From IMG/VR virus record IMGVR_UViG_3300031539_000145: 35,503 nt of DNA. One strand, 5' to 3'. The notes under the pieces are model-generated. The model saw only the letters and a program-made list of their open reading frames with translations, made no database searches and had not been told where the DNA came from. This DNA comes from a virus. Made by a program: the position numbers and the translations under genes. This document shows positions 1 through 35,503 of this stretch, piece after piece; the stretch's first letter is position 1, and the number at the start of each line of letters is the position of its first letter.

Positions 1-127
1 ACGTCATCATCTGTGAGCTGAACCAAGGTGCCCCACTGAGCAACTCTTCTCTTTGGTGGTGCAGGCTGCCAAACTCCATTGATTTCTTCAAAGTCTGAGC
101 CCTTGCCAGCATCAGTGACCCAACCAC
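1..127. repeat. Terminal direct repeat, copy 1 (identical to 35377..35503). It implies a closed circular or terminally redundant genome of 35,376 bp.
   Basis: Base-by-base comparison: 1..127 (acgtcatcatctgtgagctg...gtgacccaaccac) equals 35377..35503 exactly. The repeat lies inside a coding frame, and 127 bp is a typical assembler k-mer overlap. Confidence 0.95.
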
Positions 128-509
128 CCTCACCACCCTGCTCTTCAATCGGGTTGAGAAGCTGCATGAGCAGGTATGCTGTCAGGGTCTTTGAGATGCC
201 CTCAGGTCTTTCTTCTCCCCCGGGTCTTGCTCTGATTCTGAAGAAGTCTGCAATGTCAGCTTCACTTAGGTCACACTTTCTTCTGACTCGGGTGCTGGCA
301 TTGATGTTGGAGTCAAGCAGATACTTGTCATCGATGAGTAGGGTTCTTGGTCTGTTGGTGATGAAGACGCCGTTCTCAGTGTGGGTGACAGCAAGGCTGC
401 TCTGCTTGTCAGTGGTGATGTTCTGCAGCCTTCTGAGCTCTTTGGCAATAACATTGAGCTTTGCGGCTGTTGGAATCTCACCCTTCTTGAAGAGTCTAAT
501 CTGCTGCAT
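1..509 (-). CDS. 5' part of a junction-spanning tail-tip/baseplate structural gene (425 aa once joined to 34608..35376)
   Basis: ATG at 509 on the minus strand, 10 nt after the stop of the 520..1650 ORF. I translated 509 down to 1 by hand (MQQIRLFKKGEIPTAAKLNVIAKELRRLQ...EEQGGEGGWVTDAGKGSDFEEINGVWQPAPPKRRVAQWGT) and found no stop. Through the repeat it is in frame with the 34608..35402 track ORF. It is missing from the ORF track because it runs off the window edge. Confidence 0.8.
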   Translation of the reverse strand, partial: MQQIRLFKKGEIPTAAKLNVIAKELRRLQNITTDKQSSLAVTHTENGVFITNRPRTLLIDDKYLLDSNINASTRVRRKCDLSEADIADFFRIRARPGGEERPEGISKTLTAYLLMQLLNPIEEQGGEGGWVTDAGKGSDFEEINGVWQPAPPKRRVAQWGTLVQLTDDD

Positions 510-519
510 CAATCACCTG

Positions 520-1650
520 TTACGGCAAGCCCCACTTTGCCCAATCCTCATCAACAGTGTTGTTCGGGTCAGGCTCACAGGGCAGAGCTCTGTCATATAC
601 TTCAACAAAGAAGGTCTGGAAGAGTTTAGGTGCTGCAACTTCAGACCTGAAATAATACTTGTCACCCACAGCAAAGGCAAAGGGATACCTTATTGTGACT
701 GTGCTGGTGTCACCAGTATATGCCACAACAACAGAGCCTGTCAGCCCTGAGCCACCTGCAGCAACAAGAATGAGGATGCCATTCCCAACTCTGCTGCCAG
801 AGGCAACCAAGATTGTTCTTGCATTGTCCTGATATAGCTCAACAGTTCTGGTGCCGGCCACATCAAAGAGCTTGACATAATAAACCCCGTAAAAATCAGA
901 GTTGCCCTTTGCCAAGCTGTCAGCACTCTCTTGGTCACCTGTTCTTTTGACGGCACCATTCAAGACCCAATTGCTGAGTTGAGCTGCACCATCATTGTCT
1001 TCTTCGATGACGATGATTCTATTGAGAATGAATTTCAGGCCATACTTCTGCAACTCAAAAAGCACACCTGTTGTCAATGTGCCAAGGTCACTTTCTTTGT
1101 CGTTTCTGACTCTCCACAGTTCTGCACCGGGAGTTGCTGCCTCATAGCATTGAAACTCAAACTCAAGAGCAGCATGTCTTTGCTGTGTATGAAAATCATA
1201 AGGGTTCAAGGCACCCACACCAGCATTGTCAATGTCTGCTCTGAGGTCAGGGCTGCCGGGGGATGGCAGCTCAGGTGGCGGGATGACATTGCACTCAACC
1301 GAGTCAGGCGGGGCTGCTGTGTACATGGCATCTTCAAGTGCATCCAAGACCTTGCCAATGGGGTCACTGGCACCGAGCAGAACAACATCCAACATGGGTG
1401 CAACACCCTCTCTCAGATACCTGCTGACAGTGCTGGCAGTGTCTGTCTGGGAAGACTTCAGCCTCTGCTCATCTGTCTGTCTCTGCCTCATGACATTGTT
1501 CAGCATGTCTCTTGTGTACTCAGACTCATTGAGCACTACCACATGCTCTGTGTTGATTGTCTCAAGGTCAACAATCATGGTCTGAAGTTCATTGTATCTT
1601 GCAATTGACTTGCCAATTGCCTTGAAGATTTCATCCCGGTCATAGGCCAC
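520..1650 (-). CDS. Tail-tip/baseplate-associated structural protein, 376 aa. Function is inferred from position only.
   Basis: Long ORF with a GTG start 6 nt after AAGGGGGG. It is the second gene downstream of the tape measure. I recognised no motif. Confidence 0.6.
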   Translation of the reverse strand: MAYDRDEIFKAIGKSIARYNELQTMIVDLETINTEHVVVLNESEYTRDMLNNVMRQRQTDEQRLKSSQTDTASTVSRYLREGVAPMLDVVLLGASDPIGKVLDALEDAMYTAAPPDSVECNVIPPPELPSPGSPDLRADIDNAGVGALNPYDFHTQQRHAALEFEFQCYEAATPGAELWRVRNDKESDLGTLTTGVLFELQKYGLKFILNRIIVIEEDNDGAAQLSNWVLNGAVKRTGDQESADSLAKGNSDFYGVYYVKLFDVAGTRTVELYQDNARTILVASGSRVGNGILILVAAGGSGLTGSVVVAYTGDTSTVTIRYPFAFAVGDKYYFRSEVAAPKLFQTFFVEVYDRALPCEPDPNNTVDEDWAKWGLP

Positions 1651-1662
1651 AGCCCACCCCCC

Positions 1663-2439
1663 TTATGTCTTGTCAGAGACTATTTCATTGAAGGCAGTTG
1701 TTTCATAGAGCTTTTCAGTGTACTCATCCCCGCCATCCTCAGGTTTGAACTGCAGCTCTTCCCACCTTGCCCTCACATTATTTCTGTCAATGTTTGTGCC
1801 GTTCCAAGCACACTCTACATGCCAACCCTTCTGCCAACTGATTTTTTCATTGTACACAAAGTTGAAAGACACAACCCAGAGTCTTCTGCCTGTCTCATCA
1901 GTGATGTCTCTCATGTTGGCACCTTGGAAGAGCCAGTGCTCTATGTCACCACCTGCCCAGACATCAGAGTTTACCTTGCCGATGACTTTTCTGAGTTTCT
2001 GAATATACTCATCCCGGTCAGCAACATTCATGTCAAAGGTGTACTCAATCAGTGGGTAGAAGGTGCCACCAATGCCATCTTCTTTCACCGGGTCTTTGCA
2101 GTCTTTCCACCTGCCACCTGCCCGGGTTCTCATCTCCCCACCAAACTGAATTGATTGATTGTATATCACATCAGTCTTCTGGCCTGCTTCTGAGCTCTCG
2201 GGGCTGTCATACTGAGCTGTGATGAGAGCTTTGGTATATCCCCCACCTACAACATTCTTGCCGATGCCTTCTATGTCAACCGAGCTGACAAACAATCCCG
2301 ACAAATCAGGGAAGGGGTCACCAATTTTGGGGGCAACACCATACCTCTCAGCCCAATCTGAATTGAAGATTCTGACTGCTTGCAAACCTGCCTTGGTGAT
2401 GGTGACTTTCCTGCTGCCTGTTTTTTCCACAAGTGCCAC
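1663..2439 (-). CDS. Putative distal tail protein (Dit-like by position), 258 aa
   Basis: It lies immediately downstream of the tape measure gene. The size (about 250 aa) and position are typical of siphovirus Dit. GTG start preceded by AAAGGGAG. Confidence 0.5.
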   Translation of the reverse strand: MALVEKTGSRKVTITKAGLQAVRIFNSDWAERYGVAPKIGDPFPDLSGLFVSSVDIEGIGKNVVGGGYTKALITAQYDSPESSEAGQKTDVIYNQSIQFGGEMRTRAGGRWKDCKDPVKEDGIGGTFYPLIEYTFDMNVADRDEYIQKLRKVIGKVNSDVWAGGDIEHWLFQGANMRDITDETGRRLWVVSFNFVYNEKISWQKGWHVECAWNGTNIDRNNVRARWEELQFKPEDGGDEYTEKLYETTAFNEIVSDKT

Positions 2440-2456
2440 TGCTCATCTCTCCCTTT

Positions 2457-4067
2457 TCATTGCAGTTTGCCAACATTTTTTATTTCATTCTGGATGCCTT
2501 GCAGTGCAACAGTTTGCTTGTGGAGTTCAATCAGGGATTTCTTGTCTTCTTCTGTTGCAGCTATTCTGTCAACACTGACTTTTATTTCAGGTGCCTTGGC
2601 AACCATTGTGGCTGCTCTTTTCCAGAGTTGCTGTGCACCAATCCATTCAGGTCTCTTTGCAGCCGGGGCTTCTCGTGGTGCTTTCACACCAAGGTCAATG
2701 TCTTCAAGTTTGAACTTGAAAGTGTTTTTGATTTCATCTGAAATTGTGGCAGCAGCATCTATGAAGCCTTGAAGTACGTTTCTTTTTTCAAGCCTGCCAA
2801 TTGCATCCATGACGCTTTCTGCTGCGTCTTGTGCTTTTTCTCTTGCAAGTGTAGCTGCAATTGCAGCATTTCTTTCAGCCTTGTCAAGCCTCTTGTTCTC
2901 TGCTATCTGGAAATGTAACCGTTCAATTGCTTGAATATCCTCAGTTCTTTCTTCAACCCATCTTTTTCGTTTCTCTCTGAGTGTTTGCTGGTCTGCGTAC
3001 CTCTCCCGGGCTGCTGCATCCTCTGCTGCTTTGGCAACTGCACCTAAGTCTCTTTCTCTTTGGAGATGGTATTCGTGCCCCCTCTTGGCAGTTTCATCTC
3101 TTGCGGTTGCTGAACTCCAAATATATTTTTCTTCTGCCCCCATCCATTTTTCAAAGTCTTTTATATACTGCCTGTTTGCCTCTCTGATTTCTCCAATCTT
3201 CTCACCGATAATGCCAGCACCCCTGACAACATGCTTGCCAAAGCTTAGAAATGCCACACCCACATCAGCGATAATGCCACCAAGTGTTTCAAGCTCATCT
3301 TCAGATTCTTTGATTGATTCAGTGAGCTCATTCATATTGTCAGAGGTCTCTTCAAGTGCACCTTTGCCCAATGCTTCCCATGCATCTGAAACTGCATTAG
3401 TCAGCTTTGCCCAAGCCCCGGCTGTAGTGTCACCAACAGTCTTTGCCAGACCACCAAACTTTTTCTCAAGAAGGTCAATTGCATAGCGGGCTTTCTCTTG
3501 AGCAGACATGGATTTCAATTGTTCATTCGTTGAACCTTTTAACTCTGCAATATACCTGCCGAGAATTTCAACGTTGCCTGTCATTGCCAACCCTACATAT
3601 CGGGCAGCAGTTCTGACATCAAACATGCCTGATTCAGCAATGTCGAAAACAAGACTGAGGTTCTTCATTGAGCCTTCAAAGTCATTGCTCAATGTTATGA
3701 GGTCTTGGAGAACGCTTCTTGTAACAGTGTCACCAAAGCGGGTGTATTTTTGCATTGAGGCTGCAAGCTCTTCGGTTCTTCTGACATTCTCTTCAGTGTC
3801 AACTGCCAATCTTTTCAACTGGTGCCTGAGCTGAACAGTCTGAAGCTGCTCTGCTGCTGCAGCCTTGGTTGCCTTAATCATGACAGCAGTGACAGCAGTG
3901 ATACCAGCAACAGCACCAGCAAATGCTACTTTTCCAAACCTTGACCACATCCTCTGCATCTTGCCAACAGATGTGGATGAGACTTTTTCAGACTCATTCA
4001 GCTTGGCTTTGAGCTGTGCATTTCTGGCAGTCAGAGCTAAGTATGCTGCACCAATCTGAGTTGCCAT
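2457..4067 (-). CDS. Tail tape measure protein (536 aa)
   Basis: Long, Ala/Glu/Lys-rich, coiled-coil-like sequence with a hydrophobic segment (FGKVAFAGAVAGITAVTAVMIKA), located after the G/T chaperone pair. I moved the start to the ATG at 4067 (GAAGTGGA + 6 nt; TGATG overlap with the upstream stop) from the track's TTG at 4070. Confidence 0.85.
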   Translation of the reverse strand: MATQIGAAYLALTARNAQLKAKLNESEKVSSTSVGKMQRMWSRFGKVAFAGAVAGITAVTAVMIKATKAAAAEQLQTVQLRHQLKRLAVDTEENVRRTEELAASMQKYTRFGDTVTRSVLQDLITLSNDFEGSMKNLSLVFDIAESGMFDVRTAARYVGLAMTGNVEILGRYIAELKGSTNEQLKSMSAQEKARYAIDLLEKKFGGLAKTVGDTTAGAWAKLTNAVSDAWEALGKGALEETSDNMNELTESIKESEDELETLGGIIADVGVAFLSFGKHVVRGAGIIGEKIGEIREANRQYIKDFEKWMGAEEKYIWSSATARDETAKRGHEYHLQRERDLGAVAKAAEDAAARERYADQQTLREKRKRWVEERTEDIQAIERLHFQIAENKRLDKAERNAAIAATLAREKAQDAAESVMDAIGRLEKRNVLQGFIDAAATISDEIKNTFKFKLEDIDLGVKAPREAPAAKRPEWIGAQQLWKRAATMVAKAPEIKVSVDRIAATEEDKKSLIELHKQTVALQGIQNEIKNVGKLQ

Positions 4068-4324
4068 CAAAATTCCACTTCTGGCATTTTAATGCCTGCC
4101 CGGTCACATGCCTCTTTGTATTTTTTCAAGGTCTCAGCAATCCAAGGCTTTTCTTCTTCAGGTTCAAACTCAAGCCACTTCATGTCATCCTCTGTGACTT
4201 TGAAAAGCTTTTTATAAGCTCTGAGCTGTGTCCTTGTCAGCCTTAAAACTTCCCAAGGTTTCAGACTGCAATCCCTGAGCAGCAAGACAAAAATACTTGA
4301 CCAGCTCAGCTTTCTGCCGGGGGG
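4067..4324 (-). CDS. Tail assembly chaperone, T part. Probably made only as a G-T fusion through a -1 frameshift.
   Basis: The track ORF 4067..4285 lies in the -1 frame relative to 4306..4722. That frame is open back to 4348, has no SD of its own, and overlaps the end of G, where the heptamer C CCC CCG sits (4324..4318). Confidence 0.6.
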   Translation of the reverse strand, partial: PPGRKLSWSSIFVLLLRDCSLKPWEVLRLTRTQLRAYKKLFKVTEDDMKWLEFEPEEEKPWIAETLKKYKEACDRAGIKMPEVEF

Positions 4325-4722
4325 TCTTCGGCGTTCCCCTCTTCTTCTGGCTCAAGAGTTCTGTTCATTTCAATGAACTGGTCAAAAGTCACAATATTTG
4401 AAGCTGTTTCTTTGTCGAGCTCTGGGTGCTCATGTAGAAGCTGCAGCCAGAGCTGATATTCAGAAGCATCAGCATCTGACATGTATTCAGCAGCTTCAAT
4501 CCTCAGCTCCTTGTGCTTGATGGTCAGGATGCGCTTCTGCAGCATCGCTTTCTCTTGACCGTCAAGCAGCTCAAGCCTTTGCTTCATGTCTTCAAACCAT
4601 CTGGCCTGAGCCCACCTGTTGAGCTTTGCCCAATCACCGAGACTCATGGGGGAGATTTTGTAGGTCACCCCCTTGTGCTTCACTTCAACTGGCTCTGCAG
4701 CCATTCCTGCCAAGTCGCTCAT
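4306..4722 (-). CDS. Tail assembly chaperone (gpG-like), 138 aa
   Basis: Acidic protein of about 140 aa between the major tail protein and the tape measure. GGAG + 6 nt + ATG. Confidence 0.7.
   Translation of the reverse strand: MSDLAGMAAEPVEVKHKGVTYKISPMSLGDWAKLNRWAQARWFEDMKQRLELLDGQEKAMLQKRILTIKHKELRIEAAEYMSDADASEYQLWLQLLHEHPELDKETASNIVTFDQFIEMNRTLEPEEEGNAEDPPAES
4318..4324 (-). promoter_or_regulatory. Candidate -1 programmed frameshift slippery heptamer C_CCC_CCG (G to GT)
   Basis: Minus-strand reading ...gaa gaC CCC CCG gca gaa agc tga. It fits X_XXY_YYZ in the G frame, 4 codons before the G stop. After a -1 slip the frame reads PGRKLSWSSIFVLLLRDCSLKPW..., continuing into the T ORF. Confidence 0.45.
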
Positions 4723-4771
4723 CGCTCACTCCATTCTGTGAAACCTGACAAACTGGAAATCAGCTCAGTTT

Positions 4772-5173
4772 CTACGGCACCGGGACATAAACCTTTGCCA
4801 GAGCACCTGTGCCTTGATATGTCACAGTAATCCTGATTTTGTCAGGCTGTGGCACAGTGGTTGTTGTTCCTGTGATTATAGCATCCCCGCTGAGCTTGGC
4901 ACCTGCCACATGGTCAATGAACAGCTCAAGGGCAACAACCTCACCCTCATTGATGTTGGGTGGGTCATTTGCAATGTCCTGAGCTGTGTCATAATTGAGC
5001 TCAAAACTGCCTGACCATCCGATGTTTGCCGGAATGAAATCTTTGACCCCTGCACTTTCATAGTCTGTGGTTTCAACCACATCCCCTTCAGTGTCAAGAG
5101 ACCAGTTGTCACACCCTGCAACCACAGTGGCTTCAGATGTGACCTGCCCGTTCTTGCCCGTCTTGTGAGCCAT
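4772..5173 (-). CDS. Major tail protein (133 aa)
   Basis: Sequence pattern NWSLDTEGDVVETTDYESAGVKDFIPANIGWSGSFELNYD is typical of TP901-1/phi13-type major tail proteins, and the position before the G/T chaperones fits. Start set to the third Met codon (GAAGGGAG + 6 nt + ATG at 5173); the track ORF starts at 5179. Confidence 0.8.
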   Translation of the reverse strand: MAHKTGKNGQVTSEATVVAGCDNWSLDTEGDVVETTDYESAGVKDFIPANIGWSGSFELNYDTAQDIANDPPNINEGEVVALELFIDHVAGAKLSGDAIITGTTTTVPQPDKIRITVTYQGTGALAKVYVPVP

Positions 5174-5193
5174 CAACATCTCCCTTCAAAAAA

Positions 5194-5607
5194 CTATTGT
5201 TTCTGCAACTGAACTTGATAATCAACCATGAAATCCCAAGCGTCATCTTCTGGGTCTCTCACAAGGTTGCTCACATCCCTTCTCATTTCTATGAAGTCAA
5301 AGCCTGCAACTGTGAGCTCACACTGGTCAAAGAGAGCCTTCAGCTTGGTGAACATGTCACCAACAGCTTTGGCATCCCGGTCAAAGCTGACCAAGGTGAA
5401 CTGAACAAGAGGGTCTTCCATGTTCGATGTGAAAGTCTCTTCATGACCGATATTGGGAAAGCCAAAAACAGCATAGTCTTTCTTGTCAGCTTCATCTGCA
5501 AACTGTGGTGCATCTTCAAGCCACAAGCCCCCGGGAGTCACAGCCTTGAAAGCTGCACCAGCCCCCGAGTTGTACCTTGCCATGATTGCTTCAGCCAGTG
5601 GTGTCAC
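5194..5607 (-). CDS. Tail completion/terminator-like neck protein (DUF3168-like), 137 aa
   Basis: Position directly upstream of the major tail protein, and the size fits. GTGA overlap with the upstream stop. Confidence 0.55.
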   Translation of the reverse strand: MTPLAEAIMARYNSGAGAAFKAVTPGGLWLEDAPQFADEADKKDYAVFGFPNIGHEETFTSNMEDPLVQFTLVSFDRDAKAVGDMFTKLKALFDQCELTVAGFDFIEMRRDVSNLVRDPEDDAWDFMVDYQVQLQKQ

Positions 5608-6026
5608 ACTGCCCCCTTCAGCATCTTCACAATCTTGCCCTGTTCACTTTTGAATGCCGGGATGAGAAATGGTCTTTTTGCCAGACCTCTCTTGGTGCCC
5701 TTCTCCAAGAAGAAGCCTTGCTTGAGGTTTGTGCCAATATGCCGGGTCAGCTTTGCAGGTTTGGATTTTGCAAGAGAAGCCCTGAGCCTGCCTGTCTGCA
5801 CAGCCGGGGCTTGACCCGGGGCAGAGCTTCTGGTCTTGAATTGCTTGGTGCTTTTCTTGCCCTTAGAACCTTTGGCTCTGTAGTCTTTCCCAGACTTGGG
5901 CTCTCTCATGAGCACTTTGATTTTGTTGAGAATGAGAATGCTGCCCTTGTCAAGAACCCTCTCGGTTTCTCTCTCAATCTTTGCCAGCACTTCTTTGGCT
6001 TTCCAGATGAAATTTTTTTCAGCCAT
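5604..6026 (-). CDS. HK97 gp10-family head-tail joining protein (140 aa)
   Basis: SAPGQAPAVQTGRLRASL...GTNLKQGFFLEKGTKRGLAKRPFLIPAF matches the HK97 gp10-family signature (PGxxPxxxTGxLxxS ... EfGT ... RPFl.PA). Start at the ATG at 6026 (GAAGAGAG + 6 nt). Confidence 0.8.
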   Translation of the reverse strand: MAEKNFIWKAKEVLAKIERETERVLDKGSILILNKIKVLMREPKSGKDYRAKGSKGKKSTKQFKTRSSAPGQAPAVQTGRLRASLAKSKPAKLTRHIGTNLKQGFFLEKGTKRGLAKRPFLIPAFKSEQGKIVKMLKGAV

Positions 6027-6352
6027 CACTTGCTCTCTTCAAGAATCAACTTCCAGTGGTGAGCAATCAGATGCCACTTGTCAACAAAGACAATGTCAAA
6101 CACTCTGCCATTGTGAACCACCCGGTCTTTCTGAGTGATGTCAGTGCCCTGTGGCAGTATGAACATCTTGAAGCTTGCCACCACCTCAAGCTTCTTGTAG
6201 GCTGCTCTCTCTGAAGCAGACAAAGCCTGAATGCTGCATTTCACATCAGCAATCAAGTCAGACCAGACCTCTTTCAGAGAGCCATCAGTCTCTTGACTTT
6301 CTGCAGCTCTCTGAATGGTTGCGGTTGTTTCAAAAAGGTCTTGAATGCTCAT
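6026..6352 (-). CDS. Head closure / head-tail adaptor protein (SPP1 gp16 / HK97 gp9-like), 108 aa
   Basis: Position and size fit, and the C-terminal pattern QKDRVVHNGRVFDIVFV is typical of this family. Start moved to the ATG at 6352, which forms an ATGA overlap with the connector stop. Confidence 0.7.
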   Translation of the reverse strand: MSIQDLFETTATIQRAAESQETDGSLKEVWSDLIADVKCSIQALSASERAAYKKLEVVASFKMFILPQGTDITQKDRVVHNGRVFDIVFVDKWHLIAHHWKLILEESK

Positions 6353-7218
6353 CCCAAACTGACCCTTCTCCACCTTGCAAGTTGTTCTGAATATCTTTCC
6401 ACAACAAACTCATCAACACTAACTTGAGTGTCAAACTTGGTATATGAGTAGTCACCGAGCTTCTCAGACTTCATGCCCTTGTTAACTGTGGCTTCTCTCA
6501 CTGCATCTGCAATGATGGCTGTGGCAAGCCCCACAAGGTCTGCAGGCAGCTCACTGACATCAGTGCCAAAGCCTGCAGTGTACTCAATGAACACTCTGCC
6601 ATCAGGGAAGCTGTCACACTTGGCTTCAATCCTGCCATTCTCCTGAGTCAGCACATATCCTGTGAAGAACGTGTCATAATCAGGCACCTGCAGCTCAGTG
6701 TAGTCAGGGCTCAGAGCTGGCATCCCGGGCTGTTCAACAAGGTCAGCACTCAGGTGGTTCTCATAGCCTGACCTGATGATTGCCTGCCATGCTTCACCAG
6801 CAAGAGCTTCAAGAGCATCCTTGAGCTTTGTGAGAGTGTCCTGAGTTGCAAGGTCAATTGCAGCAGCAGATTCGACATCACCCCACTGTTGGGTCAAGAC
6901 CTCACCATTGCTGAGCTCAACAGTTGCACCCTTCAGACCTGCCCGGGTTGTCTTCACCTGCATGACCCACCAGAGCCTTCTCACAATTCTCTTGACTCGG
7001 GTGACAGGGTACTGTGGCAAATAGAGAATGCTGCCAAACACAGTGTCAACAAAGTCTCTGTAGTCATGCAAATAAAATTCTCGGTCACAGTACCTTGCAA
7101 TGGAAGCAGAGAGCTGAGGGATGAGCTGATTGATGAGAGCATCCTTGCTGACATCACCAACAGCAATTCCCATGTAGGTCTTGACCAAAGCCAGAGTTGT
7201 CAGGTCACCAACAGCCAT
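6349..7218 (-). CDS. Head-tail connector protein with gp6-like N-terminal domain (289 aa, unusually long)
   Basis: The N-terminus DLTTLALVKTYMGIAVGDVSKDALINQLIPQLSASIARYCDREF is the classic gp6-like 'DNA packaging' connector motif. AGGGGG + 7 nt + ATG. Confidence 0.75.
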   Translation of the reverse strand: MAVGDLTTLALVKTYMGIAVGDVSKDALINQLIPQLSASIARYCDREFYLHDYRDFVDTVFGSILYLPQYPVTRVKRIVRRLWWVMQVKTTRAGLKGATVELSNGEVLTQQWGDVESAAAIDLATQDTLTKLKDALEALAGEAWQAIIRSGYENHLSADLVEQPGMPALSPDYTELQVPDYDTFFTGYVLTQENGRIEAKCDSFPDGRVFIEYTAGFGTDVSELPADLVGLATAIIADAVREATVNKGMKSEKLGDYSYTKFDTQVSVDEFVVERYSEQLARWRRVSLG

Positions 7219-7229
7219 GCTGCTGCCCC

Positions 7230-7427
7230 CTATTTCTTGGGCTTCTTCTTGCCCTGCTTCTTGACAGGCTTCACAACCTCAACAGGCTGCTTCTCCAATT
7301 CCATGAAGGTCTTGGGGTCACACTGCAGAGCTCTGCCTGCCTTGATGAGCTTGTGAGCCTCTTCTTCAGACAGCCAATCGAATTGACCATCCCTTCTTTT
7401 GATGAGAACTTTGCCTTCTCGGGTCAA
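7230..7427 (-). CDS. Small protein with polybasic C-terminal tail (65 aa)
   Basis: GAGGGGG + 6 nt + TTG at 7427. Product: (M)TREGKVLIKRRDGQFDWLSEEEAHKLIKAG...KPVKKQGKKKPKK. The N-terminal 24 aa of the track's 89-aa ORF (7230..7499) overlap the neighbouring gene and have no RBS. Confidence 0.6.
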   Translation of the reverse strand: MTREGKVLIKRRDGQFDWLSEEEAHKLIKAGRALQCDPKTFMELEKQPVEVVKPVKKQGKKKPKK

Positions 7428-7446
7428 AGGTTCACCCCCTCTCAGG

Positions 7447-7623
7447 TTATTTCTTCTTGCCCCCGCCTTTGCCGCCCTTCTTCTTGGGTGCCTTGGCAAC
7501 CATCTTGTTGCTGTACTCCCTGAAGTCCTTTGACTTCAAAAGCTCTGCGGCTCTGCCAGAGGGCACCATGCTCACTGCCTTGGTCTTGGTATTGACTACT
7601 CTCACATGTCTCTCTCTTGACAT
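7447..7623 (-). CDS. Small protein with polybasic C-terminal tail (58 aa), absent from the ORF track
   Basis: GAGGGGAG + 6 nt + ATG at 7623. Hand translation: MSRERHVRVVNTKTKAVSMVPSGRAAELLKSKDFREYSNKMVAKAPKKKGGKGGGKKK, stop TAA at 7449..7447. It falls below the 60-aa track cut-off. Confidence 0.6.
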   Translation of the reverse strand: MSRERHVRVVNTKTKAVSMVPSGRAAELLKSKDFREYSNKMVAKAPKKKGGKGGGKKK

Positions 7624-7666
7624 CGAAAACTCCCCTCACTCATCTGCTCATCCAAAGTTTAGGTCA

Positions 7667-7695
7667 GGGGCTGCAGGATGAGCTTCTACAGCCCC
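7667..7695 (-). terminator. Stem-loop downstream of the head-module paralog genes (10-bp stem with one G.U pair, 9-nt loop)
   Basis: Plus strand: ggggctgcag-gatgagctt-ctacagcccc. It lies 44 nt after the stop at 7739. No clear U-tract, so it could be an attenuator or processing site rather than a strong terminator. Confidence 0.45.
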
Positions 7696-7738
7696 CGCCC
7701 ACTGAAGCACAAGGCATCCAGCTCAACAACTTGGGCTT

Positions 7739-8167
7739 TTACTCCCAAGTATTGTAGAGAAAGTCAGCCCCGATTTTGTTTTCAAAGGCTTGATGCGGGG
7801 CATGAAGAGCTGCTGCAATTGTAGCATTGCAGATGGTGCCAAAGCCTGAATTGTCAATGACCAGAGCAACCCATGGCTTGCCTTCCACCAAGTCTTCTGC
7901 CTTCACTTCCATTACAGCCACCTTGTCTTCATCTATGACACCGGGGGTGCCAATCTTGAGGTCTGAGGGATTCGTGCCAACAGAGTCTTCTGCAGACCTC
8001 AAGCCAATCTGCATTGAGGGTGTGCCAGCCACCACCTTCATGTCAGCAATGAAAGCAGCTCTGTCAAACTCTCTCATGTCATAATACTTTGAGGTTGCCT
8101 GAGAGTCTTCCAACACAGTTGTTGGAAGTGCAACATCAACCAGCATATTGTCAGACAACTTGTGCAC
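7739..8167 (-). CDS. Head-module paralog 1 (142 aa); possible decoration/auxiliary capsid protein
   Basis: GAAGGGAG + 6 nt + GTG. By eye it is about half identical to 8215..8649 (MHKLSDNMLV..ALPTT...DMREFD.AAF.AD ... H.AFENKIGADFL.N.WE). It lies between the MCP and the connector. Confidence 0.6.
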   Translation of the reverse strand: MHKLSDNMLVDVALPTTVLEDSQATSKYYDMREFDRAAFIADMKVVAGTPSMQIGLRSAEDSVGTNPSDLKIGTPGVIDEDKVAVMEVKAEDLVEGKPWVALVIDNSGFGTICNATIAAALHAPHQAFENKIGADFLYNTWE

Positions 8168-8214
8168 TCTTGACTCCCTTCTGAAAGCTCAACAGAGAGC
8201 TCACCCCTTGGTTT

Positions 8215-8649
8215 TTATTCCCAAGAGTTGAAAAGAAAATCAGCCCCAATCTTGTTCTCGAAAGCGTGATGGGGGCTGAACAGGGCAGCCATGACTGTTG
8301 GGTTGACCGCACCACCCACATCAGTCACTTTCAATGCAACAAAAGGCTTGCCCTCAGGCAGGTCTTCTGCTTTGGTTTCCATGACTGCCACAACATCTGC
8401 AGCCATGAGACCCACTGAGCCTGTCTTCACAACCTCAGCATTCGTGCCAATGGCATCTGAGGCAGCAAGAAGCACAATGGTCACTGTTGCATGAGCGATG
8501 TTGTCAACCAAGTCAGCAACAAAAGCTGCCTTGTCAAACTCTCTCATGTCGAAGTAGGCTGAAGTTGCTTCAGCACCACCATTGGAATCAATCAATGCTG
8601 TGGTTGGAAGAGCCAACCCCACCAGCATGTTGTCAGAAAGCTTGTGCAT
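8215..8649 (-). CDS. Head-module paralog 2 (144 aa)
   Basis: GAAGGGAG + 6 nt + ATG at 8649 (the track ORF starts at a TTG at 8670). Its N- and C-termini are collinear with paralog 1. Confidence 0.6.
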   Translation of the reverse strand: MHKLSDNMLVGLALPTTALIDSNGGAEATSAYFDMREFDKAAFVADLVDNIAHATVTIVLLAASDAIGTNAEVVKTGSVGLMAADVVAVMETKAEDLPEGKPFVALKVTDVGGAVNPTVMAALFSPHHAFENKIGADFLFNSWE

Positions 8650-8724
8650 TCTGATTCTCCCTTCAGTCAAAGTTTAATGGAAATTTCTAAACTTTTCTTC
8701 TGCTTCCCTTCTGGCTCTCAGAGC

Positions 8725-9195
8725 CTATATGGGGATGACAGGTGGTGCAGGTGTCAGGTGCAGGCTGTCAAACACTTCATTGTACACACCCATCTTGTCG
8801 AAGTGCAGATGGTCTGAGTTTGCAACCACAATGAGAGTGACAAGCTTTGAGCCAACATCAACACCTGTCTTGGTGGCTCTGCACTTGACAAGCACAAACT
8901 CACCCAAGCTGAGGTTCTCTGCCTTGATGTCGAAAGCATAGGCACCAAATCCAACAATCAGATTGGGAGTGATGCCATTGACGACAAGCAGGCTCTGCTC
9001 ATCAAGGTCACCTTCTTTTGCCTCAAGAACCTCAAGGTTCAGCTTGTCTGTTGAAGCCCAATCATGGACTATGGCAACAAACATCACCTTGTCACTCTGC
9101 CTCATGTCAACTGGCAGAGTGATTGCTTCTGGGTCAGGTTCAAGGTCAGCTGTTCTCACACAGGAAACCTTGAGGTTGTCACTGTATTTGTTCAA
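8725..9195 (-). CDS. Head-module paralog 3, divergent (156 aa)
   Basis: AGAAGGGAG + 6 nt + TTG at 9195 gives (M)NKYSDNLKVS..., which aligns with MHKLSDNMLV of paralogs 1 and 2. Shared DMR..D..F.A and KAE(D/N)L..G motifs. The track ORF (start 9252) would run through the hairpin that follows the MCP gene. Confidence 0.5.
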   Translation of the reverse strand: MNKYSDNLKVSCVRTADLEPDPEAITLPVDMRQSDKVMFVAIVHDWASTDKLNLEVLEAKEGDLDEQSLLVVNGITPNLIVGFGAYAFDIKAENLSLGEFVLVKCRATKTGVDVGSKLVTLIVVANSDHLHFDKMGVYNEVFDSLHLTPAPPVIPI

Positions 9196-9230
9196 GTCAT
9201 TCTCCCTTCTACAGAAATTGAATCTGTCAA

Positions 9231-9260
9231 GCAGCCCTGCAGCCTGAACCACAGGGCTGC
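9231..9260 (-). terminator. Stem-loop immediately after the major capsid gene (9-bp perfect stem)
   Basis: gcagccctg (9231..9239) pairs with cagggctgc (9252..9260), with a 12-nt loop. It starts 16 nt after the MCP stop. No U-tract. Confidence 0.45.
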
Positions 9261-9275
9261 ATTGTCAGTTCAACT

Positions 9276-10682
9276 CTACTGTACCGGCGCATCCAGAGTA
9301 ACAAAGGGAGAAAGCCTGAAATCAGGTGACCCGTTCTTGGGCTTGAGACTTTCTTTCCACCAGCCCTTGCCATCGTACCTGATTGTGAACCTGAAGCAGG
9401 TCTGGTTTTTGTCAAACCTGATATGAATGCTCATGTCAGTCTTGACATTCAGGCCAGCTTTTCCACCGAGCAGGTACATGCCCGGGTCAACAAGAACCAT
9501 CGAGCCCTTGTTGTCTTTTGAAGGCACCTTCTCTGTCTTGAAGGCAGGCTTGCCCATCAAGGTGTCGTAGGGTTTGCCACTGACACCATTGGCAGGCATG
9601 TATGCAGGAATGGTGCCTATCAGCATTGAGGCAACCAGAGGGAAGAGCTCATGGTTGTAAACCCAGATTGCCCTACCCATGCTGGCCGGGAAGAGAGAAG
9701 CCCACATGTTGAAGATGTCAAGTGCAACAATTCCTGCACCCTGTCTTGTGATGGTCACCAGAGCAGGTGAGTTCAGAACTCCCTGAGGTCTGGCTGCACC
9801 ATTCCCATTGAGGCAGTCATCATCGATGACAAAGGCAATGGCCTGACCGAAGAGGCTGTTCAGGATTGCCTCAACAGAAATCATTGAATCTTCCAGCAAG
9901 GTGTTGGTCACATACACCAGACCAGCAACCTCATGCAGGTTGAGCTCAACCAGACCTGTCTTGGGTTTGCTCTCTGTCTTCTGTCCACCCTCTTCAACTC
10001 TGACTATCTGCACTCCACCATAGAACTCACCCTCTGAGTGGTCAGTGTCAAAGATTGCCGGGATTTTGACAGCCCCTGTTGCCATCGGGATGAACTGCGT
10101 CTTCGGATAAAAGAAGGCAGTCTCAAGGGCTGTGGTGAGCAGGCTGGCTCTGTACTGTGCCGGGGCAAGGAAACCACCCTGAGCATCATCGCCTGCCATC
10201 ATGAGGTCACCAACATCCTTGCCCATGACCTGCCTGAGGGCTTTCTCTTTCTTCTCCACCCCGTCAAGGTACTTCACCAGAGTCTCAGACCTTCTGCCTG
10301 AGGTCTCAGCCTTGACACAGTCTCTGAGAAAGTGCCCGAAGTTCTTGAAGCCACCCTGAGGGTCTTCCCGGTCAATGACTTCAATGCGGGGCAACTTGCT
10401 CATGAGTTCTTTGTGAGCAGACAGGATTGGCTCAAGAGCAGTCTTCACTGCTGCACTGACTGACTTGGAGAGGGGGTCAATCAGCTCATCGCCTGCTTTG
10501 ACACCCTCACCTGCCGGGTCAGCATCGCCAGACCCTGCCGGGTCTTTCTTCTCTTCCACTGCCACTGCTTTGCCACCATTGATGAGCATGTTTGCCATGT
10601 TCTCATCAAGCAGCATTTCAGTGCCAGCATCCAGCTTCTGACCGTAAACATCAGCAGCTTTCAATAGTCTCACTTTCTTCAC
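9276..10682 (-). CDS. Major capsid protein, HK97 fold, with an N-terminal delta-like extension of about 130 aa (468 aa)
   Basis: DAQGGFLAPAQYRASLL...FIPMATGAVKIPA...LVELNLHEVAGLVYVTNTLLEDS...FGQAIAFVIDDDCLNGNG is the canonical HK97-family MCP pattern. Start set to the GTG at 10682 (GAAGGGAG + 6 nt). Confidence 0.9.
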   Translation of the reverse strand: MKKVRLLKAADVYGQKLDAGTEMLLDENMANMLINGGKAVAVEEKKDPAGSGDADPAGEGVKAGDELIDPLSKSVSAAVKTALEPILSAHKELMSKLPRIEVIDREDPQGGFKNFGHFLRDCVKAETSGRRSETLVKYLDGVEKKEKALRQVMGKDVGDLMMAGDDAQGGFLAPAQYRASLLTTALETAFFYPKTQFIPMATGAVKIPAIFDTDHSEGEFYGGVQIVRVEEGGQKTESKPKTGLVELNLHEVAGLVYVTNTLLEDSMISVEAILNSLFGQAIAFVIDDDCLNGNGAARPQGVLNSPALVTITRQGAGIVALDIFNMWASLFPASMGRAIWVYNHELFPLVASMLIGTIPAYMPANGVSGKPYDTLMGKPAFKTEKVPSKDNKGSMVLVDPGMYLLGGKAGLNVKTDMSIHIRFDKNQTCFRFTIRYDGKGWWKESLKPKNGSPDFRLSPFVTLDAPVQ

Positions 10683-10768
10683 TTCCAACTCCCTTCAAAA
10701 AACCAGTTGTGAAAACAACAATCTAAATTTCAGGTGCCTGAACTACTCCACCCACAGGGCTGCAGTTT

Positions 10769-11986
10769 CTACACCTTGCCTGCTGCTCTGTTCACAGCTT
10801 TCACTGTTTCTTCTCTGATTGTATCTTCTGCAGTCTTGGTCACCTGCATGAACTTCACAGGCTCTTTCTTCTTCTCCCCGGGAAGCACAACCATGACCTG
10901 CTTGGGTTCAGGTCTCTTCTCGGGAAACCACAGAAACTCTGCCTCTTCAAAAATGTCATGACCAAAGAAGCCCTTGAGCTCAAGGTCATTGTATTCTTTG
11001 AAGTCAGGGGGCTCTTTGTCAAACTGCTTGTAGTGCTTGACAAGGTGGTTGTACACACCTTTTCTGTCACCATCGGGAATGTCAACACCACCCCGGGCAC
11101 CAAGCAGGGCTGCCATTGCAGCAGCAGTGCCTCTCCAATTGCACTTGAGGCTTGCAGCATTGTGGTGGGGCAGCTTGTAGGCTGCTTTCACATCGGGGTT
11201 GGCAGAGTCAAACCATGAGCAGATTTTTCTCAAGGTGGCTGTGTCAGCTTCCCTGACCTGAGCTGCAGCATCCCAAGCTGTGTCTTCAGTCTGCTTGCCA
11301 TAATCTTTGAAGGGTATGACTCCCTTGGTTTCAAAGCTCATGATGCCAAAGTCTTTCAGCATATCATCCGAGAGCTTGAAGAGACCCTTGCTGACATCGA
11401 TTGTGAGGGCATTGATGTTGGCAGGCACTGAGACCTTGCTGTGCTCAAGCAGCAGCCACTTGGTATAGATTCTCTTGCACTTCTCGGGGTCAATCTTGAT
11501 GCCTTCTCTTGCCAGCTTGTCAATGAGCTTGCCCCAACCCTCATCATTCTTGTTGACCCACTTGATGGGAATGAAGCCAACCGAGCTGGTCTTCAGGTGC
11601 CCCGCTTTGACGAGCTGCCAGACCTCTTCACCCCGGGAAGTTTCAGCATAGATGGTCTTGGCAATCACACCCCGCTTGTCTGTTTTAATCCACTGGTCTG
11701 AGCCTATTGGTGGTGACCAATAATCATGACCCCACAGCACCTGCATGGCTTTCCTGAACTCGGTCAGAATGCAGCCAGAGGGAAGCATGACCTCATCATC
11801 CCTGTCCATGTCAACTGTTGAGACATAGGTGATTTCAGCTCTCTCACCTTCTTTGAGCTCACTGGCCTTGTCAATTGCCATGTGCTTTCTGATGAGGCAC
11901 TCTTGCTTGTTCTGCTCAAGCAAATACTGAATATCTGCAGGCAGCTTGTCTTTCTCCACAACCTCTGTGACCACCATTGCTGGCAT
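10769..11986 (-). CDS. Prohead (capsid maturation) protease, HK97/S78 family, with an additional C-terminal domain (405 aa)
   Basis: YVSTVDMDRDDEVMLP...VLWGHDYWSPPIG...GHLKTSSVGFIP carries the catalytic His/Ser context of S78 proteases. The C-terminal half contains KLPHH...AAMAALLGARGGVDIP...HLVKHY, a module often fused to phage proteases or scaffolds. GAAGGGAG + 6 nt + ATG. Confidence 0.85.
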   Translation of the reverse strand: MPAMVVTEVVEKDKLPADIQYLLEQNKQECLIRKHMAIDKASELKEGERAEITYVSTVDMDRDDEVMLPSGCILTEFRKAMQVLWGHDYWSPPIGSDQWIKTDKRGVIAKTIYAETSRGEEVWQLVKAGHLKTSSVGFIPIKWVNKNDEGWGKLIDKLAREGIKIDPEKCKRIYTKWLLLEHSKVSVPANINALTIDVSKGLFKLSDDMLKDFGIMSFETKGVIPFKDYGKQTEDTAWDAAAQVREADTATLRKICSWFDSANPDVKAAYKLPHHNAASLKCNWRGTAAAMAALLGARGGVDIPDGDRKGVYNHLVKHYKQFDKEPPDFKEYNDLELKGFFGHDIFEEAEFLWFPEKRPEPKQVMVVLPGEKKKEPVKFMQVTKTAEDTIREETVKAVNRAAGKV

Positions 11987-11987
11987 A

Positions 11988-14210
11988 CTATTCTCCCTTC
12001 AGCTCAGCCCTCAAAGTGCACCTGCAGTTGGGGTGCAATGGGGGTGACTGTACTGGCTCATAATTGAAATTGAGAGTTCTGGGCACCTGATTGCCTTCAG
12101 CATCATCGAAGTTGGCATCCAGACTTCCACCTTGGTCAAAGAAGGGCTCACCCAGAGCCACTGTCTTGCCATCCATTTCTGCACACCAAGGGCACATGTC
12201 AGGCTGAGAATCCCAGACAATTGCTTCAACCAATCCTGATTGTTCCCAACCCTTCACCATTCCCATGTGAGAAGCCCGGGTGCTCTCTGTTCTGGCAATC
12301 TGCTCAGCTTTCCATGTTTCCATTCTGCCAAAGAACTCTCGGGTTCTCTCGGTCAGTTGCGGGATGGTTTCACCAGCTTCAAAGCCTCTTGCCATTTCAA
12401 GTGCAAACTTGTCTGAAATATCTGTTGAGACGATTCTTGAGAAGTGGAAAGTGTACTCTGCAAACCAAGTCTGAACTTCTGGGTTAAGAACATTGAAGCT
12501 GATGCCTGCACCGATGCGATGAAGCCCCCGGGTGCCACCTGTCACAAGCTGCTGTCTGATTGGTGCTGCCATCCTTCTGTTGATTTCAGCAGCCCACTTC
12601 TCTCTCTCAAGCATGAAGTCATCCCACTCGGGCACACCCTCACCCTTGGCATTGACTCCCGAAGGCACCAGAGTCTTCAACTTGTCAAGCTGCTTGAGCA
12701 TGGCCTTCTTCCAATCCCTGAAGATGCCTCTCATGATTCTTGCCATCTCTTCTCTTCTCTCAAAGTACCACTGTTTCTCTTCTGCAAGGTGCTCATGCTT
12801 GCCATTGTTGAAGATGACAGTCATTGGGGGTGATGATTCTGCAGTACCATCACCCCCCTTTTTCAAGTGTTTTCCATTGTCAGGCTGTGCCGGGGGCTCT
12901 CCACCAGAGCCTACAGGCAGCATGGTTGTTGGCAGCCAAGCAGTCTTGCCCCAAGGCACAGGCTCAAGCCCTTCTTTCTCTCTCTGCTCATTGATTGTGA
13001 TGACACCGTTCTTCAGGTATGACTCAGACTTGGTGAGGTTAAATTCTTTGTCTTCAGGCACCGGGTTGTCAAAGGCAACAAACAGCCTCTCATCAAACTT
13101 GGGTGTGAGGTCTTGGTTGAACTTCTGCTCAAGTCTCTTCAGCCGGGGCACAATGGTGTCTTTCTGATATTGCCTCTCACCAGCATCAGCATTGGCAAGA
13201 TTCACTTTCTCTGTTGTGACCTTGGAGATGGGGATGCCATAAGCATTGAGGATTTCATCCCGGCTGAACTGCTGCCCCTTCAAGAAGGCCATCTCTTTTG
13301 GTGAGAACCCGAGCTTCTCAAGTTCCATGTCACCTTCAAGCACAGCAGGCAGCCCAGACTTGCTGCCACCATAGAGCTGCAGCCATCTCTCCCTGATTTC
13401 TTTCACTTTTCTGGTGTTCACCTTGCCTTTGTACTTGAGCAAGAAGTCAGGTCTGGCATTGTTCTTGAGCAGGGCTGCCTCATAAGCATCCATGCTCTCT
13501 TTTCTTGTGACAGCAGCAATCACAGCCTGCATGGGTGACATCCCATAATAGACATTGTGAGGGTTTGGAAAGCGGATGTGAATAACATCTTCAGCAGGCA
13601 GAGCAACCTCTTTGTCTTTGAATCTGCCATACAAATAGCCCTCAACAAACTTGTCATCATCAGCTTTTCCCGGCACAATGGTGACATATTGAGAAGGCAG
13701 AACCCAGAGGCTCTGTGGTGCACCGAGAGCCCCCGGGGGTGCATACATGAAACCATCCCCGGTCAGCTCTGCAAAGAGTTCAAAGAGTTCAAGCAGCTCA
13801 AAACCATCATAGACTTGATTGGCCTGCTTCATAATATCAAGAACAGGGTGCTCAATAACCTCTTCAATCATGACCGCTTTTCTGAGCCTGAGGTCAATGT
13901 GACTTTTGGTGGCAAGGTGGGCAAGTTGCTTCTTGTCAACAGCCCGGGTGTCAATCCCTCTTCTTAGATTTGGGTATGTCTTCTGACCCCGGTTTGTTTG
14001 CACATATAGCCTGAGAGGTACAGCAGCAACCGAGTTGGCATTCAGTGTTGCAGCCCTGTACACCCAATGCCTGTAGTGCTTCAGCAGTTGCTCTGCCTTT
14101 GCCTTCTCCATTTCACCAAAGAGCTGAGCATAACTTGGGTGTCTGAAGATGGGCTTCACCAAAGTTCCAACCGGGCTGAACAGTTTGCTGAAGAAGTTTA
14201 TGACCCCCAT
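11988..14210 (-). CDS. Portal protein (HK97-type) fused to a C-terminal SPP1 gp7 / Mu F-like head morphogenesis domain (740 aa)
   Basis: The N-terminal ~450 aa are portal-like and sit directly after the large terminase. The C-terminus WKAEQIARTESTRASHMG...WDSQPDMCPWCAEMDGKTV...SPPLHPNCRCTL is the MuF/gp7 signature. Confidence 0.85.
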   Translation of the reverse strand: MGVINFFSKLFSPVGTLVKPIFRHPSYAQLFGEMEKAKAEQLLKHYRHWVYRAATLNANSVAAVPLRLYVQTNRGQKTYPNLRRGIDTRAVDKKQLAHLATKSHIDLRLRKAVMIEEVIEHPVLDIMKQANQVYDGFELLELFELFAELTGDGFMYAPPGALGAPQSLWVLPSQYVTIVPGKADDDKFVEGYLYGRFKDKEVALPAEDVIHIRFPNPHNVYYGMSPMQAVIAAVTRKESMDAYEAALLKNNARPDFLLKYKGKVNTRKVKEIRERWLQLYGGSKSGLPAVLEGDMELEKLGFSPKEMAFLKGQQFSRDEILNAYGIPISKVTTEKVNLANADAGERQYQKDTIVPRLKRLEQKFNQDLTPKFDERLFVAFDNPVPEDKEFNLTKSESYLKNGVITINEQREKEGLEPVPWGKTAWLPTTMLPVGSGGEPPAQPDNGKHLKKGGDGTAESSPPMTVIFNNGKHEHLAEEKQWYFERREEMARIMRGIFRDWKKAMLKQLDKLKTLVPSGVNAKGEGVPEWDDFMLEREKWAAEINRRMAAPIRQQLVTGGTRGLHRIGAGISFNVLNPEVQTWFAEYTFHFSRIVSTDISDKFALEMARGFEAGETIPQLTERTREFFGRMETWKAEQIARTESTRASHMGMVKGWEQSGLVEAIVWDSQPDMCPWCAEMDGKTVALGEPFFDQGGSLDANFDDAEGNQVPRTLNFNYEPVQSPPLHPNCRCTLRAELKGE

Positions 14211-15556
14211 GCACCCTCTCTTTCCAGAAGTATAGCTTCCCTCTCTTCTTCTTCCATTTCTTCTTCGGGCTCAGGTTCTTCAAGGCTGTGCAGTTTGGGC
14301 TCAATAACCCCATGCTTCATGAACATGGCAGCATAGCGGGTCATGTCCATCGCGTGGTCAAGACCTTTGGCGGGCTTCTCATTCTTGTCAAGGTGATATG
14401 ACTCAACCTCTGTCAGCCAATCCTCAATCCCCTCTCCCTCAGGCTCTACACTGAGCCCGGGTCTGCCATCGCCCGCAATGCCAAGCCTGCCTCTGACACA
14501 CTGAGTGCCATCGAAGACAGCATTGGAAGTGTCTCTGCAGTCAAGACCCTCATTCTCTGCATCAGCTCTCAAGCCTGCAGCAGAAGGGTCAAAGGTGAAA
14601 ACCCTCTCGGGCAGTTCCCACCCGGGCTTAGGGTCTTTTGGTTTGAGCTGAATAATAAGGCTCATGCCATAGTGCTTGAGAATACTGATGAACATGGTGG
14701 GCAGCACCTGCCTCTTGTAGAACATCTTGAGCAGGTGCATTCTGTTGTCTGAGTCAATGCCCCACAGCCCAATCACAGCCGGGTCTGAATACCCCTCATC
14801 AATCGAGAGCAAGAACCACTTGAACTCATGAATGTCTCTGTGAAACAGGTGAGCTTCTCGGGAGAAGTTGTCATAAATGAGCCCCTCAAAAGCAACCCAC
14901 TTGCCAAGCACAAAGCGGTCTCTGTACTGACCAGTGAACTTGGCAAGCATGTCAATGTAGTCTTGGGGCAAGAAGAAGTTGTCAGTGCTCTTGGTCTGGA
15001 AGACTGCCCGGGTGCTGTCCTTGTCTTTGAAAAAACGCTTGTGCAGAAAGTGAGAAGGCGCATCAGGGTTGGTTGCAAGACCAAGCTGTCTGTAGGGGTC
15101 TGAGTTGTTTCTGAGCCTGCCCAAAAGCATCATGTACTCAGCCTCATCCATCTCTCGGGCTTCATCCACAAAGGCTGAGCCAAGGTTCAGTGAGGCAATC
15201 CTGAGAGGGTCATCCAGCCCGCCATAATAGATTTGGCCTGCACCATGAATCTTGATGGTGTGCTCTGTCTTGTTGTGCTTGTAGCTTCCCTCAGGCAAGA
15301 CCGGGTCAAGGCTGCCATCCTTCTCAAGCAGCACTTTCAGGGTTGTTGCCTTCAGAGCTGTCAGGGTCTTTCTGAAGAGCCCCACCACGTTGCCTTCATG
15401 TCTGGCCTTCAGAGCTGCATTGTGAGCAAGGGTTCTTGACTTCCCGGCACCAAAGGCACCTGAAAAGAGTTTCTCTTTTGCATTGGAGAATAGAAAGTCA
15501 TGCTGCTTGGGCAGCAGTTCAACCTTCACTCTGTTCTCTGGCAGTGTTGCAATCAA
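14198..15556 (-). CDS. terL: Terminase large subunit (452 aa)
   Basis: Walker A: SGAFGAGKSRT. Walker B: GSAFVDEAREM. Nuclease-domain acidic motifs: LSIDEGYSDPAV and LDHAMDMTRYA. TTGA overlap with the upstream ORF. Confidence 0.9.
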   Translation of the reverse strand: MIATLPENRVKVELLPKQHDFLFSNAKEKLFSGAFGAGKSRTLAHNAALKARHEGNVVGLFRKTLTALKATTLKVLLEKDGSLDPVLPEGSYKHNKTEHTIKIHGAGQIYYGGLDDPLRIASLNLGSAFVDEAREMDEAEYMMLLGRLRNNSDPYRQLGLATNPDAPSHFLHKRFFKDKDSTRAVFQTKSTDNFFLPQDYIDMLAKFTGQYRDRFVLGKWVAFEGLIYDNFSREAHLFHRDIHEFKWFLLSIDEGYSDPAVIGLWGIDSDNRMHLLKMFYKRQVLPTMFISILKHYGMSLIIQLKPKDPKPGWELPERVFTFDPSAAGLRADAENEGLDCRDTSNAVFDGTQCVRGRLGIAGDGRPGLSVEPEGEGIEDWLTEVESYHLDKNEKPAKGLDHAMDMTRYAAMFMKHGVIEPKLHSLEEPEPEEEMEEEEREAILLEREGAWGS

Positions 15557-15774
15557 GCCTTCATCCTTCTGTTGTCTCTCTGAATGCTTCTGCTTGTCTT
15601 CTGGGCTTTCAAGGTCAAGTGCCTGTCAAGCTTGTCTGTTGGCTTTGCAGCTCTTCTCTTCTCAGGCTTCTCAGCAACCCATTTTGTGAGCTGCCATCTG
15701 TATGGGAAGTTGAGCACCCTGAACTCAGTCACACCCCTGACAGTGCTCAGCTCTTCAATGCCCCATGCTGACAT
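15553..15774 (-). CDS. Hypothetical basic protein between the terminase subunits (73 aa)
   Basis: It is the only ORF that fills the gap exactly. Its ATG abuts the TerS stop and its stop overlaps the TerL start. No motif recognised. Confidence 0.45.
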   Translation of the reverse strand: MSAWGIEELSTVRGVTEFRVLNFPYRWQLTKWVAEKPEKRRAAKPTDKLDRHLTLKAQKTSRSIQRDNRRMKA

Positions 15775-16257
15775 CTACTCATCATCCTTCTTTGTAGTTC
15801 CATTGAGCTTGCCGTTCTGCTCATTCTCTTCATGCTGTTGCTGGTCAGGTGGCTGAGCAATGACATACTCAATGATGGTCTTTGTCTTGGCTTCAACTTC
15901 ATGCACCTGCAGAACAGTACCATCGATGCGGTCAAGAATTTCTCTCACAAGGCGGGGGGTGCCTCTCTCAATTGCATGGTCAAAGGTTCTCAAGACAAGA
16001 GCCTCTCCCCATGTCAACTTTTTGAGACCCTTCTTGGTGCACTTCTGTTGAGCAATGTGCCTCATGAGGTCAGTGAGCTTCTTGAAGTTCAGGTCACCCT
16101 TCTTCTTGCCTGAGGGGTTGCCAGACTCCCCGGGCTTGAATGCCCAAGGGTGGTCACCATTGAAAGTGCCATCTGGATTTCTGAACTCTGGATGGTTGGG
16201 CTCATCATCATCGGTTGACATGTCAGGTGGGTCTGAATTATTATTCTCGCTGAACAA
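15775..16257 (-). CDS. Putative terminase small subunit (DUF5681-like), 160 aa
   Basis: FKPGESGNPSGKKKG resembles the DUF5681 motif (F.PGqSGNP.Gr.kG) seen in many phage small terminases. It is the first gene of the late arm, upstream of TerL. Confidence 0.6.
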   Translation of the reverse strand: MFSENNNSDPPDMSTDDDEPNHPEFRNPDGTFNGDHPWAFKPGESGNPSGKKKGDLNFKKLTDLMRHIAQQKCTKKGLKKLTWGEALVLRTFDHAIERGTPRLVREILDRIDGTVLQVHEVEAKTKTIIEYVIAQPPDQQQHEENEQNGKLNGTTKKDDE

Positions 16258-16390
16258 GCTTTCACACCCCTGTAAGATTTTCCACTGCTTGCCTGAGTGT
16301 TGTAACTCCTTCTCCGTGTGGAATATACAAGGGGGAGAGGGGCTGTCAAGGGCTTTTTTCTGCCAGAAGTTCTGAGAGCCTCTGCTTTTG

Positions 16391-16478
16391 GGTTTGGAGA
16401 GAGGTCAGAAAGAGGGCAGGGTGGTTCTCTTCTGCTCTCTTCTCATCTCCTCTCTTCTCTTCTTGTCTCATCTCATCT
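16391..16478. repeat. Purine block (16391..16424) abutting a 54-nt polypyrimidine CT tract (16425..16478, only 5 purines)
   Basis: ggtttggagagaggtcagaaagagggcagggtgg | ttctcttctgctctcttctcatctcctctcttctcttcttgtctcatctcatct, with internal CTCTTCT and TCTCATC micro-repeats. Confidence 0.8.
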
Positions 16479-16540
16479 AAGGGCACAGGTGCAATGAAAT
16501 GACCTGATTGCCATAAGTGCTTGAAAGCTCATAGGATGCG

Positions 16541-16600
16541 AAACTGCAGGAAACTCAGAATAACCCAGAGAAACCTGAGAGAACCCCTTTTTAACTGGTT
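16541..16600. repeat. Six consecutive helically phased (~10 bp) AAC-containing decamers; predicted intrinsic bend or protein-binding array
   Basis: aAACtgcagg / aAACtcagaa / tAACccagag / aAACctgaga / gAACcccttt / ttAACtggtt, read directly from 16541..16600. Confidence 0.7.
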
Positions 16601-16778
16601 GGCCTTGTTCACCGGGTTTTGCTGTCCTGCCCCAATCCCGGCTGTCAGACCATTTTACCGACATCAGCAAAAAGGCACTCAGTTGATTGTGCAAAAAAAA
16701 CTTTGCTTTTCTTCAAAATAGTTCTGGCTTTCTGCCCTGTAGATGGTACTCTTTGGTGGCTGAGACAGAGGATGAGCA

Positions 16779-17093
16779 ATGAAAAGACCCGAGAAAGCAA
16801 CCCTTCTTCAAGCAACTCTCTCTCTGTCTTCAGTCAAAAACAGACCGAACCACTGCCCTCTGACCTCTGCTGATGCGTCTTCTGTCTCAGCCGGTCAGAA
16901 CCCACTTCAAACGAGTCAGGGGGCAGTTGTAAAATCATGGTTGCGTGGTTGTGGTAGGCATCGATGTATCTTTGACCCTGACTGCAAACCGGGGGTGAAT
17001 GGCAGTCAGCTCAAGAAGAGGGGTGGGCTAAAATCAGAAGTGGTTTCTGAAAGTAGTCCACTCAAGTCTGACCACCAGAAGGGATGTGAATGA
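16779..17093 (+). CDS. Hypothetical Ser-rich basic protein, possible first early gene (104 aa)
   Basis: AGAGGA + 6 nt + ATG, with an ATGA overlap onto the next gene. Codon usage looks atypical (more CpG codons), so it may instead be a non-coding leader. Confidence 0.4.
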   Translation: MKRPEKATLLQATLSLSSVKNRPNHCPLTSADASSVSAGQNPLQTSQGAVVKSWLRGCGRHRCIFDPDCKPGVNGSQLKKRGGLKSEVVSESSPLKSDHQKGCE

Positions 17094-17317
17094 TGGCACA
17101 GCATGAAGACTATTATGATGATGAAGAATGGGAAGAGCGATGTGAGATGTTCGCTGACCCCGGTGGAAATTCAGCTCTCAGAGCAGCCAGCAAAGACAAC
17201 CCCCGAAACCTGCCATGCCCAAATTGCGGAAGAGAAAACATGCTGACACCAGCAGATAGGGCACAAGGTTATCAGTGCGATATTTGTGCCGATGCTGCTG
17301 AAAGAGGTGGCTATTAA
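17090..17317 (+). CDS. Small acidic zinc-ribbon protein (75 aa)
   Basis: CPNCGRENMLTPADRAQGYQCDIC gives a CxxC...CxxC arrangement. AGAAGGGA lies upstream. Confidence 0.7.
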   Translation: MMAQHEDYYDDEEWEERCEMFADPGGNSALRAASKDNPRNLPCPNCGRENMLTPADRAQGYQCDICADAAERGGY

Positions 17318-17387
17318 GAGAGCCGGGGGGCTTGTGGTTTTCCTTGTTCACACTTGCCCCCTGTGCCCTCACAGAAGGGAGTAGGCA

Positions 17388-18404
17388 ATGAAAGAGATGT
17401 TCACCAGTGACCTGCACATGAGCAGGCAAAACAAAGAGAGGCTTGAGCTCATCAATGACATCATTGAAGAGTACAGGGCTCAAGGTTATGTTCTCACACT
17501 CAGACAGCTCTATTATCAGCTTGTCAGCCGGGATGTCATTCCTAATGCACAGGCTGAGTACAAGAAGCTTGGTGTTCTGCTCACCAAGGGCAGGATGGCG
17601 GGGGTGGTTGATTGGGATGCGATTGAAGACCGGGTCAGAGTTCCCAAGCTGCCCTACTATGCCGAAGACATTTCAGATGCTCTGGGTGACATTGCAAGGC
17701 AGTACAGGCTTGACAGGCAGGCAGAGCAGGATGTGTGCATTGAGGTTTGGTGTGAGAAGGATGCCCTCAGTCAGGTCTTATACAGGGTCACTGAAGAGTA
17801 CCATGTGAGGCTCATGGTCAACCGGGGCTATTCCAGCACCACAGCCATGCACGATGCTTATGAGAGACTCAGTGAGGCTGAAGCTGAAGGCAAAGAGGTT
17901 GTCATTCTCTATGTTGGTGACCATGACCCTTCTGGCCTTGACATGCTCAGAGACATCAGAGACAGACTTGAAGAGTTTGGAGTTTTTGCAGAAGTTGTGC
18001 CAGTGGCTCTGACTCAAGAGCAGATTGAAGAGCACAACCCACCCCCCAACCCGGCAAAGATAACAGACCCCCGGGCAGGTGACTACATTGCGGTGCATGG
18101 CAATACTTCATGGGAAGTCGATGCACTGCCCCCTCAGGTACTCCACAAGCTCATTGAAGAAGCCATCCTTGAGAGGATTGATGAAGACCTGTACACCGGG
18201 CAGCTTGACCGCGAAGAAGAAGACAAGAAGGCTCTTGAAGTTTATGCCGGGATTGACAAGAAGAACCTGCTCAACCTGCATGAGACTTTGAAAAGCCTGA
18301 AAGAGAATGCTGAAGATGCAGATGCTGATGTGGGGATTATTGCAGCTCAGGCTGAAGCAGCTCTCACCTTCTTCAATGTCAGCTTTGAAGATTTGCTTGA
18401 ATAG
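17388..18404 (+). CDS. Topoisomerase VI-A / Spo11-like protein ('Mini-A' class): 5Y-CAP + Toprim (338 aa)
   Basis: TLRQLYYQLVS is the catalytic-Tyr motif (T-V-R-D-I-[YF]-Y). EVWCEKDA carries the Toprim Glu and ILYVGDHDPSG the Toprim DxD. GAAGGGAG + 6 nt + ATG. Confidence 0.8.
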   Translation: MKEMFTSDLHMSRQNKERLELINDIIEEYRAQGYVLTLRQLYYQLVSRDVIPNAQAEYKKLGVLLTKGRMAGVVDWDAIEDRVRVPKLPYYAEDISDALGDIARQYRLDRQAEQDVCIEVWCEKDALSQVLYRVTEEYHVRLMVNRGYSSTTAMHDAYERLSEAEAEGKEVVILYVGDHDPSGLDMLRDIRDRLEEFGVFAEVVPVALTQEQIEEHNPPPNPAKITDPRAGDYIAVHGNTSWEVDALPPQVLHKLIEEAILERIDEDLYTGQLDREEEDKKALEVYAGIDKKNLLNLHETLKSLKENAEDADADVGIIAAQAEAALTFFNVSFEDLLE

Positions 18405-18415
18405 GAGATGGCAAC

Positions 18416-18637
18416 ATGAATGGACACATCAAAGACATAGAAGCAAAAATCAGAGCTGAAGAAATTGTCAGAGAGTTGGATGACCTTGCTGCCAGTACAC
18501 TCAGGATGCATCGCATCAGCAAGAAGCTTCTTTTGGACAAATGGAAAGTTGCAGCCAGAATCATCATTGACAGAAACAACTTGAAGGCTGAGCTGCTTTC
18601 CAAAGAGCTTGAAGAACTCAAGCAGATAGGAGAGTAG
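18416..18637 (+). CDS. Small coiled-coil protein (73 aa) between the Mini-A and GHKL genes
   Basis: Heptad-like charged sequence (IEAKIRAEEIVRELDDLAAS...LKAELLSKELEELKQIGE). AGGAGA + 7 nt + ATG. Gaps of 11 nt and 3 nt to its neighbours. Confidence 0.65.
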   Translation: MNGHIKDIEAKIRAEEIVRELDDLAASTLRMHRISKKLLLDKWKVAARIIIDRNNLKAELLSKELEELKQIGE

Positions 18638-18640
18638 GCA

Positions 18641-19840
18641 ATGAGTTGGTTTGAAGTTGACAAGCAGGGCTTGAGAGCCCTTGTTGCAGACAGACCCAAG
18701 GGCTTCATTCTGAGAGAGCTGATTCAGAATGCTTGGGATGAGCCCGGGGTCACCAAGGTCACTGTGACCACTTCCAAAGAGAGAGGTTTGGCTGAAATCT
18801 TTGTTGAGGATGATGCCCCTGAGGGCTTCTATGACCTCAGACACGCCTTCACCCTGTTTGCAGACACCCGCAAGAGAACAGACCCCACCAAGAGGGGCAG
18901 GTTCAACTTTGGTGAGAAAGAGGTTCTTGCTCTGGCTGAATCTGCAATCATTCACACTGTCAAAGGTGGAGTGGTCTTCAACCCGGGTGGTGTCAGAAAG
19001 AACCTGAGAAGTGTCAGAGACTCGGGCTCTTCTGTTCAGGTCAAGGTGAAGATGAACTTTGCCGAGTATGAGCAGATGCTGACAGAGGTTGACACCTACC
19101 TGCCACCCCAAGGCATCTCAACTATTGTGAACGGTCAAGAGCTGCTTCACAGAATATCACTGGTGAGCTTTGAGGCAAAGTTGCCAACAGAAATTCTCAA
19201 GGATGAAATCCTGAGAAGAACAATTCGGAAGACCACCATCAATGTTCACCGGGTTCTTGAAGGTGAGACTGCCAAGCTCTATGAGATGGGCTTGCCTGTC
19301 TGTGAGACAGGTGACCAGTTCCACTATGACATTCAGCAGAGAGTACCCCTTGACCACAAGAGAGACAATGTGCCTGCCAGCTTTCTCAGGGCTGTCAGGG
19401 GTGAGGTTGCCAACATGGTCATTGATGCGGTTGAGCCCGAAGAGGCTTCTGCCAACTGGCTCAGGGATGCACTGAGCAGCAACCGGGTGAATGAAGACAC
19501 TGTGAAAGAAGCTCTGACAAAGCGGTTGGGTAACAACCTTGCAGTGCCAACCCCGGGTGACAAAGACTCTACAATTCTGGCTCAGCTCAATGGGTACAGG
19601 CTTGTGAGACCTTCAGAGCTCTCAAAAGAAGAGTGGGAGAATGCCCGGGCTGCAGGCGTCATACCCGCCACCACTCAGCTCTTCCCACCCGAGAACAGAA
19701 AGCCAGTTGTTCTGGTGGATTACAAGCAGGTTGCCGGGAGAGCTGTTGACCTGATTAGAGGGCACTTCAATGAAGGCGCAAGAGCCAAGCACTTCTTGAG
19801 CTGGATTGCAGGTCTTGGTTGGGATGAGAGAACTAATTAG
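18641..19840 (+). CDS. GHKL (Bergerat-fold) ATPase-like protein, Hsp90/MORC/Topo VI-B-like N-terminus with degenerate glycine lids (399 aa)
   Basis: N box: ELIQNAWDE. G1-like: VEDDAPEGF (Asp kept, glycines partly lost). G2-like: KRGRFNFGEKE (compare GxFGxGF). Confidence 0.65.
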   Translation: MSWFEVDKQGLRALVADRPKGFILRELIQNAWDEPGVTKVTVTTSKERGLAEIFVEDDAPEGFYDLRHAFTLFADTRKRTDPTKRGRFNFGEKEVLALAESAIIHTVKGGVVFNPGGVRKNLRSVRDSGSSVQVKVKMNFAEYEQMLTEVDTYLPPQGISTIVNGQELLHRISLVSFEAKLPTEILKDEILRRTIRKTTINVHRVLEGETAKLYEMGLPVCETGDQFHYDIQQRVPLDHKRDNVPASFLRAVRGEVANMVIDAVEPEEASANWLRDALSSNRVNEDTVKEALTKRLGNNLAVPTPGDKDSTILAQLNGYRLVRPSELSKEEWENARAAGVIPATTQLFPPENRKPVVLVDYKQVAGRAVDLIRGHFNEGARAKHFLSWIAGLGWDERTN

Positions 19841-19853
19841 AAGGGAGTGAACT

Positions 19854-20102
19854 TTGAAGGGATATGGCAGACTTCAGAAGGTTCTTGCTCAGGTCAAAAG
19901 TGGTGAGCTGAAGATGCTGGCTGCCAGAGACCAGTTGATGCATGACAAGGGCTCTCTGAACAGAGCTGCTTTCAATCTTGCAGTTGAAGAGGGTTTGTGC
20001 ATTGTCTGTGCCAAGTACAAGAGCTGCATCGTGCATGACTCCACTCAGTACAACAACAAAGGCATGTGCACTTGGTTCAGTGCAGTGAAGAAGGGAAGTT
20101 GA
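19854..20102 (+). CDS. Hypothetical protein (82 aa)
   Basis: GAAGGGAG + 6 nt + TTG at 19854. Confidence 0.6.
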   Translation: MKGYGRLQKVLAQVKSGELKMLAARDQLMHDKGSLNRAAFNLAVEEGLCIVCAKYKSCIVHDSTQYNNKGMCTWFSAVKKGS

Positions 20103-20103
20103 C

Positions 20104-20391
20104 GTGAGTGAAAAGTGGAAATACTTTGAATATCCCAAAGCGAAACCGCCATTCTACAAAATTACAACAGTGCCAACAAAGGAAAAGATGCACTATGAAA
20201 CTGTAGCAACATGCAACAATGAGAAGGATGCAAAGCGTATTGTTGCTGACCACAACAAGACTCTAATTCTTGAAGCTGGCCTGAAGCAGATGCGGGATGC
20301 CATTGCTGCTTTCTGCAAAGACTGTGGTGGTGAGTGCACTCAAGAAGGTGGCAAAGTATCCTGTCCATTGAGTGAATTTAAATCACTTTGA
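20104..20391 (+). CDS. Hypothetical protein (95 aa)
   Basis: GAAGGGA + 7 nt + GTG. It contains a C-terminal Cys cluster (CKDCGGECTQEGGKVSC). Confidence 0.6.
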   Translation: MSEKWKYFEYPKAKPPFYKITTVPTKEKMHYETVATCNNEKDAKRIVADHNKTLILEAGLKQMRDAIAAFCKDCGGECTQEGGKVSCPLSEFKSL

Positions 20392-20431
20392 AGTGCATCG
20401 ATGTGATGTGATGCAGAAGGGAGAGTAGGCT

Positions 20432-20614
20432 GTGACCAAGAGAGAACGTGAAAAGATGAAGTGTGAAGTGGAGAAGATGCTTGACCAGCATGGTGAAGAT
20501 GGTGCCTGCAAGCTCATTGAGGTTTGGATTATGCAGCACAAATACCCCATCAAAATTATGCTGAGCTGCCTTGTAAATTCTGCTTTCAACAGAAGAGCAG
20601 GCAAGAAGAAATAG
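20432..20614 (+). CDS. Hypothetical protein (60 aa)
   Basis: GAAGGGAG + 8 nt + GTG. Confidence 0.55.
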   Translation: MTKREREKMKCEVEKMLDQHGEDGACKLIEVWIMQHKYPIKIMLSCLVNSAFNRRAGKKK

Positions 20615-20624
20615 GGCTTTCACT

Positions 20625-20647
20625 CTGCCCCTTCACTGAGGGGGCAG
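20625..20647 (+). terminator. Stem-loop after the first early gene block
   Basis: ctgcccc (20625..20631) pairs with ggggcag (20641..20647), with a 9-nt loop. It lies 11 nt after the stop at 20614. The U-tract is weak. Confidence 0.4.
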
Positions 20648-20732
20648 GGATGAGGGTTTTGGAGTGAGGTTGAAATTGCAAACAAAGAATTCAGCCCCTG
20701 TCTGGTGGTCAGCACAGGTGCAGCAGAGAGTT

Positions 20733-20775
20733 GGGGTGGTTGCCTACTCCCCACCCCCCTCTCTGTCTTTTTGTT
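20733..20775 (+). terminator. Stem-loop followed by a T-rich tract (rho-independent terminator-like) in the 20615..20785 gap
   Basis: ggggtgg (20733..20739) pairs with ccacccc (20751..20757), followed by cctctctgtctttttgtt. Confidence 0.45.
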
Positions 20776-20791
20776 GAGAAGGGAGATGCTG

Positions 20792-21031
20792 ATGCTGACA
20801 AGGCAGCAGGTTCTTGAGAAGCTCTGTCACCTGCAAGAGCTGGTTGCTCACAGACTCAACAGCTTCAGTGAGCATCCTAATGACTGTTTTTGTGGTCAAG
20901 GTGGTTTTTGGAAGTCAGTTTATTATTCTGAAGACCCAAGCAGATACAAGAACGATGGTTTTGTTTTACGTTTCATCAGAAGAGCTGTTTGCAATGAGCT
21001 GAGAAGACTTGAGAAGGGGGGTGAGAGTTGA
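20792..21031 (+). CDS. Hypothetical protein (79 aa)
   Basis: GAAGGGAG (20778..20785) + 6 nt + ATG at 20792. The upstream part of the track ORF (20705..) runs through the terminator-like hairpin. Confidence 0.6.
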   Translation: MLTRQQVLEKLCHLQELVAHRLNSFSEHPNDCFCGQGGFWKSVYYSEDPSRYKNDGFVLRFIRRAVCNELRRLEKGGES

Positions 21032-21726
21032 AGTGTCCTGAGTGTGGTGGCTCTGGGAAAGTCCATGTGGTGCTTAATAAGCATCTTGATGATGATGGCT
21101 TGACCCAGATGGAGTCAGGGATGGTCACTTGCAAGGCTTGCAATGGCACAGGCAACCTGGAAGGCTTCAAGAAGAAGGCATACAGCTCAAAGCTCACAGC
21201 TCTCAGGGAGTCAGTGAAGAGCCTGAAAACAAGCAGGACTGACCTGATTGCCAGGGTCACAGAGCTTCAGGGTCAGCTCAATGCATACAAGAACGATGTG
21301 CAGGCTGCTGTTGACCTTGCTGAGTTCTATGAGACCCAGAGCCTTGAGAATGAAAAGCTGGCAGACCTGCTCAAGATATTCATTGGCACCATGATTGAGG
21401 CAGGCATCGATGTTCCCGATGCTGGCAAAGCAGCAGACACTATGCACAATGCTCTGAGGTTGCTGAAGGCAGCCAGAACCTGTGTTCAGAGCCTTCATGC
21501 CCTCAAGGGTGAACAGCCCGAGCAGATGCTTCTTGAAGCAATTGACCAGCTCTTCAGCTTGGAGAAGCCCAAGGTTGAAATGACTGACCTGAAAGATGAA
21601 CCCGGCAAAGAGAGAGTCATTCAAACTGTCAGCCTTGATGAAGACTCACCGATTGACCCCGAGAAATGCAAGCCTCAAGATGAGACTGCAATTCTTGAGA
21701 AAGAAGGTGAAGCTGATGCTGAGTAA
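21028..21726 (+). CDS. DnaJ-type CxxCxGxG zinc-finger protein with a coiled-coil C-terminal region (232 aa)
   Basis: CPECGGSGKV ... CKACNGTGNL, followed by a long heptad-like region. Confidence 0.65.
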   Translation: MKCPECGGSGKVHVVLNKHLDDDGLTQMESGMVTCKACNGTGNLEGFKKKAYSSKLTALRESVKSLKTSRTDLIARVTELQGQLNAYKNDVQAAVDLAEFYETQSLENEKLADLLKIFIGTMIEAGIDVPDAGKAADTMHNALRLLKAARTCVQSLHALKGEQPEQMLLEAIDQLFSLEKPKVEMTDLKDEPGKERVIQTVSLDEDSPIDPEKCKPQDETAILEKEGEADAE

Positions 21727-21976
21727 CCTGCCCCCCGGCTGCTCTCAATCTGACATTCCCGGGTGCAGACCTGAAGACCTTGCCATTGAACAGGCAATTG
21801 AAAACAAAGAATGTTATGCTTGCAATCACTGGACAACTGATGGTGACAGCCTCAACTGTAATGAGTGCAGCCTGAGTGATTGTGAAGGCTTTGAGAAAGA
21901 AGAAGATGAGGCTCTCATTGGTGAGAGGCTCAAGTCTGAAGCAGAAGCCAGAGAGGATGGGCACCGGGATGAGTGA
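21716..21976 (+). CDS. Cys-rich acidic hypothetical protein (86 aa)
   Basis: GAAGGTGA + 5 nt + ATG at 21716. The track ORF start at 21596 would overlap the previous gene by 130 nt. Confidence 0.5.
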   Translation: MLSNLPPGCSQSDIPGCRPEDLAIEQAIENKECYACNHWTTDGDSLNCNECSLSDCEGFEKEEDEALIGERLKSEAEAREDGHRDE

Positions 21977-22277
21977 GCTTGGTGATGTCTTCAATGCCAT
22001 GAAAAAAGACAAGCAGGAAAGAAGAGCCAAGAGAATGAAGAGGGTGCACAGTTGCCTTGAAGATTTTGATGGCAAGTGCACCAAGAGAGGCTTCAGGCTT
22101 GTTGTCAAAAATCATGGTCATCATTGGATTGTGAAAACAACTGAAGCAACCTTTGAGTGGTTTCCAAGTTCAGGCAAGCTTGTCATCAATCAACAATGGG
22201 AAAAAGTCAGACGTGCATATTCTACTGATGATGTTTGGAGAATCATTGAACACTTCAAGAAGGGAGAAGCAAGTTGA
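21969..22277 (+). CDS. Hypothetical protein (102 aa)
   Basis: The ATG at 21969 sits within the last codons of the upstream gene, suggesting coupling. An alternative ATG lies at 21957. The start is uncertain. Confidence 0.5.
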   Translation: MSELGDVFNAMKKDKQERRAKRMKRVHSCLEDFDGKCTKRGFRLVVKNHGHHWIVKTTEATFEWFPSSGKLVINQQWEKVRRAYSTDDVWRIIEHFKKGEAS

Positions 22278-23092
22278 CTGAATTACTTGTTCACAGGCAG
22301 AGCAGTATTCTCACCTATGTCAGATGTGGTGAGCAGTACAGAAGAAGGTATGTTGAGGGAGATGTCAGACCCCCGGGGGTGAGGATGCTCAGAGGCACCG
22401 GGGTTCATGCTGGTGCCAAGCATAACTTCAGGCAGAAAATTGAGAGCCATGAAGACCTGAAGGGTGATGACATCATTGACTTCTCCATTGCCACTTTCGA
22501 TGACAGGCTCAAGAATGAAGGCGTGTCTCTTGCACCAGATGAGAAGAGCAGGGGTGAAGGCATTGTTGTTGGTGAAGAGAGAGACCGGGTTCACAGGCTG
22601 TCAACCTTGTATGCCGATGACTTTGCCCCGGTCATTCAGCCTGTCTCAGTTGAGCAGACAATTGAGGCAGAGTTCCCGAGCAAGGGCTTCAAGCTGCATG
22701 GCACCCTTGACCTGAAAGACACCCGGGAAATTGTCATTGACCTGAAGAGCTCTGTGAGAAAGCGGTCAAAGGGTGACCAGCACAAAGACTTTCAGCTCAC
22801 CATGTACTCTGCACTGGTCTTCACTCTTGAGAAGAAGATGCCTGCAGGTGCAGAGCTGGTGGTTCTGGTTGACAAGAAGAGTGGGGCAGAGGTTCAGATT
22901 CTGCCCACCACAAGAACTGTGCAAGACTTTGCAGCATGGTTCAGGTACATTGAGGCAGTTCACAATGGCATCACAAAGGGAGTCTTCCCACCAGCAAACA
23001 AGGCAGATTGGTGGTGCAGCCCCAAGTGGTGTGGGTACTGGTTTGATTGTCAATTTTGGTCAGACTCTGAAAGAAGCAGGGTCACAGCTTAG
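22274..23092 (+). CDS. PD-(D/E)xK exonuclease, Cas4/RecB-like, with a 4-Cys cluster (272 aa)
   Basis: HGTLDL...EIVIDLKS supplies the D...(D/E)xK motif and FQLTMY the QxxxY motif. Cysteines: RCGEQY at the N-terminus plus WWCSPKWCGYWFDC at the C-terminus. GAAGGGAG + 7 nt + TTG. Confidence 0.8.
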   Translation: MTELLVHRQSSILTYVRCGEQYRRRYVEGDVRPPGVRMLRGTGVHAGAKHNFRQKIESHEDLKGDDIIDFSIATFDDRLKNEGVSLAPDEKSRGEGIVVGEERDRVHRLSTLYADDFAPVIQPVSVEQTIEAEFPSKGFKLHGTLDLKDTREIVIDLKSSVRKRSKGDQHKDFQLTMYSALVFTLEKKMPAGAELVVLVDKKSGAEVQILPTTRTVQDFAAWFRYIEAVHNGITKGVFPPANKADWWCSPKWCGYWFDCQFWSDSERSRVTA

Positions 23093-23106
23093 AAGGGAGT
23101 TGTTGG

Positions 23107-24705
23107 ATGTTTGAGGGAAGTGAGAAGCAAGAACCTGAACAGGTGAATGCAGAAGTGGTGCCTGAGGATGAGCTTGATGTTCTCAGGGGTGTGAAGCAAG
23201 AGGCTCAGGGCGCAACTGAGTTGTTGAAGGCAGGCATGGCCTTGGTCAGGCTTGAGAACAACACTCAGATGCAGGTGGCTGTGCAGAGACCACGGAATGA
23301 AGAAATGGTGCTGAAGAAGTGTCTTGCAGAGCTCAAGCTGTACCCTGACATGGCTGCCGATGCAGTCTACGTCAAGCCAGTGGGCAAAGGTGCTGGTGGG
23401 GTCATGAAGTATGTTGAAGGGCTCTCAATCAGAGCTGCAGAGTCTCTGGCAACAAGGTGGGGCAACTGTGCCTATGGTGCAGAACCCATTGAAGATGATG
23501 GTGAGACATTCACCTTTGGTGTCGTCTTCTTGGATTATGAGACCAATGTGAGGGCTGCCAGACTTGGCAGGGTCTCAAGAAGATACAAGAAGAGTGAGAG
23601 AAGGGGTGGGGGTTATGCTGTCACCCCTGAAGACAGGTTCAATGATGTTGTCATTCCGGCAAAGCAGAGCAAGATTCTCAGGGAGTGCATCCTGAGAGCT
23701 CTGCCTTCAGGTCTCACCAAGGCATACATGTTGAGAGCCAAAGAGCTCATGAAAATACAGTTCACGCCCGAGCAGCAGAAGAAGCTCAGAGAGCAGATTC
23801 TAAGCCAGTTTGACAAGCTCAAAGTGACAGAAGAGCAACTTGCTGAAATTCTTGGCAAGCCTCTGAACATGGGAGTCACCCAGAATGAGCTCATCCACCT
23901 GAAGGGCATTCTCAATGCTCTCAAGGATGGTGAGACAACTGTTGAGCAGCTCATTCAAGACAGAAAAGGTGACCTGCAGAAGACTCAGACAGCTTCTGCT
24001 GAGGATGCTCTTCTGGCAGCTCAGGCTCAGGCCAGTGAGAAAAAAGAAGAGAGCAAATCAGGGCAGCAATCATCGCCAACAGTTGAAGAAGGCAGACAAG
24101 AAGAGCTGAAAGAAAGAGAAGCGAGTCAACCCCCGGCTGCCAAGACAGACCCCAAGAAGTCAAAAGCTGCTACTCCCAAGCAGAAGATTGTGAATATGTT
24201 GACCCCCCTTGCAATGGCAAATCAAACTGCATTCAACAAAGCCTGCAAGCAAGCTGTGGGGGGGGTGATTCAAGAGGGGTTGGACATGGAAGTTGCCCTC
24301 AGCAATTTCACCCTGAAAGAGCTTGAGAGAATCAATGAAGCTCTGAAAAACCCTCAGGCAGACCCCCCTGCTGAGAATAGGGGTGCTATTACACCCGATG
24401 AGGCAAAAGAACCTGCCACAGAGCCTGCAGCAGCTCAGAAACCACCTTCTAAGGGGTCTGCCCCTGAGCAGACAGAACCCGAGAAGCCCAAAGCTTCTGG
24501 TGGCAATCCCGAGAAAGCAGGGCTCATCAAGTTCATCAAAGAGCATGGCTCTTCAGTTGAGAACAAGATTGGCATCATCTCTGAGGTTGTTGGCTCAGAT
24601 GTCAATGACCAAGCTCTTGCAGACATGGCTGATAATCCCGGGCTCATTGAAGACATTGCTCACTTGAGGTCAGTGAAGAACATCCTCAGCATGATGGGCG
24701 AATAG
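23107..24705 (+). CDS. Putative single-strand annealing / recombination protein with a long low-complexity C-terminal tail (532 aa)
   Basis: It lies directly after the exonuclease, as in exo/SSAP pairs. YVEGLSIRAAESLATRWGN and AKQSKILRECILRAL loosely resemble Rad52/Sak/Erf-type motifs. The C-terminal ~230 aa are rich in P, A, E, K and Q. I could not confirm the family by eye. Confidence 0.4.
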   Translation: MFEGSEKQEPEQVNAEVVPEDELDVLRGVKQEAQGATELLKAGMALVRLENNTQMQVAVQRPRNEEMVLKKCLAELKLYPDMAADAVYVKPVGKGAGGVMKYVEGLSIRAAESLATRWGNCAYGAEPIEDDGETFTFGVVFLDYETNVRAARLGRVSRRYKKSERRGGGYAVTPEDRFNDVVIPAKQSKILRECILRALPSGLTKAYMLRAKELMKIQFTPEQQKKLREQILSQFDKLKVTEEQLAEILGKPLNMGVTQNELIHLKGILNALKDGETTVEQLIQDRKGDLQKTQTASAEDALLAAQAQASEKKEESKSGQQSSPTVEEGRQEELKEREASQPPAAKTDPKKSKAATPKQKIVNMLTPLAMANQTAFNKACKQAVGGVIQEGLDMEVALSNFTLKELERINEALKNPQADPPAENRGAITPDEAKEPATEPAAAQKPPSKGSAPEQTEPEKPKASGGNPEKAGLIKFIKEHGSSVENKIGIISEVVGSDVNDQALADMADNPGLIEDIAHLRSVKNILSMMGE

Positions 24706-24721
24706 AAAGAGAGGTTTGATT

Positions 24722-25954
24722 GTGGCAAAGATAATTGCTCTCAGAGCAAGGAACGTGAAGAGGCTCTCTGCTGTGGAAATCATCCCCCCGGCTGATGAGT
24801 CTGTTGTTGTTATTGGGGGTGAGAATGCACAGGGCAAGACCTCTGTGCTTGACTCAATCATGTATGCCTTGGCAGGTGGCAAGAGCATCCCCGATGACGT
24901 GGTCAAGCATGGAGAGAAAAAGGCAACCATTGAAATTGACCTTGGTGAATTCAAAATCACCCGGGTCTTGGGCAAAGGTGCAAGGCTTGAAGTCAAAGCT
25001 GCAGATGGTGAGAAAGTCAACTCACCGCAGCAGGTACTTGACAAGCTTGCCGGGAAGCTCACCTTTGACCCTCTCCACTTCCAGAGGCTGAGTGAGACCA
25101 CCCCCGGGAGAAGAGAGCAGGCTCTCATCCTGAGAGAGCTGGTGGGGCTTGACTTCAGTGGGTATGACAAGAAGAGGCAGATTCTCTTTGACCAGAGAAC
25201 TGAAGTCAACAGAGACCTGAAGAGAGCTCAGGGTACTCTTGAGACAATGGCCTTCTTCCCTCAGGCACCCAAAGAAGCCATCAGGGTCACCGATGTTGCT
25301 GCAGAGCTGCAGAAGGCTGCACAGCACAATGCAGAGGCTCTGAAGCTGAGCAGAGGTCTGGGCAATCTTGAAACCACCATTGAAACCATCAAGAAGAACA
25401 TCGAGCAGCAGCAGTCTGAGCTTGAGAGAGTCATTGCAGAGAAGATGAAGTTGCAGGCTCAAGCCAGAAGCTTCAAGCAGATTGACACAGAGGCTCTCAA
25501 CAAGAAGCTTGAAGAGGCTCAAGAAATCAATGAGCATGTGGCAAAGAACAAGCAGAGAAATGAGCTCAACAAGCTGTCTTCTGAGCTTGAGAAGAAGTCA
25601 GAGCTGCTCACAGAAACCATTGAAGAACTCGATGGTGAGAAAGAGAAGAAGTTGGCTGAGGCTGACATGCCTGTTGAGGGGCTGACTTTTTCTGAAGAAG
25701 GGGTCTTGTTCAATGGGGTGCCGTTCCACAACTGCAGCTCAGCAGAGCAGCTCAAGCTCTCATGTGCAATGAGCATCAAGATGAATCCTGAGCTCAAGGT
25801 CATGCTCATCAGGGATGGCTCTCTGCTTGATGACAACAGCCTTGCAACTCTCAGGGAAATGGCAGGCAAGTCAGACCATCAAGTTTGGCTTGAGAGAGTG
25901 GGCAAGGGTGAAGAGTGCACAGTCATAATTGAAGATGGTTCTGTTGTTCAGTGA
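24722..25954 (+). CDS. SMC/Rad50/SbcC-like AAA ATPase with a central coiled coil (410 aa)
   Basis: Walker A: GGENAQGKTS. About 200 aa of coiled coil. C-terminal Walker B/D-loop: KVMLIRDGSLLDD. Start set to the GTG at 24722 (GAGG + 7 nt). Confidence 0.75.
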   Translation: MAKIIALRARNVKRLSAVEIIPPADESVVVIGGENAQGKTSVLDSIMYALAGGKSIPDDVVKHGEKKATIEIDLGEFKITRVLGKGARLEVKAADGEKVNSPQQVLDKLAGKLTFDPLHFQRLSETTPGRREQALILRELVGLDFSGYDKKRQILFDQRTEVNRDLKRAQGTLETMAFFPQAPKEAIRVTDVAAELQKAAQHNAEALKLSRGLGNLETTIETIKKNIEQQQSELERVIAEKMKLQAQARSFKQIDTEALNKKLEEAQEINEHVAKNKQRNELNKLSSELEKKSELLTETIEELDGEKEKKLAEADMPVEGLTFSEEGVLFNGVPFHNCSSAEQLKLSCAMSIKMNPELKVMLIRDGSLLDDNSLATLREMAGKSDHQVWLERVGKGEECTVIIEDGSVVQ

Positions 25955-25982
25955 GCTGGTGCAGCTCAGAAGGGAGAAGTTT

Positions 25983-26309
25983 ATGAAGAAGTTAGGTGGT
26001 CAGAAAGAGCTCATACCCGAGAATATTCCCGAGCTCAAAGACAAGGATACTGCACAGAAGCTTGAGCAAATATGGAAGCTCAGGGATGGTGCCAAGGTGC
26101 ACGACAAGCTTCAGGCAGAAGCCAAAGAAGTCATCCAAGGTTGGGTGCTTGGGCTTCCAAAGAAAGACCAGAGCATCGGCCAGTGCAAGTGTGGTGATTT
26201 CATTCTGTCCTTCAAGGTTGAGATGCAGGAAGAGAAACCTGTGTCATACAAAACCAAGAAGGGCAAAAAAGTCAGGGTGAAGTTTGCCCCTGAAAATGAA
26301 GAAGAGTGA
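25983..26309 (+). CDS. Hypothetical protein (108 aa)
   Basis: GAAGGGAG + 6 nt + ATG at 25983 (the track ORF starts at 25929). Confidence 0.55.
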   Translation: MKKLGGQKELIPENIPELKDKDTAQKLEQIWKLRDGAKVHDKLQAEAKEVIQGWVLGLPKKDQSIGQCKCGDFILSFKVEMQEEKPVSYKTKKGKKVRVKFAPENEEE

Positions 26310-26322
26310 GAGGGGGCTGCCC

Positions 26323-26943
26323 TTGTATATTCCATTGGAGTTGAGCCTTGAGCTCACAGCTTTTGAAGCACCAAATCCCCGAGAGCTCAAGCACATCTTC
26401 ACTCTCTTTGTGCCGGGAAGACCAAGACCCAAGCAGAGGCTCAGGCATATCATTGCAGGGCTGTGGTCAAAGTATAAGCCCCATGCAATGCTGCACCAGC
26501 TCAAGGGGTTTCTTGCTGGTCTGCAGTTCTGTTTTGCCACACCTGAGCTGCCTGCTGATGAGCTCAAAGAAAGAGTGAGAGAGAATCTGTCATGCCTGAT
26601 GGCAATTGACAATCTGCCTGAGGGCAGGCCAAAGGTCATCGGGTTCACACCACCAGACACTGCAGACTTTGAGAACAAGGTGGCTCTGGCTGCTCAGCAG
26701 CTATACAAAGAGGCACCCTGCATCAAGAGGGCTGCTGTGTTCTTCAAGTTCATCTACTCAATGAGAAATTGGGCAGACCTTGACAACCTTGAGAAGTCTA
26801 TTCTCGATGGTTTGGTGAAGGGCAGAGTTCTCAGTGATGACAGGATTGTTGAAGTGCATCTCAGCTTCAGGGAATATGCAAAGGGCACAAGACTTGAGGG
26901 GTCTCTGGTCAAGGTGTATGAGGTCAGAGACCCCCAACAATAG
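26323..26943 (+). CDS. rusA: RusA-family Holliday junction resolvase with an internal insertion of about 70 aa (206 aa)
   Basis: N-terminal FVPGRPRPKQRLR and C-terminal NWADLDNLEKSILDGLVKGRVLSDDRIV are RusA signatures. GAGAGGGGG + 6 nt + TTG at 26323, with an alternative ATG at 26296. Confidence 0.75.
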   Translation: MYIPLELSLELTAFEAPNPRELKHIFTLFVPGRPRPKQRLRHIIAGLWSKYKPHAMLHQLKGFLAGLQFCFATPELPADELKERVRENLSCLMAIDNLPEGRPKVIGFTPPDTADFENKVALAAQQLYKEAPCIKRAAVFFKFIYSMRNWADLDNLEKSILDGLVKGRVLSDDRIVEVHLSFREYAKGTRLEGSLVKVYEVRDPQQ

Positions 26944-26955
26944 AAAGAGGACAGC

Positions 26956-27747
26956 ATGGCAAGACCAAGAAGCATCAAGCCAGAAGAGCTGAACATGCTG
27001 ACCTTGTTCAAGGTAATTATTGTCAAGTGGAAAGAGCACAATCCTGACATTACAAAAATGAAGGGAAGAGTGGAGTTCTTGAAACTCAAGGCCGCAAGAA
27101 CAACAGACACCATCGATGATGAGAAGTTTGATGTGCAGGGTCTCTTCTTTGCCATGTTGAGACATTCAGCAGGTGGCAGAAGCCCGGGTGAAATTGTTGC
27201 CGGGAGTGGTGAGCACCTGACACTGAAGCAGCTTGCAAGATACCTGAGAAAGACAGTTGAAGAGCTGCTTCCACCTTTGCAGCAACTGATGAGAACTGAC
27301 AGGGTCAAAGTTGTTGTGAAATCTTCAGAGGGCTCACAGGATGAAGAACCCGAAGAAGAACCCGAAGAAGACCAAAGCCGGACATCCGAGAAGGTCAATT
27401 TGTACAGAGCCTGCCGGGTCTTCTTTCTTGCATGGGAAGAATTGCACTTCAAAAGCTACAACAGAAAGTATGACAAGAGCCAGTGGGATGAGAAGAACCT
27501 GCAGCAGACATTGACGCCAGACAAGCTGACAAGGTTCATTGCCTATGCTTTCCACTTCCACCAGCAGGATGGCAAGGTTGGCATCCCCACGCTTGAAGAG
27601 AGAAGTGCCAGCAAATTGAAGACACCATCACTTGACAATTTCTTGAAGAGGGTTGCAGACTACAGCTCAACATTGAGGGGTGAAGAGTGGGAAAGAAGCC
27701 AAAACTGGTCAACAGAGTTCCTGAAGAAACACCAAAGCCCGAAGTGA
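26956..27747 (+). CDS. Hypothetical protein with an HTH-like segment and an acidic linker (263 aa)
   Basis: LTLKQLARYLRKTVEEL looks like a helix-turn-helix. EEPEEEPEED forms an acidic stretch. The function (replication organiser or regulator) is only a guess. Confidence 0.35.
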   Translation: MARPRSIKPEELNMLTLFKVIIVKWKEHNPDITKMKGRVEFLKLKAARTTDTIDDEKFDVQGLFFAMLRHSAGGRSPGEIVAGSGEHLTLKQLARYLRKTVEELLPPLQQLMRTDRVKVVVKSSEGSQDEEPEEEPEEDQSRTSEKVNLYRACRVFFLAWEELHFKSYNRKYDKSQWDEKNLQQTLTPDKLTRFIAYAFHFHQQDGKVGIPTLEERSASKLKTPSLDNFLKRVADYSSTLRGEEWERSQNWSTEFLKKHQSPK

Positions 27748-28190
27748 AAAAACCTTCAGATTTGGTCATGAAGGTTCTCAGGTTTCTTTGCATCACAGAA
27801 CTCATTGGGAAATGGGAAGTGCTCAAAGACCTCAATGTGACTTGGGATGAAGCCAAGTTTAAGGTTGAGCAGTCAATGAGACCAAGCAAAGTTGAGTTTT
27901 ACTTTGTGGGCACCAATGGCAAGCTTGGCAACCCCGTCAATGCCAGAGACATGCTCATGATGTATGAGGCAAAGAAACCTGCTGAATTTATCAAACTTGC
28001 TGAAGAGCTGCTCAACAAAGAGAAACACATGATTGAATCTGTTGAATACAAAAAGGGTGACTATGACAGGGTGTGCAGAGTGAGAGCTGCTCTTGGTGCC
28101 CCCGAGAAGAAATATCTTGACACAAAGATGACTCCCACAGAGCAGGCTGTCTTCTTGAGAAAGCATGAGCTGTGGAATAACCCGAGTTGA
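27687..28190 (+). CDS. Hypothetical protein (167 aa)
   Basis: GAGGGG + 6 nt + GTG at 27687. It overlaps the previous gene by 61 nt. Confidence 0.5.
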   Translation: MGKKPKLVNRVPEETPKPEVKKPSDLVMKVLRFLCITELIGKWEVLKDLNVTWDEAKFKVEQSMRPSKVEFYFVGTNGKLGNPVNARDMLMMYEAKKPAEFIKLAEELLNKEKHMIESVEYKKGDYDRVCRVRAALGAPEKKYLDTKMTPTEQAVFLRKHELWNNPS

Positions 28191-28204
28191 GAAGGGAGAA
28201 GTGA

Positions 28205-28666
28205 ATGAATTTGTATGCCAAGGGCACCACAGTGAGTGTGGGCAAGACTCAGGCAGACATCAGAAAGCTTGTTGAAAAATACAGGGGGCAATGGGTTGGC
28301 GTTGTGACTGACCATGAGCAGGTCAGACCAATCGATGCCCTTGCCTTCAGACTTGCAGGCTTACCCATCAGATTCAATGTGCTGCATCCAAGACCCAATG
28401 ACCCTGAGGTTAAGGGGTACAATCTTGAGAAGGCCATTGAAGCTGAATATAAAAGAAGATGGCGGGAAGTCTGGCTGATTGTGAAGAGCAGGCTGATTGA
28501 AGCGGTGCAACTCAAGCGGGATGTGAAAGAGGTTTTCATGCCCCAACTTGTCACAAAGACAGGCCAGACTCTCTGGGAAATGTCTCAGAAGAACATGAGC
28601 TCTCTTGTGGATGGCAGCATTTCCCTTGGTGCTATGCTGCAACTGCCAGAGGGGGGGTTGAGTTGA
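28205..28666 (+). CDS. Hypothetical protein (153 aa)
   Basis: GAAGGGAG + 6 nt + ATG. Confidence 0.6.
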   Translation: MNLYAKGTTVSVGKTQADIRKLVEKYRGQWVGVVTDHEQVRPIDALAFRLAGLPIRFNVLHPRPNDPEVKGYNLEKAIEAEYKRRWREVWLIVKSRLIEAVQLKRDVKEVFMPQLVTKTGQTLWEMSQKNMSSLVDGSISLGAMLQLPEGGLS

Positions 28667-28935
28667 CAGTCTATGTTGACAGAACAATGAAGCATCCTTC
28701 AGGTGAGTGGTGCCACCTGTTCACCGATGGGTACTTGACCGAGCTCTTTGATTTGGCTCTCAGCATCGGTCTCAAAATCCCTTGGTTTCAGTATGAGATG
28801 AAGTGCACACTTCCACACTTTGACTTGAGACCATCAATGAGAGCCAGAGCAATTGCAGCCGGGGCTGTGGAAGTGGAGAGAGAGAAGGTTGTTGAAGTTG
28901 TCAACCTGTGGAGAGAGAGAAGGGGGTTGCTGTGA
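28663..28935 (+). CDS. DUF4031-family protein (90 aa)
   Basis: MTVYVD...WCHLFTD...ELFDLALSIGLKIPWFQ...LPHFDLRPSMRARAIAAGAVEV matches the DUF4031 pattern. TTGA overlap with the upstream stop. Confidence 0.7.
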   Translation: MTVYVDRTMKHPSGEWCHLFTDGYLTELFDLALSIGLKIPWFQYEMKCTLPHFDLRPSMRARAIAAGAVEVEREKVVEVVNLWRERRGLL

Positions 28936-29825
28936 ACCTGAGAGAACTTGTGTCAGATGTCAGAGTCAACCGGGGTCTCTGGTGGCAAAGAGCATGGTCA
29001 CTTGTTGCAGGCTGCACCCCGGTCTCTGAAGCTTGCCAGAACTGTTGGGCTGCAACAATGGCTCACAGGCAGGGCATGAGGCAGGGCTTGTCTGATGCTC
29101 AATGGGAATTGTGGGGGGGCTTGACAACAGAGCAGGGCAGTTGGAATGGCTCAACCAGACTACTGCAAAAGAATCTCACTCTACCTTTGGATGTCAAGAA
29201 GCCAACTCTCTTCAGCATCTGGAATGACCTCTTTCATCCCAATGTGCCTTGGGAGTTCATCAACAAGGCATGGGGCACAATGCTTGTCATGCAAAGGCAT
29301 TTCTTCTTGGTCTTGACCAAGAGACCCGAGAGGCTTCTTGACTTTCTCAAGAACCACCGAGAGCCCTACAATGCAGAGTTCCCAAGGGGTGTGCCTTATG
29401 CCAACATCGGAATTGGCACCACCATTGAGCTGCCCAAGTACGAGCACAGGCTTGACACCCTGCTTCAGATACCTGCAGCTCTGCACTTTGTCAGTCTTGA
29501 GCCTCTACTTGGTGAAGTCAAGTTGGGATTGGCAAAACCTTGTGACCGCAACTGCAATGAGTATGACCATGCTGAATGCCCCGGCACTGCTGGTCTATGT
29601 GTCATGCAGAGAAAACTGGATTGGGTCTTGCTTGGTTGCGAGTCAGGCAGTCACAGAAGAGACACAAAGTTTGAAGATGCCCAAAAGATTCTCAATGAGT
29701 GCCGGGATGCTGGTGTGCCTGCTTTCTTGAAACAGATTGATTTCTCAGGTGCCAAGATTGTTCATGCACCAACAACTCTCACCGGGCAAGTTCTTCAGTT
29801 CCCAGAAGTGGAGTGGAAACCATGA
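28932..29825 (+). CDS. Phage Gp37/Gp68 (DUF5131) family protein (297 aa)
   Basis: AWSLVAGCTPVSEACQNCWAATMAHR ... FSIWNDLFHP ... FFLVLTKRPERL ... FVSLEPLLG ... LDWVLLGCESG ... AFLKQI are family hallmarks. GTGA overlap, with GAAGGGGG 5 nt upstream. Confidence 0.75.
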   Translation: MNLRELVSDVRVNRGLWWQRAWSLVAGCTPVSEACQNCWAATMAHRQGMRQGLSDAQWELWGGLTTEQGSWNGSTRLLQKNLTLPLDVKKPTLFSIWNDLFHPNVPWEFINKAWGTMLVMQRHFFLVLTKRPERLLDFLKNHREPYNAEFPRGVPYANIGIGTTIELPKYEHRLDTLLQIPAALHFVSLEPLLGEVKLGLAKPCDRNCNEYDHAECPGTAGLCVMQRKLDWVLLGCESGSHRRDTKFEDAQKILNECRDAGVPAFLKQIDFSGAKIVHAPTTLTGQVLQFPEVEWKP

Positions 29826-30172
29826 AAATAATCAGCTTTGCTTGGACAACAGAAGCCCTGCTGCAAGGCAAGAAGACCCAGACAAGAAGGTTCTGGAAAG
29901 ATAGTTATGCCAAGCAGTTCAAGAAGGGTGAGATGGTTCAAGCCTATGACAAGAACCCCCGGGCAGGTGGCAAGATTGTTGCTTTCATCAGACTGACCAA
30001 AGACCCATACCAACAGCATCTCAGTGACATGACTGTTGAGAATTTTGAGGCTGAAGGTGGCACAATGTACTGGTCATGTCTGTTTGATTTCCAGTTTGCA
30101 ATGAAGCAGCAAAAGAAGGGCTTGAAGCCTTGGGTACTTGAGTTTGAACTGCTGAGGGTGGTGAACCAATGA
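29822..30172 (+). CDS. ASCH (PUA-like) domain protein (116 aa)
   Basis: MKIISFAWTTEALLQGKKTQTRRFW is the typical ASCH N-terminus. ATGA overlaps at both ends. Confidence 0.65.
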   Translation: MKIISFAWTTEALLQGKKTQTRRFWKDSYAKQFKKGEMVQAYDKNPRAGGKIVAFIRLTKDPYQQHLSDMTVENFEAEGGTMYWSCLFDFQFAMKQQKKGLKPWVLEFELLRVVNQ

Positions 30173-30834
30173 CAGAGAAGAAAAAGTGGTTTCAAGAGTT
30201 CTTGGTCAAGCCCTACTACTATGCAAGAGATGACGGGGTTGTGCTCTGTGGTCATGCCCGGTCTGCAATGGCTGACTTCCCAGATGAATCTGTGAGCCTC
30301 ATCTTCACTGACCCTGACTACAGCAAGGGCTCAAACCTTGGGTATTGGACACTTGCCCAGAAGAGCCCGAGAATACTCATCCCGGGTGGAGTGCTCATCA
30401 CTGAAGTGCCTCACAGGTACATGACAGGCATCATGATGATATTCCAGCTTGATGGTGCAGCTCAGGGTTTGCTGTGGAGATGGCTCTATGCTTTCCTGTA
30501 CCTCAAGGGGGCACAGAGAAGGCTCAGGATGGGCATCAGAGTCATCATCAAGCCTATGCTCTGTTATGTGAAGGGCAAGTGGAAGAACAGGGGCTTTGTC
30601 ATGGATGGCTTTCCTGTTGAGCCACAGCCCAAGGTGAAGCACAAGTGGCAGAAGAACCTTGATGGTTATAAGTATTTCATCGAGAGACACACTTCCCCGG
30701 GTGACATTGTTCTTGACCCCTTTGCCGGGTCAGGCACCACAGCCTTTGCCTGCAGAGAGCTTGGCAGAAGGTTTGTGCTCATTGACTGTTATCACAAAGT
30801 CTGTGCTGACATTGCAAAAGAACTGAAATCATGA
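30169..30834 (+). CDS. DNA methyltransferase, beta-class (motif IV before motif I), N6-adenine or N4-cytosine (221 aa)
   Basis: Motif IV is LIFTDPDYSKG, a DPDY variant of (D/S)PPY. Motif I is IVLDPFAGSGTTAFAC. Confidence 0.75.
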   Translation: MTEKKKWFQEFLVKPYYYARDDGVVLCGHARSAMADFPDESVSLIFTDPDYSKGSNLGYWTLAQKSPRILIPGGVLITEVPHRYMTGIMMIFQLDGAAQGLLWRWLYAFLYLKGAQRRLRMGIRVIIKPMLCYVKGKWKNRGFVMDGFPVEPQPKVKHKWQKNLDGYKYFIERHTSPGDIVLDPFAGSGTTAFACRELGRRFVLIDCYHKVCADIAKELKS

Positions 30835-31211
30835 AAATCCAGAAAGACCCTAAGCTCTGGGAACCCCCTGAAAATGGGTACAGGATTGAGACAGGAGATG
30901 AAACTTGGGATGTCATGACAATGATTGATGTCAACCAGAACATGAGTGCCCTTTGTCTTGAGGAAAAAGAAGCCATCGCCTATGACAATAATACAGATGA
31001 AGTGGTCTCAAGACTGCATTTTGAAAATGAGAAGTTGAAGTGGAAAATTTACAGACAAATTCCAACAATGGCCGATGTCATGAGACACTTTGATGATGCA
31101 AAGAAAGCACTTCATGGATTAGAGAAGGCTGCAAGAACATCCAAGAGAGCCCGGGCTGAACTCAACAAAGCCTACAAGAAGCTTGATGATTTAGAAGGGA
31201 GAATAACGTGA
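30831..31211 (+). CDS. Hypothetical protein (126 aa)
   Basis: ATGA overlap with the MTase stop. Its last codons contain the RBS of the next gene. Confidence 0.6.
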   Translation: MKIQKDPKLWEPPENGYRIETGDETWDVMTMIDVNQNMSALCLEEKEAIAYDNNTDEVVSRLHFENEKLKWKIYRQIPTMADVMRHFDDAKKALHGLEKAARTSKRARAELNKAYKKLDDLEGRIT

Positions 31212-31465
31212 AGAAGCTCTTGGTATTTCATAGACAGGGCTGACCAAGGTGCACTGAGGCTCTCGGGAAAGCTGAAGAGCTTGCCGGAAAGCATGGGTTC
31301 AAGTTTGAGCTCTATGACCTTGACACCATTGATGGTCTGGCTGAGTATGCCTTCAATGTCTCGGGTCAACTGAGAACGCCTGTCTTTGTTGTGGTCAAAG
31401 AAAAGACCAAGGTTGCAACCGATGTCTTTGGGCAAGCTGAGCTTGCAGTGAGGGATAAAAGATGA
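31208..31465 (+). CDS. Thioredoxin-fold (glutaredoxin/NrdH-like) protein with an in-frame TGA (31241..31243) at the first redox position; candidate selenoprotein U-P-R-C (85 codons)
   Basis: AGAAGGGAG + 6 nt + GTG at 31208 (GTGA overlap upstream). Hand translation: (M)KKLLVFHRQG-TGA-PRCTEALGKAEELAGKHGFKFELYDLDTIDGLAEYAFNVSGQLRTPVFVVVKEKTKVATDVFGQAELAVRDKR. The stop at 31463..31465 overlaps the next ATG. It is absent from the ORF track because of the internal TGA. Confidence 0.6.
31266..31285 (+). promoter_or_regulatory. Candidate SECIS-like hairpin downstream of the in-frame UGA
   Basis: GGAAAGCU-GAAG-AGCUUGCC: an 8-bp stem with one A.G mismatch and a G-first tetraloop. The apical loop begins 30 nt after the UGA. 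Confidence 0.3.
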
Positions 31466-31836
31466 AGAGAGTTTTTATCTGTTCAGCATTCAGAGCTGAA
31501 GACCATGACCAAGAAGAAGTGCACAAGTGGTATGCAAGAGAGCTTTGCAGGTATGCCATTGATGAGGGCTATGCCCCCTTTGCACCGCATCTGTTCTTCA
31601 CTCAATTTCTGAGTGACCTCAGTGAAGTTGAAAGAAGCCAAGGCATCAGGGCAGGTCTCATGTTCATGCAGACTTGTCAAGAGCTCTGGTTTGGTGTGAA
31701 GCATGGTCTCTCAGAAGGCATGAAGTTTGAAATTGAACATGCTGCCAAGTCAGTTGGCATCCCCATCTTCATTGTTGTCAAAAATCCTGATGGCACTTTC
31801 ACCAGAGGGCAGACAGAAAAACTGCCCCAAGTATAA
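31462..31836 (+). CDS. DUF4406 / nucleoside 2-deoxyribosyltransferase-like protein (124 aa)
   Basis: MKRVFICSAFRAED...ARELCRYAIDEGYAPFAPHLFF...WFG...SEGMKFEIEHA fits the DUF4406/DUF1937 Rossmann-like pattern. Confidence 0.55.
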   Translation: MKRVFICSAFRAEDHDQEEVHKWYARELCRYAIDEGYAPFAPHLFFTQFLSDLSEVERSQGIRAGLMFMQTCQELWFGVKHGLSEGMKFEIEHAAKSVGIPIFIVVKNPDGTFTRGQTEKLPQV

Positions 31837-31883
31837 CTCAGGGCAGCTCTCCCGGTTGAGAAGGTAAATACAGCCAAAGGCTG

Positions 31884-32489
31884 CTATGTCTTCACAGGTT
31901 CTTCTCTGGGTGGAATTTCACTTGGCAATGGGTCTCTTGGTATAGAGGGCAGTTTCAAGACTGCTCTTTCAACAGCCGGGTTGTTCAGGGCTGCAGCTTT
32001 CCGCTTCATGTCTTTCTTGTCTCTTCCAAATTCAAGTGCCCTGACCAGACCTGTCACAGCAGTGCCAAGAGTCAGCTTCTCTTTGCCGAGCCAGATGGTC
32101 ACTGCACCAAGCAGCACATTGCCTGCAATGACATACCAAGGCACACCAGAGTCTTTCAGGTCTTTGTACTCAGCATACAGAGCTTGGCCTTCTGCCTTCA
32201 GGCTGTTGAAATGTGCAACAGCTTCTTTCAGTTCAGCAGACAGGTCAACAATGAGAGCTGCAGCTTCTTCGGGAGTCAGCTCACCATTCTTGAGCTTCTC
32301 TCTCACTTCTGCTTGTTTCTGCCAAAGCCTCTCAATCTGCTCTGCAGTTGACTTTGACTCTTTCTGGATGATAATCATCCTGTTGTTCATGCTCTCAAGC
32401 TTCTCTCCCTGTTCAGGTGTGAGAGCCAAGCAGCCCACAAGCACTATGCTTAAAACCAGTGCAATGAGCAGCAACCATGCTGTTCTCAC
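31884..32489 (-). CDS. Lipoprotein with coiled-coil region and an internal transmembrane helix (201 aa); spanin-like or other envelope protein
   Basis: Signal peptide plus lipobox: LLLIALVLSIVLVGC. Transmembrane segment: WYVIAGNVLLGAVTIWLG. GAAGGGGGG + 6 nt + GTG. It is the last gene of the late arm. Confidence 0.55.
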   Translation of the reverse strand: MRTAWLLLIALVLSIVLVGCLALTPEQGEKLESMNNRMIIIQKESKSTAEQIERLWQKQAEVREKLKNGELTPEEAAALIVDLSAELKEAVAHFNSLKAEGQALYAEYKDLKDSGVPWYVIAGNVLLGAVTIWLGKEKLTLGTAVTGLVRALEFGRDKKDMKRKAAALNNPAVERAVLKLPSIPRDPLPSEIPPREEPVKT

Positions 32490-32603
32490 AGCTCACCCCC
32501 CTTCAAAACATGCAGCAGCCTACAATGAAGGAAACTACTGCTGACCAAAAAACAATCTTCAAGCACTCGCTTGGTTTCCAATCCCTGAATGGTCTGTGTT
32601 TTA

Positions 32604-32930
32604 TCACAGTTTGAACACCTTTGCAACAACAACACTGATGCCAAGAGTGATGACTGCAAGAATAATTGCCCAAGCTCTTTTTTCTTGTCTGCCAGTTTCT
32701 TTCTCAAGGTTCTGCACCTTGATGGTTGTGCCTGCTTTGAAGTCAAGCATTTCTCTTGTTGTCTTCTGACAATGTTTGAGTTGAGCAGTTTGCTCATTTC
32801 TGATTATGTCCACTGACCTGCCAAGACCAGTGAGCTTCTCTTCCATGAGCCTCTCTTGTGCTTCCATTGCCTTCTGCATTGGCTCTGCAATAAGTTTGTG
32901 AAAACTGTCAAAGTCATCTTTGTCAAGCAT
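32604..32930 (-). CDS. Tail-anchored membrane protein (108 aa); holin-like candidate
   Basis: Single C-terminal TM helix (AWAIILAVITLGISVVVAKVF). AGGGAG + 8 nt + ATG. It is adjacent to the lipoprotein gene. Confidence 0.45.
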   Translation of the reverse strand: MLDKDDFDSFHKLIAEPMQKAMEAQERLMEEKLTGLGRSVDIIRNEQTAQLKHCQKTTREMLDFKAGTTIKVQNLEKETGRQEKRAWAIILAVITLGISVVVAKVFKL

Positions 32931-32945
32931 TGTTGCATCTCCCTG

Positions 32946-34598
32946 TCATACTGAAACCACTGCACCAAGGTCTTCAAGCACTCCACCTGAAATGTTCTTC
33001 ACTTTCGTCATGGTGGCACTGTCAAGAATGATGTCAATCTGAGTCTCTTTGCACTTGTATTTGCCGGGAAGACTGAACTGAATTGTGATTAGGTCAAGGT
33101 CAGGTGTGGCATCTTCGGCGGTTGTCTTCAAACCAATTGCAATGTCAAGAGTGCCGGGAGTGAAGAACAGAGCCCACTGAACAGCAGTCAGAGCTTCAAG
33201 CTCTGCCTGAGTGTTTCCATTGGTATGAATGTTTGCAAGAACCTCACTGACCCAAGCTGCACCATTCCATTTATTCCAAGTGTCTCTGCCATCCACTGAG
33301 AGCAAATATCTGAGCTGAGTATTGGCAGGCTCTGTCTGTCCAAAGGCAATTGACTTTATTGCATCCCAACCTGAAGTGTTGAGCTGATTGGTATTTGTGA
33401 GAACATACCAATTCCCGATAGGGTATCCAACATCTTCTCTGCCTGCACCACCATTCCAGCGAGATATTATTTCCTCTTGCGTCAATACTTTGTCATAAAT
33501 TAGAGCTTCATCTATTAAACCATTGAAGGAAAACTCTGCACCAGCTCTGCCGCTAATTTGGCAATTGCCTGAATTTAATATAGTGGCTGTCAAATTATTG
33601 TCTCCAATAACAGGTGCTGCATCAAGAATTGAATCGACATAAATTTTGACTCCACTCATATTAGAAGAACCATCATAGGTGACGACAACATGATGCCAAG
33701 CATCGTCATTCAAAATATCGCTGCCAGTAATATAACCTCTATTGCCAGTGGAGTTCGCCAGCAAAAATTGAACCTTGCCCCCGGCTGACAGATAAAACAT
33801 CCAGCCTCTGTAATACACCCACTTAGAAAAGATGACTTGAGTGACTCCTGCTGAAGTTTTTATCCATGCCTCAAAAGAAAATAATTCACTTCGCTCAAAC
33901 CCTGCTATATTGTCACAATTCACATATTGGTTGACACCATTAAAAGACAAGCAACTATTCAGTTTTCCGGCAACAGAAACGGGACTATTTGCAGGAGTTC
34001 CATCTCTTCCATTTCCAGAGGAATCTAAAACAGTTGCCCCTGTAGCTTCATTCAAGTGCCAATGGGTATAAGGAGAAAATGCCCCATGTGAAATGTGTAA
34101 ACTATCCCCTTCAAAACTGGTCTTGGTGCTGTCTTCTTGGATGAACTGCCCTTCATCTACTTCATCAAAATCCAAAGATGCATCGGTCTCAAGCTTGTCA
34201 TAATATACCTGCACAATTCTCTTGAAGAACTCATCTGTTGAATGAGTTATTTCCCAGATGGCTTGGTCTGCAAGACTTGACAAACTGAATCTTTGTTTGT
34301 CAGGATACCAATTGTTATTTTTGAAAGTGTGACACTCTTTCTCAGCCAAGCAAAAAACTCTGCCACCATCTCTGGGTTCTATGAAAAGCCAGATGCCCCC
34401 ACGCCACAATGCAATTTGCTTTTCATGACCTGACCATCCATCTGTTGCACCTGCAGGCACAACATAAGCATCTTCTTCTTCAGGGTCAATTGGTGGTGTG
34501 AGCAGGGTGCAACTGAGCACAAAGCCAGAAGAGCAAAACAGAGGCTTGTGACAACCATCTACTGAATGCTGTTCATAAAATGAAGTTCTCTCTGCCAT
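32946..34598 (-). CDS. Tail fibre / receptor-binding protein: N-terminal DUF2793-like domain + LamG (concanavalin A-like, Laminin_G_3) domain (550 aa)
   Basis: AGATDGWSGHEKQIALWRGGIWLFIEPRDGGRVF resembles DUF2793. HWHLNEATGATVLDSSGNGRDGT...FSFEAWIKT...DAWHHVVVTYDG...KIYVD...IDEALIYDKVLTQEEI is a textbook LamG_3 domain. GAGGA + 6 nt + ATG. Confidence 0.8.
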   Translation of the reverse strand: MAERTSFYEQHSVDGCHKPLFCSSGFVLSCTLLTPPIDPEEEDAYVVPAGATDGWSGHEKQIALWRGGIWLFIEPRDGGRVFCLAEKECHTFKNNNWYPDKQRFSLSSLADQAIWEITHSTDEFFKRIVQVYYDKLETDASLDFDEVDEGQFIQEDSTKTSFEGDSLHISHGAFSPYTHWHLNEATGATVLDSSGNGRDGTPANSPVSVAGKLNSCLSFNGVNQYVNCDNIAGFERSELFSFEAWIKTSAGVTQVIFSKWVYYRGWMFYLSAGGKVQFLLANSTGNRGYITGSDILNDDAWHHVVVTYDGSSNMSGVKIYVDSILDAAPVIGDNNLTATILNSGNCQISGRAGAEFSFNGLIDEALIYDKVLTQEEIISRWNGGAGREDVGYPIGNWYVLTNTNQLNTSGWDAIKSIAFGQTEPANTQLRYLLSVDGRDTWNKWNGAAWVSEVLANIHTNGNTQAELEALTAVQWALFFTPGTLDIAIGLKTTAEDATPDLDLITIQFSLPGKYKCKETQIDIILDSATMTKVKNISGGVLEDLGAVVSV

Positions 34599-34607
34599 CT
34601 TAAATCC

Positions 34608-35503
34608 TCAAACTGGTGGCTCAGGCACTATCATCAATCTTGGTTTCCATTCAGTGCACAGCAGTCTGTTGACAAGAGTGTCTTGAGCATGTGCAAACTC
34701 TCTGACAATATATTCAAAGATTATCAGACAGCCCCTGCCTGCAGCCAGTAAAGCACTGTATGGCACAATGGGCGCATCAGCATATCTCACAACCTGCTCT
34801 GTGCTGCCTGCAGGCACAGGGATTGTGAAGCTTCCAAGTGCCATCCCTGCTGTGCTCAAGTTGCCATTGGCATTGATGACTTTATAGGAATAAGGGAAAT
34901 AAGCATTGAGGGGTGACCCTGTTGGGTTGCTTGCAGAATATTTTATTCTGAAGCCCATGCCTTGACCTTCAACAATATCATGCAGCTCAGCATGTCCTGA
35001 GTATCCTGCAGGCTTGCCACCATTGACGAACTCATGACCAAGAATTGAAGTGCTTGGAATTCTCAGCACAGGTGGAAACCTGTAACTTGAAGTGTTCAGA
35101 GGTTCATAACATTCCCAATCAAAGACACTGTATTCAATTCCGGGGTGTGGCTCCTGAGGTCTCCATTCAACTGTTTCTCTGTCAAGTCTGGTGTCAAAGT
35201 TGGCAAGTCTTTCATCGCCAACCATTTCACCTACAATATGCAGACCTGTTGCCAAAGCTCCTGCAGGGGTGTCTGTGAAATAGATTCGGCCATCTTTGGC
35301 AACTGACCTGTGAACATGACAGTCATCTCTCAGATTCACCAAGCTGAAACCATCACCATCCTTGGTGACAATTGATACGTCATCATCTGTGAGCTGAACC
35401 AAGGTGCCCCACTGAGCAACTCTTCTCTTTGGTGGTGCAGGCTGCCAAACTCCATTGATTTCTTCAAAGTCTGAGCCCTTGCCAGCATCAGTGACCCAAC
35501 CAC
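34608..35503 (-). CDS. 3' part of the junction-spanning tail-tip/baseplate gene (continues from 509..1 across the genome junction)
   Basis: The frame of track ORF 34608..35402 stays open upstream to the window end (…GWVTDAGKGSDFEEINGVWQPAPPKRRVAQWGT-LVQLTDDD…). The track's TTG 'start' at 35402 is internal. Confidence 0.8.
   Translation of the reverse strand, partial: GWVTDAGKGSDFEEINGVWQPAPPKRRVAQWGTLVQLTDDDVSIVTKDGDGFSLVNLRDDCHVHRSVAKDGRIYFTDTPAGALATGLHIVGEMVGDERLANFDTRLDRETVEWRPQEPHPGIEYSVFDWECYEPLNTSSYRFPPVLRIPSTSILGHEFVNGGKPAGYSGHAELHDIVEGQGMGFRIKYSASNPTGSPLNAYFPYSYKVINANGNLSTAGMALGSFTIPVPAGSTEQVVRYADAPIVPYSALLAAGRGCLIIFEYIVREFAHAQDTLVNRLLCTEWKPRLMIVPEPPV
35377..35503. repeat. Terminal direct repeat, copy 2 (identical to 1..127)
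   Basis: Same comparison as copy 1. Confidence 0.95.

Follow-up and report, generated by a model that had tools for sequence, protein, structure and literature searches.

A phage Mini-A gene and its facultative neighbour, a GHKL ATPase of the Hsp90/sacsin type

Introduction

Within the Topo VI/Spo11 family, Mini-A proteins constitute a third branch. The study that named them (Takahashi et al. 2020, PMC7671362) sought a B-like partner, found none and explicitly raised the question of a non-canonical B-like ATPase. The literature we searched likewise yielded no such partner, in agreement with a preliminary description of the DNA studied here. Mini-As are phage-encoded and ~300 aa long, and they share a defined RxxYY tyrosine motif, the Toprim glutamate and DxDxxG motif and a WELDAL-type box (xWELDAL) that separates them from Topo VI and Topo VIII (PMC7671362). 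The gene reported below shows no essential difference from these Mini-As; what is new is a GHKL neighbour that, by its sequence signals, is co-transcribed with it.

Two kinds of described systems come close to this arrangement. In Topo VI-B, Top6BL and the N-terminal half of Topo VIII, a Bergerat-fold ATPase with a second domain is found beside a Topo VI-A-like gene, as it is here. Wadjet JetABC-JetD/MksG, OLD/Gabija GajA and paraMORC likewise pair an ATPase with a DNA cutter of the Toprim or Topo VI-A-like kind, but their ATPases belong to the SMC/ABC type or are MORC proteins that work with other effectors, and JetD/MksG lacks the catalytic tyrosine. Moreover, Wadjet, Gabija and paraMORC serve host defence whereas the Mini-A locus is phage-borne and has no significant match in PADLOC.

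Results

The locus and its Mini-A gene

The window (the whole stretch of DNA analysed, 35,503 nt of IMG/VR record IMGVR_UViG_3300031539_000145) contains portal and terminase genes and gave neither a near nor a distant match in whole-DNA comparison with isolate phages. Larger ORFs of its early operon match a PD-(D/E)XK exonuclease, an SbcC-like ATPase, RusA and a DNA methyltransferase. Three ORFs follow each other closely (Table 1), separated by spacers of 11 nt (18405-18415) and 3 nt (18638-18640), and our ORF check bore out the coordinates, strand and spacing described beforehand. AGGAG stands ~9 nt upstream of both ATG 18416 and ATG 18641, and no terminator-like sites were found on the + strand from 17388 to 19840. 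Measured against relative L004 (70-73% identical), the GHKL gene has a dN/dS of 0.34 and the core of Mini-A one of 0.25, so that both genes are under purifying selection.

Table 1. Features of the Mini-A/GHKL locus, in positions of the window (A4, the Mini-A alignment of 12 sequences)
Feature	Position	Strand	Remarks
Mini-A gene	17388..18404	+	338 aa, ORF check
RxxYY motif R39-Q-L-Y42-Y43, presumed catalytic Y43	17502..17516	+	R39, Y43 invariant in A4
Toprim glutamate E123 (EKDA)	17754..17756	+	invariant in A4
Toprim metal-binding motif G177-D178-H-D180-P-S-G183 (DxDxxG)	17916..17936	+	7/7 residues invariant in A4
W242-E-V-D-A-L247 ('xWELDAL' box)	18111..18128	+	motif seen in almost every one of 60 inspected Mini-A sequences
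Weakly constrained Mini-A C-terminal tail, ~residues 289-338	18252..18401	+	dN/dS 0.69
Accessory cassette, ~1.45 kb (73-aa ORF, GHKL gene and spacers)	18405..19853	+	missing from closest relatives
Lineage-specific 73-aa ORF	18416..18637	+	SD-like AGGAG, tight packing
GHKL ATPase gene	18641..19840	+	399 aa; protease-less short form, Hsp90-like middle domain
N box E26-L-I-Q-N30-A-W-D33-E (catalytic Glu, Mg-binding Asn)	18716..18742	+	E26, N30, D33 invariant in 45 homologues
G1 variant V-E-D57-D-A-P-E-G62-F	18803..18829	+	D57, G62 invariant; D58, P60, F63 at least 90% conserved
G2-like box R85-G86-R-F-N-F-G91-E-K93	18893..18919	+	R85, G86, G91, K93 invariant
82-aa CxxC ORF, right border of cassette	19854..20102	+	homologues directly after Mini-A in L009, L225

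Homology and motifs assign the product of the first gene to Mini-A, as a homologue of the Topo VI-A/Spo11 family with a predicted truncated 5Y-CAP and a Toprim domain. It matches PHROG 6247 ('DNA topoisomerase') at E=5.7e-90 and is 40% identical (E=9e-57) to the protein of Pseudomonas phage NP1, a published Mini-A exemplar; its 338 aa and its phage location fit the ~300-aa viral Mini-A class. The three catalytic signatures claimed for it earlier could all be located, and they coincide with invariant columns of A4, as do W242-E243-x-D245-A246 of the box that sets Mini-As apart. A Pfam search with the protein gave no match, TP6A_N included, NCBIfam likewise gave none, and the Mini-A profile drew no match among PDB sequences at E<=1. 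Using tblastn, 84 of 50,697 phage records match.

Neither of two elements that we considered for a link to an ATPase held up. The C-terminal tail of Mini-A is not a partner-specific docking element for the GHKL protein: L225 has the tail without a GHKL gene, L009 lacks it, and Mini-As with and without a linked ATPase have overlapping ranges of tail length. The Salvo 'kinase' encoded upstream of Mini-A belongs to the P-loop kinases and not to the GHKL proteins.

An Hsp90/sacsin-type ATPase

The 399-aa product of the third gene is, on structural modelling, a true member of the GHKL ATPases, of the Hsp90/sacsin type. Its AF2 model (pLDDT 88.7, pTM 0.82) aligns in Foldseek against the PDB with the N and M domains of Hsp90/TRAP1 (E=9e-11, probability 1.00); the best 50 matches are all Hsp90/TRAP1, with no Topo VI-B among them, and no H2TH domain was recognised in the model. 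So the structure check places the protein inside the GHKL fold, with Hsp90/TRAP1 closest, and together with the N box and G2-like box, both invariant at the positions scored over 45 homologues (Table 1), it upholds the Bergerat-fold assignment made earlier. What had been called a degenerate G1 box, VEDDAPEGF, turns out to be a conserved, family-specific variant with D57 and G62 invariant. Aligned with sacsin, the N box corresponds to ELIQNAEDA, the G2-like box to GRFGIG and the G1 variant to the equivalent stretch.

How far does this likeness go? The Hsp90/TRAP1 N and M domains and the sacsin SRR ATPase domain are the best structural (Foldseek E about 1e-10) and sequence-profile matches, and the protein shares with sacsin the ELIQNA-D N box and the sacsin-like G1 and G2 variants, but identity is only about 10-12% and scores stay below curated cut-offs: 21.9 bits (E=1.8e-4) with NCBIfam NF047352 (sacsin-like; cut-off 50) and 16.1 bits with Pfam SACS (cut-off 32.8), next to a sequence-profile match to sacsin 5v44 at E=0.023. 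At the level of sequence the protein thus resembles the sacsin-like domain without belonging to it. It also differs from Hsp90 in lacking the C-terminal dimerisation domain, in its phage context and in invariant motifs of its own (YEMGLP, QQKVPL..DRDN) that are proper to its family. This family has at least 628 homologues, some carrying Pfam HATPase_c, HATPase_c_3 or SACS, and 702 clusters at E<=1e-30 (50% identity clustering), and it occurs mainly in phage and prophage elements of Planctomycetota, Verrucomicrobiota, Acidobacteriota and Actinomycetota.

A protease domain missing from the window copy

Most family members are ~480 aa long and consist of the GHKL domain, an Hsp90-like middle domain and a small Wss1/minigluzincin-like zinc metalloprotease, making this a large, undescribed and so far unnamed family of phage/prophage GHKL-zincins. 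With the Wss1/SPRTN (WLM/SprT) DNA-protein-crosslink proteases and the minigluzincins, the long members share HExxH..H, invariant in their C-terminal domain, and a small zincin fold (AF2 pLDDT 92). The matches are weak, however - Wss1p 5xbn at E=0.011 by profile, Pfam WLM in 5 of 25 members, and by Foldseek abylysin, jannalysin and selecase (E about 7e-3) as well as Wss1 (TM 0.51, rmsd 4.0) - and in contrast to the known proteases the domain is the C-terminal part of a GHKL ATPase.

The zincin domain that ~95% of the family carry is missing from the window protein, whose last residue is 399. One could therefore view it as a decaying, truncated, pseudogene-like remnant without function, the more so as its last 50 residues are relaxed (dN/dS 0.65) and modelled less well (pLDDT about 67). 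Against this, the ORF is intact, all invariant ATP-site residues are kept, the gene has a good SD and sits in a tightly packed operon, residues 1-349 evolve at a dN/dS of about 0.3 relative to a 73% identical and equally short orthologue, and the best BFVD structural match is likewise 399 aa long. We consider decay very improbable: like L004 and L008, to which it is related, the window copy has lost the protease, and all three are still under purifying selection.

The pairing recurs, and is facultative

Adjacency of Mini-A and the GHKL gene is not confined to the window phage. It was found on 14 contigs and in both gene orders, Mini-A preceding the ATPase in the window, L004/L008, L074, L076, L079/L080, L087, L094 and L109 and following it in L075, L147, L290 and L377. 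The linked genes spread over several separate clades in both NJ trees (at least three Mini-A and at least three to four GHKL clades), the trees having long branches that make any count of independent pairings approximate. Between L094 and L109 the Mini-As are 54% identical and the GHKL proteins only 37%, which points to re-pairing. Over 167 GHKL loci Mini-A is the commonest conserved neighbour (12 loci), and integrases, recombinases, DUF932 and SNF2 each occur near the ATPase in no more than 10. Since Mini-A is rare (84/50,697 isolate phage records), its presence in 9 of 80 viral GHKL loci (1 of 80 genome-derived ones) amounts to a large enrichment, albeit relative to phage records rather than to the environmental lineages that carry the ATPase. 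In IMG/VR, Mini-A occurs on at least 587 contigs.

The partnership is optional on both sides. About 90% of ATPase loci are without Mini-A, and the ATPase is present in just 1/57, 2/80 and 1/80 Mini-A-seeded loci, which leaves ~97-98% without it; among isolate phage records, 0/84 have a GHKL gene adjoining Mini-A. A Pfam scan of 96 same-strand Mini-A neighbours in 56 loci returned no recurrent HATPase (it found helicases, PD-(D/E)XK, DUF2800, DUF5131, DUF932 and ParB), and L034 is the sole locus with a different HATPase_c_3 protein near Mini-A. Hence the expectation of a GHKL gene recurring in Mini-A neighbourhoods held as far as adjacency in several lineages is concerned and failed as regards constancy: the pairing is facultative, not obligate.

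Close relatives make the same point. In L225/L305 (terminase 78%, Mini-A 72% identical to the window phage) and L009 (66% and 69%) the stop of Mini-A is followed within ~13-15 nt by a homologue of the 82-aa ORF (L009 8886..9149; L225 about 6019..6282); L225/L305 and L009 all lack the cassette. Because these syntenic relatives have Mini-A and no ATPase, Mini-A must work in this phage group without it, and because the closest relative of the window phage is without the entire 1.45-kb cassette, any helper it encodes is dispensable.

Nor did the idea of a conserved trio survive. The 73-aa ORF is probably expressed, judging from its sequence context, yet it matched no family in profile searches and has no homologue among the other Mini-A/GHKL-linked loci, including L004, the closest relative with a GHKL gene, where an unrelated 144-aa Cys-rich ORF occupies its slot. 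Small ORFs between Mini-A and the GHKL gene are evidently interchangeable among loci.

Discussion

Mini-A and the GHKL gene adjoin each other in several lineages, now in one order and now in the other, which makes a functional link between them likely. The main rival to such a link sees the GHKL gene as an independent, rIIA-like gene for counter-defence or host takeover, whose ATP-driven product would in most cases bring a protease along as effector. It would occupy a variable slot just behind Mini-A, where the early operon begins, and adjacency would then reflect early expression and a common hot spot for insertions instead of joint function. rIIA-type proteins combine an N-terminal GHKL domain with variable C-terminal domains and act in counter-defence (PMC7824862). 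The GHKL protein is similarly phage-encoded and built, and Foldseek against viral models does find rIIA-like GHKL proteins (BFVD, E 4e-9 and weaker), but there is no detectable sequence relationship to T4 rIIA, which is larger, membrane-associated and without known Mini-A link. The rival would also account for a cassette that some close relatives have and others lack, for the exchangeable small ORFs and for a family that is usually solitary in variable neighbourhoods of mobile elements (integrases, DUF932, methylases, SNF2), Mini-A being missing from 70/80 viral and 79/80 genome loci on the count made under this rival. It explains poorly, however, why rare Mini-A should be the top conserved neighbour of the family, in both orders, in several clades and with at least one discordant pair, and searches for defence and anti-defence genes (PADLOC among them) gave only a weak match to the N-terminus of TmtA (E=7.5e-4). 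So to us an independent gene appears possible though somewhat unlikely.

Could the two proteins instead form a split type IIB topoisomerase-like enzyme, with Mini-A2 and GHKL2 ('Mini-B') making up an ATP-gated machine for DNA cleavage or strand passage? This had been the suggestion of the preliminary description, and parts of it stand, namely the Mini-A gene, the GHKL fold and the recurrent adjacency. A cleavage subunit beside a GHKL protein with a second domain follows the logic of Topo VI and Topo VIII, the ATP-site residues are intact, and a non-canonical Mini-B was explicitly left open by Takahashi et al. (PMC7671362). In place of the constant co-occurrence and Topo VI-B-like structure that mark type IIB B subunits, we find facultative pairing, with close relatives devoid of the cassette, an Hsp90/TRAP1-like fold with sacsin-like motifs, no H2TH and no residue assignable as the switch lysine of a transducer. 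In addition, Mini-A lacks the N-terminal stretch of the CAP domain, to which the B subunit binds (PMC7671362), most of the family have a C-terminal metalloprotease, a domain that topoisomerase B subunits do not have, and no GHKL-Mini-A fusion was seen among the long members inspected. On balance we regard a split topoisomerase as improbable; an obligate A2B2 strand-passage enzyme in particular is unlikely because there is no conserved trio, the ATPase is of the Hsp90/sacsin type, co-occurrence is facultative and relatives do without the ATPase.

The reading we prefer, and hold tentatively, gives the GHKL protein an accessory and dispensable role, that of an ATP-driven factor acting on Mini-A-DNA complexes rather than of a B subunit for strand passage. 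Mini-A would cut DNA through its presumed catalytic Y43 and the Toprim metal site; the GHKL protein would, as other GHKL clamps do, form dimers with ATP and work on the resulting complexes. Wss1 and SPRTN process topoisomerase adducts, and the long GHKL forms may by analogy digest or release covalently attached Mini-A after cleavage, while the protease-less window form would only remodel or regulate Mini-A-DNA complexes. The analysis shows what the genes are, the modelled folds, the cassette nature of the insert and the recurring adjacency; from these we infer physical interaction between the two proteins, ATPase activity, DNA cleavage and adduct processing alike. The operon, with its PD-(D/E)XK exonuclease, SbcC-like ATPase and RusA, resembles a module for break-driven, recombination-dependent replication and may fit such a helper.

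Some observations weigh on this picture from the other side. The window copy is devoid of the very protease that motivates the idea of adduct removal. Most Mini-As have no ATPase, and most family members no Mini-A. GHKL neighbourhoods also hold variable accessory genes (DUF932, methylases, integrases), and a shared accessory hot spot is another possible cause of co-location.

A bolder version, which we think doubtful, takes Mini-A and the GHKL protein, with or without its Wss1-like protease, to be a self-contained and previously unknown phage module that cuts DNA and releases the ends. Spo11-like, protein-linked double-strand breaks made by Mini-A would start recombination-dependent replication, and the GHKL protein would be a non-canonical 'Mini-B' that gates cleavage with ATP and frees the DNA end by its protease.

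As the pairing recurs in unrelated phages, the ATPase of the window and of roughly 13 other linked contigs is the first concrete and testable candidate for a Mini-A partner, and the linked loci show that any such partnership is optional, not constitutive. Phage relatives with and without the cassette offer a natural, ready genetic comparison. Beyond Mini-A, an undescribed family has come to light in which an Hsp90/sacsin-type ATPase and a Wss1-like protease share one chain, a combination that suggests ATP-controlled proteolysis of DNA-bound proteins. A module that both cuts and releases would, if real, stand as the viral counterpart of Spo11 with Top6BL, adduct processing included, and would bear on the origin of type IIB topoisomerases and of the meiotic break machinery.

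Results

The window is a segment of a tailed-phage genome with structural and packaging genes on the minus strand up to ~16.2 kb and a long plus-strand operon that begins at ~17 kb (see table). Our ORF call places the three genes highlighted in the preliminary description at exactly the coordinates assigned there, and with the same spacers (11 nt between Mini-A and the 73-aa ORF, 3 nt between the latter and the GHKL gene). Because the spacers are tight, AGGAG lies ~9 nt 5' of the start codons of both the 73-aa ORF and the GHKL gene, and no terminator-like site was found on the plus strand at 17388-19840, the three genes are most likely co-transcribed. Divergent sigma-70-like promoter matches lie in the strand-switch region, as do, at the cumulative GC skew minimum, three pyrimidine-rich repeats at 15-nt spacing; just 5' of Mini-A sits an acidic zinc-ribbon ORF (CPNC...CDIC). 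Downstream, a PD-(D/E)XK exonuclease, a PHROG 3657 protein (532 aa), an SbcC-like ATPase and a RusA-like resolvase make up a recombination module syntenic with that of L009, a relative of the window phage; the PD-(D/E)XK gene recurs beside GHKL genes without Mini-A (L068, L069, L102). With its exonuclease, SbcC-like ATPase and resolvase, the operon may serve recombination-dependent replication driven by DNA breaks, a setting into which a Spo11-like cut would fit.

Features of the window around the Mini-A and GHKL genes
Feature	Coordinates	Strand	Basis or remark
Portal	11988..14210	-	PHROG 2662, E=2e-98
Terminase-like ORF	14198..15556	-	ORF call
Strand-switch region	16215-16478		
Promoter match	16215-16244	+	sigma-70-like, 11/12
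Promoter match	16349-16322	-	sigma-70-like, 11/12
Pyrimidine-rich repeats	16425-16478		
Zinc-ribbon ORF	17090-17317		75 aa
Mini-A	17388..18404	+	338 aa
73-aa ORF	18416..18637	+	ORF call
GHKL ATPase gene	18641..19840	+	399 aa
CxxC ORF	19854..20102		82 aa
Recombination module	22274-27747		
PD-(D/E)XK exonuclease	22274..23092	+	family match
SbcC-like ATPase	24716..25954	+	PHROG 1499
RusA-like resolvase	26284..26943	+	family match

That the predicted product of the first gene is Mini-A, as had been proposed, is borne out by its match to PHROG 6247 ('DNA topoisomerase', E=5.7e-90), by homology to the Mini-A of Pseudomonas phage NP1 (40% identity, E=9e-57 by tblastn), the exemplar used by Takahashi et al. 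(PMC7671362), and by residues invariant among 12 aligned sequences: R39 and Y43 (RxxYY), E123, GDHDPSG (177-183) and W242-E-x-D-A. Searched against PDB sequences, the Mini-A profile gave no match. Relatives occur in 84 of 50,697 phage records (tblastn), i.e. 0.17% of isolate phage genomes, and on at least 587 of 2.9 million IMG/VR contigs.

Direct family searches with the 399-aa protein returned only weak N-terminal matches (Pfam SACS, E=0.01; NCBIfam sacsin-like ATP-binding domain, E=1.8e-4; PADLOC TmtA, E=7.5e-4). Among 45 aligned family members, E26, N30 and D33 of the N box and R85, G86, G91 and K93 of the G2-like box are invariant. G1 reads VEDDAPEGF, a family-specific variant that is conserved and in which D57 and G62 never change. 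Together with a confident AF2 model (pLDDT 88.7, pTM 0.82), the N and G2-like boxes uphold the assignment to the GHKL/Bergerat proteins. Hsp90/TRAP1 proteins, aligned over their N-terminal and middle domains, make up all of the 50 best PDB matches of this model (from E=9e-11), with Topo VI-B absent from these 50, so the structure search puts the protein inside the GHKL fold but next to Hsp90/TRAP1 rather than Topo VI-B. In a viral model library its best match is an unnamed protein, also of 399 aa (TM 0.78); rIIA-like, GyrB-like and topo II ATPase domains rank next. Gene 3 is thus predicted to encode a GHKL ATPase of the Hsp90/sacsin type.

Homologue searches retrieved at least 628 relatives, some with precomputed Pfam HATPase_c, HATPase_c_3 or SACS, and an exhaustive scan (E<=1e-30) gave 702 clusters at 50% identity. 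In IMG/VR, about 200 contigs carry the GHKL gene. Most members have 470-510 aa and carry a C-terminal domain missing from the window protein. The HExxH..H motif of this domain is invariant, 5/25 members match Pfam WLM, and the domain profile matches Wss1p (5xbn, E=0.011). A confident model of the domain (pLDDT 92) finds minigluzincins at E ~7e-3 and superposes on Wss1 with TM 0.51 (rmsd 4.0); hence the predicted family architecture is GHKL, Hsp90-like middle domain and small zincin protease. In reference genomes, members come mostly from MAGs of Planctomycetota, Verrucomicrobiota, Acidobacteriota, Acetobacteraceae and Solirubrobacterales, and from a few archaeal MAGs. Our literature search found no description of this large family, of which the window protein is a short member.

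The window protein and an orthologue with 73% identity to it (P0002, locus L004) both lack the protease domain, yet both are under purifying selection: dN/dS between them is 0.30 for residues 1-150, 0.29 for residues 151-349 and 0.65 for the last 50. This makes it very improbable that the window gene is a decaying remnant.

Further observations concern individual members. In P0205 (753 aa) an intein-like insertion (CVAPQTRIL...SHNC) splits D-V-QQKVPL, an invariant motif of the GHKL middle domain. As inteins typically occupy critical positions in proteins of DNA metabolism, the motif may be central to function. At L106 (6073-7389), L095, L115, L128 and L201, the family member has a tandem paralogue 1.7-2.5 kb upstream, a second GHKL gene with Pfam HATPase_c (E=6e-5) and a C-terminal HEVAH motif of its own. 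LR745208.1 (485-kb uncultured phage) is the only record of the isolate/GenBank phage collection with an ATPase homologue (6001-7458, 485 aa, 45% identity), and no Mini-A lies within 6 kb of it.

Mini-A lies within 8 kb of the ATPase in 9/80 ATPase-seeded IMG/VR loci (L066, L074, L075, L076, L079, L080, L087, L094, L109) and in 1/80 genome loci (L147). Over 167 GHKL loci it is the commonest conserved neighbour (12 loci), the others being tyrosine integrases (10), a 96-aa protein (9), serine recombinase (8), DUF932 (7) and SNF2 (6). Seeded with Mini-A, the ATPase turned up in 1/57 IMG/VR loci, in 2/80 further ones (L306, on the same contig as L008, and L377) and in 1/80 metagenome loci (L290), just 35 of which reach at least 1.5 kb downstream; in isolate phages it adjoins 0/84 Mini-A genes. 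When 96 larger neighbours encoded on the same strand as 56 Mini-A genes were scanned with Pfam, no GHKL of any kind recurred. So the neighbourhood survey suggested earlier shows that the pairing recurs elsewhere, but most Mini-A loci lack the ATPase and the pairing is clearly facultative.

Usually Mini-A is followed by 0.1-1 kb of small variable ORFs and then GHKL; the gap is 4.5 kb in L094, and GHKL precedes Mini-A in L075, L147, L290 and L377. Because Mini-A is so rare, this adjacency is far above chance, and one inherited synteny block does not account for it. In NJ trees the linked genes fall into at least 3 Mini-A and at least 3-4 GHKL clades. L094 and L109 carry Mini-As that are mutually closest among inter-clade relatives (54%) and GHKLs that form the most distant pair (37%), a discordance that speaks for re-pairing.

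Other neighbours were seen as well. In the linked clade L074, L076, L079, L080 and L087, a second protein of 479 aa with an N-box-like REFVSNAIDR lies ~2.3 kb past the GHKL-zincin gene (e.g. L080:10315-11754), and a 202-aa SprT-like HExxH/zinc-ribbon protein (e.g. L076:3698-4306) and a serine recombinase lie upstream. At L034 (7995-12570), a second, unrelated GHKL gene follows Mini-A after an intervening ThyX-like ORF (491 aa); the GHKL product has 726 aa and matches Pfam HATPase_c_3 (E=2.3e-8). Flavobacterium phage FPSV-S1, whose Mini-A (5001-5924) is the closest among isolate phages to that of the window (55% identity), has an AAA_23/SMC_N-type ABC ATPase (422 aa, 3154-4422) ~600 nt upstream. 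Mini-A may pair with differing ATPase classes in different phages.

In the closest relative of the window phage (L225/L305; 78% for terminase and 72% for the whole of Mini-A, tail included) and in L009 (terminase 66%, Mini-A 69%, downstream gene order as in the window), a homologue of ORF 19854..20102 follows within ~13-15 nt of the Mini-A stop. Compared with these phages, the window thus has 1.45 kb of additional sequence (18405..19853), in which the only genes are those for the 73-aa protein and the GHKL ATPase, and similar stop-plus-SD spacers (TAGAAGGGAGT-like) flank the cassette genes. Since L225/L305 and L009 have Mini-A without the cassette, Mini-A evidently does not need the ATPase to function in phages of this group, and since the L225/L305 match includes the tail, the latter is no partner-specific element. 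Nor did the idea of a conserved trio survive: L004 and L008 keep the GHKL gene and fill the first slot with a different, Cys-rich ORF of 144 aa, so the 73-aa gene belongs to no conserved system. The L004 ORF is acidic with a double zinc-ribbon. In L225, the variable region after Mini-A carries a 366-aa ORF (6789-7889), DUF932-like by eye.

Discussion

The preliminary description held that Mini-A proteins had been described without a B-like partner, and this agrees with the searchable literature, where none is reported: Takahashi et al. (2020) sought a Bergerat-fold neighbour without finding one and left a non-canonical Mini-B as 'yet to be discovered' (PMC7671362), and in a 2024 review the function of Mini-A is still described as unexplored. 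As for the split type IIB topoisomerase it had envisaged, Mini-A does recur next to a real GHKL protein. The Hsp90-type fold of the ATPase, facultative co-occurrence, the protease on most partners and a Mini-A devoid of the B-binding part of CAP (PMC7671362) nonetheless make a genuine enzyme of this kind improbable.

To our minds, an optional helper fits the data better than a B subunit. Tentatively, the GHKL protein might be an ATP-driven accessory factor acting on Mini-A-DNA complexes. Wss1 and SPRTN turn over topoisomerase adducts, and because most partners carry a Wss1-like protease, the analogy suggests that long forms would turn over a covalent Mini-A-DNA adduct; the protease-less form of the window would be confined to remodelling or regulation. 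All of this we infer. We find it somewhat doubtful that the GHKL gene is independent of Mini-A, with an rIIA-like accessory or counter-defence role, and shares a variable early-gene slot with it; in favour of this reading are the cassette behaviour of the GHKL gene, its variable MGE neighbourhoods and known rIIA architecture (PMC7824862).

The window locus pairs a Topo VI-A-like cutter with a GHKL ATPase, a combination of a known kind. Low penetrance limits the significance of this putative partnership of Mini-A and the GHKL ATPase.

Follow-up and report, generated by a model that had tools for sequence, protein, structure and literature searches.

The stretch of viral DNA analysed here (IMG/VR record IMGVR_UViG_3300031539_000145; 35,503 nucleotides, hereafter the window) contains, between two called genes, a short reading frame with a single internal TGA, which raises the question of whether this codon terminates translation or is decoded as selenocysteine (Sec). 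The original prediction, made from the letters alone, was that of a phage-encoded selenoprotein, and it is now supported by independent assemblies, orthologues, Cys homologues, downstream hairpins, the stop codon usage of the genome, and the protein fold. According to the comparative evidence the interval 31208-31465 would be, with a probability of about 80%, a functional UxxC selenoprotein gene expressed with the SelB/tRNA-Sec machinery of the host. Its product is most likely a thiol-disulfide oxidoreductase of ~85 residues with a thioredoxin fold, where the N-terminal active-site residue is selenocysteine (U-P-R-C).

Gene structure and stop codon usage

The locus includes the following features:

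30831..31211, + strand: upstream gene of 126 aa, translationally coupled to the selenoprotein candidate by reading frame overlap
31193..31201, + strand: Shine-Dalgarno-like sequence AGAAGGGAG, followed by the 6-nt spacer AATAAC and GTG at 31208-31210, read directly
31208..31465, + strand: coding sequence, read through the TGA, of the candidate selenoprotein with a thioredoxin (glutaredoxin-like) fold, 85 codons and a stop, homologous to the Cys-type protein P0002 and to four TGA-carrying orthologues
31241..31243, + strand: codon 12, an in-frame TGA proposed to encode selenocysteine, the same in three independent assemblies and Cys in homologues
31316..31345, + strand: family signature D-L-D-T-I-D-G-L-A-E at the start of helix 2, alignments A2 and A4 showing no variation at D, L, D, T, D, G, A, and E
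31379..31381, + strand: conserved proline, codon 58, directly before beta-3 at the cis-Pro position of the thioredoxin fold, invariant in alignments A2 and A4
31462..31836, + strand: downstream DUF7768 gene (Pfam PF24963, E = 5.8e-29)

The GTG start (31208-31210) overlaps the TGA stop (31209-31211) of the upstream ORF as GTGA, and the closing TGA of the redoxin frame (31463-31465) overlaps the ATG of the next gene at 31462 as ATGA; both the ribosome-binding arrangement and the overlapping frame end had been predicted, and both are present in the sequence. The only interruption of the frame is the TGA at 31241-31243, which would be the first residue of the proposed U-P-R-C redox motif spanning 31241-31252, and the read-through translation is VKKLLVFHRQG*PRCTEALGK...YDLDTIDGLAE...RTPVFVVV... 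The earlier statement that no start codon follows the TGA in frame needs a minor correction, as GTG occurs at codons 62 and 81. Restarts at these codons are far too late for a folded domain, and reinitiation downstream of the TGA was rejected, codon 62 being the first later in-frame start. Each of the five TGA-carrying phages has the DUF7768 gene as the immediate 3' neighbour of its redoxin gene, and it served as a syntenic anchor, while the redoxin interval itself was left uncalled by gene callers in every public assembly of the phage.

Elsewhere in this genome TGA is a stop, as had been assumed. A greedy ORF model gave 54 ORFs, 28 of them with TGA as the terminator; the homology-supported genes among the 28 include those for the adaptor, the tail fibre, AAA_23, DUF5131, and the methyltransferase. 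Read with the standard code, the large structural genes are intact. Genome-wide reassignment of TGA (codes 4 or 25, as in a recoded phage) was therefore rejected, since TGA ends about half of the genes. At the same time TAA and TAG are very rare, and long frames interrupted only by TGA are common; because of this scarcity the scan of the uncalled gaps of the window for a second TGA-interrupted gene returned long pseudo-frames everywhere.

Conservation of the TGA and Cys-type homologues

Three independent assemblies (SRR8554504, ERZ27256828, and ERZ27256810) carry an identical sequence including the TGA, and TGC or TGT, which would have pointed to an assembly error, is seen in none of them. Four syntenic orthologues in related phages (L062, L064, L151, and L157) keep the TGA at the equivalent codon with coding conserved on both sides of it, instead of the consistent truncation that had been named as a contrary outcome. 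Among the five TGA-carrying redoxin genes the pairwise amino acid identity is 33-52% and pS is 0.53-1.0 with dN < dS, synonymous sites being near saturation, and the neighbouring proteins of L062 and L064 are 35-58% identical to those of the window. In L157 the matching arrangement of GAAGGGAG, 6 nt, and a TTG start was found.

A HMMER query with only the 73 residues after the TGA retrieved P0002, the closest Cys-type homologue (45% identical), whose N-terminus was outside the query and reads YFFRQG-C-PGC, in alignment with LVFHRQG-TGA-PRC of the window. The column of the TGA, predicted to be that of the N-terminal redox Cys, is occupied by Cys in P0002/L001, in the IMG/VR locus L164, and in more than 100 cellular CxxC proteins, and in the family alignment C12, C15, and P58 are invariant. 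The TGA stands at the catalytic Cys column of a real gene. Its placement is beyond chance, since the 11 codons before the TGA align with the homologue and the TGA recurs in four diverged orthologues, and neither an assembly error nor a pseudogene accounts for it.

A DNA pattern built on the DLDTIDGLAE signature retrieved the homologues, and Cys-type members of the DLDTxDG family were found on other viral contigs (L164 and L001). Five relatives (L152, L155, L156, L161, and L163) contain the DUF7768 gene and no redoxin gene, which indicates that the latter is accessory rather than core. Several other searches were negative: a word-indexed protein search with the read-through protein gave no useful match, and almost no relatives are present in the protein databases; among GenBank phages nothing matched the 4-kb neighbourhood in blastn; the related-locus search of IMG/VR with a single protein and with a 2-sequence alignment as queries found nothing; the DLDTxDGLAE DNA pattern had no match on IMG/VR; and the Sec-specific gapped pattern (CAGGGNTGA..TGY..DGLAE) returned from IMG/VR and GTDB genomes only chance matches in the wrong frame and without homology.

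Protein fold and family assignment

The AF2 model of P0002 (pLDDT 80.5) has a beta-alpha-beta-alpha-beta-beta-alpha order, in which CPGC occupies the N-terminal end of helix 1 and beta-3 (residues 59-64) comes directly after P58, and Foldseek with this model returned thioredoxins with probability 1.0 and TM 0.6-0.7. The weak sequence matches of the redoxin in Pfam and PDB (Glrx-like, glutaredoxin, thioredoxin) agree with this fold. On the basis of the model, which is that of the Cys homologue, the window protein is predicted to be a thioredoxin fold, in line with the glutaredoxin/NrdH/thioredoxin-like assignment proposed from the sequence.

Assignment to a named family was not obtained. The scores are below the Pfam gathering thresholds for PF05768 Glrx-like (22.3 bits versus 26) and PF00462 Glutaredoxin (20.3 versus 22.9), and below the cut-off of the NCBIfam model NF041212 for Uxx-star glutaredoxin-like (seleno)proteins (17.9 bits versus 66), and the curated cut-off of TIGR02194 (NrdH) was not reached either. 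TIGR00411 (MJ0307 thioredoxin) is not matched by the window protein, and the abundant cellular relatives match it weakly, below the cut-off (39.2 versus 92.75 for a cellular relative).

Hairpins downstream of the UGA

The bacterial SECIS (bSECIS) model describes a hairpin whose upper stem has 4-16 bp and whose apical loop has 3-9 nt with G in its first two positions; the distance from the UGA to the loop is 16-37 nt, and the MFE is <= -7.5 kcal/mol (PMC13188914). Scanned by our own implementation of these criteria, not by bSECISearch, all five TGA-carrying genes passed, compared with 13.75% among 400 TGA sites drawn at random from the window. The window has two competing candidates:

31257..31282, + strand: SECIS candidate A, stem of 10 bp with one bulged A, GAAAG as apical loop at 31267-31271, 23 nt after the UGA
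31269..31282, + strand: SECIS candidate B, AAGCU-GAAG-AGCUU, loop GAAG at 31274-31277, 30 nt after the UGA

Candidate A as an isolated hairpin has -10.9 kcal/mol, and its 3' arm GAAGAGC is common to the perfect 10-bp hairpin of L062. Candidate B, located at 31269-31282, is the hairpin with a G-first loop 30 nt past the UGA that had been noticed originally; prolonged by an imperfect lower stem to 31253-31298, it is the best model-compliant hairpin in the scan (-17.2 kcal/mol), and this value was reached by 0.5% of random TGA sites and by none of 150 synonymous recodings. In the five genes the proportions of synonymous recodings as good as the observed hairpin were 0%, 0.7%, 8%, 10.7%, and 20%; the hairpins are more stable than expected from synonymous recodings. 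The tetraloops at nt 25-28 are GGUC in L151 and L157 and GGGC in L064, and in these three hairpins the pair 20/33 covaries (G.U, A-U, U-A).

The expectation of a conserved stable hairpin was borne out in part: a model-compliant hairpin follows the UGA in every one of the five genes, but in two registers, one common to three genes and the other found in the window and L062, and there is no one hairpin that all five have in common. For 60-nt windows the fold z-scores do not stand out (-0.6 to -1.35). The Cys-type L001 has an even stronger hairpin at the equivalent place (z = -5.1), and because of this a part of the structure may reflect something besides Sec decoding, or a fossil SECIS. With Rfam models no match was obtained close to the locus at E <= 10, nor anywhere in the window when gathering thresholds were applied.

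Decoding of the UGA

During infection the redoxin gene would be translated as the next-to-last cistron of a + strand operon, coupled to both neighbours, and the in-frame hairpin 20-30 nt past UGA-12 would act as a bacterial-type SECIS, recruiting host SelB-GTP-Sec-tRNA(Sec) so that Sec is inserted at UGA-12 in place of termination. The product would alternate between the selenolate/thiol and the selenenylsulfide forms, reducing some phage or host substrate, and the host would presumably be a bacterium competent in SelB-dependent decoding. In accord with this reading, the sediment in which relatives occur is that of a cold seep, reduced and sulfidic, at depths of 20-265 cm below the seafloor.

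It is unlikely that the UGA is read through with another residue, either Cys delivered by a SelB-using tRNA-Sec-like tRNA-Cys or near-cognate Trp inserted by leaky termination. UGA followed by C is a weak termination context, and C is directly 3' of the UGA in four of the five TGA-carrying genes; Sec and Cys insertion are indistinguishable by sequence alone. An 8/4 tRNA-Cys that mimics tRNA-Sec is described for deltaproteobacteria in PMC5389517, and such delivery of Cys with SelB is proposed for some of them. However, for Cys insertion TGC or TGT would be simpler, yet five lineages kept TGA through synonymous saturation, while Trp at the catalytic position would abolish the redox chemistry, and a CxxC fold in which TGA pairs with Cys at the nucleophilic position is the recognised signature of Sec.

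Selenocysteine decoding could also proceed in an archaeal host (e.g., Asgard or methanogen) with an archaeal-type SECIS located elsewhere and the in-frame hairpins incidental, an explanation of slightly lower probability still. Asgardarchaeota, Thermoplasmatota, and Thermoproteota are abundant in the source sediments, and the hairpin register varies among the five genes. Against this, all five genes have a bacterial-model hairpin at bacterial spacing, two of them with the GGUC loop, and the overlap of the redoxin stop with the next start leaves no 3' UTR. The detectable relatives of the phage all infect bacteria, and the phage encodes RusA. In tblastn of the portal and capsid proteins against isolated phages only 22-37% identity was obtained, with phages of varied bacteria. 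Every homologue of the portal is from metagenomes, and the single record at NCBI is a bulk metagenome assembly. No tRNA genes were detected in the window.

Much less room is left for a dead gene or a true stop, with the frame either a pseudogene in decay or a leader peptide of 11 codons, and with the later 73 codons untranslated as one protein. The failure of gene callers to report the frame and the rarity of TAA and TAG, which makes long TGA-only-interrupted frames common, would fit this explanation, but five near-saturated lineages keep the start, the Shine-Dalgarno sequence, the TGA, the open frame, and the active-site xxC, together with the DLDTxDGxAE motif, the cis-Pro, and the coupling to the next gene. 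In addition, no in-frame start lies between the TGA and codon 62 in the window, and the residues before and after the TGA jointly form one thioredoxin fold in the Cys homologue. The comparative data thus strongly disfavour the pseudogene and true-stop readings. Finally, although TGC to TGA needs one base change, a sequencing or assembly error is refuted by the three identical independent assemblies and the TGA of the four orthologues, and genome-wide reassignment by the genes that terminate at TGA, which makes both practically negligible.

Comparison with known systems

Among bacterial selenoproteins, UxxC proteins of the Grx- and Trx-like types form an established class (PMC13188914). Selenocysteine-containing bacterial members, including the metagenomic "Grx-like" families of Zhang and Gladyshev, share with the window protein, read with Sec, the small thioredoxin fold, Sec at the N-terminal nucleophilic position of CxxC, the existence of Cys homologues, and an in-ORF SECIS hairpin 3' of the UGA. 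Unlike them, the window gene is carried by a tailed phage and not by a cell, and its product does not reach the cut-off for any of the named Grx/Trx families in Pfam and NCBIfam, has its own DLDTxDGLAE signature, and contains no identified glutathione-binding motifs.

The apical loop of the E. coli fdhF SECIS is GGUC, whereas the loops in the window are GAAAG or GAAG. As in fdhF, the hairpin is situated within about 40 nt 3' of the UGA, and in L151 and L157 a stem of 6-7 bp is closed by the GGUC tetraloop with GU at nt 26-27; in contrast to fdhF, the loop is one codon farther from the UGA, and no bulged U matching U17 is evident. In fdhF the contacts of SelB in the apical loop are G23 and U24 (PMC8659212).

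The window protein, a small redoxin of the CxxC type encoded by an accessory gene of a phage, is similar to phage thioredoxins, glutaredoxins, and NrdH (e.g., T4 NrdC), and to the small thioredoxins of the MJ0307 family. It differs from the phage proteins in the proposed replacement of Cys by Sec, and neither ribonucleotide reductase nor another obvious client enzyme was found in homology scans of the proteins of the window.

Both the protein type and the decoding mechanism are already known, while their occurrence in a tailed phage seems not to have been described before: literature searches retrieved no bacteriophage selenoprotein, in agreement with the original prediction. On balance, and with less assurance than for the gene itself, these redoxins are more likely than not the first selenoprotein family recognised in bacteriophages, carried by a lineage of ~35-kb tailed phages of anoxic marine, cold-seep, and saline sediments with an in-ORF SECIS of its own and with use of host SelA/SelB/tRNA-Sec. 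If Sec is really inserted, the phage relies on a specialised, non-universal translation pathway of the host, so the host must decode Sec and the redoxin gene, systematically overlooked by gene callers, marks it as Sec-decoding and constrains the host range. Viral selenoproteins are probably under-counted by standard annotation, because this gene is uncalled in every public assembly and has few database relatives. The finding opens the questions of how SECIS elements adapt to the host SelB and what the phage gains from a selenium redoxin in sulfidic, anoxic sediment.

With real Sec insertion, selenoprotein genes would be carried not just by poxviruses but by viruses of prokaryotes as well. The glutathione peroxidases of molluscum contagiosum and fowlpox viruses are likewise encoded by virus-borne selenoprotein genes that use the host Sec machinery, but poxviruses have eukaryotic hosts, SECIS/SBP2 decoding, and the GPx fold, whereas the virus of the window is prokaryotic, its SECIS would be of the bacterial type, and the fold is that of thioredoxin. 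In fowlpox virus the SECIS is found within the coding sequence (PMC8310308).

Gene Structure

The best-supported reading of the plus-strand gene at 31208-31465, with a probability of roughly 0.8, is that of a UxxC selenoprotein whose internal TGA would be Sec-decoded. Such a phage-encoded product was proposed in the original prediction and is supported by the conservation of the TGA, by the position of this codon in the Cys column of a homologue, and by hairpins compliant with the bacterial SECIS model. The elements of the gene are the following:

31193-31201, plus strand: Shine-Dalgarno-like (SD) sequence AGAAGGGAG, separated from GTG at 31208 by 6 nt
31208, plus strand: GTG start, overlapping the TGA (31209-31211) with which the upstream ORF 30831..31211 stops
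31208-31465, plus strand: read-through frame of 85 codons, its end TGA (31463-31465) overlapping the ATG of the next gene at 31462
31241-31243, plus strand: TGA at codon 12, the sole internal stop, in the context ...VFHRQG-TGA-PRC...

The coordinates and sequence of the SD, the GTG, the overlaps, and the TGA, as first proposed, were confirmed by direct reading. No gene is called on the plus strand at 31208-31465 in the ORF list of the window, and the interval is likewise empty in the gene calls of public assemblies of this phage. 3' of the TGA the frame has no start codon other than the GTGs of codons 62 and 81, so a downstream restart could not make a domain.

On the plus strand from 24716 to 31465, 11 of 12 consecutive genes stop with TGA and the remaining one with TAG, and in most of them the stop shares an ATGA or GTGA with the start that follows, which forms a long translationally coupled chain; the minus-strand head genes stop mostly with TAA or TAG.

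Thioredoxin Fold and Catalytic Cysteine Column

With codon 12 read as Cys, the product matches Pfam Glrx-like, Glutaredoxin, and several PDB redoxins, all under curated thresholds. The closest Cys-type homologue, P0002 (83 aa; MELHYFFRQGCPGCENKAARAERIASVHGLEFKGYDLDTVDGLAEAAF...; locus L001), was found by exhaustive HMMER search in which only the 73 post-TGA residues were used as query; its N-terminus, absent from the query, aligns residue for residue with the pre-TGA codons of the window, and its first CxxC cysteine falls in the TGA column. The AlphaFold model of P0002 (pLDDT 80.5, pTM 0.71) has the order beta-alpha-beta-alpha-beta-beta-alpha, with CPGC at the N-terminal end of helix 1 and beta-3 directly preceded by a proline, and matches thioredoxins in Foldseek with probability 1.0 and TM 0.6-0.7. 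The window frame is thus a real thioredoxin-fold gene with TGA in the catalytic Cys column. The protein does not reach the curated threshold of any of the named families tested (Glrx-like and Glutaredoxin of Pfam; Uxx-star, MJ0307, and NrdH of NCBIfam) and is filed as thioredoxin-fold, glutaredoxin-like only.

At least 119 metagenome stretches match the DLDT[IVM]DGLAE DNA pattern, nearly all of them encoding CxxC proteins of ~85 aa, and the cellular DLDTxDGLAE proteins match the MJ0307-thioredoxin model weakly. The metagenome loci L002-L120 represent a large, highly conserved family of CPKC redoxins of ~85-89 aa (M.[LS]IKIF.KAKCPKCP...YDLDTIDGLAEASFY.ILSTPS) from wetland, lake, and sediment metagenomes, some on contigs >100 kb; this family remains under the MJ0307-thioredoxin cut-off and has the DLDTxDGLAE signature in common with the phage protein.

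Conservation of the In-Frame TGA

The interval 31208-31465 is 100% identical in loci of three independent assemblies (SRR8554504, ERZ27256828, and ERZ27256810). Four more orthologues in related phages have TGA at this codon as well, and in each case a DUF7768 gene follows immediately downstream: YFFKQG-TGA-GSC in L062, AFYRQG-TGA-PKC in L064, AFHRQG-TGA-PAC in L151, and IFHKLG-TGA-PDC in L157. L062 and L064 are syntenic with the window phage, and their neighbouring proteins are 35-58% identical. The five genes and the Cys form share 33-52% amino-acid identity, and their pS is 0.53-1.0 (near or at saturation) with dN < dS; SD sequences and start codons are kept among the orthologues. To judge from these comparisons, five lineages so diverged would not have retained an open frame of 73 codons and, if it were neutral, the TGA.

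The relatives L152, L155, L156, L161, and L163 lack the redoxin gene, which is therefore accessory. Cys-type relatives on phage-like contigs are found at L001 and at the IMG/VR locus L164, where a CRAC member of the DLDTIDG family lies at 5001-5177 of an unrelated 31-kb viral contig (IMGVR_UViG_3300011118_000022); therefore the small redoxin recurs as an accessory gene in phages beyond the Sec-carrying lineage.

Downstream RNA Hairpins

Decoding by means of a SECIS inside the ORF is textbook knowledge. In the published bacterial SECIS model (PMC13188914) the apical loop is 3-9 nt long and has a G among its first two positions, the upper stem has 4-16 bp, the UGA-to-loop spacing is 16-37 nt, and MFE is <= -7.5 kcal/mol. 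In our own implementation of these constraints all five genes comply.

Best SECIS-model matches in the five TGA-carrying genes (gene; MFE, kcal/mol; loop; spacing, nt)
Window; -17.2; GAAG; 30
L062; -18.7; GGC; 26
L151; -11.7; GGUC; 21
L157; -11.9; GGUC; 21
L064; -8.9; AGAAAA; 29

The hairpin of the original prediction, with its lower stem extended, proved to be the best match of the window. Among 400 TGA sites drawn at random from the window, the share that complies is 13.75%, and energies of -11.7 and -17.2 kcal/mol are attained by 5% and 0.5%, respectively. When each sequence was synonymously recoded according to the codon usage of the phage, a hairpin equal to or stronger than the observed one arose in 0/150 recodings of the window, 0.7% of L062, 8% of L151, 10.7% of L157, and 20% of L064. 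Taken together, the hairpin structure exceeds what the protein sequence dictates. Plain fold z-scores are modest, and Rfam gave no match near the locus at E <= 10 or anywhere in the window at gathering thresholds.

L151, L157, and L064 have a common register with pairs 19-34 to 24-29 (U of UGA = 1), tetraloops GGUC, GGUC, and GGGC, and pair 20/33 as G.U, A-U, and U-A, respectively; this register is 75% paired over six aligned sequences versus <=50% for slid controls. In E. coli fdhF the SelB-contacting G23 and U24 sit in the apical loop (PMC8659212); compared with these, the GU of the GGUC loops is one codon more distant from the UGA. The register of the window and L062 differs from that of the other three, and within the window the candidate 31257-31282 (loop GAAAG) competes with a second one, 31269-31282 (loop GAAG).

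The strongest hairpin of the set is found at the same place in the Cys form L001 (z = -5.1 for a 60-nt segment); at 838-854 it reads CCGCUC-GGGCG-GAGCGG, with three double compensatory changes versus L062. A Sec-to-Cys switch may have left it behind as a fossil SECIS, or the structure may have a second role.

Phage Genome, Host, and Habitat

According to PHROGs and Pfam, the minus-strand genes encode large terminase, portal-MuF fusion, prohead protease, HK97-type major capsid protein, head-tail adaptor, and tail fibre, and the plus-strand genes encode PD-(D/E)XK nuclease, AAA_23 ATPase, RusA, DUF5131, N6/N4 methyltransferase, and DUF7768; the window is a tailed phage. Of the 12 public contigs on which an identical DUF7768 protein is present, 11 belong to the 20-50 kb class. 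The independent assemblies of the window phage that were examined are ~35.4-35.6 kb long, and at L064 2762-5173 the homologue of window 34608-35402 adjoins that of 520-1650, joining the window ends (1-520 and 34608-35503). On these grounds the genome in the window is probably complete and circularly permuted. That TGA is otherwise a stop, as anticipated, holds in a greedy ORF model of the window, where it ends 28 of 54 ORFs including several homology-supported genes, and the large structural genes are uninterrupted under the standard code.

Among isolated phages, whose hosts are diverse bacteria, the relatives of portal and capsid are all distant, and the closer portal homologues are without exception metagenomic. 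No tRNA gene was found in the window, and homology scans of its proteins gave no ribonucleotide reductase or other obvious redoxin partner. Six related loci (L151, L152, L155, L001, L156, and L159) originate from reduced, sulfidic sediment, 20-265 cm deep, of the Site-F cold seep, South China Sea; the abundant bacterial phyla in that dataset include Desulfobacterota and Chloroflexota, beside Asgard and other archaea (PMC9357000). This habitat is consistent with a Sec-using anaerobic host.

Proposed Decoding of the UGA Codon

In the proposed mechanism the in-ORF hairpin would recruit host SelB-Sec-tRNA(Sec), Sec would be inserted at codon 12 of the small redoxin, and Sec12 would form a selenenylsulfide with Cys15. 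It is less economical to suppose that UGA is read as Cys by a tRNA-Cys mimicking tRNA-Sec, which PMC5389517 describes from deltaproteobacteria, or that it is passed by near-cognate read-through; an archaeal host with a different SECIS is likewise a less economical explanation. A dead gene or leader peptide is effectively excluded by the conservation of TGA and frame in diverged orthologues, and a pseudogene is ruled out by their maintenance in five lineages with near-saturated synonymous sites. Sequencing error (three identical assemblies, TGA in four orthologues) and global TGA reassignment (TGA an ordinary stop, structural genes intact) are effectively excluded as well.

UxxC Grx-, Trx-, and Grx-like proteins are established bacterial and metagenomic selenoproteins; the window protein is alike in kind, while its carrier, a phage, appears new. 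Phages are not mentioned in the 2026 prokaryotic selenoproteome review, the BSepDB paper, or the GOS selenoproteome paper; in a marine trace-element survey, selenoprotein families had no or very few viral sequences, and a recoding review lists two poxvirus glutathione peroxidases as the only viral selenoproteins. No earlier report of a phage selenoprotein was found in the open-access papers covered. That the gene is Sec-decoded and also belongs to a previously undescribed phage selenoprotein family is held with moderate confidence.

Other Features of the Genome

The dinucleotide bias of the window is extreme (observed/expected CpG 0.20, TpA 0.26, CA/TG 1.5; GC 48.7%), as a result of which the trinucleotide TGA outnumbers TAA and TAG ~10-fold on either strand. 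The related phages L062, L064, and L152-L154 have the same bias in milder form (CpG 0.48-0.63, TpA 0.34-0.49), and it is absent from cellular contigs with Cys-type redoxin; it may reflect a host signature, restriction avoidance, or base modification. An antisense ORF of 87 aa (31172-31435, minus strand) spans the redoxin gene and is most likely an artefact of TAA/TAG scarcity, because long shadow ORFs abound throughout the window.

The two longest intervals lacking a called ORF are 7219-7738, which may hold a small lysine-rich minus-strand gene, and 16258-16778, probably a regulatory region between the divergent minus-strand (structural) and plus-strand (replication) blocks. In the 37.7-kb related phage L152, C5 DNA methylase and MT-A70 methylase are encoded at 7807-9385 versus the N6/N4 methylase of the window (29813-30834), and other small genes occupy the place of the redoxin gene; the region around methylase and redoxin is a variable accessory cassette.
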